This document shows positions 1 to 64,000 of a stretch of 64,000 nucleotides of DNA, one piece after another. Below the pieces are notes generated by a model that did no database searches, was not told the origin of the DNA, and was given only the letters and a program-made list of their open reading frames with translations. A program made the position numbers and the translations under genes. Numbering within the stretch: the first letter of the stretch is position 1; every line of letters begins with the position of its first letter. The DNA comes from Patescibacteria group bacterium (GTDB taxonomy: Bacteria; Acidobacteriota; Aminicenantia; UBA2199): positions 3,444 through 67,443 of the forward strand of contig DATKZA010000001.1 in the NCBI GenBank assembly GCA_035528155.1. Reading direction: 5' to 3'.

Positions 1-9
1 GGCGCCTCG

Positions 10-858
10 ATGGTGAAAAACGGCTTCTCGATTGAAAAGAATGGCAGGCTCCCCGGGGGTAATTTGAAAAAAAGGTCGGCGGTGTTGATGCTGCTCCTTT
101 TTTTCTTCACCCTCAAGCCCGGAAGGGGGAATGCGACTGAGACAACAGCGGCAGCGGCGCCATCTGCGCGACTCTGGCAAAAGGCCCTGGACATTTTCCG
201 GAAAAACAGTGACTTGTATCCGGAAAAAATCACCATCCTTTCCGAAATTCTTGACCGCCACAACCAACCCGCTACGGTCACGCAATTGTTTTTCACCATT
301 GCCATGGACGCCAATGGCCAACTGGTTACGAAATTGACGCGCGCTTTAAAAAACAGCAAAGACATCAGCGACGAGATGAGGAAAAAAGTCGAAATCCGCG
401 ACCTCAACAAAGACAAAGCACACCCAAAAAGGGACTCGCTTACCGTTTCCCTTTCCGACAGCCCCTTCAACCCCGAACGGCAGAAAAATGTCACCTTCCA
501 TGCCAGCGATGAAAAGCAGATGCTTTTCGGACACTTCTGCCGCCGCTTTGATTTCATCTACCAGACAGAGATCGTCCGCAAGGGCGAACCTGAAAAATTA
601 ACCTGGAGCGGCATGGCCTGGCTGGATGAGAACAGCGGCTTGCCGCTTAAACTCGAATTTTCCCTGGAGCCGCTTCCCAATAGGGTCCGCAGCCTGTGGA
701 CCATCTATTTGTACGAAATCTCGCCGCCGGACAATTGGGTCCTGAAAAAGATCACCATCTCCGGCCAGGGAGGATTCCTGTTCATCAAAAAACGATTCCG
801 CAGCTCCACCAGCTTCGGCGACTACCGGCGCCAGCCTCAAAAGGGAGATGCAAAATGA
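10..858 (+). CDS. hypothetical secreted protein (N-terminal signal peptide; possibly LolA-like/lipoprotein-sorting fold)
   Basis: 282-aa ORF; hydrophobic N-terminus LMLLLFFFTLKPGRG; no diagnostic catalytic motif; stop overlaps next start (ATGA). Confidence 0.5.
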   Translation: MVKNGFSIEKNGRLPGGNLKKRSAVLMLLLFFFTLKPGRGNATETTAAAAPSARLWQKALDIFRKNSDLYPEKITILSEILDRHNQPATVTQLFFTIAMDANGQLVTKLTRALKNSKDISDEMRKKVEIRDLNKDKAHPKRDSLTVSLSDSPFNPERQKNVTFHASDEKQMLFGHFCRRFDFIYQTEIVRKGEPEKLTWSGMAWLDENSGLPLKLEFSLEPLPNRVRSLWTIYLYEISPPDNWVLKKITISGQGGFLFIKKRFRSSTSFGDYRRQPQKGDAK

Positions 859-1328
859 ATGGCAAAACACGCTTGGCCATGATCATGATGTTTTTTTTTG
901 CCGCCGCCGTACAGGCCAATCTGGTCCTCAAGCCCATCCACCCCGATGAAACGGTGGAACAAACTTTGAATCAGCGATTTTCTCTGGAGAACGCCTTGGC
1001 CAATATGGAAGCCATCAAAGGCTACCTGGAAAGCTTCCGCGGCCTGACCGCCGCCGCCAAGGGCAAGATAGCGGCCCGGACGTTGGAACGCATCGGCCAC
1101 ACCGATTGGGAAACACAGATGCTCGCCTTTTCCAATCTGCCATCCGCTGTTGAAGGCACCCTGCGCTACCAGAACTGCCTGCTGAAAAAAAACCTGTACC
1201 AATTGGCCGTAATGGAAACAAAGGCAGGAAAAACCCCGGCGCCGAAAGCCGAACAGGCCCGGCAGGAAATGAAACGGGCGGAAAAGGAATTCCAGAAATT
1301 CTGGGATTCCCTGGCTGTTGCCGATTAG
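855..1328 (+). CDS. hypothetical secreted alpha-helical protein
   Basis: ATG at 855 preceded by AAGGGAG RBS (841-847); signal peptide MIMMFFFAAAVQA; the listed ORF from 696 is an upstream extension. Confidence 0.5.
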   Translation: MNGKTRLAMIMMFFFAAAVQANLVLKPIHPDETVEQTLNQRFSLENALANMEAIKGYLESFRGLTAAAKGKIAARTLERIGHTDWETQMLAFSNLPSAVEGTLRYQNCLLKKNLYQLAVMETKAGKTPAPKAEQARQEMKRAEKEFQKFWDSLAVAD

Positions 1329-1394
1329 CACCCTGTCCGGCGGCAGCTGGATTTTTTCGCCCCGACATATTAAAATATTTCTTGAGAGGTGAAT

Positions 1395-2051
1395 ATGAAC
1401 ATGCAAAAAGCAAAGGCGACAATTTTTATCGTTACGCTCGTACTGATCCTGACGGCGGGACTTGCCGCCCAGGAACTGGCCGAAATTCGACTGCCCAAAC
1501 CGCAAACCGACGGCGGTGTGCCGTTGATGCAGGCGCTGGCCCGGCGGGCCACCAGCCGTGATTTCGCCCCCGATCCATTGCCCGCGCAAACACTGTCCAA
1601 CCTGCTCTGGGCCGCCTGGGGCATCAACCGCCCGGAAAGCAAAAAGCGCACGGCGCCTTCGGCCATGAATTGGCAGGAGATCGATCTGTACATCGTGATG
1701 GAAATGGGAATCTACCTGTACGATGCGACCGCCCATGTCCTGAAGCCGGTCATGGCCGGAGACTTCCGCGCCCAGGCCGGCAGGCAGGAATTCGTCAAAA
1801 CCGTACCGCTGACCCTGGTTTTCGTGGCCGACCCGGCACGCATGGGCAAAGCGCCCGCAGAAAAGCGGGAAATTTATGCCTGGACCGACAGTGCTTTCAT
1901 CAGCCAGAATGTATACCTTTTCTGCGCGTCAGCCGGGCTGGCCACCGGGGTGCGGGCCTCGGTCGATGCTGCCGCCCTGGCCACAGCCATGAAACTCACA
2001 AGCGGGCAGATCATCACGATGGCCCAGTCAGTCGGTTTTCCCAAAAAATAA
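1395..2051 (+). CDS. SagB/nitroreductase-fold family protein with N-terminal signal peptide
   Basis: Motif LSNLLWAAWGINR typical of nitroreductase/SagB-type dehydrogenase fold; GAGAGG RBS 5 nt upstream of ATG 1395; listed ORF begins at GTG 1389. Confidence 0.65.
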   Translation: MNMQKAKATIFIVTLVLILTAGLAAQELAEIRLPKPQTDGGVPLMQALARRATSRDFAPDPLPAQTLSNLLWAAWGINRPESKKRTAPSAMNWQEIDLYIVMEMGIYLYDATAHVLKPVMAGDFRAQAGRQEFVKTVPLTLVFVADPARMGKAPAEKREIYAWTDSAFISQNVYLFCASAGLATGVRASVDAAALATAMKLTSGQIITMAQSVGFPKK

Positions 2052-2093
2052 TTCGTCTGCGAAAAAATCGCTCCGCCGCCAAGCTGAAAAAAC

Positions 2094-2522
2094 ATGATCA
2101 TCCCGGTGAACGCGCAAATCTGGTTGCAGGAAAATGAAATCTCCCTGGAATTCGTCCGCGCTTCCGGCCCCGGCGGGCAGAACGTCAACAAGGTAGCCAC
2201 GGCAGCCAAACTGTATTTCGACATCGTCCGCTCCCCGTCCCTGCCGGAAGCGGTCAAGCAGCGCTTGCGTACGCTGGCCGGCAAGCGCGTCAGCCATGAG
2301 GGGATCCTGGTCATCGACGCCCGGCGCTTCCGCACCCAGGAAGCCAATCGCCGCGACGCCATCGCCCGCCTGCTGCAATTGATCCGCCAGGCGGCCTCCA
2401 GGCCCAAGCCGCGCCGCCCCACCCGTCCCGGTCTTGCGGCCAAAGCCCGCCGTCTCGATGAAAAGAAAAAGCGCGGCGCCGTCAAACAGGCGCGGAAAAA
2501 AACTTTGTCTGACATGGAGTAG
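2094..2522 (+). CDS. arfB: alternative ribosome-rescue factor ArfB (peptidyl-tRNA hydrolase, GGQ motif, basic C-terminal tail)
   Basis: ASGPGGQNVNKVATAAKL motif; 142 aa; lysine/arginine-rich C-terminus. Confidence 0.85.
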   Translation: MIIPVNAQIWLQENEISLEFVRASGPGGQNVNKVATAAKLYFDIVRSPSLPEAVKQRLRTLAGKRVSHEGILVIDARRFRTQEANRRDAIARLLQLIRQAASRPKPRRPTRPGLAAKARRLDEKKKRGAVKQARKKTLSDME

Positions 2523-2616
2523 TCTTCGGCATTTGAACTGTTTTCCAACAAAAAATTGAAATTCACTGGGATTTACAATACAATTCATTAAATGACATTC
2601 TTTTTTCGGAGGTGAA

Positions 2617-4194
2617 ATGATGGGCTTGAAATCAATATTTCAGGAAGGAATGAAGGAAAGGAAGCGCAAAAAATCACTGAGCAAAGTAAGCAGCGAATTC
2701 AAGGAAAAGGAAAAGGTCCATGCCGACCAGCTGACCGCCCTCGGGCAAAAAGCCTGGGAAGCGAAGACGGACATATCCGCATTCACCGATGTACAGGCCG
2801 CGCTCAACGCCGCGCAAAAAAATCTCGATGATTTCCGCGCTCAAGCGGAAAAACTCCAAGAACAAAAGCAAGAAAGCGAAACAGCAAAAAAACAGGAGAA
2901 CGACCGCTTCAGCGCCAGCCAAAAAGAAATCGAAGAAAAAAAGCGGGATATCGACCGGCAACTGAACGAACATAAAAACGCCTGGCAAACCCTGCAGAAG
3001 GAAATGGGGCAGGCAACCAGCAGACTGGCGGCGATCGCCGCAGAGCGTACAAGACTGAACGGCAAAACAGCGGACGCGGCCATGGCCGAAACGGAAAAAA
3101 CTGAAATAGCCAGGCAACTGGCCGACCTGGCCAAAGAAGAGGACGAGCTGAAAACCCGCTGCAAAGAAAATGAGGAGTCCGGCAAACCCCTGCAATTGCA
3201 GATGGCCCCCCTGCAGGAGGAATCGGGCAAGTTGCAGAAGCAGATAGAAAGCATCCGAGCCGAACAAAAAAAGATGCTGGCCGAAATGGACAAAAAAATC
3301 GCTACCTTGAACAATGATCTTTCCAGGAACAGTGAAAAGACCAAGGAGGCTGAAAAAAAGCAGAAGCTTGATTTCAAAATTCTTGGAGAGAAAATAACCG
3401 GCGGCCAGCAAGTAGACCCGAATATAACCAAGGAAGTGGCCGCAGTGCTGACCGCCAGGACAGAAATGGAGGGGGTGCAGGCCTTGATCGGCGGCTTGGA
3501 GAGGCAAAAGGACGGATTGCAGGTTAGTGCCTATAAAAAAATGATGGCCATTGTTATCGGCGGCATCGTGCTGGTCGTGGCGATCATCGTATTGCTGTTC
3601 ATTCTGCTGGCGCCCGGGAAAAAAGAAACTTCGCTCAGCGGCCTGTTGGACCGCGAGGAAAGGGCCGCCAAAAGCATGGAGGAGCTCGCCCAACAAATGC
3701 AGAAGGGGATTGGCGGCATCAAGGCCGAATCAGAAAAGATCCAGGGGGAAAAGATCGTACTCGCCTCGGAGAGCGTTCTGGGATCGATGCTTCCGGTTGT
3801 CAGCGGCTGGCAGCCCCAGCCGCCGCGTTACAGCCAGGGCGCTTTCGGGGATCTGGAAACGGCTTCCCTGCAGACTGAATATGCCGCAACTGACGGCAGT
3901 ACCGTGAGCGTCCAGGTCACCGACGCCGGAACGGCCTCGGCCCTGCTGGCGCCGCTCAAGATGATATTCGCCTTGAACATGCGCATCGACGATCAGGATG
4001 TGGTCCAGAGAGTGTCCACCTACAACGGCATCCCGATGGCGGAACGATTCAACAAAAAAGACAAGGAAGCGACCCTGGGAATCATCTACAAGGACCGCTA
4101 CCTGATTGAGCTCAAAACAAAAGCGGAGAAAGGTTTGGCGCTGCTTAAGGAATTCGCAGCCAAGCTTGATCTGTCCAAACTGCAGCAGCGCTAA
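2617..4194 (+). CDS. coiled-coil membrane protein (single TM segment, hypothetical)
   Basis: 525 aa, long heptad-like K/E/Q-rich stretches, one TM (IVIGGIVLVVAIIVLLFILLA); GGAGGTG RBS upstream. Confidence 0.6.
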   Translation: MMGLKSIFQEGMKERKRKKSLSKVSSEFKEKEKVHADQLTALGQKAWEAKTDISAFTDVQAALNAAQKNLDDFRAQAEKLQEQKQESETAKKQENDRFSASQKEIEEKKRDIDRQLNEHKNAWQTLQKEMGQATSRLAAIAAERTRLNGKTADAAMAETEKTEIARQLADLAKEEDELKTRCKENEESGKPLQLQMAPLQEESGKLQKQIESIRAEQKKMLAEMDKKIATLNNDLSRNSEKTKEAEKKQKLDFKILGEKITGGQQVDPNITKEVAAVLTARTEMEGVQALIGGLERQKDGLQVSAYKKMMAIVIGGIVLVVAIIVLLFILLAPGKKETSLSGLLDREERAAKSMEELAQQMQKGIGGIKAESEKIQGEKIVLASESVLGSMLPVVSGWQPQPPRYSQGAFGDLETASLQTEYAATDGSTVSVQVTDAGTASALLAPLKMIFALNMRIDDQDVVQRVSTYNGIPMAERFNKKDKEATLGIIYKDRYLIELKTKAEKGLALLKEFAAKLDLSKLQQR

Positions 4195-4248
4195 CAGGCC
4201 GCCTGGAAAGACGGCTAACGGATCCCTGGCAGTAAGGCGATCGGGTTA

Positions 4249-4278
4249 TTGACTTTTGCTTGCCCATGCCTTTACAAT
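4249..4278 (+). promoter_or_regulatory. sigma70-like promoter TTGACT-18-TACAAT upstream of small membrane-protein ORF
   Basis: TTGACT 4249-4254, TACAAT 4273-4278, followed by GGGAGG RBS and ATG 4299. Confidence 0.4.
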
Positions 4279-4298
4279 AGGAAAAACGGGAGGATATA

Positions 4299-4477
4299 AT
4301 GGCTTTTAAAAAGATTTTTTTCATCTGGCTGGCGATCACGGTTGTGGCCGCCGCAAAATTTTATTTTTTGAAAAAAGTGTTCACGGCGCATCCGCTGTGG
4401 CCATGGGCCGTTCCCTTCCTCTATATCGGTGTTTTGATCCTTTTCGCCCTCTACGTGCTGACCGCCAAAAAAGAATA
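4299..4477 (+). CDS. small membrane protein (59 aa, two predicted TM helices)
   Basis: ATG 4299 six nt after GGGAGG; translation MAFKKIFFIWLAITVVAAAKFYFLKKVFTAHPLWPWAVPFLYIGVLILFALYVLTAKKE; below the 60-aa ORF-track cutoff. Confidence 0.45.
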
Positions 4478-4567
4478 AATTAAAGCGCTTTTACCCCCCC
4501 AGGCGGCAAAACCGTCCTGCCAGCAGCTACTTCAGGGTAAAGCGCTGCAAAAAAATCAAAAATCCGG

Positions 4568-4596
4568 TTGACAGAAGCCTGAAACCACGTTATAAA
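4568..4596 (+). promoter_or_regulatory. sigma70 promoter TTGACA-17-TATAAA immediately upstream of msrAB; predicted leaderless transcript
   Basis: TTGACA 4568-4573, 17-nt spacer, TATAAA 4591-4596; ATG 4604 lies 8 nt after the -10, so the TSS is at or next to the start codon. Confidence 0.5.
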
Positions 4597-4603
4597 TGTG
4601 GTG

Positions 4604-5530
4604 ATGAAAAACATAACCATTTTTATCTCATTTATGGTCGCAGCGGCACTTTATATGCTTCTGGGCAGACCAGGAGTGGACATGACCGATAAAAGACTGA
4701 CTCCCGAAGAGGAACAGATCATCTTGCATAAAGGAACCGAGCTTCCCTTTTCCGGCAAATACCACGCTTTCAATGAAAAAGGGACCTACGTGTGCAAGCG
4801 CTGCGGCTCAGCCCTCTATCTTTCCTCGGCCAAGTTCGATTCCGGCTGCGGCTGGCCGAGCTTCGATGATGAACTTCCCGGAGCGGTCAAGCGCCAAGTC
4901 GACCCTGACGGCCAGCGCACCGAAATCTCATGCGCCAGCTGCGGCGCCCACCTGGGCCACGTATTTGTCGGCGAAGGCTTCACCGCCCAAAATACCCGCC
5001 ACTGCGTCAATTCCATTTCCATGAACTTCGTCCCGGCCGACGAAAAAAAAACCGAGACGGCCATTTTCGCATCGGGGTATTTCTGGGGAACCCAGTACAC
5101 CCTGCAGCAGGCCAAAGGGGTGCTGACCACGGCCGTGGGTTTCAGCGGCGGCCGCACGTCCCGCCCCACCTACGAAGAGGTTTCCAGCGGCGCCAGCGGT
5201 CACGCCGAGGCTGTACAAGTGGTGTATGACCCGGCCGTCATATCCTACGAGGAACTGGCCAAGCTCTTTTTCGAGACCCACGACTTTACCCAGGTCGATC
5301 GCCAGGGTCCCGACATCGGAACGCAATATCGATCGGAAATTTTTTATCAGGACGAGGGCCAGCGGCAAACCGCCGAAAAACTGACGGAGATTCTGAAAAG
5401 CAAGGGCTTCAAGGTGGCCACGCGCATCACCAGGGCCGGACCTTTCTGGCCCGCCGAAAATTATCACCAGAATTATTACCAGAAAAACGGCAGCCAGCCC
5501 TACTGCCACGTCTACCGCAAAATATTCTGA
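4604..5530 (+). CDS. msrAB: bifunctional peptide-methionine sulfoxide reductase MsrB-MsrA with N-terminal membrane/signal segment
   Basis: MsrB zinc motifs CKRCGSAL and CASCGAHLGHVF; MsrA active-site GYFWG; alternative GTG starts at 4598/4601. Confidence 0.85.
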   Translation: MKNITIFISFMVAAALYMLLGRPGVDMTDKRLTPEEEQIILHKGTELPFSGKYHAFNEKGTYVCKRCGSALYLSSAKFDSGCGWPSFDDELPGAVKRQVDPDGQRTEISCASCGAHLGHVFVGEGFTAQNTRHCVNSISMNFVPADEKKTETAIFASGYFWGTQYTLQQAKGVLTTAVGFSGGRTSRPTYEEVSSGASGHAEAVQVVYDPAVISYEELAKLFFETHDFTQVDRQGPDIGTQYRSEIFYQDEGQRQTAEKLTEILKSKGFKVATRITRAGPFWPAENYHQNYYQKNGSQPYCHVYRKIF

Positions 5531-5537
5531 CACCAGC

Positions 5538-6599
5538 TCAGCGGTTGAGGACGACCTTTTCGATCTGGCGGATCTGGTCGCGGTAGAGCGAGGTCACATG
5601 CGTGCCGTAATCGGCGATCAGCTGGATGATGTCGCGGGGGCTTTCCGGCCGGTCGGGGCCGTTGATGCGGTCACCGGCATCTCCCAGACCGGGCATGATA
5701 TAGGCTTTCTCGTTCAGGGCCGGATCCATCCACAAGGTGTACACTTCGGCTTCCGGCACGGCCCGGACGATGCGCAGCGCCCCTTTCAGGGTGGAAACCA
5801 CGTTGAAGAAACGGATGGAGCGCGGCTTGATCCCCTGGCCGCGCAGATATTGGATCACCGTCACCAGGCTGCCGCCGGTGGCGTTCATCGGATCGGCAAA
5901 GAAAAGATCGCGGCCTTGCAGCCCCTTGGTATTGAAATAGGACTTTTTCAGGTCCAGCACATAAGCCATGTCATTCTCGCTGCGGCTGTCATCGCGGCTT
6001 ATTTTAAAAAGGGCGAAAGGCGGAACGATGTGCCGCAATGAATATTCCTGTATTTCCTTGGCCACGATCATCGATGGCAGCAGCGCCGCCCGCAGCATGA
6101 CGCACATGACGCTGTTTTCCGTCAGGGAATCGATGTCGGGAATCTTGTGCACGGCATAGTTCACCACCGGGACGGTCACCGGTGTGCGCACAAAAATCGG
6201 ATGGCGCTGGCCGCTGTGCGGGCCGGCAAAAGCCAGGTTGAAGAGTATCTCATAGGCGCGCTGGATATAATAGATGAATTCCGGGTTGCCGGTGCGCACA
6301 TCGCGCAGCTTGGCCACCAGGCGTGACGCTTCGCCGTGGATGAATTCCGGAGTTTCCAGGGAATAGACATGGATGCGCCGTTCAGCGCCGACCACGCCCT
6401 GCATGATTTCGCCCAGTTCATTGAACATGGACAACAGTCGTTCCTGGGCGCTCTTGCGCTCCAGGGCTTTGTCACCGTCCAGGTTGATAAAGTCGTCCAG
6501 CGCCCGGTCGTAAAGATCCCCTACCTGGGCAATGGCTTCCTGGTCGGAGCCTGTCAGGTAACCGTCCAGATCGATGGCCTGCAAAACAACCTTATCCAT
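5538..6599 (-). CDS. upp: uracil phosphoribosyltransferase-family protein with extended N-terminus (Upp-like)
   Basis: FADPMNATGGS and YIMPGLGDAGDR motifs typical of Upp; 353 aa, about 140 aa longer than canonical Upp; strong AAGGAGG RBS. Confidence 0.65.
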   Translation of the reverse strand: MDKVVLQAIDLDGYLTGSDQEAIAQVGDLYDRALDDFINLDGDKALERKSAQERLLSMFNELGEIMQGVVGAERRIHVYSLETPEFIHGEASRLVAKLRDVRTGNPEFIYYIQRAYEILFNLAFAGPHSGQRHPIFVRTPVTVPVVNYAVHKIPDIDSLTENSVMCVMLRAALLPSMIVAKEIQEYSLRHIVPPFALFKISRDDSRSENDMAYVLDLKKSYFNTKGLQGRDLFFADPMNATGGSLVTVIQYLRGQGIKPRSIRFFNVVSTLKGALRIVRAVPEAEVYTLWMDPALNEKAYIMPGLGDAGDRINGPDRPESPRDIIQLIADYGTHVTSLYRDQIRQIEKVVLNR

Positions 6600-6711
6600 G
6601 AGGCTTCCTCCTTTTCAGGGATTCATTACAAGTATACGCATTAGCGCAGGAACTGGCAAGGAAAGCGATCGGAGCAAACGTCGTCCGGCTGGTTCGGCAA
6701 CGGATGCAAAT

Positions 6712-7779
6712 TCAATCCAGGGGCAGCAGGTGCACGGACGTGGCCTTGAAGGTCAGGCACACCTCTATCCCCGGCGCCAGGTTCATTTGCGTGCAGGAGA
6801 TGCGGGTGACGAACACTGTAAATAAAATTCCGCGGCAGTCGACGCTGAGCGCCATGACCGCCCCCAGGTCGGCCACGGATCGTACGGGGCCGCGGAAAGA
6901 ATTGCGGGCCGACGAAGAGATCGGTTTTTCGGAAACCAGGATATCCTCGGGACGGATCACGGCCGCGGCCCGTCCAGCGCTTCGCTCGCTGACAACCTCG
7001 ATATCCAAGTGGCCGCAATCCAGCAGCGTCCGCCCCTCGCGCCGAACCAGGGTCCCGGGGATAATATTTTCTGCGGCCGAGAATTCGGCGATATCCAGGG
7101 AGAGCGGCCGGCTGAGCACCTCGGCCGCCGCCCCGGCCTGCACCAGCGATCCCCCTTTTAAAAATACGATCATTGCCGCCAGAAGCCTGGCCTGGACAAG
7201 GTTGTGAGTGGCCAGAATCACGGTCTTGCCCTCGCGGGCCAGCCGGGCGATCGCCGTCTCTATGTTCTTCACGCTCAGCGGATCAAGATTGGCCGTGGGT
7301 TCATCCAGAAGATACAGGTCGGGATCCAGCAGCATCACCCGGGCCATTTGCAGGCGCTGCTTTTCACCGCCGGAAAGCAGTCTCGCCTCCTGGCCCTCCC
7401 GGCCGCTTAGACCGGTTTTCTCAAGCACCTGCCTGATTTCAGGGTTACCGATTCTAACATCCCGCACGCGCGGTCCAAACTTGAGATTGGCGGCCACGGT
7501 CCCGGCCAGCAACAGCGGCGACTGGAAGACAAAACCGCAGCGCCGGCGCAGAGACGTACATTGGCAGCGGGACATGGCGCTCCGTTTCTGGCCGTCGTAA
7601 TAGATTTCTCCCTGCCCGGGTTTGTCCAGCAGGCCCAGCAGCCGCAGCAGCGTCGATTTGCCGGCCCCGTTGGGACCGAGGATCACGTTTACCGCGCCGG
7701 GCGCGAATTCCAGGTCAATGCCCCGCAGGATTGTCTTTTTCCCGGCCGTTTGCCATAAATTTTCAACACGGATTTGCAT
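6712..7779 (-). CDS. tupC: tungstate/molybdate ABC transporter ATP-binding protein with C-terminal TOBE domain
   Basis: Walker A GPNGAGKST, LSGGEKQR signature, C-terminal TOBE-like beta domain; last gene of the transporter operon. Confidence 0.8.
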   Translation of the reverse strand: MQIRVENLWQTAGKKTILRGIDLEFAPGAVNVILGPNGAGKSTLLRLLGLLDKPGQGEIYYDGQKRSAMSRCQCTSLRRRCGFVFQSPLLLAGTVAANLKFGPRVRDVRIGNPEIRQVLEKTGLSGREGQEARLLSGGEKQRLQMARVMLLDPDLYLLDEPTANLDPLSVKNIETAIARLAREGKTVILATHNLVQARLLAAMIVFLKGGSLVQAGAAAEVLSRPLSLDIAEFSAAENIIPGTLVRREGRTLLDCGHLDIEVVSERSAGRAAAVIRPEDILVSEKPISSSARNSFRGPVRSVADLGAVMALSVDCRGILFTVFVTRISCTQMNLAPGIEVCLTFKATSVHLLPLD

Positions 7780-8465
7780 TATTTTCCCTGCAGCCCCTGC
7801 AGGGCGATATTGACCGCCAAAGCCGCCAGCAGCAGGACGATGCCCAGGGCGATGCCGAGCTCAAAATTGCCTTTCATGGTTTCCAGCGAGATCGCGGTGG
7901 TCAGAACCCGTGTCTGCCCCTTGATATTGCCCCCGACCATCAGCGTCATGCCGGTCTCACCAATGACCCGCGAAAAACCGGCGATGATCGCGGTCAGGAA
8001 AGCGAAGCGCCCCTGGCGGATGACGGCCGCCGCCAATTGACGGCGGTTGGCGCCAAGCGACAGGGCCAGATCGCGGGCGTCCCGGGCAATGCCTTTCAGC
8101 GCCGCCAGGGCCAGGGCGGTAATGAGCGGAAAAGCCAGCAGCGCCTGGGCCAGGATCATGGCCCCGGGGGTGAACAGCAGTCCCAGGGTTCCCAGGGGGC
8201 CGCGGCGGTTGACCAGGCCGTAAACCAGCAGGCCGATGAGCACGGCCGGCACCGACATGGCCGTGTTGACCAACCCGACCAGGAGGCGCTTGCCGCGGAA
8301 CTCCTTCAGAGCCAGGAACAGGGAGGCCGGGACCGCCACCAGGGAGGCCAACAGCGTGGCTGCGCCCGAAACGGCCAGCGACAGGACTACGATCTGCAAA
8401 ATCTCGCTGCTGGGCGGCAGCAGCAGTGCCGCCCCTTGCTTAAGCCCGTCCAGGATGTAATTCAT
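7779..8465 (-). CDS. tupB: tungstate ABC transporter permease
   Basis: 228 aa, five or six TM helices, ABC permease EAA-like region; immediately follows the binding-protein gene. Confidence 0.8.
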   Translation of the reverse strand: MNYILDGLKQGAALLLPPSSEILQIVVLSLAVSGAATLLASLVAVPASLFLALKEFRGKRLLVGLVNTAMSVPAVLIGLLVYGLVNRRGPLGTLGLLFTPGAMILAQALLAFPLITALALAALKGIARDARDLALSLGANRRQLAAAVIRQGRFAFLTAIIAGFSRVIGETGMTLMVGGNIKGQTRVLTTAISLETMKGNFELGIALGIVLLLAALAVNIALQGLQGK

Positions 8466-8528
8466 GACAGTTTTTTTGCAGGTTGCAGGGCTGGATGCAG
8501 ATCGACTTTTTCGCCAACCATGCTGAGT

Positions 8529-9350
8529 TCACTTCGCGTACAGGACATCGGGGAAAAAGAGCGCGCTGCCGAACTTGTCCTTGCCAAAATCCCGGATGAT
8601 GGCCTGACCTTGCGGCGAACGGATGAATTCGGCGAAACGGGTGGCAAGTTTCACGTTCAGCCAAGGAAATTTCGCCGTTGAGACCACGATCACCGAATAG
8701 GGATTGAAAAGCTGCGCGTCGCCCTCGACCAGGACAGCCAGAACGTCGATCTCCTTGCGGTGGGCCAGCCAGGTGGCGCGGTCGACCAGGCAATAAGCGT
8801 TTTTTTCGTTGGCAATGCGCAGCGTTGCCTCCATGCCGCTGCCGCTCTCCATGTACCAGCGGCCGGCCGGATTGAGCCCGGCTTGCCCCCACAATTTCAA
8901 TTCCTTCTTGTGGGTGCCGGAATCGTCGCCGCGGGAAACAAAAGCGACGCATGCGGCGGCAATCTTGGCCATTGCCAACGCAACCGGAAGACCGCGGCTT
9001 CTCGCCGGATCGCTCGCCGGTCCGACCAGAACGAAATCGTTGTGCATCACGTCCAGTCTTTCGGCCCCGAATCCCTCGGCCACGAATTTCTCCTCGGCTT
9101 CGCGGTCATGGACCAGCAACACATCGGCATTGCCGTCGCGGGCCAGGCGCATGGCCTGGCCGGTGCCCACGGCAATGATCTTGACCGCGCAGTCGAATTT
9201 TTTTTCAAACGGCGGCATCAGGGCGTCAAAAAGGCCCGAATCAAGGGTCGAGGTGGTCGAGGCCAGGGTTAGCGTGTCACGGCCAGGCAGGGGCGGCGAA
9301 AAAACCAGGACCTGAAAACCCAGTGCCAAAGCCAGGCAAACTTTTTTCAC
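8529..9350 (-). CDS. tupA: tungstate ABC transporter substrate-binding protein (TupA-like)
   Basis: Signal peptide; STTSTLDSGLFDAL matches the TTTSTxDSGL motif of TupA/WtpA-type oxyanion-binding proteins. Confidence 0.75.
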   Translation of the reverse strand: MKKVCLALALGFQVLVFSPPLPGRDTLTLASTTSTLDSGLFDALMPPFEKKFDCAVKIIAVGTGQAMRLARDGNADVLLVHDREAEEKFVAEGFGAERLDVMHNDFVLVGPASDPARSRGLPVALAMAKIAAACVAFVSRGDDSGTHKKELKLWGQAGLNPAGRWYMESGSGMEATLRIANEKNAYCLVDRATWLAHRKEIDVLAVLVEGDAQLFNPYSVIVVSTAKFPWLNVKLATRFAEFIRSPQGQAIIRDFGKDKFGSALFFPDVLYAK

Positions 9351-9359
9351 TTCATCTCC

Positions 9360-9731
9360 TTAGTGCAGCCTTCCCTGAAAAGGATTCTCGCGCCGCCAGC
9401 CGGCCTGGCTGTCGTAGTGGACAAAAAAGATCCTGATATCAGCCTGGCTTTCATGTTCCACGAAAACTATTTTGACCACAGCCTGGCTCTCGTATTTGAC
9501 GTAGTGCCAGAATTCGTCGGCATCATTGGCCTGGCTTTCGTAGCGGACCAGGCGCACACACAGATCGGCTTGGCTTTCGTACTTGACCACAAAGACCTTG
9601 GCATCGGCCTGGCTTTCGTATTTCGCGACATAAACACTGCCGGCCGGCAGAACCGCAGTCGAGAGGATCACAAGCAGAAAAAGCAGCGGCCGGCGCTTGA
9701 TTCGACATAGCGCCGCCAGGGGGGATTTCAT
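9360..9731 (-). CDS. secreted tandem-repeat protein: six ~13-aa repeats containing K-Y-E-S-Q-A-D (unrecognised family)
   Basis: Signal-peptide-like N-terminus; repeats VYVAKYESQADAK, VFVVKYESQADLC, LVRYESQAND, YVKYESQAVVK, FVEHESQADIR, FVHYDSQAGWR; start overlaps purM stop (ATGA). Confidence 0.6.
   Translation of the reverse strand: MKSPLAALCRIKRRPLLFLLVILSTAVLPAGSVYVAKYESQADAKVFVVKYESQADLCVRLVRYESQANDADEFWHYVKYESQAVVKIVFVEHESQADIRIFFVHYDSQAGWRRENPFQGRLH
9403..9620. repeat. six degenerate 39-bp tandem DNA repeats with conserved 14-nt core GCCTGGCT(T)TCGTA
   Basis: Core found at 9403, 9442, 9481, 9529, 9568, 9607 (plus strand), spacing 39/39/48/39/39 bp; encodes the YESQA repeats on the minus strand. 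Confidence 0.8.
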
Positions 9732-10747
9732 TTGATGCGTACCCTTTCGCCGCCCTTGTTTTCGGTTACCTGACCGATCAGAAAAAATTCCTCATTGATT
9801 TTTTTAAGGGAAGCCTCAAGCGCGGAAAGGTTTCTGGGTTCGATGACCAGCACCATGCCGATACCCATGTTGAACACCCGGTAGCGTTCGGCTTGCGAAA
9901 TATTGCCGGCCTGGACCAGGAAAGAAAAAAGCGGCGGCACGGGCCATGTTTTTTCGATCACTACCGCAGTCGATTCGGGCAAAATGCGCGGGATGTTTTC
10001 TGGCAGCCCGCCACCGGTGATATGGGCCATGCCCTTGAGCAGCTTTTTTTCAAGCAGGGCTTGGACCGGCTTCAGGTAGGAGCGGTGCACGCGCAGCAAT
10101 TCCTCGCCTATGGGCGCGGCCAGCTCACTTACCGTGCTGCTGGTTTTCATATGAAGTTTTTCAAAAACGATATGGCGGGCCAGCGAGTAGCCATTTGTGT
10201 GCAGCCCGGTCGAGGGCAGGCCGACGAGCAGATCGCCTTTGCAGATGGTCTTGCCGTCCACCACGCTTTCCCGGCCGACAATACCGACGATGAAGCCGGC
10301 GATATCGTATTCGCCCTCCTGGTAAAACCCCGGCATTTCCGCCGTTTCACCACCGAGCAGGACCATTTCGTTTTCCAGGCAGCCATCCAGCACGCCGGAG
10401 ATGACCTCGCTGACGATTCCGGGCTCGACCCGCCCCGACGCCAGGTAATCCAGGAAAAACAGGGGCCGGGCCCCGGAAACCAGAATGTCGTTGACGCAGT
10501 GGTTGACCAGGTCGCAGCCGATCGTGTTGTGTATCCCGGTCAGGAAAGCGATCTTCAATTTGGTGCCCACGCCGTCAGCCGAAGAGACCAGGATCGGATT
10601 CTTGATGCCACCTTTCAAAGGGAAAAAACCGCCGAACTTGCCGATCTCCTGCACACCCAGGCGCTTGACCATGGATTTGATCCGATCGACCGCTTCATTG
10701 CCGCGATCGATGCTGACCCCGGCCTGCTCATAAGCACTTTTTTTCAT
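9728..10747 (-). CDS. purM: phosphoribosylformylglycinamidine cyclo-ligase (AIR synthetase)
   Basis: PurM-like sequence (VSSADGVGTKL, GGETAEMPG); GGGAGGAG RBS upstream of ATG. Confidence 0.9.
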   Translation of the reverse strand: MKKSAYEQAGVSIDRGNEAVDRIKSMVKRLGVQEIGKFGGFFPLKGGIKNPILVSSADGVGTKLKIAFLTGIHNTIGCDLVNHCVNDILVSGARPLFFLDYLASGRVEPGIVSEVISGVLDGCLENEMVLLGGETAEMPGFYQEGEYDIAGFIVGIVGRESVVDGKTICKGDLLVGLPSTGLHTNGYSLARHIVFEKLHMKTSSTVSELAAPIGEELLRVHRSYLKPVQALLEKKLLKGMAHITGGGLPENIPRILPESTAVVIEKTWPVPPLFSFLVQAGNISQAERYRVFNMGIGMVLVIEPRNLSALEASLKKINEEFFLIGQVTENKGGERVRIK

Positions 10748-10914
10748 TCACGTCTCCTCCCGGTTTGGCGGGCAAGCGAATTTTACCACAAAAAAGCCAG
10801 GGCCTCCAGCGCTGCATGGGTAACTATTGCATAATCATTGCCTTCACTTTACAATGATTTTTGGCCGGGGGATTGCCCCCCAATGAGGGAACATGAAACA
10901 CCATCCGCCTGTTT

Positions 10915-11676
10915 TTGCGACTGCGCGACCTTGACCGCAACTTGACGATAAAAGAGAAAATCATCCGGGGCGGCTCGGGTTTTTTGCAAATGGTCCGCGT
11001 CGGCTTGTTTCTGCCCCGCTGCCGCAACTGCGGATTGGACCTGGTCCTGAGCGAAGAAATGGTGATTTGCCGGAACTGCCGGGAGAAAATTGTGCCGACC
11101 GCGGAGAACCAGTGCCGGATTTGCGGCAAATTCGTTACTCAAGGAATTGAAAGCTGCGGCGTCTGCCTGCTGCGGCCTCCCCCCTACTTCCGCCACCTAT
11201 CCTATGCCGCCTATGAAGGAACCCTGCGCGAGATCATCATCCTTTACAAATACGGGGAAGTGGAGCCGCTGAAAAATTTTCTGTCCGGTCTTTATCTGGA
11301 CATCATCATGAGAAATCATTTCCCGGCCTTCGACGCCGTGGTCCCGGTTCCGGCCGACCTCCGAAGGAAACACGGCTTCCAGCCGGTCAGCTCCATGGGT
11401 CGGATCCTGGCCAGCCGCTTGGGGATTGAATTCATGCCCCGGTTGCTGCTGAAGAAAAAATGCACCCCGCCCCAGGTCGGCTTGTCGCAGGCGCAAAGAA
11501 AAACCAACCTGGACGGTGCCTTCAGTCTGGCTGCCGGTAAAAAACCATCCGGCCTGCACATCCTGCTCATCGACGACGTGACCACCACCGGCACCACCAT
11601 AAAAAAATGCGCCTTCGTGTTGAAAAAAGGCGGCGCCCGGGTGACGGCGCTCACCTTGGCCCAATCTTGTTTTTAA
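10915..11676 (+). CDS. comFC: ComF family protein / phosphoribosyltransferase domain (ComFC-like)
   Basis: N-terminal Cys-rich zinc motif CRNCG...CRNCREK...CRICG; C-terminal PRTase motif LLIDDVTTTGTT; true start may be ATG ~10990. Confidence 0.7.
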   Translation: MRLRDLDRNLTIKEKIIRGGSGFLQMVRVGLFLPRCRNCGLDLVLSEEMVICRNCREKIVPTAENQCRICGKFVTQGIESCGVCLLRPPPYFRHLSYAAYEGTLREIIILYKYGEVEPLKNFLSGLYLDIIMRNHFPAFDAVVPVPADLRRKHGFQPVSSMGRILASRLGIEFMPRLLLKKKCTPPQVGLSQAQRKTNLDGAFSLAAGKKPSGLHILLIDDVTTTGTTIKKCAFVLKKGGARVTALTLAQSCF

Positions 11677-11682
11677 AAAAAA

Positions 11683-11711
11683 TTTTTTTTTATTGCTATT
11701 TATAACCATAT
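11683..11711 (+). promoter_or_regulatory. sigma70-like promoter TTGCTA-17-TATATT for first lipocalin-like paralog
   Basis: AT-rich intergenic region; ACGGAGG RBS 8 nt before ATG 11742. Confidence 0.4.
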
Positions 11712-11741
11712 CCGTTATATTAGTCAACGGAGGAAAAAAAC

Positions 11742-12335
11742 ATGATTAAAAAACAACAAAAATGGATCGCATTATTGGTGACCTTGACATTCATGTGGTT
11801 ATTGCAGGTTTCTACCATGCCCGTGGCCGCCGCCAATACGACGGAACAGATCGCTTCGGCGAATGCCGAACAGGCGCCCAGTTTCATTGAGGAAGAGGGA
11901 GACAGCTCATACCAGCCAAAGAAAAAAAGCATCCTGCCCGTCATCCTCATCGGCGTGGGCTTGGCCGCCGTGGCCGCCGTCCTGTTCCTGGTGGTCCTGA
12001 AGACCAAGTATGATATCACCGGTGTTTGGACCGTCTCAGTGCAATGGACGACGATTTCAGGAACGTTCGACTGCACTTTCACCGGCGACAAAAAAAGCGG
12101 CACAACGAAAGCCTCTACCACTAGCGGCACATACAGCGTCAGTGGCAAGAACGCAACCTTCACTTTAGGCAGTGCCACATATAAGGGCATATTCGACAGC
12201 AAAACCACAATGAGCGGCACAATGAGCAACACTACGGGGAACAGCGGCACCTTCACCGCCGTCAAGAATCCCAGCAGCACCACAGGCCTGATCAACAACA
12301 ACGATTTGGTAACCGGAGAAAAATCGAAAAAGTAG
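11742..12335 (+). CDS. membrane-anchored lipocalin-like protein, paralog 1 (hypothetical)
   Basis: Signal peptide, then conserved PSFIEEEGDSSYQPKKKSILP, a TM helix, KTKYDITGVW (GxW calycin-like start) and a T/S/G-rich beta domain. Confidence 0.6.
   Translation: MIKKQQKWIALLVTLTFMWLLQVSTMPVAAANTTEQIASANAEQAPSFIEEEGDSSYQPKKKSILPVILIGVGLAAVAAVLFLVVLKTKYDITGVWTVSVQWTTISGTFDCTFTGDKKSGTTKASTTSGTYSVSGKNATFTLGSATYKGIFDSKTTMSGTMSNTTGNSGTFTAVKNPSSTTGLINNNDLVTGEKSKK
11886..11938. repeat. 53-bp block identical to 12809-12861 (copy 1)
   Basis: Exact match ATTGAGGAAGAGGGAGACAGCTCATACCAGCCAAAGAAAAAAAGCATCCTGCC inside both paralogous genes. Confidence 0.85.
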
Positions 12336-12492
12336 AATTGAATCGGCTTTTTCCAAAGACTCAAGCGCCACCCGCAACAGTATTGCGGCTGACGCACCGC
12401 TTCCGGGGGTCCAAGGTCGGTTGTGGGTTTGCTTTCCCATCCTGAAAAATAGCCCTTGAGCGATATTTTCTCAGTAGGCATTGCAAAATGAA

Positions 12493-12524
12493 AGAGGACG
12501 GCGCCGCATCCGGCGCCGCCCTCT
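12493..12524 (-). terminator. GC-rich hairpin with U-tract on the minus-strand side only (orphan intrinsic terminator)
   Basis: AGAGGACGGCGCCG-CATC-CGGCGCCGCCCTCT; on the minus strand followed by TTTCATTTTG (12492-12483); no obvious minus-strand gene upstream. Confidence 0.35.
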
Positions 12525-12609
12525 TCCCAACATCACCTGTAATGAGAGCTTCCTGCCCAGTGCCCTCAACGGCGTGGAAATGGCCGGAAGAGCGGTTTAT
12601 CCGTTGCAG

Positions 12610-12638
12610 TTGACTTTGTTTTTTATTTCTTGTATATG
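12610..12638 (+). promoter_or_regulatory. possible sigma70 promoter TTGACT-17-TATATG for paralog 2
   Basis: TTGACT 12610-12615; weak -10. Confidence 0.3.
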
Positions 12639-12661
12639 GGTGCATAGGAGGCATCAGCAAC

Positions 12662-13309
12662 ATGAAAAAACACCAAAGAATGATCGCATTGTTCGTCGTT
12701 TTCGCCTTCCTTTCCTTGCTGCAGATCTCATCCATGCCGCTGCGGGGGGAGCAATCCTCGAACCAGGTAGGGGCCGCAATAGAAAGTCCCGACCAGGTGC
12801 CGAGTTTTATTGAGGAAGAGGGAGACAGCTCATACCAGCCAAAGAAAAAAAGCATCCTGCCTATCATCCTCGGCGTGGTGGCCGTGGGGGCCCTGGCCGC
12901 GGTCCTGGTCCTGGTGGTCTTCAAGACCAAGTATGACATCGTCGGGACATGGGATTTCAATTTTACCTCTGCCTCTCCGGCACATACCTGGACCTGGAGC
13001 CTGTTATTCCAGGGCGATAAAAAAAGCGGAACTTTTGTCGATGAATTTAACGATAAGGGAACCTACAAGGTCGACAACAAAGACGTTACCATTGAATACG
13101 ACGAATGGGAGATAAAAATAACGGGAAAATTCGACGACAAAGACAAAATGAGCGGCAGTGCCACGTTCAGCGATTTGACCATCGGCGGCAAGGATATCAC
13201 CAGCGCCACCTGGATCGCCACCAGACAAGCTTCCGGCACTGCTTCCCTGCCCAAAACGTCTGTTATCAAGCCAACGTCCAGTAAAAAAGCCAAAAAACAC
13301 GGTTTTTAA
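12662..13309 (+). CDS. membrane-anchored lipocalin-like protein, paralog 2 (hypothetical)
   Basis: Same N-terminal architecture as 11742-12335 (PSFIEEEGDSSYQPKKKSILP, TM, KTKYDIVGTW); divergent beta-rich C-terminal domain. Confidence 0.6.
   Translation: MKKHQRMIALFVVFAFLSLLQISSMPLRGEQSSNQVGAAIESPDQVPSFIEEEGDSSYQPKKKSILPIILGVVAVGALAAVLVLVVFKTKYDIVGTWDFNFTSASPAHTWTWSLLFQGDKKSGTFVDEFNDKGTYKVDNKDVTIEYDEWEIKITGKFDDKDKMSGSATFSDLTIGGKDITSATWIATRQASGTASLPKTSVIKPTSSKKAKKHGF
12809..12861. repeat. 53-bp block identical to 11886-11938 (copy 2)
   Basis: Exact DNA identity while flanking coding sequence has diverged. Confidence 0.85.
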
Positions 13310-13383
13310 ACAAGATCCAGCACATTGCTCATAAGTGGACAAGGCAGACGGCGTATTCTCCCTCTCCAAGATGCAAAAAGCGA

Positions 13384-14331
13384 TCAATATTTTTCCCCGG
13401 CCGGGGAAACATAGATCACTTCCCTTTCCAGGACCACGCCGGTACGCGCGGCCACGGCGGATTGAATTTCTTTTTCCAGGCGCTGCAGATCCTCGAAAGA
13501 AGCGTTGCCGCGGTTAAGTAAAAAATTGCCGTGTTCGGCAGCCACGGACAGGCCGCCGACGGTCATGTTTTTCAAGCCGCACGCCTCGATAATTTTCCCG
13601 GCCGAACCCTTTACACCCCGCAGCAGCGGGTTTTTAAAAAAGCAGCCTGCCGAAGCCTGGCGGTAGGAAGGGTGGTGCGCCAGCCGGTATTCAAGATTAT
13701 CCCTGATTTTTTTTGAAATCACGACCGCATCCCCGGGGTTGAATTTCAGGCGCAGCGACAGCAAAATATCCCTACCGAACTTGAAACGCGAATCGCGGTA
13801 AGCGAAGCCGAAATATCCGGAGTCGACCGTACGCGCCATCCCCTGGGCGTCGATGATATCGGCTCCGATAAGCACGTCGGCCATAGAACAACCAAAGGCA
13901 CCGGCATTGACCGCGGCGGCGCCGCCAAGCGTGCCGGGGATGCCGGAAAGGAACTCCAACCCCCCCGCCCCCTTGGCTGCACACCAGGAAAGGAATTGCT
14001 GGTTGCGGACACCGCTTTCCACCGCCAACGACCGGTCGTCCAATAGCTGAATCGGAACTGTGGGCCCGGATGCAGCCGCCGGCGCCATCAGCACCACCAC
14101 TCTGGTCAGGCCGTCGAAAAAGGCGATATTGGATCCGCCGCCGATAACCAGGTAGGGCAGCTTGCCGGCAATGATTTTTTTCATGACCGCAGCCAATTGC
14201 GCCGCTGAATGGCAGGTAACCAGAAGGCTGACCGTACCACCGATCTTGAAATAAAGATGCGGCCCGATGGCGACGTTCTCGCTGAAGGTGATCTGCTGCT
14301 GCCGAAGCCAGGCGACCAGGGGGGCAAACAT
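13384..14331 (-). CDS. murB: UDP-N-acetylenolpyruvoylglucosamine reductase
   Basis: FAD-binding domain YFKIGG...LPYLVIGGGSN; MurB C-terminal region; located outside the division/cell-wall cluster. Confidence 0.85.
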   Translation of the reverse strand: MFAPLVAWLRQQQITFSENVAIGPHLYFKIGGTVSLLVTCHSAAQLAAVMKKIIAGKLPYLVIGGGSNIAFFDGLTRVVVLMAPAAASGPTVPIQLLDDRSLAVESGVRNQQFLSWCAAKGAGGLEFLSGIPGTLGGAAAVNAGAFGCSMADVLIGADIIDAQGMARTVDSGYFGFAYRDSRFKFGRDILLSLRLKFNPGDAVVISKKIRDNLEYRLAHHPSYRQASAGCFFKNPLLRGVKGSAGKIIEACGLKNMTVGGLSVAAEHGNFLLNRGNASFEDLQRLEKEIQSAVAARTGVVLEREVIYVSPAGEKY

Positions 14332-14332
14332 C

Positions 14333-14827
14333 CTATTCTTTTTTCACACGCATGCTCAGGATCTTATCGCCCTGGCGGATCTTGTCCAGCACTTCGGCGC
14401 CGCGGATCACCTGGCCGAAAAGAGTGTATTTGCCGTCCAGGTGCGGTTGATCCGTTATGCAAATGAAAAACTGGCTGTCATTGGAATGGATGTCGTCGTC
14501 CCGGGCCATGCCCACCGAACCGCGAATGTAATGAAGGTGAGAAAATTCGGCGGCAATGGTCCGGCCCGAACCGCCCTCGCCGGTCCCGGTCGGATCTCCG
14601 GCCTGCACGACAAAATCGGCCACCACGCGATGAAAGACGATCCCGTCAAAAAAACCGCTGTCGGCGAGTTCACTTATCCGGGCCACGGTCCGCGGCGCAA
14701 CACCGGGATACATCTGGAAGGCCAAAGTGCCTTTTTCGGTCTCCAGGATGCATGTTTTATTTTCCTGGGCCGGAACGGCAATCACCAGCAGGACGGCACC
14801 GAGCCAAAAGATCCATTTCTTTTTCAT
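14333..14827 (-). CDS. cyclophilin-type peptidyl-prolyl cis-trans isomerase with signal peptide
   Basis: HRVVADFVVQAGDPTGTGEGGSG cyclophilin motif; N-terminal signal peptide. Confidence 0.85.
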   Translation of the reverse strand: MKKKWIFWLGAVLLVIAVPAQENKTCILETEKGTLAFQMYPGVAPRTVARISELADSGFFDGIVFHRVVADFVVQAGDPTGTGEGGSGRTIAAEFSHLHYIRGSVGMARDDDIHSNDSQFFICITDQPHLDGKYTLFGQVIRGAEVLDKIRQGDKILSMRVKKE

Positions 14828-14847
14828 CGCACCTCCACTCTGTCTTG

Positions 14848-16209
14848 TTAAAAATGCAGATAGAATCCTGAGACTGCTTTCTGCGGATCCAAGACCTGAA
14901 AAGGCACTTCCACATCCGCCTGACGGTTCAAGCCATTGGCCATCACCTTTATTGTGTATTTTCCTGGGTGGACCGGTATCCAGACCAGTTGAATCCGTTC
15001 GGCCGTTTCCGCACTTTTGTTCAAAATCACCCGCCCCTCCTGGTCGCTGATCAAGAAGTCAAAAGAAGGCTTGAGTAAATTGTGTGATTGAATGGAAAAG
15101 CGGATCGATTGGCCCGTCCATTTGACATTGGCCGGATCCAGCTCCACGTCAATTCCATAGCGGTTGCCGACACACTGCAACTTATAGGTTGCCCCTTCTT
15201 GCAGCATGAAATACAGATCATGGCCAAAAACCAGCGGTTTGCTGACCGGAAGCCCCTGGCTTTTGAATACGGCCACCTGTTTTTGGCCCAGGTTGATGAA
15301 TTCGATATCGCGATTCAGCAAGACGGCGACCAAGTTGTCGTTCATGGACAGCAAGTCAAAACGCATGGTGGATTGCAGCGCCAGCCACCAGCGCACGGTG
15401 CCGCGTGCATTTACCTGCAGGATATTGTTGTCCGACGGATTAATTACGATGGAGCCGGCAAAAGCGAACGGCTGGCGTTCCAGTGGTTGCCCCAATTTCA
15501 ATTTCCAAACCAGCCGGTTCTTCGACAGAGAAAACTTCACCAGATGACGCTTGGCATCTCCATAATAAATATGTTTACCATCGCAGAAAAACGCGGAAAC
15601 GGCGGGCCGTGGCAACAACACCGCCTGAAATTTTCCGCTCGCCTTCCAAAAAGTGAACAAATGCTCCCGGCCGAGTATCAAAATGCGGTCCGGGGAAAAA
15701 TGGCAACTGAAAATTTTTTCAGCCGGCTCTGGCATGCGGAAAATACCGGAGGGCTTTTCCCATAAATGGATGGCCAGATGCTCGCCATCCAAATACACCA
15801 AGCTGTCGCGGTCCACGGCCAGGATTTGCCCCACGCGCATGTTGCGCGATTCAAACTTCACTTTGAGTTCAGCCAGGTCATACACCAGCAGGTGGTCGGA
15901 GGCCTTGTCTTTAAGAACCAGGAAATCGCCCTGGTGGAAAGGGGGAACCGTTATCGGGAACGACAGTTCGAAAACTACGGCCGTGGTTTTTTTTTCAGCA
16001 TCCCAAGTGACAATCTTGCCTGCCGCATCCACCCAGCCGACACCCCCGGCGCAGGGGAAAAGGATGTCTCCGGCCAGACGGCCTGACCAAGTGCAAACCT
16101 CCTTCTGGACCAGCGGCGGGCTGATTTCGGGGATCAGGGCAGGACGGGAACCCCGACAGCTGCAGAAAATAAACAAGCCGCTCACAAGAAAAAGTACTTT
16201 GGTCTTCAT
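14848..16209 (-). CDS. secreted beta-propeller-like repeat protein (PQQ/BamB-like repeats, hypothetical)
   Basis: Signal peptide; repeated beta-strand motifs (LVWKLKLG etc.); no catalytic motif. Confidence 0.4.
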   Translation of the reverse strand: MKTKVLFLVSGLFIFCSCRGSRPALIPEISPPLVQKEVCTWSGRLAGDILFPCAGGVGWVDAAGKIVTWDAEKKTTAVVFELSFPITVPPFHQGDFLVLKDKASDHLLVYDLAELKVKFESRNMRVGQILAVDRDSLVYLDGEHLAIHLWEKPSGIFRMPEPAEKIFSCHFSPDRILILGREHLFTFWKASGKFQAVLLPRPAVSAFFCDGKHIYYGDAKRHLVKFSLSKNRLVWKLKLGQPLERQPFAFAGSIVINPSDNNILQVNARGTVRWWLALQSTMRFDLLSMNDNLVAVLLNRDIEFINLGQKQVAVFKSQGLPVSKPLVFGHDLYFMLQEGATYKLQCVGNRYGIDVELDPANVKWTGQSIRFSIQSHNLLKPSFDFLISDQEGRVILNKSAETAERIQLVWIPVHPGKYTIKVMANGLNRQADVEVPFQVLDPQKAVSGFYLHF

Positions 16210-16317
16210 GATATTGAAAAATTATAGGGAAAATATCTCCGGCCGTCAAGGGCGGGCAGAACGGCGGAATTCCTGGCTTGCCAGGGGGGAAGCGGGTCGT
16301 CCTTCAGGCCGGTCCCT

Positions 16318-17049
16318 TCAACGGTAAAACACCCGGAACAAAACCAGGGTAATGGCTGAGCCCAGCAGGGCACCGAAAAAGACATCGCAAAAAGTGTGGA
16401 TCTTCAGGCGCAGCCCGTTGCCAGCCACCAGCAGCGCGGCCAAAAAACCAAAACCGATGAACCAGGGATTGGCGGTAACGTGGACCAGCGAAATCCATAG
16501 CGAAAAAGCCGAGGCGCTGTGGCCGCTGGGAAAACCGCCGCGCAGGCGAAAGCCGCTGCCGGAATGGGCTTTGATCAGAATGACCACCAGCATGATCATG
16601 ATCAGGGCCAGAACAGCTATATTTCCGGCCACATGGCGGGGGATGCTGTATTGTCCCATCCAGATCCCGGCGATGTGGGGTCCCAGAATGAGAAAAGCGA
16701 TGACCAGGGAACCAATGGCGCTGATCAGCACCGCCCCGGCTGCAATGTCCTTGGCCGTCCGCGCCAGTTCACTGGATTCCCGGGTGGTCAGATCGACCGC
16801 GGCTTCCAGCGCCGAATTGAACATCTCGGCCACGATCACCAGCAGGGTGATCAGGGCGATCACAGCGAATTCGTTTTTGTTCAATCCCAAGACAAAACAG
16901 AAGAGCAGGACGGAAAAGGCGGCCAGCAGGTGAAATTTCAAATGGGGCTGGGTCTTGGCAGCCTGCAGGATGCCGTCCATGGCATTGTCGGCGGCTTCGA
17001 ACCAGCGGCTAAAAATGCTGATGAAGGGCAACTGCAATAATTTTTTCAT
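16318..17049 (-). CDS. dgkA: diacylglycerol/undecaprenol kinase (DgkA) fused to a minimal PAP2 phosphatase domain
   Basis: DgkA motif EMFNSALEAAVD...ARTAKDIAAGAVL; C-terminal PAP2 motifs PSGH and H-x3-D (KIHTFCD). Confidence 0.7.
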   Translation of the reverse strand: MKKLLQLPFISIFSRWFEAADNAMDGILQAAKTQPHLKFHLLAAFSVLLFCFVLGLNKNEFAVIALITLLVIVAEMFNSALEAAVDLTTRESSELARTAKDIAAGAVLISAIGSLVIAFLILGPHIAGIWMGQYSIPRHVAGNIAVLALIMIMLVVILIKAHSGSGFRLRGGFPSGHSASAFSLWISLVHVTANPWFIGFGFLAALLVAGNGLRLKIHTFCDVFFGALLGSAITLVLFRVFYR

Positions 17050-17124
17050 CCCTGCCTCCCATTCTTGTCAGGGTCAAGGGCATTGTAACACAAAATCGCC
17101 TGACGGGCACGACGAATTGCCGGA

Positions 17125-17153
17125 TTGACTTTCGACCCGCTTGCTTTTATCAT
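17125..17153 (+). promoter_or_regulatory. sigma70-like promoter TTGACT-17-TATCAT
   Basis: Upstream of the Ntn-hydrolase gene; GAGGTG RBS and ATG at 17178. Confidence 0.4.
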
Positions 17154-17177
17154 GCACTTTGACAATTTGAGGTGACC

Positions 17178-18368
17178 ATGAAAAAAATTCTCCCGGTTCT
17201 GGCAATTATTCTGGTCCTGCTATCCAGCCTACCGTTTCCCGACCATGCCTGCACCACGGCCGTCATCAGCCCCGGCGCTTCCAGTTCGGACCGGCCTCTG
17301 CTCTGGAAAAACCGCGACACCGATTTCCTGAACAACAAGGTCATCTTCGTCAGCGAAAGTCCCTTTTCCTACCTGGCCCTGGTCAATGCTGAAGACCGTT
17401 CCGGCCGCTGGGCCTACGCCGGTTTGAATTCAGAGGGATTCGCCATTTTCAACTCCGTGGCCTACAACCTGCCCGAAAGCAGCGGAGAGATGAAGGATAT
17501 GGAAGGGACCATCATGGCCGACGCCCTGCGCAAATGCTCGAGCGTGGCCGATTTCGAAAAATACATTCAGGAAAACCTTGGCCCCAGCCTGGGCAGCCTG
17601 GCCAACTTCGGAGTGTTGGACGCGCAAGGGGATGCAGCTTTGTTCGAGGTATCCAACCGCGCCTTTAAAAAATACACGGCAGCCGATTTTCCGGAAAAAT
17701 ATATCATTAACACCAACTTCGCCCGCAGCGGTGAAGCGGAAACCGGAGCCGGCTATCTCCGTTTCGAAAGGGCGAGTCAGCTGTTCGGCCAGATCCCTCC
17801 CGGGCAGATCTCGCCGTACCTGATCCTGGGCCGGATCAGCCGCGATACCGGGCATGCATTGGTGCAACAACCGGTATACTCGCAGTTCAAAGCTTTTTCC
17901 GCCAAGAAACCATTCTGGATCGCCACCCGCGACACCATCGACCGCGAATCCACTTCGGCCGCCGTGGTCGTCTGCGGCCGGAAACCCGGTCAAAAAAATT
18001 CCCTGGCCACCCTCTGGGTCATGCTGGGTGAACCCCTGTTCACCATAGCCATTCCCATATGGGTGGAAGCGGGCGCGTCAGCCCTCCCACTGGCTCAGGG
18101 CGACAAGGCAGCCCTGTACCTGGAGTCGAAACGCCTGAAAAAAATAGCCCGTCCCCATCCTGAAAGTGACCGCCGTGAATACCTCGAGGCCACACGGCTG
18201 GACAATCGTGAGAGCACAGGCTTCTTGCCGGGCCTGCTGGAAACCGAAAAGGAAATATTCGCTTCTACCGAGGAATTTTTAAAATTTCCGCACACTCCGG
18301 CCGAACTGGCCTCCTTTCAAGAGCAAATGGCTGAAAAAGCCCTGACCGCGTTGCGGGCAGTTCACTGA
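17178..18368 (+). CDS. secreted N-terminal-nucleophile hydrolase, choloylglycine hydrolase/penicillin V acylase-like (C59 family)
   Basis: Signal peptide ending ...DHA then CTTAV (Cys nucleophile) and WKNRDTD (conserved Arg/Asp); listed ORF begins at GTG 17172. Confidence 0.6.
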   Translation: MKKILPVLAIILVLLSSLPFPDHACTTAVISPGASSSDRPLLWKNRDTDFLNNKVIFVSESPFSYLALVNAEDRSGRWAYAGLNSEGFAIFNSVAYNLPESSGEMKDMEGTIMADALRKCSSVADFEKYIQENLGPSLGSLANFGVLDAQGDAALFEVSNRAFKKYTAADFPEKYIINTNFARSGEAETGAGYLRFERASQLFGQIPPGQISPYLILGRISRDTGHALVQQPVYSQFKAFSAKKPFWIATRDTIDRESTSAAVVVCGRKPGQKNSLATLWVMLGEPLFTIAIPIWVEAGASALPLAQGDKAALYLESKRLKKIARPHPESDRREYLEATRLDNRESTGFLPGLLETEKEIFASTEEFLKFPHTPAELASFQEQMAEKALTALRAVH

Positions 18369-19627
18369 GGCGGCGGCTTTCTTTTTCGGCGGCGGCGGTG
18401 ACGTTTGGTCCCAAAGAGCGGACGCGCGGGAAATGCCTGACGGAAAAGGTTTTCAAAGGACTCCCCCTCTTCGGGGGTGCGGTTCTGTTCGATCAGGAAG
18501 CACAGCCGGGAAGCCAGAGCGAACTGCAGCCGGCCGCGCAGGGACCAGCGCATGTTCCCGGTATGCAAAGCCCGGATCATTCTAGCGATCAGAGCCACGA
18601 CATCTATGACCTGGGCGCGCAGGCCTTTGGGCAGGGCCACTGCCATCTCGGCATTCATGAACGCCTTTTTCAGGACCGTGTAAGGATCAGGCGGCGCGCC
18701 GATCAGCAGTGATTCGGCCCAGGGCCAAAAAAGGAGCGCTGCCATTTCCGTCAGGCCCAGATCATGACGCAGTGATTTTTCATGATCGGAAATATCCAAA
18801 AGCGAGCATACCTTGTTAAACAATAAAGGATCGGTTTCGAACGCTTCGCCGATGCAGCCGAGAAGGGGGCGCAGGATCCCATGATCTCGCAAACCGCTGA
18901 TAACGTGCCGTGTCTGCGGGCCCAGCAGATCCTTGGAGAACTCCTCATACAGGCGGGCCGGGGAACAACCGGAAAGCAGATGCCGCTGGGCGCTGATCTC
19001 GCGCCCGAGGTCATCATCAATGGCAAACCCTAGGCGGGCCGCGTAGCGGATTACCCGCCAGATGCGCACGGGATCTTCGCGGAAACGTTCCCCGGCAACG
19101 CCGATGACGCGGATGCGGCGCGAGCGCAGGTCAGCCAAACCTCCGATATGATCGATAAGCGTTGCCGAAACCGGGTCGTAAAACAGTGCGTTGACGGTGA
19201 TATCGCGGCGCCAGGCATCCTGGGCGGGGGTACCGAAAGCGTATTGGGGAGCAGTGCCGGCCGTCAACAGACCCAAAGCATCGGGACCAGGGTCCCTGCG
19301 GAATGTCGCCACTTCGATGATCTTGCCGCAGTGAAAATGGATATGGGCCAAGCGGAAACGCCTCCCGATAATGAAGGCGTTGGTAAAATACTTCTTGACC
19401 TGTGCCGGGCGGGCGTCGGTGGCGATGTCGAAATCCTTGGGCTCTTTTCCCAGCAACATGTCGCGCACCGCGCCACCGGTCAGATAGGCGGTGAAACCCA
19501 GGCGGTTGAGTCGGAAAAGGATCTTGAGGGCGTCCGGATCGATATTCCGTCGCGAGATCGTGTGCTCGGACCTGCTCAGGACGACCGCTTCAGCCGGCTC
19601 CACCGGAGTGGTGTTTTTTTCAGCCAT
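18362..19627 (-). CDS. pcnB: poly(A) polymerase / CCA-adding tRNA nucleotidyltransferase family protein (PcnB-like)
   Basis: LTGGAVRDMLLGKEPKDFDIAT nucleotidyltransferase motif; 421 aa with basic C-terminus. Confidence 0.7.
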   Translation of the reverse strand: MAEKNTTPVEPAEAVVLSRSEHTISRRNIDPDALKILFRLNRLGFTAYLTGGAVRDMLLGKEPKDFDIATDARPAQVKKYFTNAFIIGRRFRLAHIHFHCGKIIEVATFRRDPGPDALGLLTAGTAPQYAFGTPAQDAWRRDITVNALFYDPVSATLIDHIGGLADLRSRRIRVIGVAGERFREDPVRIWRVIRYAARLGFAIDDDLGREISAQRHLLSGCSPARLYEEFSKDLLGPQTRHVISGLRDHGILRPLLGCIGEAFETDPLLFNKVCSLLDISDHEKSLRHDLGLTEMAALLFWPWAESLLIGAPPDPYTVLKKAFMNAEMAVALPKGLRAQVIDVVALIARMIRALHTGNMRWSLRGRLQFALASRLCFLIEQNRTPEEGESFENLFRQAFPARPLFGTKRHRRRRKRKPPPQ

Positions 19628-19636
19628 GGCCCGCGG

Positions 19637-20446
19637 CTAAAAAACGATGAGGCTGGCGTAACCGACCACTTCGTCCATTTCTCCCGTCACTGCCCCGGAA
19701 TGGGTATAGCAGACCAGCTCGGCCCGGGAGGCTCCGGCTGTGCGGGCGGCGCTGAGCATGATCACCGCCGGCGCCACTCCGCACATGGAGATGCGGTTGT
19801 CCGAGACGGTGTGGTACAATCCTTCGGCGTCGAGTTGCAGTACCTTTTCGATGGCTTTAAAATCAAGCTCCCGGGCTCTGGCCGCCGTAATATAATGGCT
19901 CATGTCGCTGGAAGCGACAATCATCAGGTTGCGGTTTTCTTTTAAAAAAACGGCGATTTCCTTACCTGCCGCCAGCAAGTCCTCAAGCCGGCAGGCGCTG
20001 ACAACGATGGGCAGGATGCGCGATCCGGGGCTGGCATAATGGATGAACGGCACCTGCACCTCCAGTGAGTGTTCCAGGCGGCCAGCTTCACTGTCCAGCT
20101 GGAACAAGCCGGAAACGCCCAGCAGGCGCGAGCGCAGTTCGGAATTGACCTCAACATTGCCCAGGGGTGTTTCCCAGTAATCATTGCCGTCCAACGCCAG
20201 GCCCGGCCCAACGCCGCGGTGGTTGACACCCAGGATGATGACGGTTTCGGTCAATTCCACGCGGCCGTAGCCCTGGCCGGCGCAAGCGCCCGAGTACATA
20301 TAACCGGCATGCGGGGCAAGCAGTCCCAGGACTTTCTGCCGGTTTTCAGCAGGCCGGACCATTTGCTGCAATTCAGTTTCCAGGATTTTTTTATCGGACG
20401 GATAAAATTTTCCAACTCCAGCCCAGGCGGTCTTGCGAAACATCAT
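19637..20446 (-). CDS. MEMO1-family protein (AmmeMemoRadiSam system protein B-like)
   Basis: LAPHAGYMYSGACAGQGY and GVNHRG motifs of the Memo-like family. Confidence 0.7.
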   Translation of the reverse strand: MMFRKTAWAGVGKFYPSDKKILETELQQMVRPAENRQKVLGLLAPHAGYMYSGACAGQGYGRVELTETVIILGVNHRGVGPGLALDGNDYWETPLGNVEVNSELRSRLLGVSGLFQLDSEAGRLEHSLEVQVPFIHYASPGSRILPIVVSACRLEDLLAAGKEIAVFLKENRNLMIVASSDMSHYITAARARELDFKAIEKVLQLDAEGLYHTVSDNRISMCGVAPAVIMLSAARTAGASRAELVCYTHSGAVTGEMDEVVGYASLIVF

Positions 20447-20461
20447 GCCATCCTCCTGCCT

Positions 20462-21739
20462 TTATTCAACAATGATCTGCCGGTTCTGCACCACGAGCTT
20501 CCCTGCCTTGAAAACGGTATGCACCGGATTGATGCCCAGGTGGTAGGCCAGATACTGGTAATCGGGGATATCCAGAAGCAGCAGGTCCAATTTCTTGCCC
20601 AGGGCCAGTGAACCGACCTGATGCTGCCGGTCGATGGCGTAGGCCGCGTTGATCGTGACCGCGTTCAAGGCCTGTTCAATGGTCAATCCCATTTGGAAAA
20701 CCGCCAAATGGAAAATCAACAGTTGCGAGGAGATCATAGAGCTCCCGGGGTTGAAATCTGTTCCCAGGGCCACGATGCCATCCGCAGCCAGAATTTTCTG
20801 GGCCGGCGCATAGCGTCCGAGTTTGAGAAAAAAGGAGACACCGGGCAGCAGCACGCAGGACGTCTTGGAAGCGGCAATTTTTGCGATTTCCTCATCGCTG
20901 ATGGCGATCAGATGCGCGGCGGAAATGGCACTGAGCCGGGCGGCCAATTCGGCGGCGCCGTTGGAAGTGAATTCGTCGGCATGCATTTTGATCTTGAAGC
21001 CCCGGGCTGCGGACTGGGTCAGGTAATATTCCGCTTCGGCATAAGAAAAATAACCGTCTTCGCAAAAAATATCCACGAAGTCGGCCAACTGTTTTTCCTG
21101 CACCTTGGGCAGGATATCCCCAAGCAGGTGATCGAGAAAATCCCTGCTTTTCCCCCGGAAAGCATCCGGGATCTCATGGGCGCCCATGAAGGTGGGAACA
21201 ATGGTCACGGGGTGCTGTTCGGCAACGGTTCGCAACGCCTGCAATTGCTTCAATTCGGTTTCCTGGTCCAGGCCGTAACCGCTTTTGGCTTCCAGGGTCG
21301 TCGTGCCGCAGAGCAGCATCTGGTCGAGCCGTTTCCGGCAAACGGCAACCAGGTCTTGAAGGCTGATGGCCCTGGTTTTGCTAACCGTACCCTTGATGCC
21401 GCCGCCGCGGTTGGCGATCTCCTGGTAGCTGACACCCTGCAGCTTCAGGCTGAACTCATCCTGGCGCGTACCGGCGAAAGGAAGATGGGTGTGGGGGTCC
21501 ACCAGCCCCGGCAATGCCACGCAGGCGCCGGCATCCAATTCCAGACCTCCTGGTTCCAGCTGGCAGTGACTGCGAAAATCGGTTTCGCAACCGATGAAGT
21601 TGATCATGCCATGTCGGGCCCCGATGCAAACATTTTCCTGAATGCGCAGGGAGCCGGACTCCTTGCCGCGCACCACGCGGTCGGAGCCGGGATTGACTAG
21701 TTGACTGATGTTGCGGATGACTACATCGACGGCGGTCAT
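20462..21739 (-). CDS. hutI: imidazolonepropionase-like amidohydrolase
   Basis: LVDPHTHLPFAGTRQDEF...SYQEIANRGGGI strongly HutI-like; no hutU/hutH nearby. Confidence 0.7.
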   Translation of the reverse strand: MTAVDVVIRNISQLVNPGSDRVVRGKESGSLRIQENVCIGARHGMINFIGCETDFRSHCQLEPGGLELDAGACVALPGLVDPHTHLPFAGTRQDEFSLKLQGVSYQEIANRGGGIKGTVSKTRAISLQDLVAVCRKRLDQMLLCGTTTLEAKSGYGLDQETELKQLQALRTVAEQHPVTIVPTFMGAHEIPDAFRGKSRDFLDHLLGDILPKVQEKQLADFVDIFCEDGYFSYAEAEYYLTQSAARGFKIKMHADEFTSNGAAELAARLSAISAAHLIAISDEEIAKIAASKTSCVLLPGVSFFLKLGRYAPAQKILAADGIVALGTDFNPGSSMISSQLLIFHLAVFQMGLTIEQALNAVTINAAYAIDRQHQVGSLALGKKLDLLLLDIPDYQYLAYHLGINPVHTVFKAGKLVVQNRQIIVE

Positions 21740-21890
21740 GATTCTTTTCCCTGAGTAAAATTGCCTGAATTCATGAAACCATTGTAAGGGATATTTTGTC
21801 GGATTTCAACAAACGAATCATTGAATTCAATTGTCAGCAATCTCCGCTATTTGACATTTTTTTCAATTGCCGCAAAAAAAAAAAAATAAG

Positions 21891-21930
21891 TTGACAAATC
21901 CGTATTACTGTATTATCATTGTGATACAGT
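21891..21930 (+). promoter_or_regulatory. TTGACA promoter element with overlapping palindrome ACTGTAT-N10-ATACAGT (putative GntR autoregulatory operator)
   Basis: TTGACA 21891-21896; inverted repeat 21907-21913 / 21924-21930 just upstream of the GntR gene; A13 tract at 21874-21886. Confidence 0.45.
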
Positions 21931-21952
21931 GAAAAACTTACTTTTATTTGAA

Positions 21953-22324
21953 ATGACTGTTGATTTTGCTTCGCCGCTGCCGGTATATGAGCAGATCAAA
22001 AAAAACATCAAGCAGGCCATCGCCCGCAATGTCATCCTGGAAAATCAGGCCTTGCCGTCCATTCGCGATCTGGCCCAGTTTCTCAAGATCAACCCAAATA
22101 CCGTGGCCAGGGCCTACCGCGACCTCTCCCAGGAAAAGATCATCAACGGTCGGGCCGGAGTGGGCTTCTGGGTCGAAAAGAGCGAACAGCTCGATTTAAA
22201 GAAAACCGACATGTTGCGTGAAGAGTTTTTCAAATTCACGGAAAAAGCGATTGAATTGGGGTTCTCGCGCCGGCAAATCAAGGACTTGCTCGACAGCTTT
22301 TTTCCGAAGGAGGATGCAAAATGA
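21953..22324 (+). CDS. GntR-family transcriptional regulator (short YtrA-like subfamily)
   Basis: HTH LPSIRDLAQFLKINPNTVARAYRDL; ~124 aa; listed ORF starts at GTG 21929 inside the palindrome, ATG 21953 preferred. Confidence 0.75.
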   Translation: MTVDFASPLPVYEQIKKNIKQAIARNVILENQALPSIRDLAQFLKINPNTVARAYRDLSQEKIINGRAGVGFWVEKSEQLDLKKTDMLREEFFKFTEKAIELGFSRRQIKDLLDSFFPKEDAK

Positions 22325-22947
22325 TGCAAGCCCAAATTTCAGGTGATTTTGTCCGGACAGCCAACGTCCGCGTGCGTTTCGACAGAACCTTGGCTGCCGA
22401 GATCCCGGATCTGGCGATCGAAAACGGAAAAAGAACTCTGCCGGCTTTCAAGGACAAGATATTCTACCTTTGTTTGGGATTCATGGGCAATGCCGCCGAT
22501 GCCCGCGACCTGACCCAGGACACTTTTGCCAAAGCACTGATCCATTATGACCATGACAATCCCGAATATGTACAGGCCTGGCTGATGCGCATCGCCCGCA
22601 ACATCTGCCTGGACCAACTGCGGCGCAGGAAAGTTCGCGGTCCTCAACAACCCGTTTCCGAGTTCACCGCCATTGACTGGAGGACACCGGAATTCAATGC
22701 CGGCACGGAAGAGGAGATACGCATCGTCAGGAAGGCGGTCGCCGGCTTGCCGCGCCGCCTGCGCGAGGTGCTGGTCATGCGCGAATATGGGGAGCTTTCC
22801 TACCAGGAAATCGGCCGCACACTTCACATCAGTACCGCCACGGTGACGTCACGCTTGAACCGGGCCCGCCAGGCCGTACTCCGTTTTTACCAGGAGGAAA
22901 ACAAAATGACAGAAGCCAGAACCCGGAGTGACCATGATCGCCATTGA
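22321..22947 (+). CDS. ECF-type RNA polymerase sigma factor (sigma-70 regions 2 and 4)
   Basis: Region 2 DLTQDTFAKA...WLMRIARN; region 4 YQEIGRTLHISTATVTSRLNRAR; start overlaps GntR stop. Confidence 0.75.
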   Translation: MMQAQISGDFVRTANVRVRFDRTLAAEIPDLAIENGKRTLPAFKDKIFYLCLGFMGNAADARDLTQDTFAKALIHYDHDNPEYVQAWLMRIARNICLDQLRRRKVRGPQQPVSEFTAIDWRTPEFNAGTEEEIRIVRKAVAGLPRRLREVLVMREYGELSYQEIGRTLHISTATVTSRLNRARQAVLRFYQEENKMTEARTRSDHDRH

Positions 22948-23755
22948 GAAGCTCAGTGTCCGTTTCGGCAAGGTCCGGGCGGTCGACGACCTGAGCCTGG
23001 CCATTGATAAGGGTGAAAGCATCCTGCTGGCCGGAGCCAACGGTGCGGGAAAAACGACCTTGCTCAGGACCCTGGCAGGTGTACTGCGCGCCCGGCCGGG
23101 TTCCATCCGTTACGACGGCCGCAAGGCGGACCATCGCACCCGTAAAAAGATCGCCTATATCCCGGCTTCCATCAGCCTGTACGACGGCATGACCGTGAAG
23201 GAAGCGGCGCGAATGCACGCCCATTTCTATGGTCGATCCGCAGCCTGGACCATCAACGGACCGACGTTCCTCCCGGGTCAAAAAATCGCCTCGATGTCCA
23301 AGGGAGAAAAAACCATCTTCTTTCTTTCGCTGGCCCTGGGCGCTGTTCCTGAATACCTTTTCGTCGACGACGTGGTCCACTTTCTCGACCCCCATCTGCG
23401 GGAAGTTTTTCTAACCTCCATCCTGAGACTCATTGAGGAAAAACAGCTCACCGTGATCATGGCCTCGCAATCGGCTTTTGAAATCGAGGGCATTCCCGAA
23501 CGGGTCATGGTCATGGAAAAGGGTAAGGTCATCCTCGATGAAAACGTGGACATGCTGAAGCAAAAGTTCGTCAAATTCTACGGAGAAAGCATTCCCGGCG
23601 ATATCCCGGTCGTATTTTCCAGGCAATGGCAAAACGCCAAGGAAATGTATGTGTACCCCTACCAGCCGGAGCTCCACCGCCTTGACAGCGTCGAGCACTT
23701 GAGCCTGACGGAAATTTTAAGGGCCTTCATAGGAGGCGAATATGCTCGCCACTGA
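22928..23755 (+). CDS. ABC transporter ATP-binding protein
   Basis: Walker A GANGAGKTT; ABC signature region; overlaps sigma gene end by ~20 nt. Confidence 0.8.
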   Translation: MTMIAIEKLSVRFGKVRAVDDLSLAIDKGESILLAGANGAGKTTLLRTLAGVLRARPGSIRYDGRKADHRTRKKIAYIPASISLYDGMTVKEAARMHAHFYGRSAAWTINGPTFLPGQKIASMSKGEKTIFFLSLALGAVPEYLFVDDVVHFLDPHLREVFLTSILRLIEEKQLTVIMASQSAFEIEGIPERVMVMEKGKVILDENVDMLKQKFVKFYGESIPGDIPVVFSRQWQNAKEMYVYPYQPELHRLDSVEHLSLTEILRAFIGGEYARH

Positions 23756-25370
23756 AACCAAGCGCATTTTCAAGGACGGCGTGATCATTTTCATGGTTTT
23801 GGCCGCTATTTTTGCAGGCATCGTCGCCAGCGATCAAGATGTCTATCTGGCCCCGGCCCTGGAAATTTTCCTGCTGCTTTACGCCTCCTTCACGGGCTGG
23901 TCGATGTTCGAAAGGGAGCGGCAGGAAAACGCCGGCGAATACATGCTGTCGCTGCCGTTGTCCCGCAGCCGCCTGCTGCTGCTGAAATTCCTGCCGCGCC
24001 TGCTGAGTGTGTCACTGACTTTTTTGATCTACCTGCGCCTGCACCAGTCCTGGCAACTTCCATCCTTCCTTTCCCCATTCGATTTTTCCCTTTTATACGC
24101 CGGATTTTTTCTGCTTTCGATCGCCTTTTCCATAAGCTTCAAGAACTTCATCAGCGCTTTCTTCATCACCTGCCTGCTGTCGATCGGCCAGATCCTCCTG
24201 ATCAAACTCCTGGACAACAGCCGGGAGATCGGCCAGATCATCTTGCAGGCCAACTTGACCGTTTTGGTCTTCCCCCTCTTTTTCTTTTTTCTTTTTCAGC
24301 GCTATGACATCAAGCCGGTCTCAACCTTCAACAAAAAATTCTTTCCCGGCCTGTTGGCCGCGACCGGCCTGATCGCCGGCTTCATTTTTTACCAGGCTCC
24401 GGCCAACTGGAAGAATCTTACCCTCACCCCAACGGGACTGATCCTTAAAAATTCCTGCGTCCGCAGCGAAATCACCCTGGAGCGGGGACGGAAACGTATT
24501 CCGGGCTGCCTGACCATGCTGCGGGAAAGCGAGGACGGAAACACCCTGTATTGCATGACGCGAAAACTGGACGTCAATAGCCGCTGCATCGAAACGAGCA
24601 TTGTCGCACTCGACCTGAAAACAGGCGATTTGCAAACTCTTTACCGGATCCCGCCGGGCTGGACCATTTACGAAGGACATTACGGAGAATTCGGCAGCAT
24701 TCGCAACGGTACATATTCCCTTTTCCTGCAAAAACCGAAGTCAAAAAAAGCCATGATTCTCGAGATTGACGCCGGGAAAGTCAAGACATTTCCGATCAGG
24801 GGCGATTTTTACGATTCGCGGATCAGCTATGTTTTGCATTTGGCCGGCGAACCCCGTCAACTTGTCATTTTTAGCGAGCCGCGCCTTTACCGCCTGCATG
24901 TTTCCGGCCAGGTGGAAGAGCTCGCCAAGACAAATTCTCTGGACGTCTGGCAAGACAAAATTCTCCTGTTCGAATCCTCGGGTGTGAATCTCTACCGCGT
25001 CGGGGAACAACTGATCCCGCTGCTGCAAAGGAAGGGGAACTACAAAAAAAGCCCGCGCCGGCTCGGCGGCTACGAATCCCCTGGCGTGATTTATCGTACG
25101 GACCGCAGCTACTTCTGGCTGGACATGAAACAGCAGAAAGAGGAAAAATTGGAACTGAAATCTCCGCCATACACCTACCAGCAGAGCGGGGATCATTTCT
25201 ACGTGGTCTTTGTCAACGGCACCGTTTTCACCATCAGGGATATGCGGACCGGAAAGCAGAACGAGATGGTATGGGATCCCGGTTTCAAGCCTGCCGCCAT
25301 CCGCATCTCTCCTTTCGGGATGCTGGTCTTCAGGGATCAAAAATACAAGGTATATCCATTTAAAAATTAA
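23742..25370 (+). CDS. ABC-2-type permease with ~280-aa C-terminal extracytoplasmic domain
   Basis: Six predicted TM helices in the first ~260 aa, then a beta-rich soluble domain; overlaps ATPase stop. Confidence 0.6.
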   Translation: MLATETKRIFKDGVIIFMVLAAIFAGIVASDQDVYLAPALEIFLLLYASFTGWSMFERERQENAGEYMLSLPLSRSRLLLLKFLPRLLSVSLTFLIYLRLHQSWQLPSFLSPFDFSLLYAGFFLLSIAFSISFKNFISAFFITCLLSIGQILLIKLLDNSREIGQIILQANLTVLVFPLFFFFLFQRYDIKPVSTFNKKFFPGLLAATGLIAGFIFYQAPANWKNLTLTPTGLILKNSCVRSEITLERGRKRIPGCLTMLRESEDGNTLYCMTRKLDVNSRCIETSIVALDLKTGDLQTLYRIPPGWTIYEGHYGEFGSIRNGTYSLFLQKPKSKKAMILEIDAGKVKTFPIRGDFYDSRISYVLHLAGEPRQLVIFSEPRLYRLHVSGQVEELAKTNSLDVWQDKILLFESSGVNLYRVGEQLIPLLQRKGNYKKSPRRLGGYESPGVIYRTDRSYFWLDMKQQKEEKLELKSPPYTYQQSGDHFYVVFVNGTVFTIRDMRTGKQNEMVWDPGFKPAAIRISPFGMLVFRDQKYKVYPFKN

Positions 25371-25572
25371 ATAAATCACATTTTAGAAAAGGAGGCCGAA
25401 ATTGAACGGAACAGGTGCAGGCAAAAATAGCGCGGCTGCCGATAATGAAAAGACGTTGGCATTGGCAAAGCATCAGGTGATTTTTAAGATGTCCCGGAAA
25501 GCAATGTCATAGCCGAATCAGAGTAAAGAAATAAAATTGAAAATTAAATATTTTTTAAAAAAGGAGAAAGAA

Positions 25573-27393
25573 ATGAAAAGTGTTAAAGCGTTTTTGTTTG
25601 TCTTGCTGCTCATGCTGGCCTCGTGGGCCTGGTCGGCGGAAATCCACGATGCCGCGCTCAACGGCGACCTGGCCAAGGTCAAGGAACTGCTGGCCAAGAA
25701 CCCGGCGCTGCTTACGGCCGGAAATGACCTCGGCCGCACACCGCTGCATTTGGCCGCGCACCGCGGCCACGTAAAGCTGGCCGCCTGGCTGATCCAGCAG
25801 GGAGCCGACGTCAACGGCAGGGACAGCAGCTACCAGCTGGCCCCGCTGCACCTGGCTGCCTGGGGCGGCGATTTGGAAACCGTCCGCCTGCTGCTCAAGA
25901 AAGGCGCCGATCTGCAGGCCCGGGAAAAAGACAACGAAAACGCCCTTTACTACGCCGCGCTGAGCCCCAACCTGGAACTGGTCAAGTTCCTGGTGGCCAA
26001 GGGCCTGAAAGTCAGGGACACAGAAAGCTCGGCCGGCAACACGCCCCTTTCCATCGCCTTGCAACGGGGCAACCTGGCCATAGCCGAATATTTCCTGGCT
26101 GCGGGCGCCGACGCGCTGTGCAAGGACCGGGAGGGCAGCACCACCCTGCACATGGCCTGCATGCGGGGCAAACAAGCCCTGATTGAGCTCTTGCTCAGGA
26201 AGGGGGTCGCAATTGACGCCCGCGACAATGCAGGCTGGACACCGCTGCTGCTGGCCACGATATTCGGCAACCGCGAGGCGGTCAAAGTTCTCCTGGCGCA
26301 CGGAGCCGATTCCAACACCCGCAATCAAAACGGTCTTTTCCCGCTGCTCCAGGCCGCAAAAGACGGCGCCAGGGAGATCGCCTTGCTGCTGCTGGCTGCC
26401 GGGGCCAGGGCCGGGGATAGCATGGGTGATACCGGAATCGGCGCACTGCACATGGCCTGTGCCCTGGGCTACGGCGATATCGTCAAGGCCCTGCTGGACA
26501 AGGGGGCCGATGCCAACGCCAAAAGCAAGTGGGGCCATTCCCCTCATGGACTGGCCTACCGCTACGGCCACAAGAATATCGCCGAACTTTTGCTGAGCCG
26601 GGGCGCCACTGCAGAAAAGAGTTTGCCAGAGCCGGCCGGGCCCGAATGGCTGAAAAAGCAGTTGTCCGAAGGCGAAGCCCTGGTCTGGTACACGGACCAT
26701 TCGGGTTGGGCGGTCAAAACTGCCAAGCATTTGCTGGTCTTCGACTACTTCAAACCCGGCCCCGCGCCCGACCAGGCCGGGTTGGCCAACGGCACCCTCG
26801 TGCCTGCCGAGCTCAAGGAACAGGCAATGACCGTGTTCATCTCCCACGGCCACAACGACCACTACACACCGGCCTTGTTCGACTGGAAAAAAGAAATCAA
26901 AAACATCACTTACATCACCGGCTTCAAACTCGAAGGCAAAGAAGGTTATCAAATCCTTAGCGCCCATGAAAAACATGCCATGAACGGCATGGAGATCATC
27001 CCCATCGAATCCAACGACAGCGGCCAGGGTTATTTCATCAAGGTAGACGGGGTTTCCATTTTCCATCCCGGCGACCATGCCAACCGCCAGCGCGACTTCT
27101 CCGGTCCCTTCAAAAAGGAGATCGACTTCCTGGCCGACCAGAGCCTCAAGGCCGACATCCTGTTCGCGCCGGTCAGCGGCTGCGGTTTCGGCGACATCGT
27201 TGCTGTAAAAAAAGGCGACTATTACACCATGGATCGCCTGGCGGCCCGCCATGTGTTTCCCATGCATGCCGCCGGCAACCCGCTCCAATACCAGCTGTTC
27301 GCCAAGGAGGCCAAGGGCAGGGGCTATGAAAACGCGTTCCACTGCGCCGAATTCCCCGGCGATTGCTTTGCAGTAAAGCCTATTGGAAGATAG
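25573..27393 (+). CDS. secreted ankyrin-repeat protein fused to C-terminal metallo-beta-lactamase-fold domain (paralog 1)
   Basis: Signal peptide; ~9 ANK repeats (GRTPLHLAAHRGHVKLAAWLIQQGADVN...); C-terminal HxHxDH-like ISHGHNDHY and HPGDHANR; AAGGAG RBS. Confidence 0.75.
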   Translation: MKSVKAFLFVLLLMLASWAWSAEIHDAALNGDLAKVKELLAKNPALLTAGNDLGRTPLHLAAHRGHVKLAAWLIQQGADVNGRDSSYQLAPLHLAAWGGDLETVRLLLKKGADLQAREKDNENALYYAALSPNLELVKFLVAKGLKVRDTESSAGNTPLSIALQRGNLAIAEYFLAAGADALCKDREGSTTLHMACMRGKQALIELLLRKGVAIDARDNAGWTPLLLATIFGNREAVKVLLAHGADSNTRNQNGLFPLLQAAKDGAREIALLLLAAGARAGDSMGDTGIGALHMACALGYGDIVKALLDKGADANAKSKWGHSPHGLAYRYGHKNIAELLLSRGATAEKSLPEPAGPEWLKKQLSEGEALVWYTDHSGWAVKTAKHLLVFDYFKPGPAPDQAGLANGTLVPAELKEQAMTVFISHGHNDHYTPALFDWKKEIKNITYITGFKLEGKEGYQILSAHEKHAMNGMEIIPIESNDSGQGYFIKVDGVSIFHPGDHANRQRDFSGPFKKEIDFLADQSLKADILFAPVSGCGFGDIVAVKKGDYYTMDRLAARHVFPMHAAGNPLQYQLFAKEAKGRGYENAFHCAEFPGDCFAVKPIGR

Positions 27394-27402
27394 GAGAATA
27401 TT

Positions 27403-28944
27403 ATGTTAAATAAAATTATTTTTATTTTATTGGGAATTTATTTTAGTCAGGGGATTATGCCGGCGCAAACCGATAAGCAGGTGGATAGCATGGCATATAC
27501 CCTTGGGTTTTCTACTTATCTTTCACACACCGACAAATATGCTGCTGGTTTTGATATCTATACCGATAGTGATGGATACACCTATGTTTCAGGGAATACC
27601 AGAGATAAAAATTTTCCAACTACAGAAGGAGCGCTTCAAAGAGAGCTCAAGGGAGAAGCGGACGCTTTTGTGGCAAAATTTACGCCGGATGGTAAAATTG
27701 TATTTGCAACCTTAATAGGCGGTACAAAAAGAGAACATCATACAGCCTTAACAGTTGATAAGGATGGGTATATCTATTTGACGGGAGGCACCCATTCTGT
27801 TGATTTTCCTGTAACCCCCGGAGCATACGATACCAGTTTTAACGGAGAAGGTGAATGGGCCGGCGACGTTTACCTTGTAAAAATAAACCCAACCGCAAGT
27901 GCTATTGTTTTCTCAACATTTATTGGTGGAAAAGTGGAGGAAACAGTAAGTGCCGGGAATATTAAGATTGACTCCAAAGGAAATATCCTTATCGCCGGGG
28001 TCACATGTTCACAAGACTTTCCATCCACAAAAGGGGTTATCGACAATAAATTTACGAAGAATGATTCCTTCCTGTCCAAATTCAGCCCCAATGGCGATAA
28101 ACTATTGCTCTCTACTTCTCTGGGAAACGGGGTAATGGAAATGATTACTGGTCTGGCTGTTGATAACAAGGATAGTATTTATGTAACCGGTTTTACCGTT
28201 ACCCCATATCTTCCGGTAACCAAAAATGCCATTCGAAAAAATATGATTAAACCCAAGGTAGGCGGATATGAGGACGGAATTGATCACTTCATAGCCAAAG
28301 TCAATGAAACGGGCACAAAGCTTCTGTATTTAAGTTATTTTGGTGCCGGAGGCCATATGGGCTCTACTCTTTCCTGGGCTGCTCCAAACAGGTTGGTGGC
28401 GTGCGGCAGCACGAAGGAGGATGGGTTTCCAATCACCGAAAATGCACTGGGCAATATAAGGAGAGGAGAAAGGGATTGCTTTATATCGGTTTTTAATTCC
28501 GATGACATGACACTGGAATATTCCACCCTGTTTGGAGGAAGTGAATCCGATAGTATTACAACCGTATCATTTCTCAACAAAGATACGATCATCATTGGGG
28601 GAACAACAATCTCTCCGAATTTTCCGCTTACTAAGAATGCCCTGTTTTCAGAATTCCCTGTTTTGGAAAAGACATTTAACAATACTTTTTTTGGTCGCAG
28701 GAAATCCTTTATTTCCGTGATTGACATCAAGAACAGCAAACTTCTTTATTCGACCTATTTAGGCGGTTGTTTCCGGTTTCAAATTCACGCAGACAAAATT
28801 GGAAATGTTAGTTTTATTGCAGAAGCAGGGCAGCGCGAAGCTGCCGGAATGACGGGTTTCCCTATTACCGAGAATGCTCTTGAGGAACCACCAACCTATA
28901 TCATGCTGGGACGATTGGTATTAAATAATTTTACTAAACAATAA
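27403..28944 (+). CDS. SBBP beta-propeller repeat protein (secreted, AT-rich gene)
   Basis: Repeated motif ...STFIGG...D.G.GIAVD..GNIYVTG.T.S.DFP.T.GA; marked drop in GC and different codon usage versus flanks. Confidence 0.7.
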   Translation: MLNKIIFILLGIYFSQGIMPAQTDKQVDSMAYTLGFSTYLSHTDKYAAGFDIYTDSDGYTYVSGNTRDKNFPTTEGALQRELKGEADAFVAKFTPDGKIVFATLIGGTKREHHTALTVDKDGYIYLTGGTHSVDFPVTPGAYDTSFNGEGEWAGDVYLVKINPTASAIVFSTFIGGKVEETVSAGNIKIDSKGNILIAGVTCSQDFPSTKGVIDNKFTKNDSFLSKFSPNGDKLLLSTSLGNGVMEMITGLAVDNKDSIYVTGFTVTPYLPVTKNAIRKNMIKPKVGGYEDGIDHFIAKVNETGTKLLYLSYFGAGGHMGSTLSWAAPNRLVACGSTKEDGFPITENALGNIRRGERDCFISVFNSDDMTLEYSTLFGGSESDSITTVSFLNKDTIIIGGTTISPNFPLTKNALFSEFPVLEKTFNNTFFGRRKSFISVIDIKNSKLLYSTYLGGCFRFQIHADKIGNVSFIAEAGQREAAGMTGFPITENALEEPPTYIMLGRLVLNNFTKQ

Positions 28945-28972
28945 TAAATATGCACTAAGATAAGGAGAATTT

Positions 28973-30745
28973 ATGAAACACAACAAAGTATTACTGTTTT
29001 GCCTGCTGCTTTTGTTGGCCATATGGGCTTGGGGCGCCGAAATCCATGACGCCGCGCTCAAGGGCGACCTGGCTCAGGTCAAGGAGCTGCTGGCCAGGGA
29101 TCCCTCGTTGATCAACGCCAAAGGCCATAACGAAAAAGCGCCGCTTCATTGGGCCACCCAGGGCGGGCACATCTCCATCGTGAAGTACCTGCTCTCCCGC
29201 GGCGCGGCCGTCGACGACCTGAACATCCAGAAGGAGACGGCGCTGGTCTACGCCGCCGAGGGCGGCCACCTGAAGCTGGCGGAACTGCTCATCGCCAAGG
29301 GGGCCGATCCCAACGTCCGGACCACACTGAAGGTCTCGCCCATCCACTACGCGATTTGGGCGGGCAAAACCGACATGGTCAAGCTGCTGCTGAAGAAGGG
29401 CGCTGACTACAAGTGGGACCGCGGGACAGGATTCACTCTGCTCCACGAGGCGGCCAACCAGGAATCAACGGAAATCGTCGATATTCTGTTGAAAAAGGGG
29501 TTGGCGGTGGATCTGAAGACCCGGTTCGGCGCCACGCCCCTGCATTACGCTTCCTTGCACGGCACCCCGGAGATCGTCTCCTTGCTGATCAAAAAAGGCG
29601 CCGATGTCAACGCCGTTAGCGAGAACGGTTGGTGGCCGCTGGGTCTGGCGGTCAGCAAGGGGAAAGTGCAAATCGCGGCGCTTCTGCTCGCAGCCGGCGC
29701 CCAGGTGAATCGCCAGGACAAGGAAAGCCGGCTCACATCCCTGCATGTGGCCGCCGCCAAGGGCTACGGAAAAACCTGCGCCCTGCTGCTCGAAAATGGG
29801 GCCGACGCCAACTCCCCGGACAAAGACGGCAGGACCCCCTTGTACTATGCCGATCGCTATCAACAAAAGGGGATATCGGCTCTGCTCAAGAGCAAGGGCG
29901 CCAAGCCGGTCGAGAGGGAAAAGCTTTCCGTTCGCCCCTGGCTGACGGAACCCCTGGCCGACGGCCAGGCCGTGGTCTGGTATCTGGGCCATTCGGGCTG
30001 GGCGGTAAAGACCCGGAATCATTTGTTGATTTTTGATTATTGGAAACAGGATGCCGCCCCCGACGAGCCCGGACTGGCCAACGGTTCCATCAATCCGTCG
30101 GAACTTCAGGATATGAACGTGACCGTGTTCGCCTCCCATGCCCATGGCGATCACTATATGCCGAAGATATTCGAATGGCGGAAAACAATACCCAAGATCA
30201 CCTATATCATGGGCTTTAAGCCCGAGAAGGCCGAAGGGTATACGCTGCTGCCCAACCGGGAGAAAAAGCTGATCGGCGGCATGGAGGTCACGGCCATCGA
30301 GTCCAACGACAGCGGCCAGGGATTTTTCGTCAAGGTGGACGGCATTGCCATCTTCCATCCCGGCGATCACGCCAATCGCAAGCGCGATTTTTCCGGGCCG
30401 TTCAAAAAAGAGATCGATTTCCTGGCCGACCAGGGGCTCAGGGCCGATATCCTGTTCGTGCCGGTGAGCGGCTGCGGCTTCGGCGATATCGTCAGCGTCA
30501 AGAAAGGAGTCTATTATACAATCGACCGGTTGGCGGCCCGCTCCGTTTTCCCCATGCATGCCGGCGGAAACGAAACACGTTATCGGGAATTTGCCAAGGA
30601 AGCCAAAAACGCCGCTTATGATGTTCCTTTTTGCCTGCCCGAATTCAGCGGCGACCACTTCATCATCACTCCAGAGGGAGTCAAAGGTGCGTTTGACCAA
30701 GCGACCGCATGTAAAAAGAACGAAAAAAGCGGCTGCAACCGCTAG
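28973..30745 (+). CDS. secreted ankyrin-repeat protein fused to C-terminal metallo-beta-lactamase-fold domain (paralog 2)
   Basis: Collinear with 25573-27393; signal peptide, ANK repeats, ASHAHGDHY/HPGDHANR; C-terminal domain ~85% identical to paralog 1. Confidence 0.75.
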   Translation: MKHNKVLLFCLLLLLAIWAWGAEIHDAALKGDLAQVKELLARDPSLINAKGHNEKAPLHWATQGGHISIVKYLLSRGAAVDDLNIQKETALVYAAEGGHLKLAELLIAKGADPNVRTTLKVSPIHYAIWAGKTDMVKLLLKKGADYKWDRGTGFTLLHEAANQESTEIVDILLKKGLAVDLKTRFGATPLHYASLHGTPEIVSLLIKKGADVNAVSENGWWPLGLAVSKGKVQIAALLLAAGAQVNRQDKESRLTSLHVAAAKGYGKTCALLLENGADANSPDKDGRTPLYYADRYQQKGISALLKSKGAKPVEREKLSVRPWLTEPLADGQAVVWYLGHSGWAVKTRNHLLIFDYWKQDAAPDEPGLANGSINPSELQDMNVTVFASHAHGDHYMPKIFEWRKTIPKITYIMGFKPEKAEGYTLLPNREKKLIGGMEVTAIESNDSGQGFFVKVDGIAIFHPGDHANRKRDFSGPFKKEIDFLADQGLRADILFVPVSGCGFGDIVSVKKGVYYTIDRLAARSVFPMHAGGNETRYREFAKEAKNAAYDVPFCLPEFSGDHFIITPEGVKGAFDQATACKKNEKSGCNR

Positions 30746-30756
30746 TGGAATTTCTG

Positions 30757-30779
30757 CCGGGGGGAGGAAATCCCCCCGG
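30757..30779 (+). terminator. GC hairpin CCGGGGGGA-GGAAA-TCCCCCCGG after ank-MBL paralog 2
   Basis: 9-bp perfect stem 12 nt after the stop codon; weak T-tract (CCCGTTTCATTG); second small hairpin TGTCCGC-TTG-CGGACA at 30791-30807. Confidence 0.5.
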
Positions 30780-30959
30780 CCCGTTTCATTGTCCGCTTGC
30801 GGACAGTAGTGTGCAAAAATGGACAGAATAAAATCTCTCGGGCGCAAGCAGAAGCAGGAATGTGCAGGGTCCTACCTGTGTTATTTTTCAAATCGCTCTC
30901 GTTTCCAGAAATTGGCACCATTCCTGCTCTGTAATTTTGAAACAAATTAGGAGAATGTA

Positions 30960-33182
30960 ATGATGAATTTCCAAAAAATTCTTTTGACAATGCTGATATT
31001 GATCCTCCCCTGCCTGGCCGGACAGGCGGCAGAACAAAGGATCGGAGAGAACGTGGTGCTGCGCCCGCGGATGACGAGCCAGCCGCCGAAAATCGACGGC
31101 ATCCTTGACGATCCGGCCTGGAGCAGCGGGCCCATTGTCCATGAACCATTCATCACCAACAACCCGGTTTACGGAACCCCGCTGCCGGAAAAAACCGAAG
31201 TGTGGCTGACCTATGATCCCGACAATCTCTATTTCGCATTTTACTGCCATGATGACCCCAAGAAAATCAAAGGCACGCTGACCAAGCGCGACAATATTTT
31301 TTCAGAAGACTGGATCGATGTCGATATCGATGCCATGGGCAACCGCCAATTTACTCTTGAAAACGCCTGCAATCCCCTCGGCGTCCAGGGCGACCTGATC
31401 AACTCGGCCTCCAGCGGCGAAAGCGCCGATCCGGACTGGGTTTGGTACAGTGCCGGCCGTGTCGTGACCGACGGCTATATCGTGGAAATGCGCATACCAT
31501 TGAAAAGCATAAAATTTAAAAGCGGGGAAAACGTGACCATGCACATGGGTTTTTACCGCAATCAAAGTCATTCCGGCACCAACTCCTCCTGGCCGCAGAT
31601 CGACCAGAAGATCGGCTATTTCAATTCCCTGACGCCGGTGGTGTTTGACAAGCTGAACAACCAGCTGCGGCTGGAAGCCCTGCCGTCTGTGACCTACGGC
31701 GGCATCTGGGACCGGCAATCTCCCGAAAAATGGTCCGCTGCCGATGATTCGACCCAACTCGGCATAGGGATAAAGTATGGCATCACCTCATCGGTGAATG
31801 CCGAATTGACCGTCAATCCCGACTTCAGCCAGGTGGAAAGCGACCAATTCCAGGTGGTGGCCAACCAGCGCTATCCGATCTTCTACAGTGAAAAACGGCC
31901 GTTTTTCATGGACATCAACAACCAATTCAATTTGGCCGGCACCAACGGCCCGACCAACATGATCACCGCCGTGCATACCCGCAACATCGTGGATCCGTCC
32001 TGGGGAGGGAAGCTGAGCGGAGAATTGAACAGGTTCTCATTCGGCGTTCTCACTGCCGGCGATGAATGGCCCGGGCGGTCGTTCGCCGATTTTCAAAGTC
32101 CCTTCCCGAATCAAAACGCCAATTCTTTCATCGGCCGCATGAAGTACAGCATGAAAGGCGAGGATTATTTCGGACTGCTTTACAGCGGCAGGGAGTTCGG
32201 CAACAGTTTTAACCGGGTTTTGGCCGGGGATCTGCGTTTGCGGCTGCAAGGCGGCCACAGTATCAGTGTCAACGGTCTCTATACCTTTTCCCGGGAGGCG
32301 GATGCCCCGGAAAAATACGCTGGCGACGCATTTACCGTCCAGTATGAATATGCGCAAAAGCCATTGACCATGTTATTTCTCCTGGAGGGGTACAGCCGGA
32401 ATTTCCGCATGGATTCGGCCTTTTATCTGCAGAACGGCATCACCAAGTTCACCGGCTATATTGCCCCCAACTATTACCCGCGGACGGGAAATGGATTGGG
32501 GATCACCCGGGTGACCCCCATGCTGTATGGATATTATTCCCACAACCGTTTTTCCGGTTTGGACGATATATTTATGCAGCCGGCCATACGCTTCAGCCTT
32601 ACCCGGAACAGTTACCTTGAATTGGATTATACCTATTCCAGGGAAGGCTGGCTGGACAAGATGTACAACCAAAGTTTGCTGGAAGCCTATTGGGCTTCCA
32701 GACCGGCCCGTTGGCTGAACCTGCACGGTTCGGTCAGCTACGGCACCGCCCTGCGCTATGATTTCGTCGATCCTTTCCTGGGGAAAAAAATCAATTTCCA
32801 CATCGGGGCCCAGTTCCAGCCCAACGACCGTATTTCCCAGACTTTCGAATATACCTACCAGGATTTTCATCGCCATGGCGACAGCGAACATGTCTTCGAC
32901 CTGAACATCCTGGTGTCCCGCACCACCTACCAGTTCAACAAATCCCTGTTTGTGCGGGCATTGGTCCAGTACGACAGCTATTCAAAAAAAGTGATCACCG
33001 ATCTGCTGGCTTCGTTCACCCTGATCCCCGGTACCGTGCTTTATGTGGGCTATGGTTCCTTGTACAGGGAACAATACTGGGATGAAGCCAATGCCGCCTG
33101 GAAACGCCAGCCCGGTCCGGGCAGCTATTACCAGACCACCCAAAGTGTTTTTATCAAAGCCAGTTACCTGTGGAGGTTTTAA
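30960..33182 (+). CDS. DUF5916/CBM9-like domain outer-membrane protein (putative beta-barrel)
   Basis: Signal peptide; N-terminal KIDGILDDPAWSSGP...DNLYFAFYCHD resembles CBM9-like DUF5916; C-terminus ends in aromatic residue (WRF); AGGAG RBS. Confidence 0.6.
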   Translation: MMNFQKILLTMLILILPCLAGQAAEQRIGENVVLRPRMTSQPPKIDGILDDPAWSSGPIVHEPFITNNPVYGTPLPEKTEVWLTYDPDNLYFAFYCHDDPKKIKGTLTKRDNIFSEDWIDVDIDAMGNRQFTLENACNPLGVQGDLINSASSGESADPDWVWYSAGRVVTDGYIVEMRIPLKSIKFKSGENVTMHMGFYRNQSHSGTNSSWPQIDQKIGYFNSLTPVVFDKLNNQLRLEALPSVTYGGIWDRQSPEKWSAADDSTQLGIGIKYGITSSVNAELTVNPDFSQVESDQFQVVANQRYPIFYSEKRPFFMDINNQFNLAGTNGPTNMITAVHTRNIVDPSWGGKLSGELNRFSFGVLTAGDEWPGRSFADFQSPFPNQNANSFIGRMKYSMKGEDYFGLLYSGREFGNSFNRVLAGDLRLRLQGGHSISVNGLYTFSREADAPEKYAGDAFTVQYEYAQKPLTMLFLLEGYSRNFRMDSAFYLQNGITKFTGYIAPNYYPRTGNGLGITRVTPMLYGYYSHNRFSGLDDIFMQPAIRFSLTRNSYLELDYTYSREGWLDKMYNQSLLEAYWASRPARWLNLHGSVSYGTALRYDFVDPFLGKKINFHIGAQFQPNDRISQTFEYTYQDFHRHGDSEHVFDLNILVSRTTYQFNKSLFVRALVQYDSYSKKVITDLLASFTLIPGTVLYVGYGSLYREQYWDEANAAWKRQPGPGSYYQTTQSVFIKASYLWRF

Positions 33183-33212
33183 TCAACAGCAAAGGAAACA
33201 AAGAGGCGCACA

Positions 33213-33854
33213 ATGAATTTATTTAAAAAAATGCTTTTTCTCTTGCTCGTACTAATCTGTTTTGGCTGGGGTGATGCCAAGGAGCAGCCGGGCGTACTGA
33301 CGCCGGAGAACGCCAACGAGGCCAGATTGAACCGCCTGCAGCCGCCGGAAAAAGTGCTGGACGCCATCGGCGTTCGCCCCGGCATGGCGGTGGCGGAGAT
33401 CGGCGCCGGCCGCGGCCGCTACGCAGTGCAGCTGGCGGTACGGGTGGGGCCAGGCGGCAGGGTGTATGCCGAGGACATCAACGCGGCTGCGCTGGATCAC
33501 CTGCAGAAGCGCTGTCGGCGCTGGAAGCTGGAAAACGTCGAGGTCATCCTCGGGGATGTGACTGACCCCAAGCTGCCGCCCGAGCAGCTGGACCTGATAT
33601 GGATCGTCTCCTCCTATCATCACTTTGACGATCCGGTCGCTCTTCTGCGCCGGGCGCGAAAAGCATTGAAGCCCGGCGGCCGTTTGGCGATCGGAGAATG
33701 GATCTCGATCAACGAAGTCGGCCGGCACGGCACGACCTCCGAAAACATCGTCAAGCAGATGGAGACCGCCGGCTATGCCCTGGAGCGCATCGAAACGTTT
33801 CTCAAAGAGAATAATTTTCTCATTTACCTGTTTCGCCTGGACGGGGGCCGCTGA
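33213..33854 (+). CDS. class I SAM-dependent methyltransferase-fold protein with N-terminal signal/anchor (paralog 1)
   Basis: Motif I VAEIGAGRGRY, acidic motif II YAEDIN; hydrophobic N-terminus LFLLLVLICFGWG. Confidence 0.65.
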   Translation: MNLFKKMLFLLLVLICFGWGDAKEQPGVLTPENANEARLNRLQPPEKVLDAIGVRPGMAVAEIGAGRGRYAVQLAVRVGPGGRVYAEDINAAALDHLQKRCRRWKLENVEVILGDVTDPKLPPEQLDLIWIVSSYHHFDDPVALLRRARKALKPGGRLAIGEWISINEVGRHGTTSENIVKQMETAGYALERIETFLKENNFLIYLFRLDGGR

Positions 33855-33911
33855 TCGAAAAACAAACTTTTCTGATTGGCTGCAAGGACAAGGACCGTAT
33901 CAAGGAGCAAG

Positions 33912-35318
33912 ATGAACAATCAGGGATATGACGAAAACCGGGCAAAGCCCAAACCGATCCAAAACCACGGCGCCGTAGCCAACGGTCTAAAGCGGGAATT
34001 GGGGCTGTTTTCCCTGACCAATATCGTCATCGCCAACATGATCGGCGCCGGCGCCCTGACCCTGGGGGGTTTTCTGCTGGTGAAATTGCAGAACCCGCTG
34101 CTGATGATGGTTTTGTGGTTCATCGGGGGCCTGGGGGCGCTATGCGGCGCCATCTGTTATGGACAGCTCGGCGCCACGTTTCCGCTGGCCGGAGGTGAGT
34201 ACGCTTTTCTTTCCAGGCTGTTTCATCCGCTGGCCGGATTTTTAAGCGGCTGGATATCCTTTTTTGTAGGTTTCTCGGCGCCGATCGCCGCGGCGGCACT
34301 CGCTTTCGTCGAATACATGGCGCGGGCGTTTCCTTCCATGCTAAACATCGGCATATTCACGGGGCCCGACGCCGGGTTCATCCTGAAAAAATTTTACGCC
34401 ATGGCCGTCATCATCATATTCACCCTGGTGCACCGCCGCGGCGTACGCCTGGGCGCCGGCATCCAAAACGGGCTCACGGTCGTCAAGATTGCCGGGATCA
34501 TCCTGTTCGTTGCCGCCGGGTTTGCCTTCGGGAGAGGAGATCTTGCAAATCTCTTCCAGGGCCGCAGGCTCAACTTCGATTTTGGGCAATGCAAGAGCAT
34601 AGGTCTATCATTCCTGTGGATCATGTTTGCCTATTGCGGCTGGAACGCATCCGCTTATGTCGGATCGGAAGCACGAACCCCGAGAAAAAACCTGCCGCGC
34701 TCGCTCATGCTGGGAACGGCCGCGGTCATGCTCCTCTACCTGGCGCTCAATTTGCTCTATATTTATGCCATTCCCATCGCTGAGGTCACCGCTACCGCGT
34801 CGATTGCCGGCCAGGCGGCGGCAAAATTATTCGGGCGCTCAATGGAGCAAATCGTTTCCGTTTTCATTGCCTTCGCCCTTTTCTCTTCATTGAGCGCCTA
34901 TATCATGCTTGGGCCAAGGGTCTATTTCTCCATGGCCCAGGATGGCCTCTTTTTCCGTTTTGCCGCCCAGGTCCATCCGCGCTTCAAGGTGCCTTCAAAA
35001 TCGATCCTGTTCCAGGGACTGATCGCCGCCGCCATGGTGTGGATCGGCACTTTCGATCAGCTGCTGACCTACCTCGGTTTTGCCCTCGGCCTTTTCCCGA
35101 TCCTGGCGGTCATCGGCGTATTCAAATTACGAAAGCGGCAAATGGCGGCAGGCAAAATTATCGGCTTTCCGATAACGCCGATCTTTTTTATCATGACAAG
35201 TGTCCTGATGCTCGTTTTTTCCTTTCTCGAACGTCCGCATGAATCACTGATCGCGATCTTGACCCTGCTTCTGGGCATTCCGCTTTATTTTCTTGTTTTC
35301 AAGGGGAAGAAAAAATGA
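33912..35318 (+). CDS. APC-family amino-acid permease
   Basis: ~12 TM helices, APC-like N-terminal region; AAGGAG RBS 6 nt before ATG 33912 (listed ORF begins at TTG 33876). Confidence 0.75.
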   Translation: MNNQGYDENRAKPKPIQNHGAVANGLKRELGLFSLTNIVIANMIGAGALTLGGFLLVKLQNPLLMMVLWFIGGLGALCGAICYGQLGATFPLAGGEYAFLSRLFHPLAGFLSGWISFFVGFSAPIAAAALAFVEYMARAFPSMLNIGIFTGPDAGFILKKFYAMAVIIIFTLVHRRGVRLGAGIQNGLTVVKIAGIILFVAAGFAFGRGDLANLFQGRRLNFDFGQCKSIGLSFLWIMFAYCGWNASAYVGSEARTPRKNLPRSLMLGTAAVMLLYLALNLLYIYAIPIAEVTATASIAGQAAAKLFGRSMEQIVSVFIAFALFSSLSAYIMLGPRVYFSMAQDGLFFRFAAQVHPRFKVPSKSILFQGLIAAAMVWIGTFDQLLTYLGFALGLFPILAVIGVFKLRKRQMAAGKIIGFPITPIFFIMTSVLMLVFSFLERPHESLIAILTLLLGIPLYFLVFKGKKK

Positions 35319-35968
35319 AAGCCTGTAAAAAAGTAGTTCTGTTGATTTTTTCCATTGTTTGGATGATGGCAATCGCCGGAAAGGATTCAGCCAATTATGG
35401 AGAGAGCTGGGAGAAGAGAGCCAACGATCGGCAGCCGCCAGAACAGGTTATGAGTGCCATCGGCCTCAAACCGGGAATGGTCATTGGTGAAGTCGGTGCC
35501 GGCCGCGGGCGCTACACGGTCCATTTGGCTCGCCGGGTCGGCGAAAAAGGCAAGGTCTTCGCAAACGACATCGATGCCGGCGCCCTGGCTTATTTGGATG
35601 AACGCCTCAAGCGGAATCATATCGACAATGTGGAAACGATTCTTGGCCGGGAAGACGATCCGCTTTTTCCGAAAGGTTCCCTGGACATGGTCATCATGGT
35701 CTGGGTTTTTCATCATTTGGACCAGCCGGTCGCTTTGCTGAAAAATCTCATCCCCAGTCTGAAACCTGGAGCTCCGGTCGTTATTCTCGATCCCGATCCG
35801 GAACGAGAAGGCGAGCTGGATTCAAAACGGCCGTCAAGCAGAAAAAGTCTGGAAAAAGAAGCCCGCGCCGCCGGATTCAAACTTGTCCGCGTGGAAACAT
35901 TCCTGCCTCGGGATCTCATTTTCATTCTGAGCTTGCCGGCAGCCGGGAATTTCCAAGATTGGCGCTGA
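35315..35968 (+). CDS. class I SAM-dependent methyltransferase-fold protein with N-terminal signal/anchor (paralog 2)
   Basis: VGEVGAGRGRYTVHLA, FANDID; start overlaps permease stop (ATGA). Confidence 0.65.
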   Translation: MKACKKVVLLIFSIVWMMAIAGKDSANYGESWEKRANDRQPPEQVMSAIGLKPGMVIGEVGAGRGRYTVHLARRVGEKGKVFANDIDAGALAYLDERLKRNHIDNVETILGREDDPLFPKGSLDMVIMVWVFHHLDQPVALLKNLIPSLKPGAPVVILDPDPEREGELDSKRPSSRKSLEKEARAAGFKLVRVETFLPRDLIFILSLPAAGNFQDWR

Positions 35969-36040
35969 GAAAAATATTGCAAAAATTAAACTGCGAATCC
36001 ATGAATTCAAGACAAAAAATACCGCACGGTTCACGCCCGC

Positions 36041-37261
36041 TTATTTTTTCTTGATCGGGTTCAACCTCTGAAAAGTAGGGATGTCCAGCGGATCATCAAA
36101 GTTGTCCGGCCCGTGGGTCATGTTGGGCATATTGCTGTCATTGACGTAATTGCGCAGGTCGGCCCCGCCGCTGCCCGCCCGGTTTGAACCGAGAAACAGC
36201 TGCCCCGGAGTGGGCTGGCGGAAAGCCGGTTCAATGGGAACGAAATTGGCCGGAGGGGTCTTGACCCGCCCCTGCGCATCGGAGCGGCTTTCCTTGAAGC
36301 CGGTGGCGATCACGGTCACGCGCAGGGTGTCGCCGGCGTTATCGTCTTCGATCACGCCGAATTTGATGGTGGCGTCGGCGTCGGCATTCTTGGTGATCAG
36401 TTCGGATATTTTTTCGATCTCGCCCATGGTGAGCGTGGAAGAAGCGGTGATGTTGTAGAGGACGCCGGTGGCACCATTGATAGCCAGGTTGTCCAGCAGC
36501 GGTGAATTCAAGGCCCGGTTGGCGGCCTCTTCGGCCCGGTTATCGCCCTTGGCCTCGCCGCTGCCCATCAGGGTGATGCCCTTGCCGACCATGGTGGCCT
36601 TGACATCGGCGAAATCGACGTTCTGGACGCCGGTTGAGGAAATGATATCGGAAATGCCGCGCACGGCCTGCAGCAAGACTTCATCCGCTTTCTTGTAGGC
36701 GTTCTTGTAAGTGATGTTTGGGTCACCCAGCTCCAGCAGTTTCTGGTTGGGGATAACAATGATGGCATCCACATTCTCCTTCAGCTTGCGAATCCCGTCC
36801 TCGGCCACGCGCATCCTTTTTTCCTTTTCAAAATGAAAGGGCTTGCTGACCACGGCCACGGTCAAAATGCCCATGGTGGACGCATGGTTGGCGATGACAT
36901 GCGAAGCGCCGGTGCCGGTGCCGCCGCCCATGCCGGCGGTGATGAATACCATGTGGGCGCCCTCCAGGACCTCGATGATCTGGCCGGTATCGTCCAGGGC
37001 CGCCTGTTCCCCGATATCGGGATTGGATCCCGCTCCCAGCCCCTTGGTGATTTTATCGCCGATCTGCAGCTTCAAAGCCGGCGGCGTGATGGTCGACAAA
37101 ACCTGCATGTCGGTGTTCACGGCCACGAACTCCACTCCCTTCAGATCTTCTTCGATCATGCGGTTGATCGCGTTGCCTCCGGCTCCGCCTACGCCGATAA
37201 CCTTCAGCACCGCTCTCCGCTTTTTTTCGCGGCCATACAGGATTTTGATGTCATCGTCCAT
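36041..37261 (-). CDS. ftsZ: cell division GTPase FtsZ
   Basis: GGGTGTGAS tubulin signature, VIGVGGAGGNAIN. Confidence 0.95.
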   Translation of the reverse strand: MDDDIKILYGREKKRRAVLKVIGVGGAGGNAINRMIEEDLKGVEFVAVNTDMQVLSTITPPALKLQIGDKITKGLGAGSNPDIGEQAALDDTGQIIEVLEGAHMVFITAGMGGGTGTGASHVIANHASTMGILTVAVVSKPFHFEKEKRMRVAEDGIRKLKENVDAIIVIPNQKLLELGDPNITYKNAYKKADEVLLQAVRGISDIISSTGVQNVDFADVKATMVGKGITLMGSGEAKGDNRAEEAANRALNSPLLDNLAINGATGVLYNITASSTLTMGEIEKISELITKNADADATIKFGVIEDDNAGDTLRVTVIATGFKESRSDAQGRVKTPPANFVPIEPAFRQPTPGQLFLGSNRAGSGGADLRNYVNDSNMPNMTHGPDNFDDPLDIPTFQRLNPIKKK

Positions 37262-37270
37262 TGTAGCCTC

Positions 37271-38491
37271 CTATACTCCAAAATAATCTTTGAATTTTTG
37301 CATGAGATTTTTCGGCTTGTTGCGAATGAAGCCCTTGTCCTTCATGTCAGCGAAACCATACTTGATCAAGCCCACGGCCGTGGCGAAATCCGGAGTATTG
37401 ACCTTGTCGATCAAACCGCCGACGCCGTAGGGGGAACCGATGCGCACCGGGATCGAGAAAATTCCGTCGGCCACATCCAGGATACCGTCCAAAAGGGCGG
37501 TGCCGCCGCTGATCACCACACCAGCGTTGATCGAATTCTGCAGGCCTTCTTTTTCGATCTCCATCTTGACCATCTCGAATATCTCATAGGCCCGCGGCTT
37601 TAGGATGTTCATCAGGATGGAGGTGGAGATCTGCCGCGGCTTCTTGCCGCTGACCGAAGGAACTTCGATGGTTTCATCCTTCAGGTTGGGATCCATGGCG
37701 CAGCCGTAGCGGCGCTTGATCTTTTCGGCGCGGTCGATGGCGGTGCGGATGCCGATCGACAGGTCATTGGTGAAGTTGTCGCCGCCATAGGGGATGGTCC
37801 CCGAATAATTGATTGCCCCCTTTTCAAAAACGGCGATATCGGTGGTGCCGCCGCCAATATCGATGGAAAGCACCCCGAGTTCCTTTTCATCGGGAGTCAG
37901 AACCGCTTCGGCCGAGGCGATATGCGAAAGCACCGTGCCCAGGACATTGACCTTGGCCTTTTTCAGGCACAACAGCAGGTTCTTGGTGGCCGTGAGCGAT
38001 CCGGTGATGATGTGGATATAGACATCGAGATTGGTGCCGACCATGCCCACCGGGTTCTTGATCCCGTCCTGGGAATCCACGATGTATTCCTGGGGCAGCA
38101 CATGCAGCACCGAGCGGTCGGCCGGCAGCATGATGGCGCTGGCGTGGGTGATGGCCCGTTCCAGGTCTTCGCGGGTGATCTCCTTGCTGCGCCCGGTAAT
38201 GTTGATGCTGCCCTTGGCGTTGATGCTCTGAATGTGCTTGCCGGAAATATTGACGTAAGCCGATTCGATCATTACCCCGGCCGTCAATTCCGCGTCCTTG
38301 ATCGATTTCTTGATGTCCTCAACCGTAGCCTCCATGTTGACGATGGCCCCTTTGCGCAGGCCGCGGGATTCGACAACCCCGTAGCCGATGATCTCCACGT
38401 CCTCCTTGTCCCCGTCCGATTTGATCTGCGCGATCAGCGTGCAGATCTTCTTGGTGCCGATATCGATACCGACCAGATAGTTGTTCTTCAT
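37271..38491 (-). CDS. ftsA: cell division protein FtsA
   Basis: Actin-like ATPase motifs VGIDIGT, DIGGGTTD. Confidence 0.9.
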   Translation of the reverse strand: MKNNYLVGIDIGTKKICTLIAQIKSDGDKEDVEIIGYGVVESRGLRKGAIVNMEATVEDIKKSIKDAELTAGVMIESAYVNISGKHIQSINAKGSINITGRSKEITREDLERAITHASAIMLPADRSVLHVLPQEYIVDSQDGIKNPVGMVGTNLDVYIHIITGSLTATKNLLLCLKKAKVNVLGTVLSHIASAEAVLTPDEKELGVLSIDIGGGTTDIAVFEKGAINYSGTIPYGGDNFTNDLSIGIRTAIDRAEKIKRRYGCAMDPNLKDETIEVPSVSGKKPRQISTSILMNILKPRAYEIFEMVKMEIEKEGLQNSINAGVVISGGTALLDGILDVADGIFSIPVRIGSPYGVGGLIDKVNTPDFATAVGLIKYGFADMKDKGFIRNKPKNLMQKFKDYFGV

Positions 38492-39288
38492 GAATTCCCC
38501 CGTTGTTCATCCAGATATTCGAAATAGATCCGTCCGGTGATGCGCAGATCCACGCTGCGGATGGCGGCAACGTTCAGCGGCAAGCGTCTTTTAATCTTGA
38601 AATAGCGGTTGATCTTCCTGGTGAAATTGTTTTCCCCGGGATAGAAAATTTCGGACGCATCACGCAATTTCACTTCCATGCCGTAGGGTTCGTTGTAGGC
38701 CACATATTCGATCTTGTCCCGCAGCGGCTGCAATTCGCGCGAAAAAACGGCTATCGCGCTTACAGCCGCAATGCCGCCGCGCACAGGGATAAGGCCGTCG
38801 GGAATTTGCCGCTGTACGCTCAAATCCACACCATCTGCATCCAGCAGCCGGTACATGCCGTTCGCATAATGCTGATAAAAAGGCCGGCGCAGGCGGAAAG
38901 CGATCTCCACCGTGTCGGGCAGGATGCGACGGATGGAGGCATTCTCTATTTCCGGGACTTGCAGCAGCTGGGCATGCAGTTCCTCGAGATCCAGGGCCAG
39001 GATGTTGCCGCCGAAACGTCGCAATATCCCGGCGATCCGTTCCTTGGCAAAAACCGGCTGGTTGCGCAGGCGAAAGGAATGCACCTGCAAGGCATCGCAG
39101 GTGAGCAGGAAGTTCGCAGCCTTATAAACCGTCAAAGCGACCAGCAGCGTCATGGTCAGCAACAAAAGGACATGAATCGTCCGCACCTGGATGAAATGTA
39201 TTTTCTTTTCGCGCGCTACTGTCAGGTTGTTGTTTTTGCGGAAAAATTCGGCTTCGAATTTCAGGGAGCCGCCCATGCTGCTTTTCAT
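38488..39288 (-). CDS. ftsQ: cell division protein FtsQ (POTRA domain)
   Basis: Single TM then POTRA-like region; position between murC and ftsA. Confidence 0.75.
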   Translation of the reverse strand: MKSSMGGSLKFEAEFFRKNNNLTVAREKKIHFIQVRTIHVLLLLTMTLLVALTVYKAANFLLTCDALQVHSFRLRNQPVFAKERIAGILRRFGGNILALDLEELHAQLLQVPEIENASIRRILPDTVEIAFRLRRPFYQHYANGMYRLLDADGVDLSVQRQIPDGLIPVRGGIAAVSAIAVFSRELQPLRDKIEYVAYNEPYGMEVKLRDASEIFYPGENNFTRKINRYFKIKRRLPLNVAAIRSVDLRITGRIYFEYLDEQRGNS

Positions 39289-40670
39289 TTCTTCAAAGCC
39301 TCCATTTCCGCGGCAAAGTCGTGAGCCAGCCGGGTGAGGTTACCGGCCGAAAGAAAAGCCACGCCGTCACCGTCCTGCAGCCGGCCCTTCAGAAATTCAC
39401 CGATCTGGGCGAATGTCTCCAGATAATAAACATTTTCCTGGCCGCTTTTCCTGATATTTTCGACCAGGGCCTGGCTGCTCACACCGGCAATCTCATTCTG
39501 ATTGGCAGAGTAAAGCTTGGCAATGACCAGCAAGTCCGCTCTTCTGAAAGCCTTGGTGAATTGTTTCATCAGAATGTGCAGGCGGGTGAAGCGATGCGGC
39601 TGGAACACGACGATCACCCGGCGGCAGCGGCTGCTGCGCATGGTTTGCAGGGTGGCCCTGATCTCACCGGGATGGTGGGCGTAATCGTCAATGACCAGGA
39701 GCGTCGGACTGGAATACAACAACTGGAAACGGCGTTCGGGCAGGGAGAATTTCTCGAGGCTGGCCTTGATAATTTCCATGTCGATGCCCACTTCCAGAGC
39801 GGCGCCGATGGCCGCCAGTGAATTGGCCACATTGTGCCGGCCGCCGACGTTCAAATGCACGGTTCCCCGGCTGCGCCCATGCGAGAGCAGTTCGTAGCTG
39901 GAAGAGAAGCCGGCCGCCTTGACTTTCACCGCCCGCAGGTCGGCCTGCGGCGTAAAGCCGTAGGTGACGATCTTCTTGCGGATCAGGGGCATGATCTTTT
40001 TAATATTGGGGCAGTCACCGTTCAGTACCAGGGCTCCGTAAAAGGGGACCTTGTCGGCAAATTGACGAAAGGCCTGAACAAGGTTTTTCATCCGTCTATA
40101 GAATTCCAGATGGTCATTCTCAATATTGGTCACCACGGCGATAGTGGGAAAGAGTTTCAGAAAACTGCCGTCCGATTCGTCGGCTTCGGCGACCAGGTAG
40201 CGTGAAGAGCCCAGTTTGGAACTGCTGCCTTCCACTTTCAGCCTGCCGCCGACCACATAAGTCGGATCGAGACCGGCCTGGGTCAGGATGGCGGCAATCA
40301 TGGATGTGGTCGTGGTTTTGCCGTGCGTGCCGGCCACGGCCAGGGAAAATTTCATGCGCATCAGCTCGGCCAGCATTTCCGCCCGCGGGATCACCGGCAG
40401 CTTGTTTTTCAGTGCCTCGAGAACTTCAACGTTATCCTCGGTTATGGCGCTGGAATAGACCAGGGCTTCCGCGCCACTGACGTTCCCGGGAGCATGACCG
40501 ATGGCGACGCGGATGCCTTGCGCCTGCAGGCGGCGCACCGTGTCATTTTCGGAAATATCGGAGCCGCTGATCTGAAAACCCATGTTGTGCAGCACTTCAG
40601 CGATTCCCGACATGCCCGAGCCGCCGATGCCGGTAAAATGGATTTTCTTGATCCGGCTTGTTTCAATCAT
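39285..40670 (-). CDS. murC: UDP-N-acetylmuramate--L-alanine ligase
   Basis: IHFTGIGGSGMSGIA, GTHGKTTTTSM; start taken at Met-12 of listed ORF to end at ftsW stop. Confidence 0.9.
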   Translation of the reverse strand: MIETSRIKKIHFTGIGGSGMSGIAEVLHNMGFQISGSDISENDTVRRLQAQGIRVAIGHAPGNVSGAEALVYSSAITEDNVEVLEALKNKLPVIPRAEMLAELMRMKFSLAVAGTHGKTTTTSMIAAILTQAGLDPTYVVGGRLKVEGSSSKLGSSRYLVAEADESDGSFLKLFPTIAVVTNIENDHLEFYRRMKNLVQAFRQFADKVPFYGALVLNGDCPNIKKIMPLIRKKIVTYGFTPQADLRAVKVKAAGFSSSYELLSHGRSRGTVHLNVGGRHNVANSLAAIGAALEVGIDMEIIKASLEKFSLPERRFQLLYSSPTLLVIDDYAHHPGEIRATLQTMRSSRCRRVIVVFQPHRFTRLHILMKQFTKAFRRADLLVIAKLYSANQNEIAGVSSQALVENIRKSGQENVYYLETFAQIGEFLKGRLQDGDGVAFLSAGNLTRLAHDFAAEMEALKK

Positions 40671-41769
40671 TGACGAACACCACTTTGCGCTGCCGCGACA
40701 CATTGAGAATGATGCCGGTGATCATCAGGCTGCTCAGCAGGGAGGTACCCCCCGAGGAAATGAACGGCAAGGGAATACCCTTGGTGGGGAAAAGGCCGAC
40801 AGCAACCGAAATGTTGATCATGGACTGAAAAACAATGAGAAATACCAGGCCGGTCACCAGCAGGTAGGCATGGGGAGTGTCCGACTGCCTGGCAATGACC
40901 ATGCCGCGCAGGTAATAGAGCACGAACAAAGCGATAACCGCCAGCGCCCCTAAAAAACCCATCTCCTCGGCGATGATGGCAAAGATAAAATCCGAATAAG
41001 CGTAGGGCAGGTAGAACAGTTTCTGAGTGGAATTGCCGATTCCCTGGCCAAAAAGTCCTCCCGAACCAATGGCGTATGTCGACTGCATGGCTTGAAATCC
41101 ATGCGTGGCGGCATAACTTTCCGGATTTAAAAAACTCTTGAAGCGCTCCTGGCGCATGGGGCTGCTCTGGACCAGCAGCGCCAGCAGCAGGATCAGCAAC
41201 GCGAAGAAAATCGCGAAATATTTCCAGCGCAAGCCGGCCAGGAACAGCATCACCAAAGTGATGACGCCGATGAGCACAAAATTACCGAAATCCGGCTCTT
41301 TGAGGATCAACCCTTCCATGAAGATCACCGGCAACAGGATCAGACCCAATTGCCTGATATTGTTGACGTCGCTCTCTTTGCGGCTCAGCATCATGGCCAG
41401 GTAGAGCACCAGGGCGATCTTGGCGAATTCAGACGGTTGGATCGACATGCCGCCGAAACGGATCCAGCGGCTGGTATTGTTGATCTTTTGAAAAAAGAAA
41501 ACCAGTGACAGGCCGGTAAAGGCCAGAGCCATAATGGCCATGATCAGTCGCTGGTTCAAATAAAATGGCGTTTTGAACAGGATCAAGAATACAAAAACCA
41601 GCAGTCCCAAAAGCAGAAAAACCAGTTGTTTGTTGAAGAAATGGAAACTGTCGCCGAACTTTTCCCGGGCGATGACCGGAGTGGTGCTGAATATCATCAG
41701 AAAGCCGATGGCGATCAACAGCAGGGAAACGGCCAGCAAAGTTCTGTCGATGCCGCTGGCTTTAACCAT
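40663..41769 (-). CDS. ftsW: SEDS-family peptidoglycan glycosyltransferase FtsW
   Basis: FGGMSIQPSEFAKIALVLYLA, GLFPTKGIPLPFISSGGTS; start at ATG 41769 (MVKASGIDRT) just upstream of murD stop. Confidence 0.9.
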   Translation of the reverse strand: MVKASGIDRTLLAVSLLLIAIGFLMIFSTTPVIAREKFGDSFHFFNKQLVFLLLGLLVFVFLILFKTPFYLNQRLIMAIMALAFTGLSLVFFFQKINNTSRWIRFGGMSIQPSEFAKIALVLYLAMMLSRKESDVNNIRQLGLILLPVIFMEGLILKEPDFGNFVLIGVITLVMLFLAGLRWKYFAIFFALLILLLALLVQSSPMRQERFKSFLNPESYAATHGFQAMQSTYAIGSGGLFGQGIGNSTQKLFYLPYAYSDFIFAIIAEEMGFLGALAVIALFVLYYLRGMVIARQSDTPHAYLLVTGLVFLIVFQSMINISVAVGLFPTKGIPLPFISSGGTSLLSSLMITGIILNVSRQRKVVFVND

Positions 41770-43132
41770 TTTTCCCTGCCTGCAGCTGCAGCCGCAGCAC
41801 TTCCTGTTTGAAGACATCACCGCGGTGCTCAAAATTGTTGAACATGTCGAAACTGGCGCAGGCCGGGGCCAGCAGCACCACACCACCGCTAGGCGCCAGC
41901 AACCCGTACCCTTTTGCCACTGCCTCTTCCAGGTCGCCTACATCGACCAGCAGCCCACCCAGGCCGGACAGTTGCGCGCGAAGCAAGGGAGCCGCCTGGC
42001 CGAGCAGCAGGACCTGGCGTGCCCTTTCGCGCAGCGGCTGCTCGAGTACGGAGAAATCGGAGCCCTTGTCTTTTCCGCCCAAAATGATGACCAGGTTGCC
42101 AGCGATGCTGTTGATGGATTTAAGCGCCGCATCCACGTTGGTGGCTTTTGAATCGTTGATGAACTCTACCTGGCCGACTTTTCCGACCTCTTCCATGCGG
42201 TGCGGCAAACCCCGGAAGCCGGCCAAGCCGGCTTCGATCTCGGCGGCAGTCAAGCCGACTTCCCGGCAGGCCAGGGCCGCGGCCATGATGTTTTCCAAAT
42301 TATGTATGCCGCGCAGGGGATTGTCGCGCAGGGATATCGTCTCTTCGCCTTTCCCCACGTTCAGGATCAGGTCATGGCTCTTGATAAACGCCCCACGGGC
42401 CTGGGCGCGGCTGGAGGAAAACCAATACGCTTTTCCCCGGCCCATTTTGCCGCAATCACGCAGCAAGGGGTCATCGGCATTCAGCACCATACAATCACTG
42501 CCCTTTTGATTTTTAAGCAATCTGAATTTGGCGGCCATGTAGTCAATCATGGCCGGATAACGGTCCAGATGATCGGGGGTGATGTTGAGCAGCACGGCCA
42601 CGCTGGGCCTGAAGCGGACCGTTTCTTCGAGTTGAAAGCTTGACAGTTCCAGCACCACCAGGGAATCATCGGCGATGGTGACGACCTCGGCGACAAAAGG
42701 CTTGCCAATATTGCCGGCCAGATGGCTTTTGCGGCCTGCGGCCAGCAGCAGGTGCTGGATCAGGCTGACCGTTGTGGACTTGCCATTGCTGCCGCTGACG
42801 GCGATGATGCGGGCCTTGACCTGGCGGAACGCGTATTCGATCTCCGAGATCACTTCGGCACCGCCACGACGCAAAACATCGAAACGGGGATTGCGGCCGT
42901 CAAAACCCGGGCTCATAATAATCAGCCGGCAGTGAGCAAGTTCGGCGAATTGACCGGCCTCGGTCAGGAAGCGCACCCCACGCCGTTTAAAATGCTCCTG
43001 GCGGTCTTTGTCTGTGATTTCGCCGTCATTGAACAGGATCAGTGACCGATGCGGTTCTTTGGCCAACAGGAATTCCAGCACGGCCTGCCCCGTTTTTCCG
43101 AAACCAAGCACCGCTACCGGTTTCTTATTCAT
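41762..43132 (-). CDS. murD: UDP-N-acetylmuramoylalanine--D-glutamate ligase
   Basis: VLGFGKTGQAV N-terminal Rossmann motif, GSNGKSTT P-loop. Confidence 0.9.
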   Translation of the reverse strand: MNKKPVAVLGFGKTGQAVLEFLLAKEPHRSLILFNDGEITDKDRQEHFKRRGVRFLTEAGQFAELAHCRLIIMSPGFDGRNPRFDVLRRGGAEVISEIEYAFRQVKARIIAVSGSNGKSTTVSLIQHLLLAAGRKSHLAGNIGKPFVAEVVTIADDSLVVLELSSFQLEETVRFRPSVAVLLNITPDHLDRYPAMIDYMAAKFRLLKNQKGSDCMVLNADDPLLRDCGKMGRGKAYWFSSSRAQARGAFIKSHDLILNVGKGEETISLRDNPLRGIHNLENIMAAALACREVGLTAAEIEAGLAGFRGLPHRMEEVGKVGQVEFINDSKATNVDAALKSINSIAGNLVIILGGKDKGSDFSVLEQPLRERARQVLLLGQAAPLLRAQLSGLGGLLVDVGDLEEAVAKGYGLLAPSGGVVLLAPACASFDMFNNFEHRGDVFKQEVLRLQLQAGKNG

Positions 43133-44516
43133 GGGCGAACTCCGCGATGGCCTTTTCCAGGGCCATGCCCCGGGAGCCTTTGAACAAAATCACAGCATCC
43201 GCTTGGCGAGCGAATGCATCGCGCAAATAGTTGCCGGCCTCTGCCGCTGCGGCGAAGCATTTGATCCGGGCGGCCGGATATCCGGCCCTTTGGGCCCCGA
43301 CAGCGATTGCTTCGGCCCGCCGGCCCACGGTCAGCAGCAGGTCAAAATGCAGCCCGGAAAAATAACGGCCTATCTCACGGTGAAAATCGAGCTCCTTTTC
43401 GCCAAGTTCCAGCATATCGCCCAGGACAGCCGTTTTTTTCTGCTTGTATTCCCGGTTTACCCAATGCAGGGTCCTTTTGAGGGCTTCCGGGTTGGAATTA
43501 TAGGTTTCGTCGATGACCGTGAACCTGCCAAGGCGGCGGATCTGGCCACGGCCGGACAACGGCTGCAATCGGGACACGGCTTCCTGGATCTCGAAATTCT
43601 TCATCCCCAAACGCTGGGCCACCAGGATGGCAGCAAAGAGATTTTCGGCATGGAGGCGGCTCACCAGGGGCGCCACAAATTCTTCCGCGATGCCGAAAAA
43701 ATCTATGCGCAGGCGGCTGCAGCCGTTTTCCCGACTCACTTTTTTCAGCAAGATCTGATTGCTGCCGGCCCGGCTGCCGAAAAAAATCCGCAGGCCTTTG
43801 CCGCCGGAAGCGGCCCGGTGCAACAGCGGCGCATCACCGTTGACAAAGGCGCAGCTGTCGGCAGCCAGGTGGTTGAGGATCTCGCATTTGGCTCGGGCGG
43901 CATTGGCCAGAGATTTAAGAAACTCCAGGTGCACGGGAAAGACATTGAGCAGCACGGCGACATCGGGTTTCAATATAGCGGCCAGCCGGTCGATCTCTCC
44001 GATCCCCGGATCGCTCATGGCCAGTTCGAAGACGGCCGCTTGTTCGCGGCCGCTCATCTGTAAAAGCGAAAAAGGCAGGCCGATCCAATTGTTCCAGTTT
44101 TGCGGCGACCGGAAGCAGCGATATTTTTGGGACAGGATTTGAAAAATGAATTCCTTGGTCGTGGTCTTGCCGGCGCTACCGGTGATGCCGATGTATTTGA
44201 GAGAACGGTATTTTTGCCTGACATGGGCGGCCAGTTTCTGCGCCGCCTGCAGCGGATCGTCCACGCGGATCAGCGGCAGGTTCAATTTCCCGGCACTGAA
44301 ATCTTTTCTGACTACGGCCCCGGCGCCGGGAATGGCAGCCAGATCCTTGACGTGATCGTGTCCGTCGGCTTTGGGAGTGCGCATGGCAAAAAACAGCGCA
44401 TTGGCCCTCATGGCCCGGGTGTCGAACTGAAAAGCCTTAAATGAGCGCACCCGGGAGGCCCGGCTCACGGTGCCGGAAACCGCGGCGGCGATCTCAGCTA
44501 TATCCAGTTCAGGCAT
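43125..44516 (-). CDS. murF: UDP-N-acetylmuramoyl-tripeptide--D-alanyl-D-alanine ligase
   Basis: ITGSAGKTTTKE P-loop, Mur ligase C-terminal domain; start at Met-28 of listed ORF (MPELDIAEI). Confidence 0.85.
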   Translation of the reverse strand: MPELDIAEIAAAVSGTVSRASRVRSFKAFQFDTRAMRANALFFAMRTPKADGHDHVKDLAAIPGAGAVVRKDFSAGKLNLPLIRVDDPLQAAQKLAAHVRQKYRSLKYIGITGSAGKTTTKEFIFQILSQKYRCFRSPQNWNNWIGLPFSLLQMSGREQAAVFELAMSDPGIGEIDRLAAILKPDVAVLLNVFPVHLEFLKSLANAARAKCEILNHLAADSCAFVNGDAPLLHRAASGGKGLRIFFGSRAGSNQILLKKVSRENGCSRLRIDFFGIAEEFVAPLVSRLHAENLFAAILVAQRLGMKNFEIQEAVSRLQPLSGRGQIRRLGRFTVIDETYNSNPEALKRTLHWVNREYKQKKTAVLGDMLELGEKELDFHREIGRYFSGLHFDLLLTVGRRAEAIAVGAQRAGYPAARIKCFAAAAEAGNYLRDAFARQADAVILFKGSRGMALEKAIAEFAHE

Positions 44517-45969
44517 GGCTTGATCCCATTTTTTTCCGCACCACTTCAAAATCATCAAAATGAACGGTGCGGTCCCTGAATATCTGGTAGTCCTCATGCC
44601 CTTTGCCGGCGATCAGGACCACGTCTCCCTTTGCGGCCACATCCAAGGCTTTTTCAATGGCCGTCCGGCGGTCGGGCTCCGTGCTGAAACTGGTGAAGCC
44701 GGCGGTGAAGCCGGATACGATATCCGCGATGATGGCCCGGGGGTCCTCCTGGCGGGGATTGTCGCTGGTCACCACAACCCAATCGGCGTAGCGGCAAGCC
44801 ACCTGCGCCATGCGCGGCCTTTTCGTCTTGTCCCGGGAGCCGCCCGCCCCGAAAACCAGGATCAGCCGGCCCCGGGTGATCTCGCGGAACGCTTTGAGCA
44901 GGTTTTCCAAGGCGTCATCGGTATGGGCATAATCCACCACCACCAAAAAATCTCCGGCATGGGCGATGTTGACCCTGCCCTTGACCGGGGCGAATGCTGC
45001 CAGGGTGGTACTGATCTTTTCCGCGGCCACGCCCTTGACCAGGGCCGAACTCACCGCCGCCAGGATATTGAGCAGGTTGAAGCGTCCCAACAGCCGGCTC
45101 TGGACATCGATCTTGCCGCGCGGTGTCTGCAGCACAGCCTTGACACCCTCCAGGGAAAATGCGTATTTCAGCGGCCGAATATCAGCCTGTTCGGAAAAAC
45201 CGAAAGTGATATAGCGGCAGTTTAACTCGCGGATGATGCGCGCACCGCTGGCATCGTCAGCATTGATGATCGCCCAGTGGTCACTGCTAAGTTTTTTAAA
45301 TAGAGAAAGCTTGGCTTCAAAATAGTTTTCCAAGGTCTGATGAAAATCGAGGTGATCGCCGGAAAATGAAGTGAAAACCGCCTGAGCGAAGGAAATATCA
45401 TCCACTCGTCCCAGGCTGAGTGCGGCCGAGGAAACCTCCATGACCAGATTTACGCAACCGGCCTTGACTGCCGCGGCCATGAAAGCGAAAAGTTCCGGCG
45501 CTTCGGGAGTGGTTAATTTTGTCCCTTGGTCGAAACCGGGAAAACTCATGCCCAGTGTGCCGCTGGCCGCGGTCTTGGCTTCGCTGTTGAGCAGGGCCTG
45601 GATCAATCCCATGGTTGTCGTTTTGCCGTTGGTGCCGGTGACCCCGATCGCCTGCAATTGCCGGGAGGGATCGTCAAAAAAACGATTGGCCATCGCGCTC
45701 AGAGCCCGGCGGTCATTTTTTACCTGCACCCATGTGACCTGGCGGTGATTCTGAGGAGGCGGGTGAACCGAGACGACGGCGCCGGCGCCGTTGCCGATGG
45801 CTTCGGAAACATAAGCGATGCCGTCTTTAACGAAGCCCTTGATGGAGACATAGCAATTGTTTTTCTTGATTTTCCGTGAATCGAATTCAATGCCGCTGAC
45901 GGGTACATGGAGATCGCCGCGCCAGGCCAGGGATTCCTGTTTGCCAAGCAAGTCATCCAGGTATTTCAT
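44509..45969 (-). CDS. murE: UDP-N-acetylmuramoyl-L-alanyl-D-glutamate--2,6-diaminopimelate ligase
   Basis: GVTGTNGKTTT, DNPR motif (meso-DAP type). Confidence 0.9.
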   Translation of the reverse strand: MKYLDDLLGKQESLAWRGDLHVPVSGIEFDSRKIKKNNCYVSIKGFVKDGIAYVSEAIGNGAGAVVSVHPPPQNHRQVTWVQVKNDRRALSAMANRFFDDPSRQLQAIGVTGTNGKTTTMGLIQALLNSEAKTAASGTLGMSFPGFDQGTKLTTPEAPELFAFMAAAVKAGCVNLVMEVSSAALSLGRVDDISFAQAVFTSFSGDHLDFHQTLENYFEAKLSLFKKLSSDHWAIINADDASGARIIRELNCRYITFGFSEQADIRPLKYAFSLEGVKAVLQTPRGKIDVQSRLLGRFNLLNILAAVSSALVKGVAAEKISTTLAAFAPVKGRVNIAHAGDFLVVVDYAHTDDALENLLKAFREITRGRLILVFGAGGSRDKTKRPRMAQVACRYADWVVVTSDNPRQEDPRAIIADIVSGFTAGFTSFSTEPDRRTAIEKALDVAAKGDVVLIAGKGHEDYQIFRDRTVHFDDFEVVRKKMGSSHA

Positions 45970-47669
45970 ATGTGAATCTCGTTCTCAGCAGGCATATCGG
46001 GAAAAAGCTGCAAGTAAAGCATGATCTTTCCGGCGATGGCCTTGAAAACCGGCGCCGCCACATCGCCACCGAAATGCAGGCCCTGGGGCTCATCGATCAT
46101 CACAAACACGGTCACCTGGGGATCGTGGGCCGGGAAAAACCCCCCAAATGAAGAAACATAGCTTTGCGCGTATTTTCCCCTTTTGACCTTATGGGCTGTC
46201 CCGGTCTTGCCGGCAATTTCCAGGCCTCTGATCCCGGCTTTTTTGCCGGTGCCGCGGCTGACCGCGGCCGTCAAGATTTCTGTCAGCCGCCGCTGGTTGG
46301 CAGCGGACAGCACTCGCACCTGGCTGCTGCCTGGAGTATTATTCATAATGATATCCGGCCGGATGGAAAAACCGCCCGAGGCCAGAACATTGAAAGCAGC
46401 CGCCATTTGCAGCGGCGTCACCGCAATTTCATAGCCAAAAGAAAGAAAAGCCAGGGAAACGCCGCTCCATTGTTTAAGAGTATTCAAGATGCCATTCTCT
46501 TCAGCCGGCAGCAAGATGCCGGTGCGGCGACCGAAACCGAATTTTTGGATGGTCTGAAAATATTTTTCCCCGCCCAGCCGCTGGCCGATCTGGGCCGCGC
46601 CGATATTGCTCGAGTGAATGATGATGTCGTCAAAGGAGAGCCGTGCAAACGGATGGACATCGGTGATCTGCCGGTCGCGGATCATATAAACACCATTGTG
46701 GCAATTAAACATTTCCTGCCGGCCGCAAATCCGGTTTTCCAATGCCGAAGCCGCCAGAATGACCTTGAAAGTTGAGCCGGGGTCATAAAGAAATGATATC
46801 GCCTTGTTTTTCAGGACCGGCATCGGCGTGCGCCAGATGTTTTCCGGGCAATAATCCGGGTTGCTGGCCATGGCCAGAACCTGGCCGTCGCGACTGTTCA
46901 GCACAATGACCGCCCCGCCCGCCGCCTGATATTTTTCGACCGCGGCGGCCAATTCCCTTTCCACGAAAAACTGCAGGGCAGCATCAATACTCAGGTGGAT
47001 GTCCCTGCCCGTGACCGGCTGCTCTATATACTTGAACTGGAAAATCTTTTTGCGGGCGTCGATCAGGACTTTCAATTTTCCGCCACGGCCCTTGATCTCT
47101 GAATCCAGGCTGGTTTCAATGCCGCCCAGGGCCTGCTCGTCGATGCCCACGCCGCCAAGAATGTGAGAGGCGATCTTTTTTTGCGGATACACCCGCCGGT
47201 ACTCATCGACGAAGTCTATGGTCCCGGCCGCATCCTTGCTCAAAGCAAGCTCATTGACCTTCAAGAACTCGTCATCGGTCAGTTTGCGCTTGATCCAAAT
47301 GAATTTTTCTCCGCGGCGGATGCGTTTGATAACATTTATTTTCTGGAAATTGCCCAAGGCGAGCAAGCCGCAGATTTTTTTAAAAACAACCAGTGAAAGC
47401 GCATTGTCCTTATTGCTGATGAAGGCCGACTTGGATAGCAGCGAAATGGCCAGGATCTCGCCATTGCGGTCGGAGATGGTGCCGCGCTTGGAATGAAGTT
47501 CCTCGACCCGGTTGGTCTGGGCCTTGACCTTGGCCATGTAAGTGGTGTAATCGAGCACCTGCATGTTGAAGAGTTTGAAGGCGATCAGAAAAATCCAGAT
47601 GAAAAAAAACATGGAAAGGACGAAAAAGCGCTTTTTGCCCTGACGATTGCTATTCATTGTGATCTTCAA
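45966..47669 (-). CDS. ftsI: penicillin-binding protein (FtsI/PBP3-type transpeptidase)
   Basis: Single N-terminal TM; STFK (PGSTFKVI), SSN (HSSNIGAA), KTGTA motifs. Confidence 0.9.
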   Translation of the reverse strand: MKITMNSNRQGKKRFFVLSMFFFIWIFLIAFKLFNMQVLDYTTYMAKVKAQTNRVEELHSKRGTISDRNGEILAISLLSKSAFISNKDNALSLVVFKKICGLLALGNFQKINVIKRIRRGEKFIWIKRKLTDDEFLKVNELALSKDAAGTIDFVDEYRRVYPQKKIASHILGGVGIDEQALGGIETSLDSEIKGRGGKLKVLIDARKKIFQFKYIEQPVTGRDIHLSIDAALQFFVERELAAAVEKYQAAGGAVIVLNSRDGQVLAMASNPDYCPENIWRTPMPVLKNKAISFLYDPGSTFKVILAASALENRICGRQEMFNCHNGVYMIRDRQITDVHPFARLSFDDIIIHSSNIGAAQIGQRLGGEKYFQTIQKFGFGRRTGILLPAEENGILNTLKQWSGVSLAFLSFGYEIAVTPLQMAAAFNVLASGGFSIRPDIIMNNTPGSSQVRVLSAANQRRLTEILTAAVSRGTGKKAGIRGLEIAGKTGTAHKVKRGKYAQSYVSSFGGFFPAHDPQVTVFVMIDEPQGLHFGGDVAAPVFKAIAGKIMLYLQLFPDMPAENEIHI

Positions 47670-47946
47670 TGACCTTGATGATCTGGCTGGCTTCAGGATA
47701 CTGGTAGCCCAGTTTTTCCACCACGATCTTCTCCATGCGTTCCAGATTGAGCAATTCCGCTCTCCGTGCCAGCAGGGAATCGATCTCCAGGCGCAGCTTT
47801 TTTTCCGCCAGCAGCAGCTCGTGCTGCCGGTAACCTAGGTCGACGTTCTTAAGATTCAAACTGGAATAAATGAACAGCACAAGAAAAATGAAAAACGCCA
47901 GGATGGCCAGGCGAAAATCAACCGGCGATCTGCCTTTGCTATTCAT
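47650..47946 (-). CDS. ftsL: cell division protein FtsL/FtsB-like (septum formation initiator)
   Basis: 98 aa, one TM then coiled coil; start overlaps rsmH stop. Confidence 0.65.
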   Translation of the reverse strand: MNSKGRSPVDFRLAILAFFIFLVLFIYSSLNLKNVDLGYRQHELLLAEKKLRLEIDSLLARRAELLNLERMEKIVVEKLGYQYPEASQIIKVIEDHNE

Positions 47947-48827
47947 GCCACTTCCAAAGCCCGAAGCTTCGCTGAACGTGAGGCCAGGTTTTCGATCACT
48001 TCGGCTCGGCTGGGAAAAGCGGGAAAAGGCCGAAGCAACTCGACCTTTTGCAAGCGCTGCAATTGCTGAAAACCCCGCTTGACCAGGCGGTCTTCCAGCG
48101 AATGGTAAGTGATGAACACCACTCGGCTTCCGCTCAGCAGGTGCTGGGGAATTTTTTCGAGCCAGGACCCGATGCCATCGAGTTCATGGTTAATAAAGAT
48201 GCGCAGGGCCTGGAAAACTTTGGCCGCCGGATGCCCCAGTCCCGGACGCGGCCGCCAGCGGGCGAGATCTTCAACCAACCGCCGCAGCTGCACCGTCGAT
48301 CGCCAGGGTGTGAAAAGCCTTTTTTCAATGATCGCTTTGGCCAGGCGCCGGGAGTTGGACACTTCGCCAAAGCGGCTAAAAATGTCAGCAAGCTTGTCCT
48401 CGGAAAAGGAGTTGAGAACTTCGGCGGCGGTCAGGCTGGAATGGAGATCTTTGCGCATGTCCAGGGGTCCTTCCAGGGTATGAGAAAACCCGCGCTGGTC
48501 TTTTTTCAATTGAAAGGTGGAAATGCCCGGATCCACCAGGATTCCCGAGACGGCCAGGCGCCGGCAGTCAAAATCTTCAAAAAGGCTGATGAAGGTGCCC
48601 GCATGAAAGCGCACCCGCTTACCAAAACCCTGCAAATTTTCCCTGGCCAGGGCAAGACTTTCATCATCCTGGTCGATGGCGATCACGCTGGCTTCAGGGA
48701 AAGCGCTGAGAATATGATGGCTGTGGCCGCCGCAGCCCACCGTACAATCCACAAAAGTTTTTTTTCCGGTGCCTTGGAATATTTCCAGGACCTCTCTATT
48801 CATGACGGGGTAATGAAGAAAATTCAT
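47943..48827 (-). CDS. rsmH: 16S rRNA (cytosine1402-N4)-methyltransferase
   Basis: HYPVM, DCTVGCGGHS motifs; start taken at MNFLHYPVM (listed ORF extends to 48893). Confidence 0.85.
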   Translation of the reverse strand: MNFLHYPVMNREVLEIFQGTGKKTFVDCTVGCGGHSHHILSAFPEASVIAIDQDDESLALARENLQGFGKRVRFHAGTFISLFEDFDCRRLAVSGILVDPGISTFQLKKDQRGFSHTLEGPLDMRKDLHSSLTAAEVLNSFSEDKLADIFSRFGEVSNSRRLAKAIIEKRLFTPWRSTVQLRRLVEDLARWRPRPGLGHPAAKVFQALRIFINHELDGIGSWLEKIPQHLLSGSRVVFITYHSLEDRLVKRGFQQLQRLQKVELLRPFPAFPSRAEVIENLASRSAKLRALEVA

Positions 48828-49272
48828 TGAGCAACCTCGACACCTTGTGCATCTTTTCATCGCCGAACTGACCGCCCATGTACCGTGCCTCAAAGACCTC
48901 CTTGTTCCAGATCACCATGTAATCGATCTTGCCAAGGATCAGCAGACTGTTTTCCAGTTTGCTGCCGGCCCGGAGATCGGGCGGGATCAGGATGCGGCCC
49001 TTGGAATCGATCTCGGTTTCCGTGCCCCAGAAACTGCTGCGGCTGACGAATTCTTCCAGGTCGGGATCGCGCATAGGGATGGCGGCGATCTTCTTTTCGA
49101 TCTCCTGCCAGACCGTCATGGGATAAAACAGAATATGGTCGCCGTTGACCGAAGTCAGATAGACCTCTCTGCCAAAATCTTTTTCCAGGACGGAGAGGTA
49201 CTTAGCGGGTATTTTGACCCGGCCGCGGTCATCGATTTTCGCGATGTAACTGCCCCTGAATCGTTCTTTCAT
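48796..49272 (-). CDS. mraZ: division/cell-wall cluster transcriptional regulator MraZ
   Basis: Duplicated MraZ/SpoVT-AbrB domain (DDRGRVKIPAKY ... DSKGRILIP); start taken at MKERFRGSY (Met-10 of listed ORF). Confidence 0.8.
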   Translation of the reverse strand: MKERFRGSYIAKIDDRGRVKIPAKYLSVLEKDFGREVYLTSVNGDHILFYPMTVWQEIEKKIAAIPMRDPDLEEFVSRSSFWGTETEIDSKGRILIPPDLRAGSKLENSLLILGKIDYMVIWNKEVFEARYMGGQFGDEKMHKVSRLLNEFSSLPRHE

Positions 49273-49296
49273 CCCATTTTGTCCCATTTTCTCCCA
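49272..49296 (-). promoter_or_regulatory. three direct TGGGA repeats at 10-bp spacing (putative MraZ operator) with -10/-35 just upstream
   Basis: Minus strand reads TGGGAgaaaaTGGGAcaaaaTGGGAtg overlapping the mraZ ATG; TTGACA (49328-49323) and TATTAT (49305-49300) lie upstream on the minus strand. Confidence 0.55.
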
Positions 49297-49361
49297 CATA
49301 ATAATATATATAATAACTAATTGTCAAGAAATTTTTTCATAAAATTTTTTTTGAAACCATC

Positions 49362-49390
49362 TTGACACGCTACATTTAGCGCTTTATAAT
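49362..49390 (+). promoter_or_regulatory. consensus sigma70 promoter TTGACA-17-TATAAT for nrdJ
   Basis: TTGACA 49362-49367, TATAAT 49385-49390; AGGAG RBS before ATG 49428; divergent from mraZ promoter. Confidence 0.65.
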
Positions 49391-49427
49391 CGGGTATCAA
49401 CTATATTTACAGGCCAAGGAGAGTTTA

Positions 49428-51509
49428 ATGGAAAATTTCACGGAAAACGCGCTAAAAATATTAAAGGCCCGTTACTTTAAAAAAGACGAAAAAGGGACAC
49501 CGCTCGAAACCAAGCCCTCGGAATTGTTCCGCCGCGTTTCCCGCTTTATCGCCAAAGCCGAAAAAAATGAGGCCGATAGAAAATTCTGGGAAGAAAAATT
49601 CTTCCAGGCCATGATGCAAAAGGATTTCATGCCAAACTCTCCAACCCTGACCGGCGCCGAACGGCAGATGTGCCTTTCCGCCTGTTTTGTTTTGCCCATC
49701 GAGGACTCGCTGGACGGCATATTCGAAACGGTGAAGAACGCGGCCCTGGTCCACAAAGAGGGCGGCGGCACGGGTTTCGATTTTTCCAGGATCCGGCCGG
49801 CGGGGAGCTTCGTGCGCAAAACCCAGGGCATCGCCTCGGGACCGGTCTCATTTTTAAAAGTCATTGACGCCGGCACCGAAGCGGTCAAACAGGGCGGTAC
49901 GCGCCGCGGCGCCAACATGGGAGTCTTGCGGGTCGACCATCCTGACATCAAGAACTTCATCTCCATGAAACGGGACGGCATTACGGCCCAGAATTTCAAT
50001 ATCTCGGTTGCCGTCACCGATGCCTTCATCCAGGCCGTTAAAAACAACACCAGCTATGACTTGATCAATCCCATGGACGCTTCGGTGATCGGTAAGGCCA
50101 ACGCCCAGGACATGTTCGACCTGATCGTCGACTCGGCCTGGAGCAACGGCGACCCCGGATTGATCTTCATCGACAAGGTCAACCAGCTGAACCCGACCGC
50201 CAAACAGGGGCCCATACGCGCCACCAATCCCTGCGGCGAACAGCCGCTCCACGATTACGAGGCCTGCAATCTCGGTTCGATCAACCTGCTGAACTTGTAC
50301 GATGAAAAATCACAGCAGGGGCTGAATTGGGAAAAATTCCGCGAAGTCATACAATTGGGCATCCGTTTCCTTGATGACGTCATCGACGTCAACCTGTATC
50401 CGCTCGAAAAAATCGACAAGATGGCCAAAGCCAACCGCCGCATCGGCCTGGGGATCATGGGGTTTGCCGACCTGCTGATCCGCATGGGCATTGCCTACAA
50501 CAGCGAGGAAGCCCGTTCCCTGGGCAGCAAAATCATCGCCTTCATGAAAGAAGAAGCGGTCAGGGCTTCGCGCCTGCTGGCCGAATTGCGCGGCAATTTC
50601 CCTAATATCGACAAATCGGTCTACAAAGGTCAAAAGATGCGCAACGCCTCAGTGCTGACCATCGCCCCCACCGGAACCATTTCCCGCATTGCCGGCTGTT
50701 CATCCAGCATCGAACCGATATTCGCCTTCCAAGTGATCTCGAAGATCCTGGACAGCGAGATCCGCGACATTCACCCGCTCTACCGGCAATGGCAGGAAAA
50801 GCACCCCGAAGCCGCACCGCCCGCTTATTTCGTCACCGCCCAGGAAATATCCCCTCTCGATCACTTGAAAATGCAGGCGGTTTTCCAGGAATACGTGGAC
50901 AGCGCCGTTTCCAAGACCATCAATTTTCCCAATACGGCGACGCGCGAAGATATCGAGGCCGCCTACAGGCAGGCCTTCGACATGAACATCAAGGGCATCA
51001 CCGTCTACCGCGACGGCTGCCGGGCCGTGCAGGTCCTGAACAAAGCCGGTGAGGAAAAACCCAAGCCCATGGGCCGTCCCGACGCCATTCCCTCCACCAC
51101 CCACAAGATCTCAACCGGCCTCGGCAACCTCTACATCACGGTCAGTTATTTTAACAAGAAACCCTTCGAAGTTTTCGCCTCCATCGGCAAAAGCGGCTAC
51201 TCGACCATGGCCGACGCCGAAGCCATCGGCCGGCTGATATCGCTGGCCCTGCGCAGCGGCATTTCGACCGAAGAAGTGGTCAACCAGCTCAAAGGTATCG
51301 GCGGTGCCGAACCGATCTTTACCAACGGCCTGCTCATCCAATCCATCCCCGACGCCATCGCCAAAGTCCTGGAAACCCACATTGGTACGGTGCACATGCA
51401 TCATCAGGACCACAACGGTCACAATTGCCCGGTTTGCGGCAGCAGTATCAGCGATGAAAAGTGCCCCACCTGCGCCAATTGCGGCTGGTCGAAATGCAAC
51501 GGCGTATGA
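49428..51509 (+). CDS. nrdJ: class II (adenosylcobalamin-dependent) ribonucleotide reductase
   Basis: 693 aa; RNR active-site region NPCGEQPL, C-terminal Cys-rich zinc-ribbon CPVCGSS...CPTCANCGWSKC. Confidence 0.85.
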   Translation: MENFTENALKILKARYFKKDEKGTPLETKPSELFRRVSRFIAKAEKNEADRKFWEEKFFQAMMQKDFMPNSPTLTGAERQMCLSACFVLPIEDSLDGIFETVKNAALVHKEGGGTGFDFSRIRPAGSFVRKTQGIASGPVSFLKVIDAGTEAVKQGGTRRGANMGVLRVDHPDIKNFISMKRDGITAQNFNISVAVTDAFIQAVKNNTSYDLINPMDASVIGKANAQDMFDLIVDSAWSNGDPGLIFIDKVNQLNPTAKQGPIRATNPCGEQPLHDYEACNLGSINLLNLYDEKSQQGLNWEKFREVIQLGIRFLDDVIDVNLYPLEKIDKMAKANRRIGLGIMGFADLLIRMGIAYNSEEARSLGSKIIAFMKEEAVRASRLLAELRGNFPNIDKSVYKGQKMRNASVLTIAPTGTISRIAGCSSSIEPIFAFQVISKILDSEIRDIHPLYRQWQEKHPEAAPPAYFVTAQEISPLDHLKMQAVFQEYVDSAVSKTINFPNTATREDIEAAYRQAFDMNIKGITVYRDGCRAVQVLNKAGEEKPKPMGRPDAIPSTTHKISTGLGNLYITVSYFNKKPFEVFASIGKSGYSTMADAEAIGRLISLALRSGISTEEVVNQLKGIGGAEPIFTNGLLIQSIPDAIAKVLETHIGTVHMHHQDHNGHNCPVCGSSISDEKCPTCANCGWSKCNGV

Positions 51510-51550
51510 ACGCCGGACAACTTGGTTTTAAAAATCGGAAATCATGTTTT

Positions 51551-53324
51551 TTAAAATTCACCGTTAAAAAACGCGGCAGGCGAACTGAGCGAGGAATAAT
51601 TTTTCAGCTCCGCCAAAAGCTTTTCACTGGCCTGGGGAGAGGAAGCGGCTGAACAGAGATACTGGAAACGCTTCTGCAAAAAAGTGAAACCGTTGACAAA
51701 ATCAGGAAGGCCTTCGGGCTGGAACCGTTTCCGCCACAAATCCAGGTATAGATTTTTAAGTTTCTCGGCCCCCTGTCCAAGCCATGCCGCCTGGCGGTGA
51801 ATTTGCTCTGGCCCGCCTTGTTCTTCCAGAAGGGAACCGAGACGGTTGGAAAATTCCACCTTGGCGGCGATGAATGCATACAATTGCTGGGCGAAGTCCA
51901 AAAAATCGGTCAGTTCATTGCGGGCGATTTTTCTTTTTCCCAAATATAGCGCGGCTTTGCGGAAATGGGCCACGACCTCCCGCGGATCGCCCTGCCGGGA
52001 GAAAGGGGCAAGCAGCGGGTCTTCAAAAAGGTAGCGGAAATGGGAATGGGACAGCCGGTGTTCCGCCTGGGCCAGGAACGTGTAGACCCGAAACAGGTCG
52101 GGCTCGTCGCGGCCCAGTGCCCAGCGGCTGAATGACCCGGGGGCGGGAGGCCTGCCGCTCCATAACAGGCAGCCGGCTTCAAAATGGAGCAAGGCACTCC
52201 CTTCGGGAAGGCAGCCGTTTCCGCCGCTCTCGCCGTCGATCAGCATCACCCCGGCCAATTTTTCCGCTTTGGCGGCGTGGAAAGCGGCGCGGATGCCGGC
52301 CATGCTGCTGCGGTTGGCGGGAATGAACCGGTTCTTGACCTGGATGGTCTGGCAGAGCACCTGCGGGACATGGTGCTTTTTAAAAGGTAAGGCCTTGTTT
52401 TTAAAAAAATCGGACTTTCCTGTTTGCGGATCCCTTTGCAGAACCAGGACATCATGGGGAATTTTTCGGATCCAATCGCCGCGATCCGCAAAGTAATCGG
52501 CCCAGACCAGTATTTTTTCGCCCCGGGCTTTGCCAAGGCGACAGCGCTGTAAAAAATCTTCGAACCGGGCGGCGGGCGCGCTCTCCCTCTCGCTTGCTTC
52601 CGAACCGGTCACTGCCAGTCTGGCCGGATCAAATGCGCCGTCATCCCGGTCAAGGTCCTGGCCGGGGACCGACGCTTCATCCGCGGGCAAAAAGAAAATC
52701 TCCAGGCCCATTTTCCGGGCCCGGGCGGAAACGAGATCCATTTCGTTCCTGTTGAAAACTCCATTTCGCGAAGGGCCCGCGATCGATTTTTCGAGCCCGG
52801 CCGAGCAGGCGGCCGGCAGCGCAAAATAATTGAATCGCAAGAGGGCCATTTTCAGCAGCAAGCGCTGCAGCTCCGCTGCGACAGGAACCGCTCCGCCCGC
52901 CGCAGCAAAAGCAAATCCCCTCATGGCGATCTCCGGCCCATCGCGGATCGAAAAACCCGGCATGCGCCCGGAACGGCTATAAAAGGAGAGGATTTGCAGC
53001 AGGGTGGCCAGGGCATAAAACTGGCCGCGGGCTGAATTGGCCAGGACCAGGATCCGCTTCTGACCGCTTTCCAGCATGTATTCTTCATCGACCAGGTCCT
53101 GGCGCTCCTGAAAGATGATCTCCAGGCCGCGGTTTTTATTCCTGACGTTAAAAAAATCGAACAGAAAGTCGTATTTCTTATAAATTTCCAGGGGAAAACA
53201 CAGATCGCGGATATCGAAAAAATCATCGCGGACCAGGGTTTTCTTGGGGTACGGGAACAGGAAAGCGAATTCGTTTTTCATGTCATTTTCTGAAAAAGGC
53301 CGGCCGAGTGAGGCTGGCAACATG
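51551..53324 (-). CDS. glycoside hydrolase family 20-like protein with divergent catalytic region (hypothetical)
   Basis: RILVLANSARGQFYALATLLQIL and IRDGPEIAMRGF resemble the GH20 N-terminal/zincin-like domain and start of the catalytic domain, but the H/N-x-G-x-D-E motif is not evident; start uncertain (53324 or 53281). Confidence 0.35.
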
Positions 53325-53457
53325 ATTTTAAGACAAAAACCATAACTTGGCAAGCGCCGCCTGACGGCCGTCTTGAAAAAAAGAAAATAAATAAAGGGGT
53401 AAAAATTGACAAAGTGAAATATCTTTAATAAAATTATTTTTAACACAAACCAGAAAT

Positions 53458-54216
53458 ATGGATACACTAAAGAAATTCCTCACCCACTACAAGGCCGGCG
53501 ACATCATCTATAAAAAAGGTGAAATCCAGACCGATTTTTACATTCTCAACAAAGGCAAGGTCCAACTGAAGAGTGACAGCAGCGGCCGGATTCTGATCAC
53601 GCTGACAAAAGGTGATTTTTTCGGCGAGGAATCATTGAACAACGAACAGAACGCGATCTATACGGTGGAAGTCATCGAAGACGCGGACATGATCAAGATC
53701 CCCTACATTTCTTTGACCGAAATGCTCAAGCAGACACCCGACATTGCCTTGAAAGTATTGAAGAAACTGAGCGAAAAACATATAAAAATCCAAACTGTTC
53801 TGATGGATATGCCGATCCCCGCCCCGGTCGCAAAGGAAAAGCCGGATGGCAAGGAAGTGAAAAAAGAAGACCAGACTTCTGAAAAGATCAATACCGACGT
53901 CAAAGCCTATTTGATCATTCAACGCTCGAACCGCCTGGTGCAGCTGACCAAGACCCAAACCTTTTTGGGCCGGCGGGATTACACCACCGGATTTGTTCCC
54001 GACATCGACCTGACGGACGAGGATGAAGAGAAGTACATTTCACGCAAGCATTCCAAGATCCAGTTCAAGGACGGCAAATTTTATCTTTCCGAGGAACCCG
54101 GCGCCATTAACGGCACTTTCCTGAACGGCAATAAACTGCAAACCGGGGTCAAACATGAACTGCACGCTGAAGACGAGATCACCCTCTGTCATTTGAATAT
54201 TATCTTCAAAGTCTGA
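53458..54216 (+). CDS. cyclic-nucleotide-binding domain protein fused to C-terminal FHA domain
   Basis: cNMP-binding motifs (GDIIYKKGE...FGEESL); FHA motifs (TFLGRR...ISRKHSKIQF...INGTFLNGNKL). Confidence 0.7.
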   Translation: MDTLKKFLTHYKAGDIIYKKGEIQTDFYILNKGKVQLKSDSSGRILITLTKGDFFGEESLNNEQNAIYTVEVIEDADMIKIPYISLTEMLKQTPDIALKVLKKLSEKHIKIQTVLMDMPIPAPVAKEKPDGKEVKKEDQTSEKINTDVKAYLIIQRSNRLVQLTKTQTFLGRRDYTTGFVPDIDLTDEDEEKYISRKHSKIQFKDGKFYLSEEPGAINGTFLNGNKLQTGVKHELHAEDEITLCHLNIIFKV

Positions 54217-54241
54217 TCTTTTTCCCCGCAGCTGGCAACTC

Positions 54242-54994
54242 TTACCGATCAAGCCATTCGCCGCTGTAAAAAACTTTTGTCTCTTGGCCGGCCACTTTCA
54301 GCAGCAAAGCGCCATCCGCGGCCAGACCGCAAAATTCACCCCGCAAAATTTGTCCCTGGTAATGAAAAGATATCTGCCGCCGCAAATAGGAACGGCTCAA
54401 CCACCTAGCCTGACGGAGAATCCCGGTTAACTGGCCGTTTTGCAAATTTTTCAGCCTGGCGGCCAAGGCTGCGGCCAAGCGCCCGCTGCCGGCAGCGACC
54501 GGCCAGGACACGCCGGTCAATGTTTTCAGCGACCCGGCCCGCTCGCGCAAATCAACAGGGAAATCCCCGGCTTGCTGGTTGACATTGATGCCGATGCCAA
54601 CAAGGCAGGTGATTTTTTCCGCCCGGACCATGTTTTCACAGATGATACCGGCAATTTTTTTGCCGCCAGCCAGAATGTCATTTGGCCATTTCAAGGCGAA
54701 CTCCCGCTTGGTCCAACTACCAAGCATCTCGGCCACGGCCACGCCCGAAGTGATGGCCAGAAGGGGGAGGCCGGAGCCGGAGCCGAGGTGAAAGGCGAAA
54801 GTGGCGTAAATGCCGAGATCCGGCATAGAGAACCAGCCGCGGCCGTCACGACCGTGTCCGGAAAGCTGGGTGCCAGCGGTGACCATGAGCGGAAAATCGG
54901 CTTCCAGACGGGACAGGTTCTGCCTGATATAGTCGCTGGTCGATTCGCAGCGATCGAGGTGAATATGCTTGAAATGATCAGGATAGGTCGTCAA
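54242..54994 (-). CDS. birA: biotin--[acetyl-CoA-carboxylase] ligase (group I, no HTH)
   Basis: GHGRDGRGWFS (GRGRxGRxW-type motif); 250 aa. Confidence 0.8.
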   Translation of the reverse strand: MTTYPDHFKHIHLDRCESTSDYIRQNLSRLEADFPLMVTAGTQLSGHGRDGRGWFSMPDLGIYATFAFHLGSGSGLPLLAITSGVAVAEMLGSWTKREFALKWPNDILAGGKKIAGIICENMVRAEKITCLVGIGINVNQQAGDFPVDLRERAGSLKTLTGVSWPVAAGSGRLAAALAARLKNLQNGQLTGILRQARWLSRSYLRRQISFHYQGQILRGEFCGLAADGALLLKVAGQETKVFYSGEWLDR

Positions 54995-57593
54995 TGGTCT
55001 TGCTTATTTTTACATTTTTTTCGATGTATTCCTGCAGGTTCCTTTTGAAATTCTGGATGATCTCGGCCGGGGCCTTTTCGGCAAATCCACCGCCACTCAA
55101 TTTGCTTTCCATCTGGCCGATCAGCTTGCTCAATTTGTCATGTTCACCGCGCAGTCTTTGCAATTCCTGCTGACGATCCTGGTCGCTGACAAAGGGGAGC
55201 AGGATCTCCCAATTCTGGCTCACGCCCCGGAAGCCTTTCGGCAGGACCGACAGATCGGCGACGATCTCCGTCTGCAGGCTGCGGCTGAGAAAATCGAAAT
55301 ATTTCAAGTGCTTTTCCAGATGTTTTTTTTCCGCCGCCGCTTCGCATTTGAGAAAGATCGGGATTTTTTTATTTGGTTCGATGCGGTTTTCCGTCCTGGT
55401 TTTCCTGGTTTCGGCCACCACTTTTTTCAATGTCTCGATCGCGGCATGGGCTTGGGAAAAAACAAAGTCCTTGTTAAAGGCCGGAAATTCAGTCTGCAGC
55501 AGGAACTCCTTGTCGGTTCTGATCTTTTGGTAGATCTCCTCGCTGATGAACGGCATGAAGGGGTGCAGCAGCTGCAGGATCTTGAAAAGGGTCAGCTTAA
55601 GAACCGAACGGGTCTGGGGACTGGCCAAATCGCTTTTCGAAAACTCCAGGTACCAGTCGCAGTATTCGTCCCAGAGGAAATGGTATATCAGGTCCGCAGC
55701 TTCGTACATGCGGTAGTCGTCAAAACAGCGGTTCACCTTTTCCACCGTGGTGTTCAGCAAGTGCAGAATCCATTTGTCGGTATCGCTGATTCGGCGGGCA
55801 TCGATCACCAGTTCCTCGTCGCCTTTCAGGTTCATGATCACATAGCGGGAAGCGTTCCAGATCTTGTTGGCAAAGGCCTTGTAGCCCTTGATGCGGTTGA
55901 CGGAAAGGGAGATGTCCATGCCCGGAACCGCCTGGATGGCCAGGGTGAAACGCAGGGCATCGGCGCCGTATTCACGGATGATGTCCAGCGGATCGACGGC
56001 GTTGTTCTTGGTCTTGCTCATCTTCTGGCCTTTTTCATCGCGGATCAGGCCATTGATCAGCACTTCGCGGAAAGGAACCGCGCCGCCGAAATGGATGCCC
56101 ATCATGATCATGCGCGCCACCCAGAAAAAAATGATGTCGAAGGCCGTGGCCATGATGGAAGTCGGATAGAAGGTTTTGAAATCCGGGCTGTCGACCTGCC
56201 AGCCTAGAGTGGTGAACGGCCACAGGGCCGATGAGAACCAGGTATCAAGCACATCTTCATCCTGGACCAGCCGCACGCCGGCGCAATGGGGGCAGCGGCC
56301 GGGATCTTCCTCGGCCACCACCACTTCCTGGCAATCCTGGCAATAGTAGGCCGGGATGCGATGCCCCCACCACAATTGCCGGGAAATGCACCAATCCTGG
56401 ATATTTTCCATCCAGTTGTAATATACTTTCTTCCACTTGTCGGGAATGAAAACGATCTGGTTTTCGACGACCGCCCGGATGGCCGGCGGGGCCAATTCCA
56501 CGGTTTTTAAGAACCATTGCTTGGAAATATTCGGTTCGACCACGGTCTCGCAGCGCTGGCAATGGCCGACATTGTGGGTGTACTCTTCTTCTTTTTCAAT
56601 CAATGCCAATGCGCGCAGATCGTTCAGCACTTCCTGCCGGCAGGCGAAGCGGTCCATGCCAATGTATTTTTCCGGGATGGGACCGGTCATGCGAGCCAGT
56701 TCGTCGATGACCACGATCTTTTCCAGGTGGTGCTTCATGGCGATCTTGAAATCGGCTGGGTCGTGGGCCGGGGTGACCTTCACCGCCCCGGTACCGAAAT
56801 TCCTGTCCACGTCATCATCACCTACCAGGGAAATGGTACGGCCGGTCAGCGGCAGGAGGATTTCCTGGCCGATCAATTTTTTGTAGCGGGTATCCTTGGG
56901 GTGGACCGCCACCGCCACATCGCCGAGCATGGTTTCCGGCCGGGTGGTGGCCACTACCACCCAGCGCCCCGGGTCCTGGCGCAGTGGGTAGCGGATATAG
57001 GTCAGCCGGCCATGGACCTCCTTGTGTTCCACTTCCAGGTCGGAAAGAACTGTTTTGCAGCTGGGACAGCGGTTCACCATGTAGGTTCCTTGGTAAATTT
57101 TGCCTTCGCGGTACAACTTGACGAAAACTTTCCTGACCACCTGCTGCATTTCGTCGCTCAAGGTGAATTTCATCCGGCTCCAATCCAGCGCCAATCCCAG
57201 TTTCTTGATCTGGTTCACGATCTTCTGCTGCGAAGCGTTTTTCCAATCCCAGACCAGCTGTAGAAATTGTTCACGGCCCAGATCCTCTTTGCTCAATCCC
57301 TTTTCTTTTTTTAGATTTTTTTCCACCATCATCTGCGTGGCGATGCCGGCATGGTCAACCCCGGGCAGCCACAGCACGTTGAAGCCCTGCATTTTTTTTC
57401 GGCGCACGATGATGTCGGGCAGGGAAAGGGTCAGGGCATGGCCGATGTGCAGCGAACCGGTCACATTGGGGGGGGGCAGGATGATTGAAAAAGGAATGCC
57501 GGCGTCATCGCTCGCGGGAGTGAACAGGCTGTTCTCTTCCCAGCGGCGATACCAGTCGCTTTCGGTCTGTAAATGGTCATAAGCTTTTTCCAT
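54978..57593 (-). CDS. valS: valine--tRNA ligase
   Basis: PPPNVTGSLHIGHA (HIGH) and KMSKT motifs; start taken at MEKAYDHL. Confidence 0.95.
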   Translation of the reverse strand: MEKAYDHLQTESDWYRRWEENSLFTPASDDAGIPFSIILPPPNVTGSLHIGHALTLSLPDIIVRRKKMQGFNVLWLPGVDHAGIATQMMVEKNLKKEKGLSKEDLGREQFLQLVWDWKNASQQKIVNQIKKLGLALDWSRMKFTLSDEMQQVVRKVFVKLYREGKIYQGTYMVNRCPSCKTVLSDLEVEHKEVHGRLTYIRYPLRQDPGRWVVVATTRPETMLGDVAVAVHPKDTRYKKLIGQEILLPLTGRTISLVGDDDVDRNFGTGAVKVTPAHDPADFKIAMKHHLEKIVVIDELARMTGPIPEKYIGMDRFACRQEVLNDLRALALIEKEEEYTHNVGHCQRCETVVEPNISKQWFLKTVELAPPAIRAVVENQIVFIPDKWKKVYYNWMENIQDWCISRQLWWGHRIPAYYCQDCQEVVVAEEDPGRCPHCAGVRLVQDEDVLDTWFSSALWPFTTLGWQVDSPDFKTFYPTSIMATAFDIIFFWVARMIMMGIHFGGAVPFREVLINGLIRDEKGQKMSKTKNNAVDPLDIIREYGADALRFTLAIQAVPGMDISLSVNRIKGYKAFANKIWNASRYVIMNLKGDEELVIDARRISDTDKWILHLLNTTVEKVNRCFDDYRMYEAADLIYHFLWDEYCDWYLEFSKSDLASPQTRSVLKLTLFKILQLLHPFMPFISEEIYQKIRTDKEFLLQTEFPAFNKDFVFSQAHAAIETLKKVVAETRKTRTENRIEPNKKIPIFLKCEAAAEKKHLEKHLKYFDFLSRSLQTEIVADLSVLPKGFRGVSQNWEILLPFVSDQDRQQELQRLRGEHDKLSKLIGQMESKLSGGGFAEKAPAEIIQNFKRNLQEYIEKNVKISKTIDDLS

Positions 57594-57629
57594 ATTCATT
57601 TCCACTTGCTTAAAACTCCAAAGAATAAA

Positions 57630-58976
57630 TTACAAACCGCTGTTGCTCAGATCGGATTTGATTTTATCGATTTCTTCTTTAATGATCTTTTCGGCCAAGG
57701 GCGGAACGATCTCCCAAAGCAGTTCTTTGATGGTCAGGCTTAACTTTTCTTCGAGTTTTCCGGTCATTGCCAATTTTTCCGGCAGCGGTACTCCGGGATC
57801 GGACTTAGTCTCTTTTTTGGGCATGTTGACCAGTTTTTCCAATTCGGCCTCGGGCGAGCTCACTTCAAGCTGCGTTTTTTTGACAGCCGTTTCCTTTTCA
57901 AAAACCTTGTTCTCAAAAAATTCTGAATCCTTTTCCGGCTTTTGTCCGGGGGCCATGAGATCGATGATGCTGTCCGGGCCGGCATGGATGGTTTTCGCTG
58001 GAGAATTCAGCTCACTCTTGTCAAATTCCAGCGCGAATTTTTCCCCGCTTTCCATCAATTTATCATCTTTCTGATCGACGGGGAACTGCAGATCATCACT
58101 ATCGGGCATCTGCGACGATTCCAATGATGATTTAAGCAGATCCGCGGAAGTGTCTTCCTTGGCAATTTCAAGGAACCGATCATGAAATTCATCGGATGCG
58201 TCTTTGGGTTTGCTGTCTGCCTGCGGAGTTTTGAGCACGGATTTCGTATCAAATTCTGGAGCCAAAGGAGCGGCAGCCCCCGGATGCGCCGGGTTTATTT
58301 CCTCAAAAGCGGGTTCCTCTTCGAAGGGATTCTTGATGTTTTCTTCGGTTTCAATCGGCATCAGGTTATCTTTGAGTGGCTGAGTCCCTTGCGTGATCTC
58401 TTCGGAAGGCAGCACTTCATCCCGCTCCAGAACCTGGTTCCTGGCCGTAGGGTGATCCGCAGGAGGCGGCACTTCCATTTCGCCGCGAATGTCGGAAAAG
58501 CTGATATCTTCACTGTCCGGGGCGTTGGGCTCGATCTCGGGGAAATCTTCCGGAAATGAACTGGGCCCCGCCTCGGCAACTTTCCTGGGTACTTTTTTTT
58601 CTTCCTCGTTGACGATCTTCATGACCGCACTGACCAGGGCATTGGAATCAAAAGGCTTGGTGACAATGTCCTCATATTTGAGGTTTTTGATCATTTCGTT
58701 ATCCACCGGTTCGAAACTGCCCTTCATTAAAAAAACCCGGCAATGATTCAAAGTGGGGGTTTCGTTGATGAAACGGCAAATATCGTAGCCATTGGTCTCA
58801 GGCAATTTGATGTCCACGATCACCACGGCGGGGTTCAATTGCAGCAATTTCTCCTTGATTCCGGATCCGTTCTCGAAACTGCGCACTTCTATATTTTCAA
58901 TTTCGGAAAATGATAATTCGACAATCCGGCGGATCGTGTAACTATTATCAGCCAGAACAATCGCTTTTTTATTCAT
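57630..58976 (-). CDS. response-regulator receiver domain protein with ~330-aa acidic low-complexity C-terminal region
   Basis: REC motifs (VVIVDIKLPETNGYD, VTKP); tail rich in E/D/K/P/S ending LLWEIVPPLAEKIIKEEIDKIK; start at MNKKAIVLADN. Confidence 0.7.
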   Translation of the reverse strand: MNKKAIVLADNSYTIRRIVELSFSEIENIEVRSFENGSGIKEKLLQLNPAVVIVDIKLPETNGYDICRFINETPTLNHCRVFLMKGSFEPVDNEMIKNLKYEDIVTKPFDSNALVSAVMKIVNEEEKKVPRKVAEAGPSSFPEDFPEIEPNAPDSEDISFSDIRGEMEVPPPADHPTARNQVLERDEVLPSEEITQGTQPLKDNLMPIETEENIKNPFEEEPAFEEINPAHPGAAAPLAPEFDTKSVLKTPQADSKPKDASDEFHDRFLEIAKEDTSADLLKSSLESSQMPDSDDLQFPVDQKDDKLMESGEKFALEFDKSELNSPAKTIHAGPDSIIDLMAPGQKPEKDSEFFENKVFEKETAVKKTQLEVSSPEAELEKLVNMPKKETKSDPGVPLPEKLAMTGKLEEKLSLTIKELLWEIVPPLAEKIIKEEIDKIKSDLSNSGL

Positions 58977-59094
58977 TCCGGTCCTCCTGAACCTTATCCG
59001 TCTTTTGTATACAGTAATTTCTATCACTTTTCCAACAATAATGTCAAGTTAAAATATTGACTTTTTAATTTTTTTGTATGAAAATAATTCCATC

Positions 59095-59487
59095 ATGCAC
59101 AGAATAAAAGTCCTGATCGCCAAACCCGGTTTGGACGGGCATGACCGCGGTGCCAAAATCGTGGCCAAGTATCTCCGCGACGCAGGCATGGAAGTCATAT
59201 ACACCGGGCTGCGCCAATCACCCGAGACCATCGTCAACACTGCGATCCAGGAAGATGTCTCCATCATCGGCCTGAGCATCCTTTCAGGCGCTCACCTGCA
59301 GTTGTGCAAAAAGATCATGGCGGTTTACAAGGAAAAGGAAATTCTTCCACCCCCGATGTTTTTGGGCGGCATCATTCCCGGCGCCGACATGCCGGAATTG
59401 GCAAAAATCGGCATCCAGGAAGTTTTCCCTCCCGGTACGCCGCTGGAACACATCGCTGGCAAGGTCAGGGAGATTGTCGGGCAATGA
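59095..59487 (+). CDS. stand-alone cobalamin (B12)-binding domain protein (methylmalonyl-CoA mutase C-terminal domain-like)
   Basis: RIKVLIAKPGLDGHDRGAKIVA (DxHxxG B12-binding motif); alternative start ATG 59074. Confidence 0.7.
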   Translation: MHRIKVLIAKPGLDGHDRGAKIVAKYLRDAGMEVIYTGLRQSPETIVNTAIQEDVSIIGLSILSGAHLQLCKKIMAVYKEKEILPPPMFLGGIIPGADMPELAKIGIQEVFPPGTPLEHIAGKVREIVGQ

Positions 59488-59554
59488 CGGCAACCATGGT
59501 TGACAAAACCAACCGTTTGTTCTACAATCAAAACACCCAGGTAAGCAAATAGCA

Positions 59555-60484
59555 ATGAAAACTGCCAAACAAACCCGTAACTATTCGGTTATCATCGTTT
59601 CCGACGCCACAGCATCCAACAAGGAATTCACTGTTTCTTCAAAATTGGTCAAAAATGCCGTTCTGGCTTTCTCTTTCCTGGTCATTTTCTTCGGCTTCAT
59701 CATTTTCCATTACTTGACCATGACCCTGGACAAGCAAAAAATGAAGCGCCTCGAGCTTGACGCCAAGGACAAGCGGCAAAAAATAAGCGAATTGTCCTCC
59801 ACCATCGAGGATCTCAACAAGCGCCTCAAGAACATGGAGATCTACAAGGAAAGGATCATGGTGGCCACCGGACTGACCTCGCCCATGGCGCTCAAAGAAG
59901 TGGGCAGCGGCGGTCCCGAATTCGGCAATGCCGGCGACAATTTTTCGGGCGCGCCGGGAGTGATTCCCGCCCCCCAGTCCCTGCTGCAGGTCCCCAAAAC
60001 CGCTGATATCAGAGACAAAGCCCAAAAAATAGAGGATTCACTCAAATCCGTGGAAAAGTTCGTCAACCAGCAGAAGCTTCAGCTTGCCTCCACTCCGGTC
60101 ATCTGGCCCACCCGAGGCTACATTTCCGGCGTCTTCGGCAACCGGGTCCATCCTTTCACCGGCCGCTATGAATTTCATTACGCCATCGATATCGCCACCC
60201 AGCTGGGCAACAAGATCATCGCCCCGGCCGACGGCGTGGTCCTGGTGGCCGAACCCAAGCAATATTACGGCAAAATGATTCTTATCGACCACGGTTTCGG
60301 CTATGTTACCCGCTACGGCCATCTTTCGGGATTCAATGTCCGTGAAGGCCAACGCGTTCATCGCTATGACGTCATCGGTACCGTCGGGACCACGGGGAGA
60401 AGCAACGGCCCCCACTTGCATTACGAGGTCCGCTATTTCGATAAGCCCATGAATCCCGCCGATTTTATCCTGGATAGTCAGTAA
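59555..60484 (+). CDS. M23 family metallopeptidase with N-terminal TM and coiled coil (EnvC/LytM-like)
   Basis: HYAIDIA and GPHLHYEV zinc-binding motifs. Confidence 0.8.
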   Translation: MKTAKQTRNYSVIIVSDATASNKEFTVSSKLVKNAVLAFSFLVIFFGFIIFHYLTMTLDKQKMKRLELDAKDKRQKISELSSTIEDLNKRLKNMEIYKERIMVATGLTSPMALKEVGSGGPEFGNAGDNFSGAPGVIPAPQSLLQVPKTADIRDKAQKIEDSLKSVEKFVNQQKLQLASTPVIWPTRGYISGVFGNRVHPFTGRYEFHYAIDIATQLGNKIIAPADGVVLVAEPKQYYGKMILIDHGFGYVTRYGHLSGFNVREGQRVHRYDVIGTVGTTGRSNGPHLHYEVRYFDKPMNPADFILDSQ

Positions 60485-60536
60485 CCGATCCAGCGATTCC
60501 CCCTTCCCGTTTTTTTGATTAAATTGTTGAATTGTC

Positions 60537-60565
60537 TTGATTTTAATTTTTAAATTACTTATAAT
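60537..60565 (+). promoter_or_regulatory. sigma70 promoter TTGATT-17-TATAAT
   Basis: Upstream of lipoprotein gene; ~100-nt leader; GGAGG RBS at 60657-60661. Confidence 0.5.
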
Positions 60566-60666
60566 CCATGCGCATGAGCAAAACGCACTGCACAAAGCAA
60601 AAAGGGCATGGAAAAAAATGTTTCCCTGTATCCCAAACAATTTATAAAATTTACGAGGAGGAATGC

Positions 60667-61362
60667 ATGAAAAAAGTACTGGTTTTGGTCGCTTTAATTT
60701 TTTTGATTATGATCACCACATCCTGTCAAAAACCCGAGGAGATCACGATCTCCAAATATTTTCAGGCCATGAAGGCCAAAGACAGGGACACCATGGCAGC
60801 CATGGCCGCTGAGCCTGTCTCACTGGAATTCAAATCCTGGGAACTGGTTTCCAGTGAAGTACCGGAGAGCAAAGACCTCATCCTACCGCAGTTGATCAAA
60901 GAATTGGCTGATGTCAAGAAAAAGAAAGATACCCAGATCCTTTTGGTCAAAGACAAAAAAGACGCACTGGACCAGTTGAAGACCAGACTGGGCGAAACCC
61001 GCGGCCGCAGACAGAAAGCCGAGTTACAGAAGCAAATCACCGATATGGAAATGGAAGTGGAAACCGAAACCGCCAACTACAAGCGGGACCAGATGGATTA
61101 TACCCAGATGAAAAACCAGGTCGAAAACGAAAAGAAAATGGTCACCCTGTCCACCAATATCGAACAGAACCAGGAGCTCTTTGCCGGCAAAACCATCAAC
61201 GCCAAATCGATCGTCAAGATCACCACGGCCGACGGCGAAAAGGACTATGTTTTCCTGCTGAGAAAATTTGAACTGATCAATCCCGTTTCCAACAAGGTAT
61301 TTTCCAACCGCTACATCATTTTGAAAATCATGCCCAAAGAAGATTTTGAACAAGGGAATTAA
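60667..61362 (+). CDS. putative lipoprotein with coiled-coil region (hypothetical)
   Basis: Signal peptide LVALIFLIMITTSC with Cys; K/E-rich helical region; AT-rich gene. Confidence 0.55.
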   Translation: MKKVLVLVALIFLIMITTSCQKPEEITISKYFQAMKAKDRDTMAAMAAEPVSLEFKSWELVSSEVPESKDLILPQLIKELADVKKKKDTQILLVKDKKDALDQLKTRLGETRGRRQKAELQKQITDMEMEVETETANYKRDQMDYTQMKNQVENEKKMVTLSTNIEQNQELFAGKTINAKSIVKITTADGEKDYVFLLRKFELINPVSNKVFSNRYIILKIMPKEDFEQGN

Positions 61363-61384
61363 GCTTATTTATTAATCCCCCTCA

Positions 61385-61422
61385 TAAAAATTGGCCGCGG
61401 GAGCAGACAAGCGGCTCCCGCG
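61385..61422 (+). terminator. rho-independent terminator
   Basis: 10-bp stem CCGCGGGAGC / GCTCCCGCGG followed by TTTGTTTTT. Confidence 0.8.
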
Positions 61423-61508
61423 GTTTGTTTTTCCCTTCAAGTCATGAACACATTTCCCGGTTCAATTCTTTGATTTGCTCAAAAAAAAATCCAGCATGGA
61501 GAATCAAA

Positions 61509-63551
61509 ATGAAGAAAATTTCAATCTTTTTTTTATGCCTGTTCCTGACCGCCTCGCTCTGGAGCCAAAAAAGGGCCCTGAATTTTGAGGACATGTTCGC
61601 GGCCGGCCGTCTTTCATCCCCGACCGTCTCGCCCGACGGCAAGTGGGTCGTTTTCGCGGTAAAAACCCCGGACATCGCCGCCAACACCTACCAGACCCAC
61701 CTCTATGCGGCGGACCTGCAAGGGCGAAGCTTGAAAAAATTAACCGACGGCAAGGGCAACCATTCCCAGCCCCGCTTCATGAGATCGGGCCTCTTGACCT
61801 TCGTTTCCACCCGGGATGGTGACCCACAGCTCTTTTCACTTGACCTGAAGAATCCCGGCGAAGTCAAGGCAGTCACCGCAGTTGCCGGCGGCGTCAGCGA
61901 CTTCATTTGGTCAAGCGACGAAAAAAGCATCGCTTTCGCCAAAGATGTCGACCCACGGGCCAAAAGTTTCGCCGCAGCCGTGGCCATGGAGAAAGAGACC
62001 GCGGCCTCGAAGGTCAAGGCCAAATTGCTGACCGGCCTGCTTTTCCGCGTCTGGGATTCCTGGCGCAATGGCCTGCGCAGTCATGTCTTTCTACACCAGC
62101 CCGGCACGTCCGGATTCACCGACCTGACCCCGGGCGAGTTCGACACGCCGCCGCTGGACCTGGGCGGCAGCCAGGATTACCTCTTTTCCAGCGATGGCAA
62201 TTGGTTTGCCTTCGTGAAAAACACCGATCCAGTGGTGGCCGTTTCCACCAACAATGACGTCTATCTACGCGACTTGCGCAGCGGCCAGGAAAAAAACATC
62301 AGCATCGACAACAAGGGCGGGGATGCCAATCCGGTCTTTTCGCCTAAAAACAAATACCTGGCCTACCTGTCCATGCGCCGGCCCGGCTTCGAAGCCGACA
62401 AAAAAGACATCATTCTCACCAACCTGAAAAGCGGGGCGCGACTGAACCTCACTGCGGCTTTTCCCGATACCATCGCCTCTTTCGTATTCAGCGCCGATGA
62501 AAAAGCCATTTACTTCATCGCTTCGCAAAGCATCTATGAGCCGATCTTCAAGTTGCATATCGCCTCCAAAAAGATCGAAAAGATCGTTGCCGCCGTCAAT
62601 GCCAATTCCCTGCGCCTGACCCCGGACGGCAAGTCCCTGGTCTACCTGGCCCAGACGGTGGCCATGCCCCATGAAATTTTCAAATACGACCTGCGCCGGC
62701 GCCAACAAACACAGCTGACCCATTTCAACCGCGAGATCTTCAAGGACGTGCAGATGAACCGGGCCGAGACCTTCCGCTTCCAGGGCGCCAAAGATGAAAT
62801 GGTGGAGGGCATGCTGCTCAAGCCGCCGTTCTTTGATGCCAACAAAAAATACCCGCTGGTGTTTTTGGTTCACGGCGGGCCGCAGAACGCCTGGACCGAC
62901 GATTTCCATTACCGCTGGAACCACAGCCTGTTCGCATCTCCCGGCTACGTGGTGGCGGCGATCAACTTTCACGGCAGCCCGGGCTATGGCCAGGCCTTCA
63001 CCGATTCGATCTCAGGAGACTGGGGCGGCGCGCCCTTCGTCGACCTGGTCAAGGGCCAGCAGTACCTGGTGGAAAATTATCCCTTCATCGACAAGGACAA
63101 GATCGTGGCCGCCGGCGCCTCCTACGGCGGCTTCATGCTCAACTGGATGGCCGGCCACAGCGACGAGTTCAAATATCCCTTCCGCTGCCTGGTTTCCCAC
63201 GACGGCATCTTCGATTCGCGCAGCATGTACTATTCCACCGAGGAGCTGTGGTTCGAGGAATGGGAGCACGGCGGCACCCCCTGGGAAAGCGCTTTATACG
63301 AAAAGTGGAACCCGGCCAACTACGTCGACAAGTTCAAGATACCCATGCTGGTCGTGCATGGCGAGAACGATTACCGCGTGCCGGTCAGCCAGGGGCTGAT
63401 GCTGTTCACCGCCCTGCAGCGGCGCGGCGTGGAATCAAAAATGCTCTATTTCCCCGACGAGAATCATTTCGTGCAGAAGCCGCAGAACGCGCGCCTGTGG
63501 TGGCAGACGGTTCTCGGTTGGTTCGCGGAGAATATCGGCGACGCGAAATAA
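61509..63551 (+). CDS. S9 family serine peptidase (prolyl oligopeptidase/dipeptidyl-aminopeptidase-like) with N-terminal beta-propeller and signal peptide
   Basis: GASYGGFM nucleophile elbow, VHGENDYRVP, beta-propeller repeats; ATG 61509. Confidence 0.85.
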   Translation: MKKISIFFLCLFLTASLWSQKRALNFEDMFAAGRLSSPTVSPDGKWVVFAVKTPDIAANTYQTHLYAADLQGRSLKKLTDGKGNHSQPRFMRSGLLTFVSTRDGDPQLFSLDLKNPGEVKAVTAVAGGVSDFIWSSDEKSIAFAKDVDPRAKSFAAAVAMEKETAASKVKAKLLTGLLFRVWDSWRNGLRSHVFLHQPGTSGFTDLTPGEFDTPPLDLGGSQDYLFSSDGNWFAFVKNTDPVVAVSTNNDVYLRDLRSGQEKNISIDNKGGDANPVFSPKNKYLAYLSMRRPGFEADKKDIILTNLKSGARLNLTAAFPDTIASFVFSADEKAIYFIASQSIYEPIFKLHIASKKIEKIVAAVNANSLRLTPDGKSLVYLAQTVAMPHEIFKYDLRRRQQTQLTHFNREIFKDVQMNRAETFRFQGAKDEMVEGMLLKPPFFDANKKYPLVFLVHGGPQNAWTDDFHYRWNHSLFASPGYVVAAINFHGSPGYGQAFTDSISGDWGGAPFVDLVKGQQYLVENYPFIDKDKIVAAGASYGGFMLNWMAGHSDEFKYPFRCLVSHDGIFDSRSMYYSTEELWFEEWEHGGTPWESALYEKWNPANYVDKFKIPMLVVHGENDYRVPVSQGLMLFTALQRRGVESKMLYFPDENHFVQKPQNARLWWQTVLGWFAENIGDAK

Positions 63552-63581
63552 ACCTGTACCCGAAAAACGGTTTTTCCCTTT

Positions 63582-63929
63582 TCAGCCCCGGACAAAATGG
63601 GGCAGATCAAGGGGAATGACCAGGGAAAATTCCACCAGGCCGGCGAGTGTGCCGTTTTCGTGCCAGGGCACCTGGTGGATCAGTTTCTTCACGCCGTTCT
63701 TTTCGATCGCGTAACTGTTGCTGATGCCGGCAGCCATGATATGGCGGATCTTTTCACGTGCCGGCTCAGGGTGGCACGCCAGCAGGTTTTTCCCCAACAG
63801 GGCTTTGCCGCCGTCGGCGGCGAAGGTTTGCGCGGACTTGTCATTCATGTAAACGATAATGCCCTCGCGGTCGCAGACCGTAACCGCCACGTCGATGCCT
63901 TCGATCCAGGTTGGGGATTCCATGATCAC
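63582..63929 (-). CDS. PAS-domain protein (single sensor domain)
   Basis: 115 aa; PAS-like core (VCDREGIIVYMNDKSAQTF). Confidence 0.5.
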   Translation of the reverse strand: MIMESPTWIEGIDVAVTVCDREGIIVYMNDKSAQTFAADGGKALLGKNLLACHPEPAREKIRHIMAAGISNSYAIEKNGVKKLIHQVPWHENGTLAGLVEFSLVIPLDLPHFVRG

Positions 63930-64000
63930 ATCGATATGCTCAGCGGTCAGAAGTCAGAGAACAGAAGGCAGAAGTCCGCTTGATTGATGCTTTTTTCTGC

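Follow-up and report, generated by a model that had tools for sequence, protein, structure and literature searches.

Operons that pair a YtrA-type GntR repressor gene with ABC transporter genes have generally been linked with envelope or antimicrobial stress. YtrA-type proteins themselves have no classical ligand domain. The pmtR-pmtABCD operon of Staphylococcus aureus is one example. Other described members are the ytrGABCDEF operon of Bacillus subtilis (PMC12772383; PMC8060467), clnRAB of C. difficile (10.1101/347286) and Rv1152 of M. tuberculosis (PMC4923875). A literature search found no report of an ECF sigma factor gene inside a YtrA-type operon. In the B. subtilis sigY-yxlCDEFG operon (ECF31), one transcript covers an ECF sigma gene, which comes first, and genes for an ABC ATPase and an ABC-2 permease; the sigma factor is controlled by the co-encoded YxlC/YxlD (PMC7826278). 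ECF sigma factors without an anti-sigma factor and under transcriptional control include ECF39 (two-component system), ECF203 (adjacent TetR repressor, predicted) and ECF234 (two-component system and ABC transporter) (PMC7826278).

The window, by which we mean the whole 64 kb stretch of DNA analyzed, comes from an uncultured Aminicenantes-like bacterium, of another phylum than the YtrA-type operons above. It contains an overlapping, same-strand quartet of genes for a YtrA-type GntR repressor, an ECF sigma factor, an ABC ATPase and an ABC-2-like permease (Table 1). Profile scores and sequence bore out all four gene calls of the initial annotation, and its co-directional, overlapping arrangement was confirmed at the junctions: the GntR stop and the sigma start share an ATGA (4 nt overlap), and the sigma/ATPase and ATPase/permease pairs each overlap by 14 nt. 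As in known YtrA-type operons, the first gene encodes a short GntR protein (∼125 aa) without a ligand domain, genes for an ABC ATPase and an ABC-2-like permease follow, and a palindromic operator lies on the operon's own promoter. Unlike those operons, this one encodes only one ATPase, and the Q-loop, signature, Walker B and H-loop of that protein are non-canonical. It also has a permease with a seventh helix and a predicted periplasmic β-propeller, secreted ankyrin/MBL proteins downstream and, in one sub-clade, an ECF sigma gene inside the operon. The GntR-ATPase-permease core module is conserved in Aminicenantes/Acidobacteriota.

Table 1. Features of the operon and its flanks (positions in the window).
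Feature	Position	Strand	Remarks
13-A run	21874..21886	+	just 5′ of the -35 box; UP-element-like A tract
sigma-70-type promoter	21891..21919	+	TTGACA (21891-96), 17 nt, TATCAT (21914-19)
operator	21900..21930	.	CCGTAT (21900-05) + ACTGTAT (21907-13), N10, ATACAGT (21924-30)
GntR repressor, YtrA subfamily	21929..22324	+	131 aa from GTG 21929, 123 aa from ATG 21953
Shine-Dalgarno GGAGG	22309..22313	+	7 nt ahead of sigma start codon
AAAATGA, left junction of sigma insert	22318..22324	+	GntR stop / sigma start
ECF sigma	22321..22947	+	208 aa; Sigma70_r2, r4_2, TIGR02937
AAAATGA, right junction repeat near sigma 3′ end	22903..22909	+	24-nt spacer follows
ABC ATPase	22934..23755	+	273 aa from ATG; alternative GTG at 22928
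permease gene	23742..25370	+	membrane domain then β-propeller
permease membrane domain	23742..24398	+	residues 1-219; seven predicted TM helices (AlphaFold)
permease β-propeller domain, predicted periplasmic	24414..25370	+	residues 225-542
secreted ankyrin-repeat + MBL-fold (Lactamase_B_3) protein	25573..27393	+	signal-peptide-like N-terminus
secreted SBBP β-propeller-repeat protein	27403..28944	+	
second ankyrin + MBL-fold paralogue	28973..30745	+	
intrinsic-terminator-like hairpin	30756..30780	+	10 bp stem, 9 G-C pairs

The repressor matches PF00392 over residues 20-82 (47.8 bits, cut-off 27), and aligns over its full length to the models of PmtR (7-122 of 125; NCBIfam NF047563) and Rv1152 and to the short YtrA-type structures 4HAM, 3BY6, 3IC7 and 2DU9 (113-134 aa). 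The whole protein is 123-131 aa long, in keeping with the YtrA subfamily (∼120-130 aa), in which a very short C-terminal part of ∼50 aa takes the place of a ligand-binding domain, and the YtrA-like character first ascribed to it stands. Residues conserved at the N-terminus of the orthologues map upstream of the ATG, and the GTG, which lies inside an operator arm, is therefore favored as the start. Encoded with ABC genes and carrying a palindromic operator on its own promoter, the gene has the setting of the YtrA subfamily.

The promoter agrees with the consensus at 11 of 12 positions and is the top site in the 9.3 kb scanned (21700-31000); this GntR-guarded promoter is the only strong one of the operon. 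Its -10 box lies between the two arms of ACTGTAT-N10-ATACAGT, confirming the overlap of palindrome and promoter proposed earlier, and CCGTAT forms an additional half-site-like element. A single 7+7 palindrome is by itself not significant. The palindrome is the sole match in the 64 kb window, even with two mismatches allowed. The promoter/operator block, including the -35 box and an AT-rich -10 box, is kept at fixed spacing in 22 distinct orthologous-locus sequences, down to ∼30% protein identity, with the operator consensus GTTGACAaanCcGTATnnCTGTATTAttATnnTGATACAGTGAaaaA, and a distant sister family (locus L048) has the same design, with ATTGTAT-N10-ATACAAT over the -10 box. The region matching the 13-A run is A-rich in nearly all orthologous loci and may act as an UP element. 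By analogy with the YtrA family, the GntR protein would bind the palindrome and repress the operon.

The ATPase (PF00005, 68.8 bits) has an intact Walker A with a conserved GANGAGKT, and departs from the canonical catalytic set (Q-loop Gln, LSGGQ, Walker B Asp-Glu, H-loop His) when compared with ABCA3: the Q-loop reads PAS (Q to A), the signature MSKGE, Walker B has DD rather than DE, and the H-loop has Q in place of H. This pattern is kept in all 24 of the 24 family members examined. From these motifs, the protein is expected to bind ATP and hydrolyze it poorly.

The membrane domain of the permease is predicted to consist of six ABC-2/type V-like helices and one extra, seventh helix. PF12679 (ABC2_membrane_2) scores 24.8 bits, slightly below its cut-off of 27.2, and is precomputed for most homologues; the helix pattern and an ERExxxxxE coupling-helix motif fit the ABC-2 type. 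Positive-inside counts in 28 sequences place the N-terminus inside and the C-terminus outside. The C-terminal domain was described at the outset as β-rich and 280 aa long; it is indeed all-β, with ∼30 strands in the AlphaFold model (pLDDT 86.8), and its length is ∼320 aa (residues ∼225-542). Foldseek matches include BamB, the propellers of aromatic amine dehydrogenase and of prolyl oligopeptidases, and AztD, with E ∼1e-7 and ∼10% identity. A common transporter accessory domain was considered for this region and rejected in favor of a generic β-propeller (Foldseek/PDB). The permease-propeller fusion is rare, with 300 matches among 1.84 billion representatives.

The unit may extend from 21891 to 30780, across the 202-nt gap 25371-25572, as the hairpin at its far end is the first convincing terminator past the promoter. 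An ankyrin/MBL homologue follows the permease in most loci, sigma-less ones included. In the L034-L047 lineage an SBBP homologue lies directly 3′ of the permease.

The embedded sigma factor is well supported by its profiles (Sigma70_r2 48.6 bits, r4_2 55 bits, TIGR02937 82.6 bits against a cut-off of 42.9). It has the sigma2 (∼40-106) and sigma4 (∼123-200) regions and no sigma3, as is characteristic of ECF (group 4) sigma factors, and residues 1-31 are disordered and variable. The best ECF subgroup model, NF058625 (GFO_1088/PG0214 family), gives 103.9 bits, below its cut-off of 130, and the protein falls far under the cut-offs of the SigW and SigM models. Its predicted structure shows two domains and a disordered linker, with no additional folded domain, and no regulatory extension was found on it.

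Sigma is not part of the ancestral arrangement. What is conserved across 25+ related loci is a GntR-ATPase-permease unit, most often with the secreted ankyrin/MBL proteins next, and the core occurs without sigma in L002/L017, L012, L014-L024, L026 and the distant L048. A sigma gene is present only in the window and in L003, L004, L007, L009, L010, L011, L013, L025 and L034-L047. These sigma-bearing loci form one clade in the ATPase tree, with the sigma-less L005, L006 and L008 nested within it. The initial annotation called a sigma gene inside such an operon unusual, which agrees with its confinement to one sub-clade of the family. Judged from this distribution, the GntR-ATPase-permease unit long predates the sigma gene. 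The sigma tree separates an operon-type clade (60 tips, ∼47 distinct 90% clusters), to which the window sigma belongs, from its sister clade of paralogues (69 tips), each monophyletic with respect to the other, which fits a single capture of sigma by the operon.

The gene has also been lost. L005, L006 and L008 retain the 24-nt spacer and a relic mini-ORF (for example MTDARNERDHDQD, then a stop) homologous to the tail of the window sigma (MTEARTRSDHDRH, then a stop), and they look like products of a deletion between the two AAAATGA repeats, with sigma lost secondarily. On the ATPase tree sigma was lost at least once, and its contribution is therefore dispensable. Such a clean deletion would suit a passenger, a duplicate under almost no selection that does nothing of its own and is heading for loss. 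So would the unconstrained N-terminal 30-45 residues, the greater variability of the operon-type clade, compared with the paralogue clade, at otherwise conserved positions, and a whole-gene dN/dS higher than those of GntR and ATPase. We nevertheless consider this unlikely, since the core dN/dS (0.17-0.69) is well below 1 and equal to that of the paralogue (0.22-0.56), no well-assembled locus with the gene has a broken ORF, the operon-type clade numbers ∼47 clusters, and the start-stop coupling and Shine-Dalgarno site are conserved, with purine-rich sites likewise ahead of sigma in the other sigma-bearing loci. One species-level variant moreover recurs in many samples, with an identical protein encoded by at least 24 contigs. 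Taken on its intact ORF, Shine-Dalgarno site, coupling and core dN/dS, the embedded sigma is probably a working gene.

Two features typical of ECF systems are missing at the embedded gene: a neighboring anti-sigma gene, which is common among ECF sigma factors though not found with all of them, and an autoregulatory promoter. Searches of the operon returned no anti-sigma Pfam or NCBIfam domain, no conserved alternative-frame ORF and no homologue of the 177-181 aa partner protein of the paralogue described below. The zinc-finger motif HxxxCxxC, which the initial annotation had suggested looking for in overlapping frames, is absent from all frames. The domain, motif and hidden-ORF searches thus uphold its statement that there is no anti-sigma gene in cis. 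In this the locus differs from sigY-yxlCDEFG: no YxlC/YxlD-type regulator is present, the ATPase gene overlaps the sigma stop with no intervening or hidden ORF, the sigma-70-type promoter lies under a GntR repressor, and sigma was added late to an operon that already existed. It is closer to ECF39, ECF203 and ECF234 in having no cognate anti-sigma factor, a neighboring transcription regulator and no conserved autoregulatory ECF promoter, with sigma activity presumably set by amount. Unlike these groups, the regulator belongs to the GntR/YtrA family, sigma lies inside the repressor's own operon, and the same genome has a close paralogue that comes with an ECF promoter and, probably, a membrane inhibitor.

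According to the initial annotation, the sensing or anti-sigma function might come from the permease ectodomain or from GntR. On this reading, the ABC complex (the degenerate ATPase, or the permease with its ectodomain) or GntR would act as an unconventional anti-sigma factor and retain sigma until a periplasmic signal arrives. Translational coupling of the genes, a propeller predicted to be periplasmic, ATPase motifs that would suit signaling and the lack of any other cis-encoded partner all speak for it. Yet in lineages that never had sigma, as in those that lost it, the core proteins are of equal length and their motifs and the operator are unchanged, and no domain was gained when sigma arrived. 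Every sigma-less member shows the non-canonical ATPase motifs, and the distant L048 shows part of them, so by their distribution they predate sigma, and sigma itself offers no additional folded domain for docking. As the embedded sigma also has a paralogue with a likely anti-sigma factor elsewhere, we regard this arrangement as very improbable.

That paralogue is a resident ECF sigma factor with ∼60-75% core identity to the embedded one across clades. In regions 2 and 4 the two clades are almost the same, and no substitution is fixed by clade. The embedded sigma is a recent paralogue of the resident one. At the paralogue loci (L027, L028, L029, L037) the order is sigma, a 177-181 aa single-TM protein and a 214-215 aa secreted protein, and a conserved ECF-type promoter, GGAATATTwTG...GCGTTwA, abuts an ATGATG start. 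This promoter is absent from all operon loci scanned. The 177-181 aa protein, annotated as hypothetical and without a Pfam match, has ∼50 cytoplasmic residues; by position and topology it is likely an anti-sigma factor. The CnrH-CnrY-CnrX trio comprises a sigma factor, a short membrane anti-sigma factor and a periplasmic protein. It is probably the closest analogue of the paralogue locus, not of the window: both encode an ECF sigma, a small single-pass protein and a secreted protein, although the gene order differs and no sequence or Pfam similarity was detected between them.

Both copies can occur in one genome. In GCA_035390365.1, contig 33 carries the operon locus L039 and contig 2 the paralogue locus L037, and the embedded and paralogous sigmas of one MAG are 61% identical over 161 core residues. 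Judging from accession numbering, both are very probably present in the window's own MAG as well; sigma HUU04261.1, permease HUU04263.1 and the partial paralogue HUU05944.1 carry one common organism label. MAGs can be chimeric, a caveat for any such pairing. Given this co-occurrence, the identity between the two proteins and the lack of any clade-fixed substitution, the single-pass membrane protein of the paralogue locus could act in trans as the real on/off switch of the embedded sigma, with GntR setting only its amount. We rate this as less likely, partly since full control of the copy would leave a separate repressor little to add, and partly since the assignment of the partner as anti-sigma comes from position and topology; it is compatible with the reading we prefer.

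We favor, at a probability of roughly 0.55, that the sigma ORF was duplicated, leaving its partner behind, came under transcriptional control by GntR and targets the parental regulon. In one sub-lineage, the bare ORF of the resident ECF sigma would have been inserted between the repressor and ATPase genes, and the absence of an anti-sigma gene from the window would follow from the copied ORF having brought no partner, promoter or secreted gene. By the example of the YtrA family, a GntR dimer on the 7-N10-7 palindrome bracketing the -10 box would shut the only promoter, until an envelope-related cue, probably linked to the ABC/propeller complex, lifts repression. The GGAGG site and ATGA coupling seen in the sequence would then allow sigma to be translated from the polycistronic mRNA, with its abundance set transcriptionally. 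As its regions 2 and 4 barely differ from those of the parental sigma, it probably steers RNA polymerase to the same GGAAT-N16-CGTT-type regulon, acting free of the parental membrane inhibitor or by out-titrating it. Scans of the 64 kb window and of ∼450 kb of related loci turned up no target promoter, and for this reason the regulon is assigned by sequence similarity alone. Two positions close to DNA-contacting residues (RN[T]CLD and TV[M]SRL) vary more in the operon-type clade than in the paralogue clade, and specificity may therefore have drifted. If this account is true, the net effect would be to connect a signal sensed through the repressor to an ECF regulon, which would make the locus an instructive, rather than revolutionary, example of regulatory rewiring.

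The four co-directional, overlapping genes that the initial annotation placed at 21891–25370 proved real, with their domains (Pfam and NCBIfam), overlaps, promoter and palindrome all recovered. The GntR stop and sigma start share the sequence ATGA, the sigma/ATPase and ATPase/permease pairs each overlap by 14 nt, and the sigma ATG is preceded by GGAGG at 7 nt. The GntR protein aligns over its full length with the models for PmtR and Rv1152, as it does with crystal structures of short YtrA-type proteins. The permease scores 24.8 bits against a cut-off of 27.2 for ABC2_membrane_2, a family already assigned to most of its homologues in precomputed annotation. The feature belongs to the GntR/YtrA and ECF families, and only loosely to the ABC-2 transporters, because the catalytic motifs do not match.

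Coordinates of the operon genes in the window, of the relic reading frames and of the promoters of the sigma paralogue in related genome loci (L-numbers)
Feature	Coordinates	Orientation	Observation
GntR protein, 123-131 aa	21929/21953-22324	co-directional with the other three	Pfam and NCBIfam above curated cut-offs
ECF sigma, 208 aa	22321-22947	co-directional	Pfam and NCBIfam above curated cut-offs
ABC ATPase, 273 aa	22934-23755	co-directional	Pfam and NCBIfam above curated cut-offs
Membrane protein (permease), 542 aa	23742-25370	co-directional	weak ABC2_membrane_2 match
Relic ORFs, 11-13 codons (e.g. MTCAETGTDHD, stop)	L005 7166-7195; L006 2896-2925; L008 4816-4845		sigma-less loci in the sigma clade
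Paralogue promoter, GGAATATT…GCGTTwA	L027 4965-5003; L028 4929-4967; L029 3965-4003; L037 upstream of 5001		conserved

Upstream of GntR, a sigma-70-like promoter (TTGACA-17 nt-TATCAT) matches at 11 of 12 positions and is the best site in 9.3 kb. The palindrome described over it, ACTGTAT-N10-ATACAGT, is present, and its arms bracket the -10 box. Promoter and operator recur with unchanged spacing in 22 distinct sequences (consensus GTTGACAaanCcGTATnnCTGTATTAttATnnTGATACAGTGAaaaA), their conservation persists down to 30% protein identity, and a distant locus (L048) carries the operator form ATTGTAT-N10-ATACAAT over its -10 box. This strong phylogenetic footprinting argues that the conserved block is a repressor site that would occlude the -10 box. 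By analogy with YtrA-family behaviour, of which ytrGABCDEF is an example (PMC12772383; PMC8060467), GntR is predicted to repress the operon through the palindrome. An envelope-related cue would induce it. The window holds no second copy of the exact operator site, and a search there for additional GntR operators returned none.

The conserved residues of the GntR N-terminus (…LL.E….DF) are encoded 5′ of the ATG at 21953, so translation probably starts at the GTG at 21929. That GTG is located within the right operator arm, ∼3 nt away from where transcription is expected to begin, and the GntR mRNA would therefore have no leader or almost none. Among deeper lineages, an ATG stands ∼10 nt past the same GTG, and a Shine-Dalgarno sequence is absent. 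A run of 13 A (21874-21886) directly 5′ of the -35 box may be an UP element, since orthologous loci are also strongly A-rich at this position.

The first convincing terminator after the promoter is a strong hairpin at 30756-30780, and the 202 nt that precede the first ankyrin gene may contain a separate promoter (a 9/12 site). Between 25573 and 30780, two paralogous secreted proteins, each with ∼9 ankyrin repeats and a Lactamase_B_3/MBL fold, flank a secreted SBBP propeller protein, and the second of them is followed by this hairpin. Homologues of the ankyrin/MBL proteins follow the permease in most loci, even at 30% identity, and thus seem to belong to the module. The operon is flanked on one side by a PcnB-Memo-amidohydrolase block (18362-21739, minus strand) and, at a greater distance on the other, by an FtsZ/FtsA cell-division cluster (36041-38491, minus strand), a neighbourhood kept in loci L003 and L034-L047. 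A separate promoter, TTGAAA-17-TACAAT at 21809-21781, serves the divergent amidohydrolase gene and contains the conserved motif GGATTTCAAC.

In the AlphaFold model of the permease (pLDDT 86.8), helices extend to residue 217 and are followed by an all-beta domain. Foldseek matches this domain to generic propellers (BamB, aromatic amine dehydrogenase, prolyl oligopeptidase, AztD) with E ∼1e-7 and ∼10% identity, and a comparison with viral structures returned generic propellers only and was uninformative. Across 28 sequences, seven hydrophobic helices and a mean K+R content of 2.8, 4.0 and 2.8 in the inside loops, versus 0.5-0.9 outside, place the propeller in the periplasm. The ATPase has an intact Walker A, and it combines a Q-loop without Gln, the signature LS(K/R)GE, a Walker B DD and an H-loop Gln. 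These non-canonical motifs occur in all family members, with or without the sigma; the distant L048 ATPase shares the signature and H-loop variants and retains DE. Heterodimeric ABC exporters possess a “degenerate site” which this motif set resembles, here in what is presumably a homodimer. The motifs suggest slow, switch-like use of ATP.

The permease family gave 72 word-based matches, all of ∼540-555 aa and all from Aminicenantes and Acidobacteriota MAGs, and only 300 relatives emerged when 1.84 billion representatives were searched with a profile. Twenty-three genome loci were annotated with phmmer, together with look-ups. GntR-ATPase-permease is present in all annotated loci, usually followed by a secreted ankyrin and MBL-fold protein. 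A sigma gene interposed between GntR and ATPase is confined to the window, L003, L004, L007, L009, L010, L011, L013, L025 and the L034-L047 lineage, variants of which occur in many samples. In a neighbour-joining (NJ) tree of the ATPase, the sigma-bearing loci form one clade in which the sigma-less L005, L006 and L008 are nested, and all deeper lineages are without sigma. The distant family member of 617 aa in L048 likewise belongs to a GntR-ATPase-permease unit without sigma. Judged by this distribution, the GntR-ATPase-permease unit is older than the sigma.

Several records in this set have irregularities. At L001 5397-6014 (CP070627, a 9.1 Mb record) the permease and ankyrin protein are present, GntR is absent, and the ATPase is shortened at its 5′ end (160-205 aa) and adjoins a peptidyl-prolyl isomerase fragment; this is apparently a decayed or rearranged copy. 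In L011 and L013, from long-read-assembly MAGs, sigma, ATPase and permease are split over several frames, most likely through sequencing indels and not as pseudogenes. NCBI labels within the lineage conflict (Patescibacteria group, Chrysiogenales/Chrysiogenia, Candidatus Binatia, uncultured Clostridia, Acidobacteria, Aminicenantes) for the records behind the window, L004, L006, L011, L016, L022 and P0042/P0108. Gene content and synteny suggest an Aminicenantes-like lineage, so several of these labels look wrong.

The origin of the sigma is indicated by its 160 homologues, many of which are 176-190 aa long with a core identity of 60-75%. At L027, L028, L029 and L037, a paralogous sigma belongs to a distinct conserved operon, followed by a 177-181 aa protein, likely an anti-sigma factor, and a signal-peptide-bearing protein of 214-215 aa. 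The 177-181 aa partner has ∼50 cytoplasmic residues and one transmembrane helix, and the sigma stop falls inside its gene. The operon is preceded by a conserved ECF-type promoter, GGAATATTwTG-N6-CGGsGCGTTwA, which ends a few bases 5′ of ATGATGCAGG. As only ∼8 nt separate the promoter from ATGATG, the parental sigma mRNA is probably leaderless, which may explain how the ORF was captured without a leader. The embedded sigma begins with MMQ, as does the paralogue.

In an NJ tree of 130 sigmas, the operon-type (60 tips) and paralogue-type (69 tips) proteins are reciprocally monophyletic, and the capture was therefore a single event. Regions 2 and 4 are nearly identical between the clades, the operon clade being merely more variable at a few positions, and no clade-specific substitution was found at 80% conservation. 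Core dN/dS, a rough measure here as dS is near saturation, spans 0.17-0.69 among operon-type and 0.22-0.56 among paralogue-type sigmas, and the embedded sigma is therefore a maintained gene. Both types, 61% identical, coexist in GCA_035390365.1, with the operon-type sigma on contig 33 (L039) and the paralogue with both partners on contig 2 (L037). One odd label, “Patescibacteria group bacterium”, is shared by the window proteins (sigma HUU04261.1; permease HUU04263.1, locus tag VMZ49_00160) and a partial paralogue-type sigma (HUU05944.1), which very likely comes from the window's own MAG. A CBM9/DUF5916 gene lies just past the operon terminator in the window (30960-33182) and another adjoins the paralogue sigma operon (L028 6786-9431); no ECF-type promoter was seen 5′ of either gene, and their proximity to both loci is possibly a coincidence.

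A closer look at the gene junctions reveals how the sigma was gained and lost. The sequence AAAATGA at the GntR stop and sigma start (22318-24) is repeated near the sigma 3′ end (22903-09). In L007 the sigma ends at the second AAATGA, with 24 nt before the ATPase start. In the sigma-less L005, L006 and L008, the GntR stop AAATGA is followed by an L007-type 24-nt spacer and then by the ATPase, and each locus holds a relic mini-ORF (in L008 MTDARNERDHDQD, then a stop) homologous to the tail of the window sigma (MTEARTRSDHDRH, then a stop). On its sequence, the relic is the sigma start fused to the sigma tail at the AAAATGA repeat, the footprint of a precise deletion. Deep sigma-less lineages do not have the spacer; together with spacer and relic, this indicates one insertion and then at least one clean deletion.

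The captured gene came without an evident inhibitor. Pfam and NCBIfam detect no anti-sigma domain in the operon, the HxxxCxxC zinc motif that was to be sought in overlapping frames occurs in no frame of 21700-25600, and there is no conserved hidden ORF in the operon, the open stretches in alternative frames differing between loci. Six-frame translations of the window and the operon loci contain no homologues of the paralogue's partners. The sigma C-terminal tail (…SDHDRH, compare the partner start MEKDLDRW) was considered as an anti-sigma remnant and rejected, as it is the ATPase start region in another frame. A regulatory role for the sigma N-terminal extension was also rejected, residues 1-31 being disordered (pLDDT <50) and unconserved; paralogue sigmas likewise have variable N-termini. 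Auto-regulation was dismissed because the paralogue motif is absent in and near the operon, and a relaxed ECF pattern gave five matches against 2.6 expected, all intragenic or unconvincing. A defence-system reading was discarded, since PADLOC returned only generic P-loop and ankyrin matches, and no Rfam family matched the window at gathering score.

It had been proposed that the permease ectodomain or the GntR protein provides the sensing or anti-sigma function. An explanation by capture from the paralogue largely replaces this mechanism. The transporter features were in place before the sigma arrived and so speak against an anti-sigma role having newly evolved in them. The sigma produced from the operon would instead drive the parental ECF regulon, whether free of inhibition or through titration of the membrane protein of the parental locus. 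The operon would work like the YtrA/PmtR/ClnR-type repressor-ABC modules, joined here to a transcriptionally controlled ECF sigma; precedents for such control are ECF39, ECF203 with TetR, and ECF234 (PMC7826278). The sigY-yxlCDEFG operon also combines an ECF sigma with an ABC transporter, but YxlC/D are absent here. In the literature searched, no report describes a YtrA-type operon that contains an ECF gene, although absence there is not proof.

A further reading is that the embedded sigma may be a deliberate bypass of the anti-sigma checkpoint, to which, including its bolder version below, we give a probability of about 0.3. An inhibitor-less copy of a membrane-inhibited sigma would have been put under the one-component repressor of an ABC/beta-propeller envelope sensor, so that a second, unrelated signal could fire the same ECF regulon or, by titration, sensitise it. 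In the bolder version, the ABC complex, with ATPase motifs that look suited to ATP binding rather than turnover, would itself be the sensor that releases the repressor; if true, this would amount to a new kind of signalling pathway, derived from a transporter and ending in a sigma factor.

The operon offers a clean natural case of rewiring, in which an operon under a repressor received a copy of a sigma gene that left its inhibitor behind. Purifying selection has maintained the copy in many lineages, and others have lost it again by precise deletion. All three states (ancestral, derived, reverted) are open to comparison. The operon also brings to light a rare, uncharacterised family of ABC-2 permeases that carry a periplasmic beta-propeller and are paired with atypical ATPases, from a phylum that lacks a cultured model. 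If bypass or titration is true, this would be a simple route by which an existing ECF regulon acquires a new input, and the GntR-operator-ECF arrangement would be a compact cascade for synthetic biology.

Follow-up and report, generated by a model that had tools for sequence, protein, structure and literature searches.

Two paralogous, putatively exported ankyrin–metallo-β-lactamase-fold proteins flank a foreign SBBP gene in an Aminicenantia locus

Results

Organisation of the locus

The window, a stretch of 64,000 nucleotides from the genome of an uncultured member of the Aminicenantia (Acidobacteriota), contains two genes of like architecture, P1 and P2, on either side of a gene for an SBBP β-propeller protein. 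Their principal features are as follows.

21929..25370, +, upstream operon: GntR (YtrA-like), ECF-type sigma-70, ABC ATPase, ABC-2 permease
25573..27393, +, P1 (paralogue 1), 606 aa, HUU04264.1
25573-25638, P1 predicted signal peptide (aa 1-22)
25639-26610, P1 ankyrin solenoid (aa 23-346), N-cap and 9 repeats, then a linker
26641-27390, P1 MBL-fold PF13483 domain (aa 357-606), with family-specific residues H376, D391, E516 and C537
26845..26862, +, P1 HxHxDH motif, HGHNDH (aa 425-430)
27064-27066, 27151-27165 and 27256-27267, further P1 metal-site residues H498, D528 (in ADILF) and H565 (in FPMH)
26985..27279, +, most conserved core of the MBL domain (P1 aa 471-569), direct repeat with 30277-30571
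27370..28983, +, low-GC segment, 1,614 bp, bounded by blastn breakpoints
27403..28944, +, SBBP β-propeller gene, 513 aa, HUU04265.1, GC 0.41, GC3 0.38
28973..30745, +, P2 (paralogue 2), 590 aa, HUU04266.1
28973-29038, P2 predicted signal peptide (aa 1-22)
29039-29905, P2 ankyrin part (aa 23-311), N-cap and 8 repeats
29933-30682, P2 MBL domain (aa 321-570), then a 20-aa tail containing Cys
30137..30154, +, P2 HxHxDH motif, HAHGDH (aa 389-394); further ligands H462, D492 and H529
30756..30780, +, G+C-rich hairpin of 10 pairs, just 3′ of P2
30960..33182, +, exported DUF5916/CBM9-like protein, 740 aa

All three reading frames lie on the + strand, exactly where the original prediction had placed them, and its spacing of 3.4 kb between the copies agrees with the 3400 bp measured from start to start. 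Gaps of 9 and 28 nt separate the genes of the P1-SBBP-P2 unit, and the hairpin likely marks the end of this transcription unit. No third Ank-MBL copy was detected in the window by tblastn, and the window contains no tRNA. Similar start contexts had been noted before the SBBP gene and P2. The similarity is there, but it is simply the local Shine-Dalgarno consensus (A/T-rich, AAGGAGA, 6-8 nt, ATG), which also precedes P1, the DUF5916 gene and genes of related loci; the AAGATA(A)GGAGAAT-type context thus reads as an ordinary ribosome-binding site.

The neighbours of P1 and P2 are the GntR, ECF sigma, ABC, SBBP and DUF5916 genes and a methyltransferase. The upstream operon, whose ABC-2 permease has a long C-terminal extension, is conserved among related loci, and variable genes for exported proteins always start downstream of it; by its gene content, this region appears to be a hotspot for such genes. 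In locus L011 the hotspot holds a serine β-lactamase-like gene. The DUF5916 gene is present here and in L002, is absent from L001, L010 and L003, and also lies near Ank-MBL genes in L006 and L007. No conserved partner gene was found: the neighbours of five distant family members are unrelated, and only DUF5916 recurs (the window, L006 and L007). The NCBI labels 'Patescibacteria group' and 'Chrysiogenales' on these MAGs are probably misleading.

Signal peptides and the ankyrin solenoid

P1 and P2 each begin with a positive n-region, followed by a hydrophobic core of 12 aa (Kyte-Doolittle 2.8-3.5) and a cleavage-type site, AWS/AE and AWG/AE respectively, with no further transmembrane segment. 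Judged by sequence rules and family conservation, MKSVKAFLFVLLLMLASWAWS and MKHNKVLLFCLLLLLAIWAWG, each followed by AE, have the features of Sec (type I) signal peptides, with small residues at -3 and -1 and no lipobox Cys. The signal peptides originally predicted on both proteins are therefore supported, and we consider export by this route quite probable, although the N-terminus may be an uncleaved signal anchor.

The Pfam ankyrin families PF00023 and PF12796 match both proteins at E-values of 1e-51 to 1e-59. Where about nine repeats per protein had been predicted, we delineated 10 in P1 and 9 in P2, counting the N-caps, and the helix pairs of the repeats are visible in the AlphaFold2 (AF2) model. 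The full-length P1 model has a pLDDT of 96.6 and a pTM of 0.92, with the linker at or above 96, suggesting that the solenoid and the MBL domain form a rigid two-domain unit. Across 149 family members the ankyrin surface is poorly conserved.

Fold and metal site of the MBL domain

PF13483 (Lactamase_B_3) matches P1 with 45.7 bits and P2 with 42.3 bits against a gathering score of 24, so that both outer genes combine ankyrin repeats and this domain above the gathering score, the common architecture that had been proposed. The metal ligands are complete in each protein (H425/H427/D429/H430, H498, D528 and H565 in P1; H389/H391/D393/H394, H462, D492 and H529 in P2). The HxHxDH-type and HPGDH motifs of the original prediction were located, the latter as FHPGDH in both. 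In P1 numbering, D429, H430, D501 and H565 are invariant across the 149 members, and H425, H427, H498, H502, D528, H376, E516 and C537 are conserved in at least 90%. The AF2 model of the C-terminal domain (pLDDT 94.3) has an αβ/βα sandwich fold, and its best Foldseek matches are UlaG, TM_1162, 3bv6 and Igni18. A profile search of PDB sequences, for which an MBL-only alignment was used (ankyrin columns swamp the whole-protein alignment), matched TM_1162 at an E-value of 1e-5. Profile and predicted structure thus agree on the MBL fold claimed for this domain, and the subfamily, previously left unnamed, is the PF13483 (UPF0173/Igni18/UlaG-like) branch.

Could P1 and P2 be periplasmic β-lactamases or other antibiotic-inactivating enzymes? 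The MBL fold, export and the adjoining YtrA-like GntR/ECF-sigma/ABC envelope-stress operon would fit, as would the serine β-lactamase-like gene of L011. Neither close structural nor close sequence similarity to the PF00753 class B (B1/B2/B3) β-lactamases was found, and we regard this as very improbable. The nearest characterised structures are 13-20% identical to P1 and P2 and have lactonase, RNase, phospholipase D and hydroxylase activities among them; because they are so distant and so diverse, they support only a weak inference of substrate class. One candidate is an exported lactonase, UlaG-like or quorum-quenching on N-acyl-homoserine lactones, whose targets would be signalling or sugar lactones and whose ankyrin part would be only a scaffold; we think this unlikely. 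As for UlaG itself, there is no ula/PTS ascorbate-utilisation operon among the neighbouring genes here, and the signal peptides speak against its cytoplasmic location.

An old duplication

P1 and P2 are 49% identical overall at the amino acid level, which supports the claim that they are paralogues. Their C-terminal domains had been put at about 85% identity, which is too high: the MBL domains share 64% of amino acids and 69.6% of nucleotides, and only the 99-aa core reaches 83% (82% in nucleotides), while the ankyrin parts share 40%. Gene conversion was considered as the source of this 295-nt core and rejected. The synonymous difference, pS, is 0.50 there and 0.48-0.82 elsewhere in the gene; since the core resembles the rest, constraint rather than conversion explains it. 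Compared with L001, dN/dS is 0.23 for the ankyrin part of P2, 0.12 for its MBL domain and 0.15 for the C-terminal domain of P1, and separate orthologues of P1 and of P2 are found in L002 and L010. On these two grounds, purifying selection and separate orthologues, both copies appear still to be functional, and the pair seems to descend from an old duplication.

It had also been suggested that P1 and P2, as direct repeats, could drive loss or doubling of the gene between them. The number of intervening genes does vary (none in L002, one here, four in L001 and L010), as does the content around the copies. However, nucleotide identity between the genes is 62-70% and the longest exact run is 20 bp, which makes them poor substrates for recombination. 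Synonymous divergence is near saturation throughout, which argues against recent gene conversion. The boundaries of insertions and deletions in relatives fall at gene ends, outside the homologous parts: in L002 both genes are whole, with one breakpoint at the stop of P1 and the other at the start of P2. No chimeric single P1/P2 gene was seen in the relatives compared, and a gradient of identity from 75 to 96% within the 3′ end of P1 fits exchange between genomes through orthologous flanks. We therefore give repeat-driven rearrangement hardly any weight.

The SBBP gene as a foreign cassette

The middle gene matches PF06739 (SBBP) with 44.7 bits against a gathering score of 20.5 and encodes a signal-peptide-like N-terminus with no Cys in the signal region. 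It is not a Leptospira LipL53-type SBBP lipoprotein (NF047494), scoring 52.8 bits against an equivalog cut-off of 400 and lacking a lipobox. Its GC3 of 0.38 contrasts with 0.69-0.77 in its neighbours. L002 lacks SBBP, and 15 nt separate its P1 stop from its P2 start. In place of 53 bp of that empty P1-P2 junction, the window has the low-GC segment, which carries the final few codons of P1, the SBBP gene and the ribosome-binding site of P2. By blastn the segment is 96-99.7% identical to L001 and L010 and its flanks 73-95%; the SBBP gene itself is at 97-99.7%, whereas P1 drops to 73-79% and P2 to about 86%. Likewise, dS between the window and L001 is 0.049 for SBBP and 0.35-0.90 for the flanks. 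In L011 the SBBP gene is 92% identical, while the shared ABC2 flank is at 67% and the neighbours are other exported hydrolases. Base composition, the contrast in dS, absence from L002 and the L011 copy thus all bear out the original view of this gene as foreign, and it is unrelated to its P1 and P2 neighbours.

These data point to recent horizontal exchange of the cassette between lineages of Aminicenantia, by which it landed inside the P1-P2 operon, within the exported-protein hotspot. A transposon was considered in view of 18-nt terminal inverted repeats (27404-27421 and 28923-28940). These are not kept in L010, L011 or L003; they are a chance match in A/T-rich sequence and give no indication of a transposon. 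Exchange of such a cassette between lineages is ordinary accessory-gene biology, but the locus offers a clean natural case of a low-GC cassette entering an operon, in which the ends of the exchanged tract can be measured.

A large family of ankyrin-MBL proteins

A word-indexed search returned 57 clusters and suggested a rare family, which an exhaustive profile search overturned: it found 2539, 1588 and 568 representatives (50%-identity clusters) at E-values up to 1e-3, 1e-10 and 1e-30. Of the best 148, 126 reach 500 aa or more; every one of these carries 4-14 ankyrin repeats, and 121 have a signal-peptide-like N-terminus directly before a conserved EIH(D/E)A N-cap, the cleavage region mostly reading A or G followed by EIH(D/E)A. 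Many matches of 340-430 aa are fragments or frameshift-split genes from long-read assemblies. Members come from MAGs of Aminicenantes, Krumholzibacteriota, Edwardsbacteria and the FCB group. Variants include a signal peptide and MBL domain without ankyrin and others with a DJ-1/PfpI domain in its place, so the hydrolase would need no ankyrin domain to work.

The fusion is therefore not the unusual architecture it was thought to be: it comprises hundreds of clusters, and annotation pipelines already give it generic labels ('ankyrin repeat domain-containing protein', 'MBL fold metallo-hydrolase', 'ankyrin repeat protein/UlaG'). That it is uncharacterised holds: the literature search found no paper, and the PDB no structure, spanning both domains, nor was relevant literature found on the Ank-MBL fusion, ankyrin in Aminicenantes, DUF5916 or UPF0173 function. 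The SP-ankyrin-MBL proteins form a large family, widespread in metagenomes and, by these searches, uncharacterised.

Ankyrin repeats are typical of host-directed effectors, and P1 and P2 might be effectors or toxins against eukaryotic hosts or bacterial competitors, the ankyrin part binding a target and the MBL domain acting as nuclease or phospholipase. Partial matches to models of Ank T4SS effectors, the faster divergence of the ankyrin part (40% against 64% between the paralogues), the range of repeat number and one family member that sits among T9SS-tailed proteins are in keeping with this. However, the T4SS models, whose cut-offs are 450-1400, match with no more than 120 bits and cover nothing but the ankyrin region; for the set of Dot/Icm ankyrin effectors (AnkH, AnkY etc.) and MzaA, the highest score is 133 bits against the same NCBIfam cut-offs. 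Moreover, the predicted export signal is of the ordinary Sec type, genes for secretion systems or immunity proteins do not adjoin P1 and P2, purifying selection acts on the ankyrin domain (ω 0.23) and the bacteria concerned are free-living, of sediment or anaerobic lineages. An effector role is thus improbable, and the earlier hint at host interaction fits poorly with free-living Aminicenantia, Sec export and effector models so far below their cut-offs. Anti-phage defence was rejected, the PADLOC matches (PDC-M72A, Ankyrin, MzaA) being confined to the ankyrin region.

Discussion

The explanation we favour, with reasonable confidence as a whole, is an exported Ank-MBL hydrolase family together with a transferred SBBP cassette; for the architecture, fold, family and cassette taken by themselves our confidence is high. 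P1 and P2 would pair an ankyrin solenoid of the family's 4-14-repeat kind rigidly with a C-terminal binuclear-metal hydrolase of the PF13483 branch. Sec export and signal-peptide cleavage would leave a mature protein whose first residues are those of the ankyrin N-cap and whose site of action is periplasmic or extracellular. Its likeliest reaction would be the metal-activated hydrolysis of an ester, either a phosphodiester or a related one, and the ankyrin groove would recruit or position a macromolecular substrate or partner. We infer cleavage, localisation, metal content, substrate class and the ankyrin role; phosphodiesterase-type chemistry with ankyrin-mediated targeting, drawn by analogy with the nearest structural relatives, is a tentative proposal that we would place below even chances. 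Since no partner gene is conserved and the ankyrin surface is variable, the role proposed for this part is tentative.

In a bolder reading, which we find rather unlikely, uncultured anaerobic phyla would export 'targeted hydrolases' of a major class so far overlooked, the SP-ankyrin-MBL proteins. If so, a rigid, fast-evolving solenoid would select a macromolecule, for instance a phosphodiester linked to protein, a polymer of the cell envelope or something on the surface of a competitor, and present it to the binuclear metal centre; P1 and P2 would differ in target specificity, and the co-located β-propeller cassettes (SBBP, PD40, DUF5916) would be partners or substrates rather than bystanders. 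Either way, hundreds of clusters from little-studied phyla combine ankyrin repeats with a conserved metallohydrolase that appears to be active. The characterisation of a single member would provide an annotation for all of them and reveal what an ankyrin rod recognises in the periplasm or outside the cell.

Comparison with known systems

To our knowledge, exported bacterial ankyrin proteins are few, and those studied are binding proteins without enzymatic parts. Pseudomonas AnkB is a periplasmic ankyrin protein. Others are Bdellovibrio Bd3460, which gives immunity against DD-endopeptidases (PMC4686830), and Rickettsia RARP-1 (bioRxiv 10.1101/2022.02.23.481736). All three share Sec export and ankyrin repeats with P1 and P2 and act in the periplasm by binding protein partners, but they consist of ankyrin only, with no fused enzyme, and the likeness is one of repeat type and export. 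RNase L (9 ankyrin repeats, pseudokinase and nuclease; PDB 4oav) does place a solenoid of about nine repeats before a C-terminal hydrolase. The structural match covers the ankyrin part only, and RNase L is eukaryotic, cytoplasmic and ligand-activated with an unrelated catalytic domain, making this an analogy of architecture only.

Among MBL phosphodiesterases and nucleases, CPSF3, RNase J, RNase Z and NAPE-PLD are only 11-16% identical to P1 and P2, which, unlike them, have no β-CASP or RNA-binding insertion and are predicted to be extracytoplasmic. UlaG ranks first in Foldseek (E 2e-14, TM 0.65), and JGI names family members after it, but it is cytoplasmic, hexameric and part of the ula operon, none of which applies to P1 and P2. 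UlaG has Asp184 in place of the third-motif His and a single Mn2+ (PMC7846560), whereas P1 and P2 keep this His (FHPGDH, corresponding to IYHAGD of TM_1162). The closest known systems are the UPF0173/PF13483 metal-dependent hydrolases TM_1162 of Thermotoga maritima (PDB 3x2x-3x2z) and Igni18 of Ignicoccus hospitalis (PDB 6hrg); metal-dependent phosphodiesterase, phospholipase C and lactonase activities are known for Igni18, and a bis-pNPP side activity for UlaG (PMC7846560). TM_1162 and Igni18 are cytoplasmic single-domain proteins of about 230 aa, whereas P1 and P2, at 17-20% identity to them, are predicted to be exported with an ankyrin solenoid of 290-325 aa and have a loop particular to their family, GDHANRxRDFSGPF, and an SGCGFGD motif.

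Gene content and domain architecture

The original prediction of two ankyrin-metallo-β-lactamase (MBL) fusion genes, P1 and P2, flanking an SBBP β-propeller gene is real and mostly correctly described, and the three open reading frames were recovered as it described them:

25573-27393, + strand, P1, 606 aa from ATG
27403-28944, + strand, SBBP, 513 aa, matching PF06739 SBBP (Pfam)
28973-30745, + strand, P2, 590 aa

A TTG at 25537 offers an alternative P1 start, adding 12 aa. The proteins of the window have database entries HUU04264.1, HUU04265.1 and HUU04266.1. In both P1 and P2, Pfam detects ankyrin families at E 1e-51 to 1e-59 and PF13483 Lactamase_B_3 at 45.7 and 42.3 bits, respectively, against a gathering score of 24. 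P1 comprises an N-cap and nine ankyrin repeats, one more than P2, which has an N-cap and eight. A classical signal peptide is predicted at each N-terminus (MKSVKAFLFVLLLMLASWAWS in P1 and MKHNKVLLFCLLLLLAIWAWG in P2, each followed by AE), with no further hydrophobic segment in either protein.

The metal-site motifs that had been quoted are present in both proteins. The C-terminal domains, estimated earlier to be ~85% identical, in fact agree at 64% of amino-acid and 69.6% of nucleotide positions; protein identity is 40% for the ankyrin parts and 49% over the full lengths. Only a conserved core of 99 residues (nt 26985-27279 versus 30277-30571) is as similar as 83% in amino acids and 82% in nucleotides. 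Recombination between the two copies, which had been proposed, is unlikely: they share no exact match longer than 20 bp, synonymous sites are close to saturated along the whole length, conserved core included (pS 0.50), and no chimeric P1/P2 gene occurs in the relatives compared. Nor is the shared start context special, being the local ribosome-binding consensus, found also before P1, DUF5916 and genes of the related loci L001-L003. The short P1-SBBP and SBBP-P2 gaps (9 and 28 nt), together with the strong hairpin that follows P2 at 30756-30780, indicate a putative single transcription unit.

Comparative anatomy of the locus

An upstream operon of GntR, ECF sigma, ABC ATPase and ABC-2 permease genes is kept in all relatives, while the downstream content varies. 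Following the ABC-2 permease gene, the order is:

Window: P1, SBBP, P2, DUF5916
L002: P1, then P2 directly (15 nt apart), then DUF5916
L001 and L010: P1, SBBP, PD40, PD40, methyltransferase, P2, without DUF5916
L003: SBBP, PD40, one P2-type gene, then ftsZ
L011: S9 peptidase, esterase, SBBP, serine β-lactamase-like

Because P1 and P2 each have their own orthologue, the duplication is older than the compared lineages. Purifying selection acts on both domains, with omega at 0.23 for the ankyrin part and 0.12 for the MBL part of P2, and at 0.15 for the C-terminal domain of P1.

The ABC-2-type permease gene (23742-25370), a constant left-hand boundary of the variable region in every relative, encodes a C-terminal extension of ~310 aa (24432-25370) without a Pfam match. 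Between it and P1 lies a small ORF (25402-25518; 38 aa, TTG start, good Shine-Dalgarno), whose counterpart in L010 (5000-5149) is a called gene of 49 aa with amino-acid changes. A DUF5916/CBM9-like exported protein, which L001, L010 and L003 lack, is encoded near ankyrin-MBL genes in two different locus types (window 30960-33182; L006 3255-4229; L007 2007-4235); it could be a partner in function or simply one more cassette. Class I SAM-dependent methyltransferase genes whose products begin with signal-peptide-like segments (e.g. MNLFKKMLFLLLVLICFGWGDA...) also sit in the exported-protein hotspot of the locus (window 33213-33854; L010 10602-11300 and 13235-13876). Export of such an enzyme would be odd, since SAM is cytoplasmic.

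L010, an ENA record containing this locus, bears the name Aminicenantia UBA2199 sp004525465, and the window is 90-98% identical to L010 upstream of the locus. The conflicting NCBI labels, 'Patescibacteria group bacterium' and 'Chrysiogenales bacterium' (HUU04264-66; SPCN01000059), are therefore probably wrong.

Exchange of the SBBP gene

The SBBP gene differs from its neighbours in composition, with a GC3 of 0.38 versus 0.77 for P1 and 0.755 for P2. Between the window and L001/L010 it is 97-99.7% identical, as against values down to 73-79% for P1 and ~86% for P2, and its dS is 0.049 versus 0.35-0.90 in neighbouring genes. It is 92% identical to its counterpart in L011, yet the common ABC-2 flank is only 67% identical. 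Compared with L002, the window has 1,614 bp (27370-28983) in place of 53 bp. Composition, identity, dS and indel pattern together mark the SBBP gene as a cassette that was exchanged recently within an exported-protein gene hotspot, a well-documented case of horizontal exchange. Across the last ~400 bp of P1, identity to L001 increases from 75% to 96%, which suggests an exchanged tract with its end within the conserved P1 MBL core; the homology arms appear to be the orthologous flanks, not the paralogous P1 and P2 copies. An 18-nt inverted repeat at the SBBP ends, considered as transposon-type ends, is not kept in relatives.

Against L010, window positions 20406-28944 form an identity mosaic on a baseline of 90-98%. 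Identity drops to 79% in the ECF sigma gene (about 22.2 kb) and to 73-77% over the final ankyrin repeats of P1 and the first half of its MBL domain (26.4-27.0 kb), before it rises to 96-99% over SBBP. This mosaic suggests that allelic exchange happened repeatedly in the locus. Another low-GC kilobase lies at 53001-54000 (0.453 versus a window mean of 0.545).

A large ankyrin-MBL family

A first word-indexed search implied a rare family (57 clusters), a view overturned by an exhaustive HMM search of an MBL-only profile against 1.84 billion representatives, which gave 2539 matches at E<=1e-3, 1588 at E<=1e-10 and 568 at E<=1e-30. Among the best 148 matches, 126 are at least 500 aa long; all 126 contain ankyrin repeats (4-14) and 121 have a predicted signal-peptide-like N-terminus, which typically stops just short of a conserved cap, EIH(D/E)A. 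Shorter matches are mostly fragments bearing ankyrin remnants. Frameshifts split many genes in the long L002 and L003 contigs (ERZ25039527, ERZ25039554), one ankyrin-MBL gene into 214 + 401 aa; the pattern resembles errors of long-read assembly and raises the count of apparently short members.

The same MBL subfamily also has a form with a signal peptide and MBL domain only (about 280-300 aa), and in three proteins (P0169, P0279, P0292) DJ-1/PfpI (PF01965) replaces ankyrin between signal peptide and MBL domain, so the N-terminal module is interchangeable. Members are labelled 'ankyrin repeat domain-containing protein' in Candidatus Aminicenantes, CSSED10-310, Krumholzibacteriota and an FCB group bacterium, 'MBL fold metallo-hydrolase' in Edwardsbacteria, Planctomycetes and Acidobacteriota, and 'ankyrin repeat protein/L-ascorbate metabolism protein UlaG' by JGI. 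We found no paper on the ankyrin-MBL fusion. P1 and P2 belong to a large, generically annotated and unstudied family of distinctive architecture.

Proposed function and fold class

Most likely, mature P1 and P2 are periplasmic or secreted binuclear-metal hydrolases that would act on phosphodiesters or related esters, with the ankyrin groove recruiting or positioning a macromolecular substrate or partner. Of this picture the domains, the metal site, the fold class and the export signal are shown, and the remainder is inferred. The full-length P1 model (pLDDT 96.6, pTM 0.92; linker pLDDT at least 96) scores so high that it argues for a fixed geometry of ankyrin rod and hydrolase. No PDB chain spans ankyrin and MBL domains, the best query-normalised TM being 0.48, for the ankyrin part only. 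That the ankyrin part has diverged faster (40% versus 64% identity) and varies in repeat number fits different specificities for P1 and P2. A search of the neighbourhoods of distant members turned up no conserved partner gene, DUF5916 recurring near ankyrin-MBL genes in a subset only. A role as effector or toxin is less supported. PADLOC and T4SS-effector matches arise from the ankyrin repeats and fall far below cut-offs.

The AlphaFold model of P1 residues 350-606 is confident (pLDDT 94.3, pTM 0.93), and its best Foldseek matches are UlaG, TM_1162, V. cholerae 3bv6, FrsH/CmlA and Igni18. By sequence profile, only TM_1162 (UPF0173, E 1e-5) and 3kl7 are solved relatives. Across 149 family members, D429, H430, D501 and H565 (P1 numbering) are invariant and H425, H427, H498, H502, D528, H376, E516 and C537 at least 90% conserved; the metal-site residues being conserved across the family, the binuclear site is complete in P1 and P2. 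Fold matches, metal-site pattern and likeness to Igni18 thus place the C-terminal domain as an MBL-fold hydrolase of the nuclease/phosphodiesterase/UlaG-like branch. This placement speaks against a β-lactamase, which is a less supported reading, as is a lactonase. Igni18 acts promiscuously, as a metal-dependent phosphodiesterase, phospholipase C and lactonase (PMC7846560). Like Igni18 and TM_1162, P1 and P2 keep the third-motif histidine, whereas UlaG has an aspartate at this position (PMC7846560).

Follow-up and report, generated by a model that had tools for sequence, protein, structure and literature searches.

An AT-rich gene for a predicted secreted SBBP beta-propeller as a probable horizontally exchanged accessory gene in uncultured Aminicenantia

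The window analyzed here, a 64-kb stretch of DNA from an uncultured, UBA2199-like member of Aminicenantia (W in the genome comparisons), contains a single gene whose A+T content sets it apart from everything around it. This gene encodes a protein with SBBP-type repeats and is located between two genes for ankyrin-repeat MBL-fold (ank-MBL) proteins, referred to below as ank1 and ank2. An earlier note, made from the sequence by eye, suggested that the gene had been acquired horizontally. The question is whether its composition records an import from a low-GC source, and of what kind, or whether it is a property of the gene itself. The coordinates of the relevant features are listed in Table 1.

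The compositional anomaly itself is real. Sliding-window GC values are 0.375 to 0.44 within the SBBP gene versus 0.55 to 0.65 in the flanking genes, and the gene as a whole has a GC content of about 0.412 and a GC3 of about 0.381. For comparison, a greedy set of 55 long open reading frames (ORFs) in the window has a mean GC of 0.551 (standard deviation [SD], 0.041) and a mean GC3 of 0.669 (SD, 0.070); the SBBP gene lies 4.1 SD under that mean GC3 and is the only one of the 55 with a GC3 of <0.5. Its codon-usage match to the other window genes (0.480 versus 0.677 ± 0.047; z = -4.2) ranks lowest among 46 genes, and its dinucleotide signature distance (δ*) is 167, compared with 65 ± 22 and a maximum of 134 for other 1.5-kb windows. 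Both the composition and the codon usage of this gene lie outside the host range. The low GC content relative to the flanks and the preference for AT-ending codons that had been seen by eye thus hold up in numbers, and the quantitative analysis, which might have placed the gene within the normal range of the genome, returned a 4-SD outlier instead.

Some of the missing GC is attributable to the protein. Relative to the other window proteins, the SBBP product contains more N, I, F, Y, T, and G and less A, R, and L, and the GC1 of its gene is 0.447, versus about 0.58 for the other genes, as would be the case if low GC merely followed from amino acid composition and functional constraint, with no tie to history. 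However, the same protein recoded with host codon usage has an expected GC of 0.521 and a GC3 of 0.684; therefore, codon choice accounts for ~11 of the 14 missing GC points and amino acid content for ~3. Furthermore, orthologues whose proteins are 67 to 72% identical reach GC3 values of 0.72 to 0.84, which makes the purely compositional explanation very improbable.

Table 1. Positions of the SBBP gene, its neighbors, and associated sequence features in the window
Feature	Position	Strand	Basis
SBBP gene, AT-rich, probably a horizontally exchanged accessory gene	27403..28944	+	ORF, composition, Pfam, AlphaFold2, dN/dS
Left junction, TAGGAGAATATT	27391..27402	+	Sequence
Right junction, 28-bp spacer, ending in TAAGGAGAATTT (ank2 Shine-Dalgarno)	28945..28972	+	Sequence
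Promoter-like site within AT-rich intergenic DNA upstream of ank1	25462..25490	+	Consensus scan, 9/12 matches
Terminator-like GC-rich hairpin, 11 nt past the ank2 stop	30756..30780	+	Ten pairs, nine G-C
ank1, upstream ankyrin-repeat + MBL-fold (Lactamase_B_3) paralog, signal peptide	25573..27393	+	Pfam
ank2, downstream ankyrin-repeat + MBL-fold (Lactamase_B_3) paralog	28973..30745	+	Pfam
First ~370 nt of ank2, raised divergence versus closest SBBP-less relatives	28973..29340	+	Identity scan
3' half of ank1, lowered identity to SBBP-less relative	26490..27393	+	Identity scan
Hypervariable island, ABC-2 permease gene to ftsZ, housing SBBP	25371..36040	+	Comparison of eight genomes

The SBBP ORF encodes a protein of 513 amino acids that starts with ATGTTAAATAAAATTATTTTTATTTTATTG. 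The Pfam SBBP model (PF06739) picks up only one repeat in it, at residues 36-72, with a score of 44.7 bits (cut-off, 20.5). The AlphaFold2 model (pLDDT 84.5, pTM 0.85) has a hydrophobic helix at the N terminus (residues 2-17) and 28 or 29 strands, a number that fits seven four-stranded blades, and the top Foldseek matches of this model are all propellers. The product is predicted to be a Sec-type exported seven-bladed SBBP beta-propeller, in agreement with the SBBP-type repeats and the signal/anchor reported in the earlier note. It belongs to a family of >5000 homologues that are 60 to 80% identical across phyla. Values of dN/dS for the gene versus its relatives are 0.19 to 0.28 (about 0.2 to 0.3 when summarized), indicating purifying selection. 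The protein is predicted most likely to act outside the cytoplasm, binding a ligand or serving as a catalytic subunit, in partnership with the neighboring secreted hydrolase-like proteins. Participation in anti-phage defence was considered and rejected: PADLOC returned no matches for the SBBP protein, the PD40 proteins, or the serine hydrolase. Its matches to the ank-MBL proteins are generic ankyrin matches.

The gene is tightly packed between its neighbors, with spacers of exactly the lengths originally given, 9 and 28 bp. On the left, the ank1 stop codon (27391-27393) is part of an overlap with the Shine-Dalgarno sequence that precedes the SBBP ATG at 27403; this junction sequence is identical in genome L094. 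On the right, the SBBP stop codon (28942-28944) is followed by the ank2 ATG at 28973. The motif A(A/G)ATAAGGAG is found upstream of ank2 in L094, L012, L009, and L031, irrespective of the preceding gene. The short spacers suggest an ank1-SBBP-ank2 operon. The promoter-like site upstream of ank1, a pattern match only, would start this presumed transcription unit; the hairpin past ank2 is the strongest such site in the 21.5- to 36.2-kb interval, and the T-run behind it is weak.

The flanking genes are paralogs, as claimed, each combining ankyrin repeats with a Lactamase_B_3 domain, and they are diverged, with 46 to 84% nucleotide identity per 150-nt window and one 295-nt stretch at 82%. The start of ank1 can alternatively be given as 25537 or 25573. 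This gene is about equally distant from all single-copy ank2 orthologues (49 to 55% amino acid identity over the full length and 62 to 65% in the MBL domain), which marks it as an old paralog. It was found only in W, L094/L006, L095, and L096 and is absent from L012, L013, L029, L031, L009, L092, and L097. Orthologues of ank2 (65 to 86% amino acid identity) are located downstream of SBBP in L094, L012, L013, L029, L031, and L009. In more distant relatives, the gene order is ABC-2 permease, SBBP, optional genes, and ank-MBL2, with no upstream paralog. SBBP-ank2 adjacency is therefore widespread; in this lineage, ank2 is the partner that stays with SBBP, and ank1 is the patchy one. Among the accessory neighbors, ank1 and the DUF5916 gene are as variable in their presence, yet GC-rich.

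To see how stable this arrangement is among close relatives, genomes were selected by a search with the ABC-2 permease protein, blind to SBBP. Across the eight genomes compared (window counted), the island has seven different gene contents, and its flanks remain collinear at 88 to 92% nucleotide identity. The SBBP gene is present in five of the eight and absent from three; among the permease-chosen relatives, it is encoded, as in W, in L094, L012, and L098 and missing in L095, L096, and L097. Two of the latter display what the earlier note had proposed to look for, adjacent ank-MBL genes without the insert. The two genes abut with a single TAGGAGAAT in L096 and with TAGGAGATT in L095; in L096, the left-junction motif reads TAGGAGAATAAAATG and leads directly into the second ank-MBL gene. 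In both genomes, the TAGGAGA(A/T)T Shine-Dalgarno motif, which is found on either side of SBBP in the window, occurs once at this site. L097 has a single chimeric gene downstream of the ank1 promoter region; its 5' end is that of ank1 and its body that of ank2. Such a chimera is what recombination between the ank1 and ank2 paralogs would be expected to yield, and it shows that this recombination does delete the interval.

Because the source is uncultured and the closest compositional matches of the gene are Bacteroidota contigs, one might suspect that a piece of Bacteroidota DNA was fused to Aminicenantia sequence during metagenome assembly. However, the SBBP gene and its context recur unchanged on 8 contigs that come from different samples and were assembled independently (ENA, JGI, and Logan assemblies), the same junction is present in another species (L094/L006), and the reading frames are tightly packed, with host-type Shine-Dalgarno motifs. 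An assembly artifact of this kind is hardly credible.

The distribution of the gene extends well beyond the close relatives. At least nine diverged relatives have SBBP in this slot, and it is GC-poorer than its flanks in every one of them. Orthologues at this slot have GC3 values of 0.39 (L094), 0.42 (L009), 0.39 (L012), 0.43 (L092), and 0.45 (L098). Orthologous genomes with the same gene of the same composition, an observation that the earlier note had listed as counting against its reading, thus do exist, and because these orthologues are equally AT-rich, the gene is not one that this genome alone received recently from a low-GC donor.

Since SBBP-ank2 is common in distant relatives, SBBP may even be ancestral at the slot and have been lost in L095, L096, and L097. 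It would then be an old vertical resident whose AT-richness is maintained by a gene-specific force, the candidates being codon or nucleotide selection (slow translation/folding or an AT-seeking regulator) and weaker GC-biased gene conversion. Recurrence at one slot, with low GC each time, agrees with this explanation, and the L097 chimera demonstrates how the gene could be deleted through its paralogous flanks. Further, three allele lineages within one host group converge on GC3 values of 0.38 to 0.45, which could reflect a local AT-ward force. The dS of SBBP between W and L012, 0.83, equals that of ank2 and the methyltransferase, and a GC3 that had relaxed neutrally since that island split would have had to start from -0.04, which is impossible. 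On the W and L094 branches (outgroup L009), recent synonymous changes are balanced, 6 AT-to-GC and 6 GC-to-AT, where ~78% AT-to-GC would be expected of a gene relaxing to the host GC3 (p = 0.03, from 12 changes only). Polarized counts on other branch pairs were discarded: their sign depends on how GC-rich the outgroup is, a parsimony artifact of parallel changes.

However, the gene trees are difficult to reconcile with vertical residence. These trees were built by neighbor joining on simple distances rather than by maximum likelihood. The host tree has the topology (((W,L094),L095),L012), with (L092,L031) at a bootstrap of 100 and (L013,L096) at 90, whereas the SBBP tree contains (L012,L092) at 100, (W,L094,L009) at 92 to 98, and (L098,L031) at 99 to 100. 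Thus, L012 groups with L092 for SBBP (bootstrap, 100) and with W/L094/L095 for the flanking genes (99), and on these distances the SBBP gene tree is in strong conflict with the flanking-gene tree, at bootstrap values of 98 to 100. Synonymous divergence tells the same story, being 4- to 5-fold lower for SBBP than for adjacent genes in two genome pairs: between L012 and L092, dS is 0.25 for SBBP versus 1.14 for the adjacent permease gene, and between W and L006, it is 0.05 for SBBP, 0.22 for ftsZ, 0.68 for ank1, and 0.44 for ank2. As for a gene-specific force, the SBBP genes of L021, L024, L027, and L029 tolerate GC3 values of 0.62 to 0.84, so AT-rich codons are not required throughout the family, and the equally variable ank1 and DUF5916 genes have remained GC-rich. 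On balance, old residence with vertical descent is unlikely. The foreign composition, the tree conflict, and the patchy distribution support the initial claim of horizontal acquisition, which is mostly correct, if oversimplified; a recent private insertion is not supported.

The source of the AT-richness can be approached through the composition of the whole family. In more than 30 low-GC hosts (GC 0.31 to 0.40), the SBBP gene matches its host, with a GC of 0.34 to 0.39; in GC-rich hosts, it is 4 to 14 points below the host value. Copies with host-like composition occur in Bacteroidota, Cloacimonadota, and similar groups of low GC content, whereas every GC-rich Aminicenantia host has a copy that is GC-poor relative to it. 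Low-GC phyla encode close homologues of SBBP (60 to 80%), of the PF00144 serine hydrolase (59 to 67%), and of the PD40b protein (60 to 63%), whereas the GC-rich ank-MBL genes reach only 22 to 30% there. Back-calculation with a two-state model gives GC3 values of ~0.23 at the W/L009 split and ~0.26 to 0.31 at the L012/L092 split; present-day copies in low-GC hosts have GC3 values of 0.19 to 0.34. The window allele nests among alleles of GC-rich, Aminicenantia-type hosts, outside any Bacteroidota clade, and its own clade includes GC-rich members (GC3 of 0.72 to 0.74 in L021 and L024 and 0.84 in L029). The search for a donor lineage advocated in the earlier note found no clade within which this allele would nest; the nearest copy from a low-GC host is 79 to 80% identical, and its placement has weak support (bootstrap, 10 to 48).

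The DNA next to the gene may carry traces of the most recent event. Between W and L094, identity is ~80% in the body of ank1, 91 to 100% over positions 27090-28890, and 97 to 100% over 27390-28590, so that the last ~300 nt of ank1 and SBBP are near-identical. Between W and the SBBP-less L095, it is 83 to 94% in the 5' half of ank1 versus 69 to 89% in the 3' half (26490-27393), and 66 to 83% in the first part of ank2 (28973-29340) versus 91 to 94% from 29340 on. That first part of ank2 is ~80% identical to every relative; over the rest of the gene, identity to L095 and L097 is 91%. Further, ank2 of W starts with MKHNKVLL, the type seen downstream of SBBP elsewhere, whereas its counterparts in L095 and L096 start ank1-like. 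The block of reduced identity around SBBP (26490-27390 plus 28973-29340) fits imported flanks, although it could also stem from locally fast evolution. The favored direction of the last event would be a gain in the W/L094 lineage.

As to the vehicle, the gene does not lie in a recognizable classical mobile element of the integrative island, transposon, or integron cassette type. No integrase, transposase, or recombinase was found among the Pfam domains of the island genes, no tRNA in the 64 kb, no regulatory RNA landmarks, and no convincing terminal repeats at the SBBP gene. Plasmids and phages have no close SBBP homologue; distant SBBP proteins (≤31% identity) are encoded on plasmids and none on phages. 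An 18-nt imperfect inverted repeat (27404-27421/28923-28940) was rejected as a mobile-element end: it is AT-only, low-complexity sequence within the ends of the ORF, and its 3' arm is not kept in L094 or L009.

The explanation that we consider probable is that SBBP is an accessory gene from a low-GC pool, whose alleles are swapped by flank recombination in a hypervariable island. Alleles would be exchanged between Aminicenantia lineages at one chromosomal slot, often moving together with equally AT-rich partners, the PF00144 serine hydrolase and PD40 propellers. We infer that the conserved flanks, i.e., the permease gene and the ank-MBL genes, would serve for homologous recombination with no involvement of an integrase, transposase, tRNA, or terminal repeat, and recombination between ank1 and ank2 would also remove the gene. 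Its AT-richness would represent the composition of the low-GC pool, which might not be erased because allele turnover outpaces amelioration. A broader version, which we offer only tentatively, postulates a cross-phylum pool of AT-rich cassette genes (SBBP, PF00144, and PD40) that enter, by flank recombination, a fixed slot of an ank-MBL-centered secreted module and keep their AT composition either by faster turnover or by selection, e.g., by an AT-seeking silencer. If so, composition would be a stable property of a gene pool and not the fading scar of one transfer. In either case, AT-richness across several allele lineages and hosts provides a natural test of amelioration rate versus gene turnover. 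The locus also exposes a widespread, unusually conserved, and uncharacterized family of secreted propellers, whose cross-phylum neighborhood (PF00144 hydrolase, PD40 propellers, and ankyrin-MBL proteins) could be a biochemical target.

Comparison with known proteins gives limited guidance to function. The best solved-structure relative is the propeller of CylK, which carries out the Friedel-Crafts alkylation in cylindrocyclophane biosynthesis (PDB 7RON and 7FH6). Profile comparison matches it to residues 80-266 of the window protein (E = 6e-15), and Foldseek gives E values of 1e-18 to 3e-19 with a TM score of 0.60; both are SBBP-like seven-bladed propellers. However, identity is only 18 to 19%, which, with this TM score, is too distant for transfer of function. 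CylK has ~650 to 690 residues, with the match in its C-terminal half (chain 334-518), whereas the 513-residue window protein lacks the preceding CylK region and has its signal peptide directly before blade 1, i.e., it does not have the two-domain architecture of CylK. No shared chemistry can be deduced, because the SBBP context is not a natural-product cluster. The LipL53-family SBBP lipoproteins of Leptospira (NCBIfam NF047494) share the propeller and an N-terminal export signal; the window protein was rejected as a member on a partial profile match of 52.8 bits against a family cut-off of 400, and, unlike these lipoproteins, it has no lipobox cysteine in its signal region (MLNKIIFILLGIYFSQGIMPAQT).

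The closest family, with full-length identity of 60 to 82% and ~130 invariant positions, including HTD (42-44), REHH (110-113), and DH (294-295), consists of uncharacterized proteins annotated as "DUF3471 domain-containing protein" or "hypothetical protein" in Bacteroidales, Cloacimonadota ("Candidatus Tenebribacter"), Acidobacteriota, and Aminicenantes metagenome-assembled genomes; a literature search for DUF3471 or the SBBP propeller family found nothing. Its conserved neighbors are the PF00144 serine hydrolase, PD40 propellers, and ank-MBL proteins. Most copies from low-GC phyla end in a DUF3471 domain and are followed directly by a PF00144 gene, whereas the window copy has neither.

As a case of gene transfer in uncultured Aminicenantia, the SBBP gene is clear but ordinary, of a well-documented textbook kind. 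In the enterobacterial O-antigen loci (galF-gnd) and the pneumococcal capsule loci (dexB-aliA), low-GC clusters are swapped between conserved flanks. By analogy, the SBBP locus would share with them a fixed slot whose conserved flanks are potential recombination arms, many alternative contents in close relatives, allele histories that conflict with the core, and a GC content persistently below that of the host, with no integrase or transposase. It differs from them in that the exchanged unit, one gene or a cassette of 1 to 4 genes, encodes secreted beta-propellers and a serine hydrolase instead of the enzymes of glycan synthesis, that one flank is formed by a paralog pair able to recombine and delete the cassette, and that the exchange of SBBP spans phyla.

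The SBBP gene differs from its surroundings as the earlier note had judged by eye, both in its much lower GC content and in its use of AT-ending codons, and this compositional anomaly is real and strong. In a sliding window, GC content inside the gene is 0.375-0.44 versus 0.55-0.65 in both adjoining genes. The gene as a whole has a GC of 0.412 and a GC3 of 0.381, versus means of 0.551±0.041 and 0.669±0.070 for the 55 long ORFs of the window, among which it alone has a GC3 of <0.5. Scored against the codon usage of the other window genes, its CAI-style codon match is 0.480 versus 0.677±0.047 (z = -4.2; bottom of 46 genes), and its dinucleotide signature distance is 167 versus 65±22 (maximum, 134) for other 1.5-kb windows. 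The same protein back-written in host codons would have a GC of 0.521 and a GC3 of 0.684; of the 14 GC points by which the gene falls short, ~11 are therefore synonymous and only ~3 come from the amino acid content.

The product matches the Pfam SBBP model with 44.7 bits (cutoff, 20.5), and its AlphaFold2 model (27 homologues as input; pLDDT 84.5, pTM 0.85) has a hydrophobic N-terminal helix at residues 2-17, in line with the signal or anchor noted earlier, followed by 28-29 strands, which is consistent with seven four-stranded blades. The spacers on its two sides are exactly 9 bp and 28 bp, as had been stated. Both flanking genes encode a signal peptide, ankyrin repeats, and a Lactamase_B_3 MBL-fold domain; they are indeed paralogs but have diverged too far to be near-identical direct repeats (nucleotide identity of 46-84% in windows of 150 nt, 82% over one 295-nt stretch). 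Pattern matches to a promoter-like site and a strong hairpin, together with the tight spacers, suggest that ank1, SBBP, and ank2 form a single transcript. The dN/dS of the SBBP gene is 0.19-0.28, which shows it to be functional. An assembly artefact is ruled out, since eight independently sampled and assembled contigs carry the identical protein in the identical surroundings.

Features of the SBBP region (window positions)
Feature	Position	Strand	Remark
ABC-2 permease gene	23742-25370		~330-aa C-terminal part, no Pfam match past residue ~146
Variable island	25371-36040		between ABC-2 permease gene and ftsZ
Promoter-like site	25462-25490		upstream of ank1; pattern match
ank1	25573-27393		ankyrin and MBL-fold paralog
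SBBP gene	27403-28944	+	ORF, 513 aa; AT-rich codons at start
Imperfect inverted repeat	27404-27421 and 28923-28940		18 nt, 16/18 complementary; extreme ends of SBBP ORF
ank2	28973-30745		ankyrin and MBL-fold paralog
Strong hairpin	30756-30780		directly past ank2; pattern match
SAM-dependent class I methyltransferase gene	33213-33854		signal-peptide-like N terminus
Methyltransferase gene	35315-35968		dS 0.05 to L006:9272-9925

The closest public genome, GCA_004525465.1 (locus L006), is labeled Chrysiogenales at NCBI, but the same species appears in an ENA record as Aminicenantia_UBA2199_sp004525465; other syntenic relatives carry the label “Candidatus Aminicenantes.” At six loci from other genomes or contigs (L009, L012, L013, L029, L031, and L092), the genes for GntR, an ECF sigma factor, an ABC ATPase, and the ABC-2 permease are followed by an SBBP gene whose product is 63-82% identical to that of the window, and then by 0-3 optional genes, ank-MBL2, a methyltransferase, and an amino acid permease; ank1 is absent from all six. 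Orthologues of similar composition, which the earlier note had regarded as telling against its reading, thus occupy this very slot: SBBP is GC-poorer than its neighbors in 6/6 loci, with a GC3 of 0.42 versus ~0.75 in L009, 0.39 versus ~0.69 in L012, 0.43 versus 0.81-0.85 in L092, 0.52 versus ~0.8 in L013, 0.54 versus ~0.82 in L031, and 0.84 versus ~0.95 in L029. Because a GC-poor SBBP sits at the same position in relatives, AT-richness is an old property common to these alleles, and the synteny rules out a private recent insertion.

The gene has a history decoupled from that of its flanks, with tree conflict and dS in agreement. A neighbor-joining tree of the flanking GntR, sigma, ATPase, and permease genes gives (((window,L094),L095),L012), with bootstrap support of 60 for the innermost pair and 99 for both nodes outside it, (L092,L031) at 100 with L029 joining, and (L013,L096) at 90. 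The SBBP tree groups L012 with L092 at 100, with L013 joining, the window with L094 at 100, with L009 joining at 92-98, and L098 with L031 at 99-100. Three different allele lineages thus occupy one slot in the closely related hosts of the window, L012, and L098. Between L012 and L092, dS is 0.25 for SBBP, 0.39 for the adjacent PF00144 gene, and 1.14 for the adjacent permease gene; between the window and L006, it is 0.05 for SBBP, 0.22 for ftsZ, 0.68 for ank1, and 0.44 for ank2. The methyltransferase gene at the far end of the island also has a dS of 0.05 to its L006 counterpart, versus 0.35-0.90 for its neighbors and 0.22 for ftsZ, so that segments exchanged recently form a mosaic common to the window species and GCA_004525465.

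Relatives were also chosen through the ABC-2 permease, for which 5.8 billion proteins yield only 72 homologues; as a lineage-specific marker it allows an unbiased choice, blind to SBBP status. The permease gene is followed by ank1, SBBP, PD40a, PD40b, MT', and ank2 in L094 (permease identity, 92%), by one ank gene and a methyltransferase in L097 (85%), by SBBP in L098 (72%), and by ank1, ank2, and DUF5916 in L095 (82%) and L096 (69%). The last two provide the adjacent ank-MBL genes without insert that the earlier note had proposed to look for, which makes SBBP an accessory gene with known empty sites. Their ank1/ank2 junctions, TAAaaaTAGGAGATTAAAATG in L095 and gaagTAGGAGAATAAAATG in L096, contain the same Shine-Dalgarno motif that is found on both sides of SBBP in the window (TAGGAGAATATT-ATG on the left, TAAGGAGAATTT-ATG on the right). 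Gene calls in L012 (CAVOXU010000008.1), L095, L096, and L013, which are long-read-derived MAG contigs, are unreliable, with frameshifts breaking the permease and ank-MBL genes, and these comparisons were therefore anchored by tblastn. The interval from the permease to ftsZ has seven gene contents in eight genomes (window included), and its flanks are collinear at 88-92% nucleotide identity. Within it, ank1, SBBP, PD40a/b, PF00144, DUF5916, methyltransferases, and the amino acid permease are individually present or absent. SAM-dependent class I methyltransferases in this secreted-protein cluster (Table; L094:17263-17961; L009:3316-3948) have a hydrophobic, signal-peptide-like N terminus (MNLFKKMLFLLLVLICFGWG…), which is odd for SAM-using enzymes.

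The ank-MBL paralogs themselves recombine with each other. The second (L095:13680-15450, L096:13615-15386) or sole (L097:11831-13601) ank gene has an ank1-like start (85-91% identity to window ank1 over the first ~140-150 nt) and then an ank2-like body, up to 91-95% identical in L095 and L097. The lone gene of L097, with the ank1 promoter region, ank1-type first ~140 nt (90%), and ank2 body (91%), is what would be expected from recombination between ank1 and ank2. The window ank2 starts with MKHNKVLL, the type found 3' of SBBP in L094, L012, L009, and L031. Compared with L095, the closest SBBP-less relative, identity drops on both sides of the gene, to 69-89% in 26490-27390 and to 66-83% in 28973-29340, versus 83-95% beyond these stretches. 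Import or export of the SBBP gene through homologous recombination, with crossovers within the ank genes, would fit these patterns; the flanking segments are ~80% identical to every available relative and so may instead reflect locally fast evolution. Overall, the horizontal acquisition claimed by the earlier note stands as horizontal exchange, which is well supported by tree conflict, dS, and empty sites, and falls as a private recent insertion: the picture is one of an accessory cassette that recombines at one set position within a variable island, as opposed to a single insertion whose low-GC donor could be named. As the last event, a gain in the lineage of the window and L094 is favored over a loss in L095, L096, and L097.

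Among 51 loci from named genomes, SBBP GC matches that of the host in low-GC hosts (0.34-0.39 in hosts of 0.31-0.40) and lies 4-14 points below it in GC-rich ones. The nearest copies from low-GC hosts, in a Bacteroidales MAG and a metagenome contig, are 79-80% identical to the window SBBP and have a GC3 of 0.25 in a 0.33-0.35 GC background. A copy in Bacteroidetes bacterium GWF2_33_16 (L015:10001-11533; host GC 0.32, SBBP GC3 0.25) nests within alleles of GC-rich Aminicenantia-type hosts, where L030 is its sister (bootstrap 100); this suggests transfer in the reverse direction too. With host GC3 as the end point of a simple two-state relaxation, back-calculated GC3 is ~0.23 at the split of the window and L009 alleles and ~0.26-0.31 at the L012/L092 split, plausible values because low-GC-host copies now have 0.19-0.34; entries out of a low-GC pool in the fairly recent past would fit them. 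At the deeper window/L012 split the calculation gives an impossible -0.04, so these two alleles cannot both have resided in GC-rich hosts since their divergence. There is room for a gene-specific AT-ward force instead: the three allele lineages of UBA2199-like hosts all have a GC3 of 0.38-0.45, and recent synonymous changes on the window and L094 branches are balanced, 6 AT-to-GC versus 6 GC-to-AT, with 78% AT-to-GC expected (p = 0.03, from few changes). The remaining polarized substitution counts are unusable, being dominated by outgroup composition.

Searches gave no tRNA in the 64-kb window, no Rfam match, and no integrase or transposase domain among the island genes; PADLOC returned only generic ankyrin matches. 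SBBP homologues on plasmids are at most 31% identical, and none was found in phages. The inverted repeat at the ends of the SBBP ORF was rejected as an element end, as it is AT-only and of low complexity, with a 3' arm not kept in L094 or L009, and is probably due to chance.

The AT-rich island members in Aminicenantia, namely, SBBP, PF00144 (GC3 0.48-0.52), and PD40a/b (0.32/0.49 in L094), have 60-80% identical homologues in low-GC phyla, versus only 22-30% for the GC-rich ank-MBL genes, which supports movement of the AT-rich genes across phyla into a resident ank-MBL module. The SBBP and PF00144 (class C beta-lactamase-like serine hydrolase) genes adjoin across many phyla (L015:10001-12759, L036, L066, and at least 13 others), with PF00144 directly 3' of SBBP in at least 16 loci (59-67% identity); the window copy lacks this partner. 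A Cloacimonadota MAG (L022) has an SBBP-DUF3471 gene followed by genes for an ank-MBL protein, an FGE-sulfatase-like protein, PF00144, two PD40 propellers, and Kelch and FG-GAP proteins, and L066 has SBBP among PF00144, ank, MBL, and alpha/beta-hydrolase genes, placed behind a two-component system of the LytTR type.

As a case of exchange, the SBBP gene represents a known kind of phenomenon and is modest in itself; most worth follow-up are the family of secreted propellers, which is uncharacterized and highly conserved, and its cross-phylum neighborhood. The protein has >5000 homologues; the best 120 align along their whole length at 63-97% identity and belong to Bacteroidota, Cloacimonadota, Acidobacteriota/Aminicenantes, Zixibacteria, and other groups. 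Many homologues, including those of low-GC phyla, bear a C-terminal DUF3471 domain, which is absent from the window copy; in L066 this domain also occurs as a fusion with a PF00144 hydrolase. About 130 positions are invariant in the family, among them HTD (42-44), REHH (110-113), and DH (294-295), a hint that there may be a defined site for binding or catalysis. The window protein scores far below the cutoff of the LipL53 family model, and structurally it comes closest to the CylK propeller domain (profile E = 6e-15; TM 0.60 at 18-19% identity).
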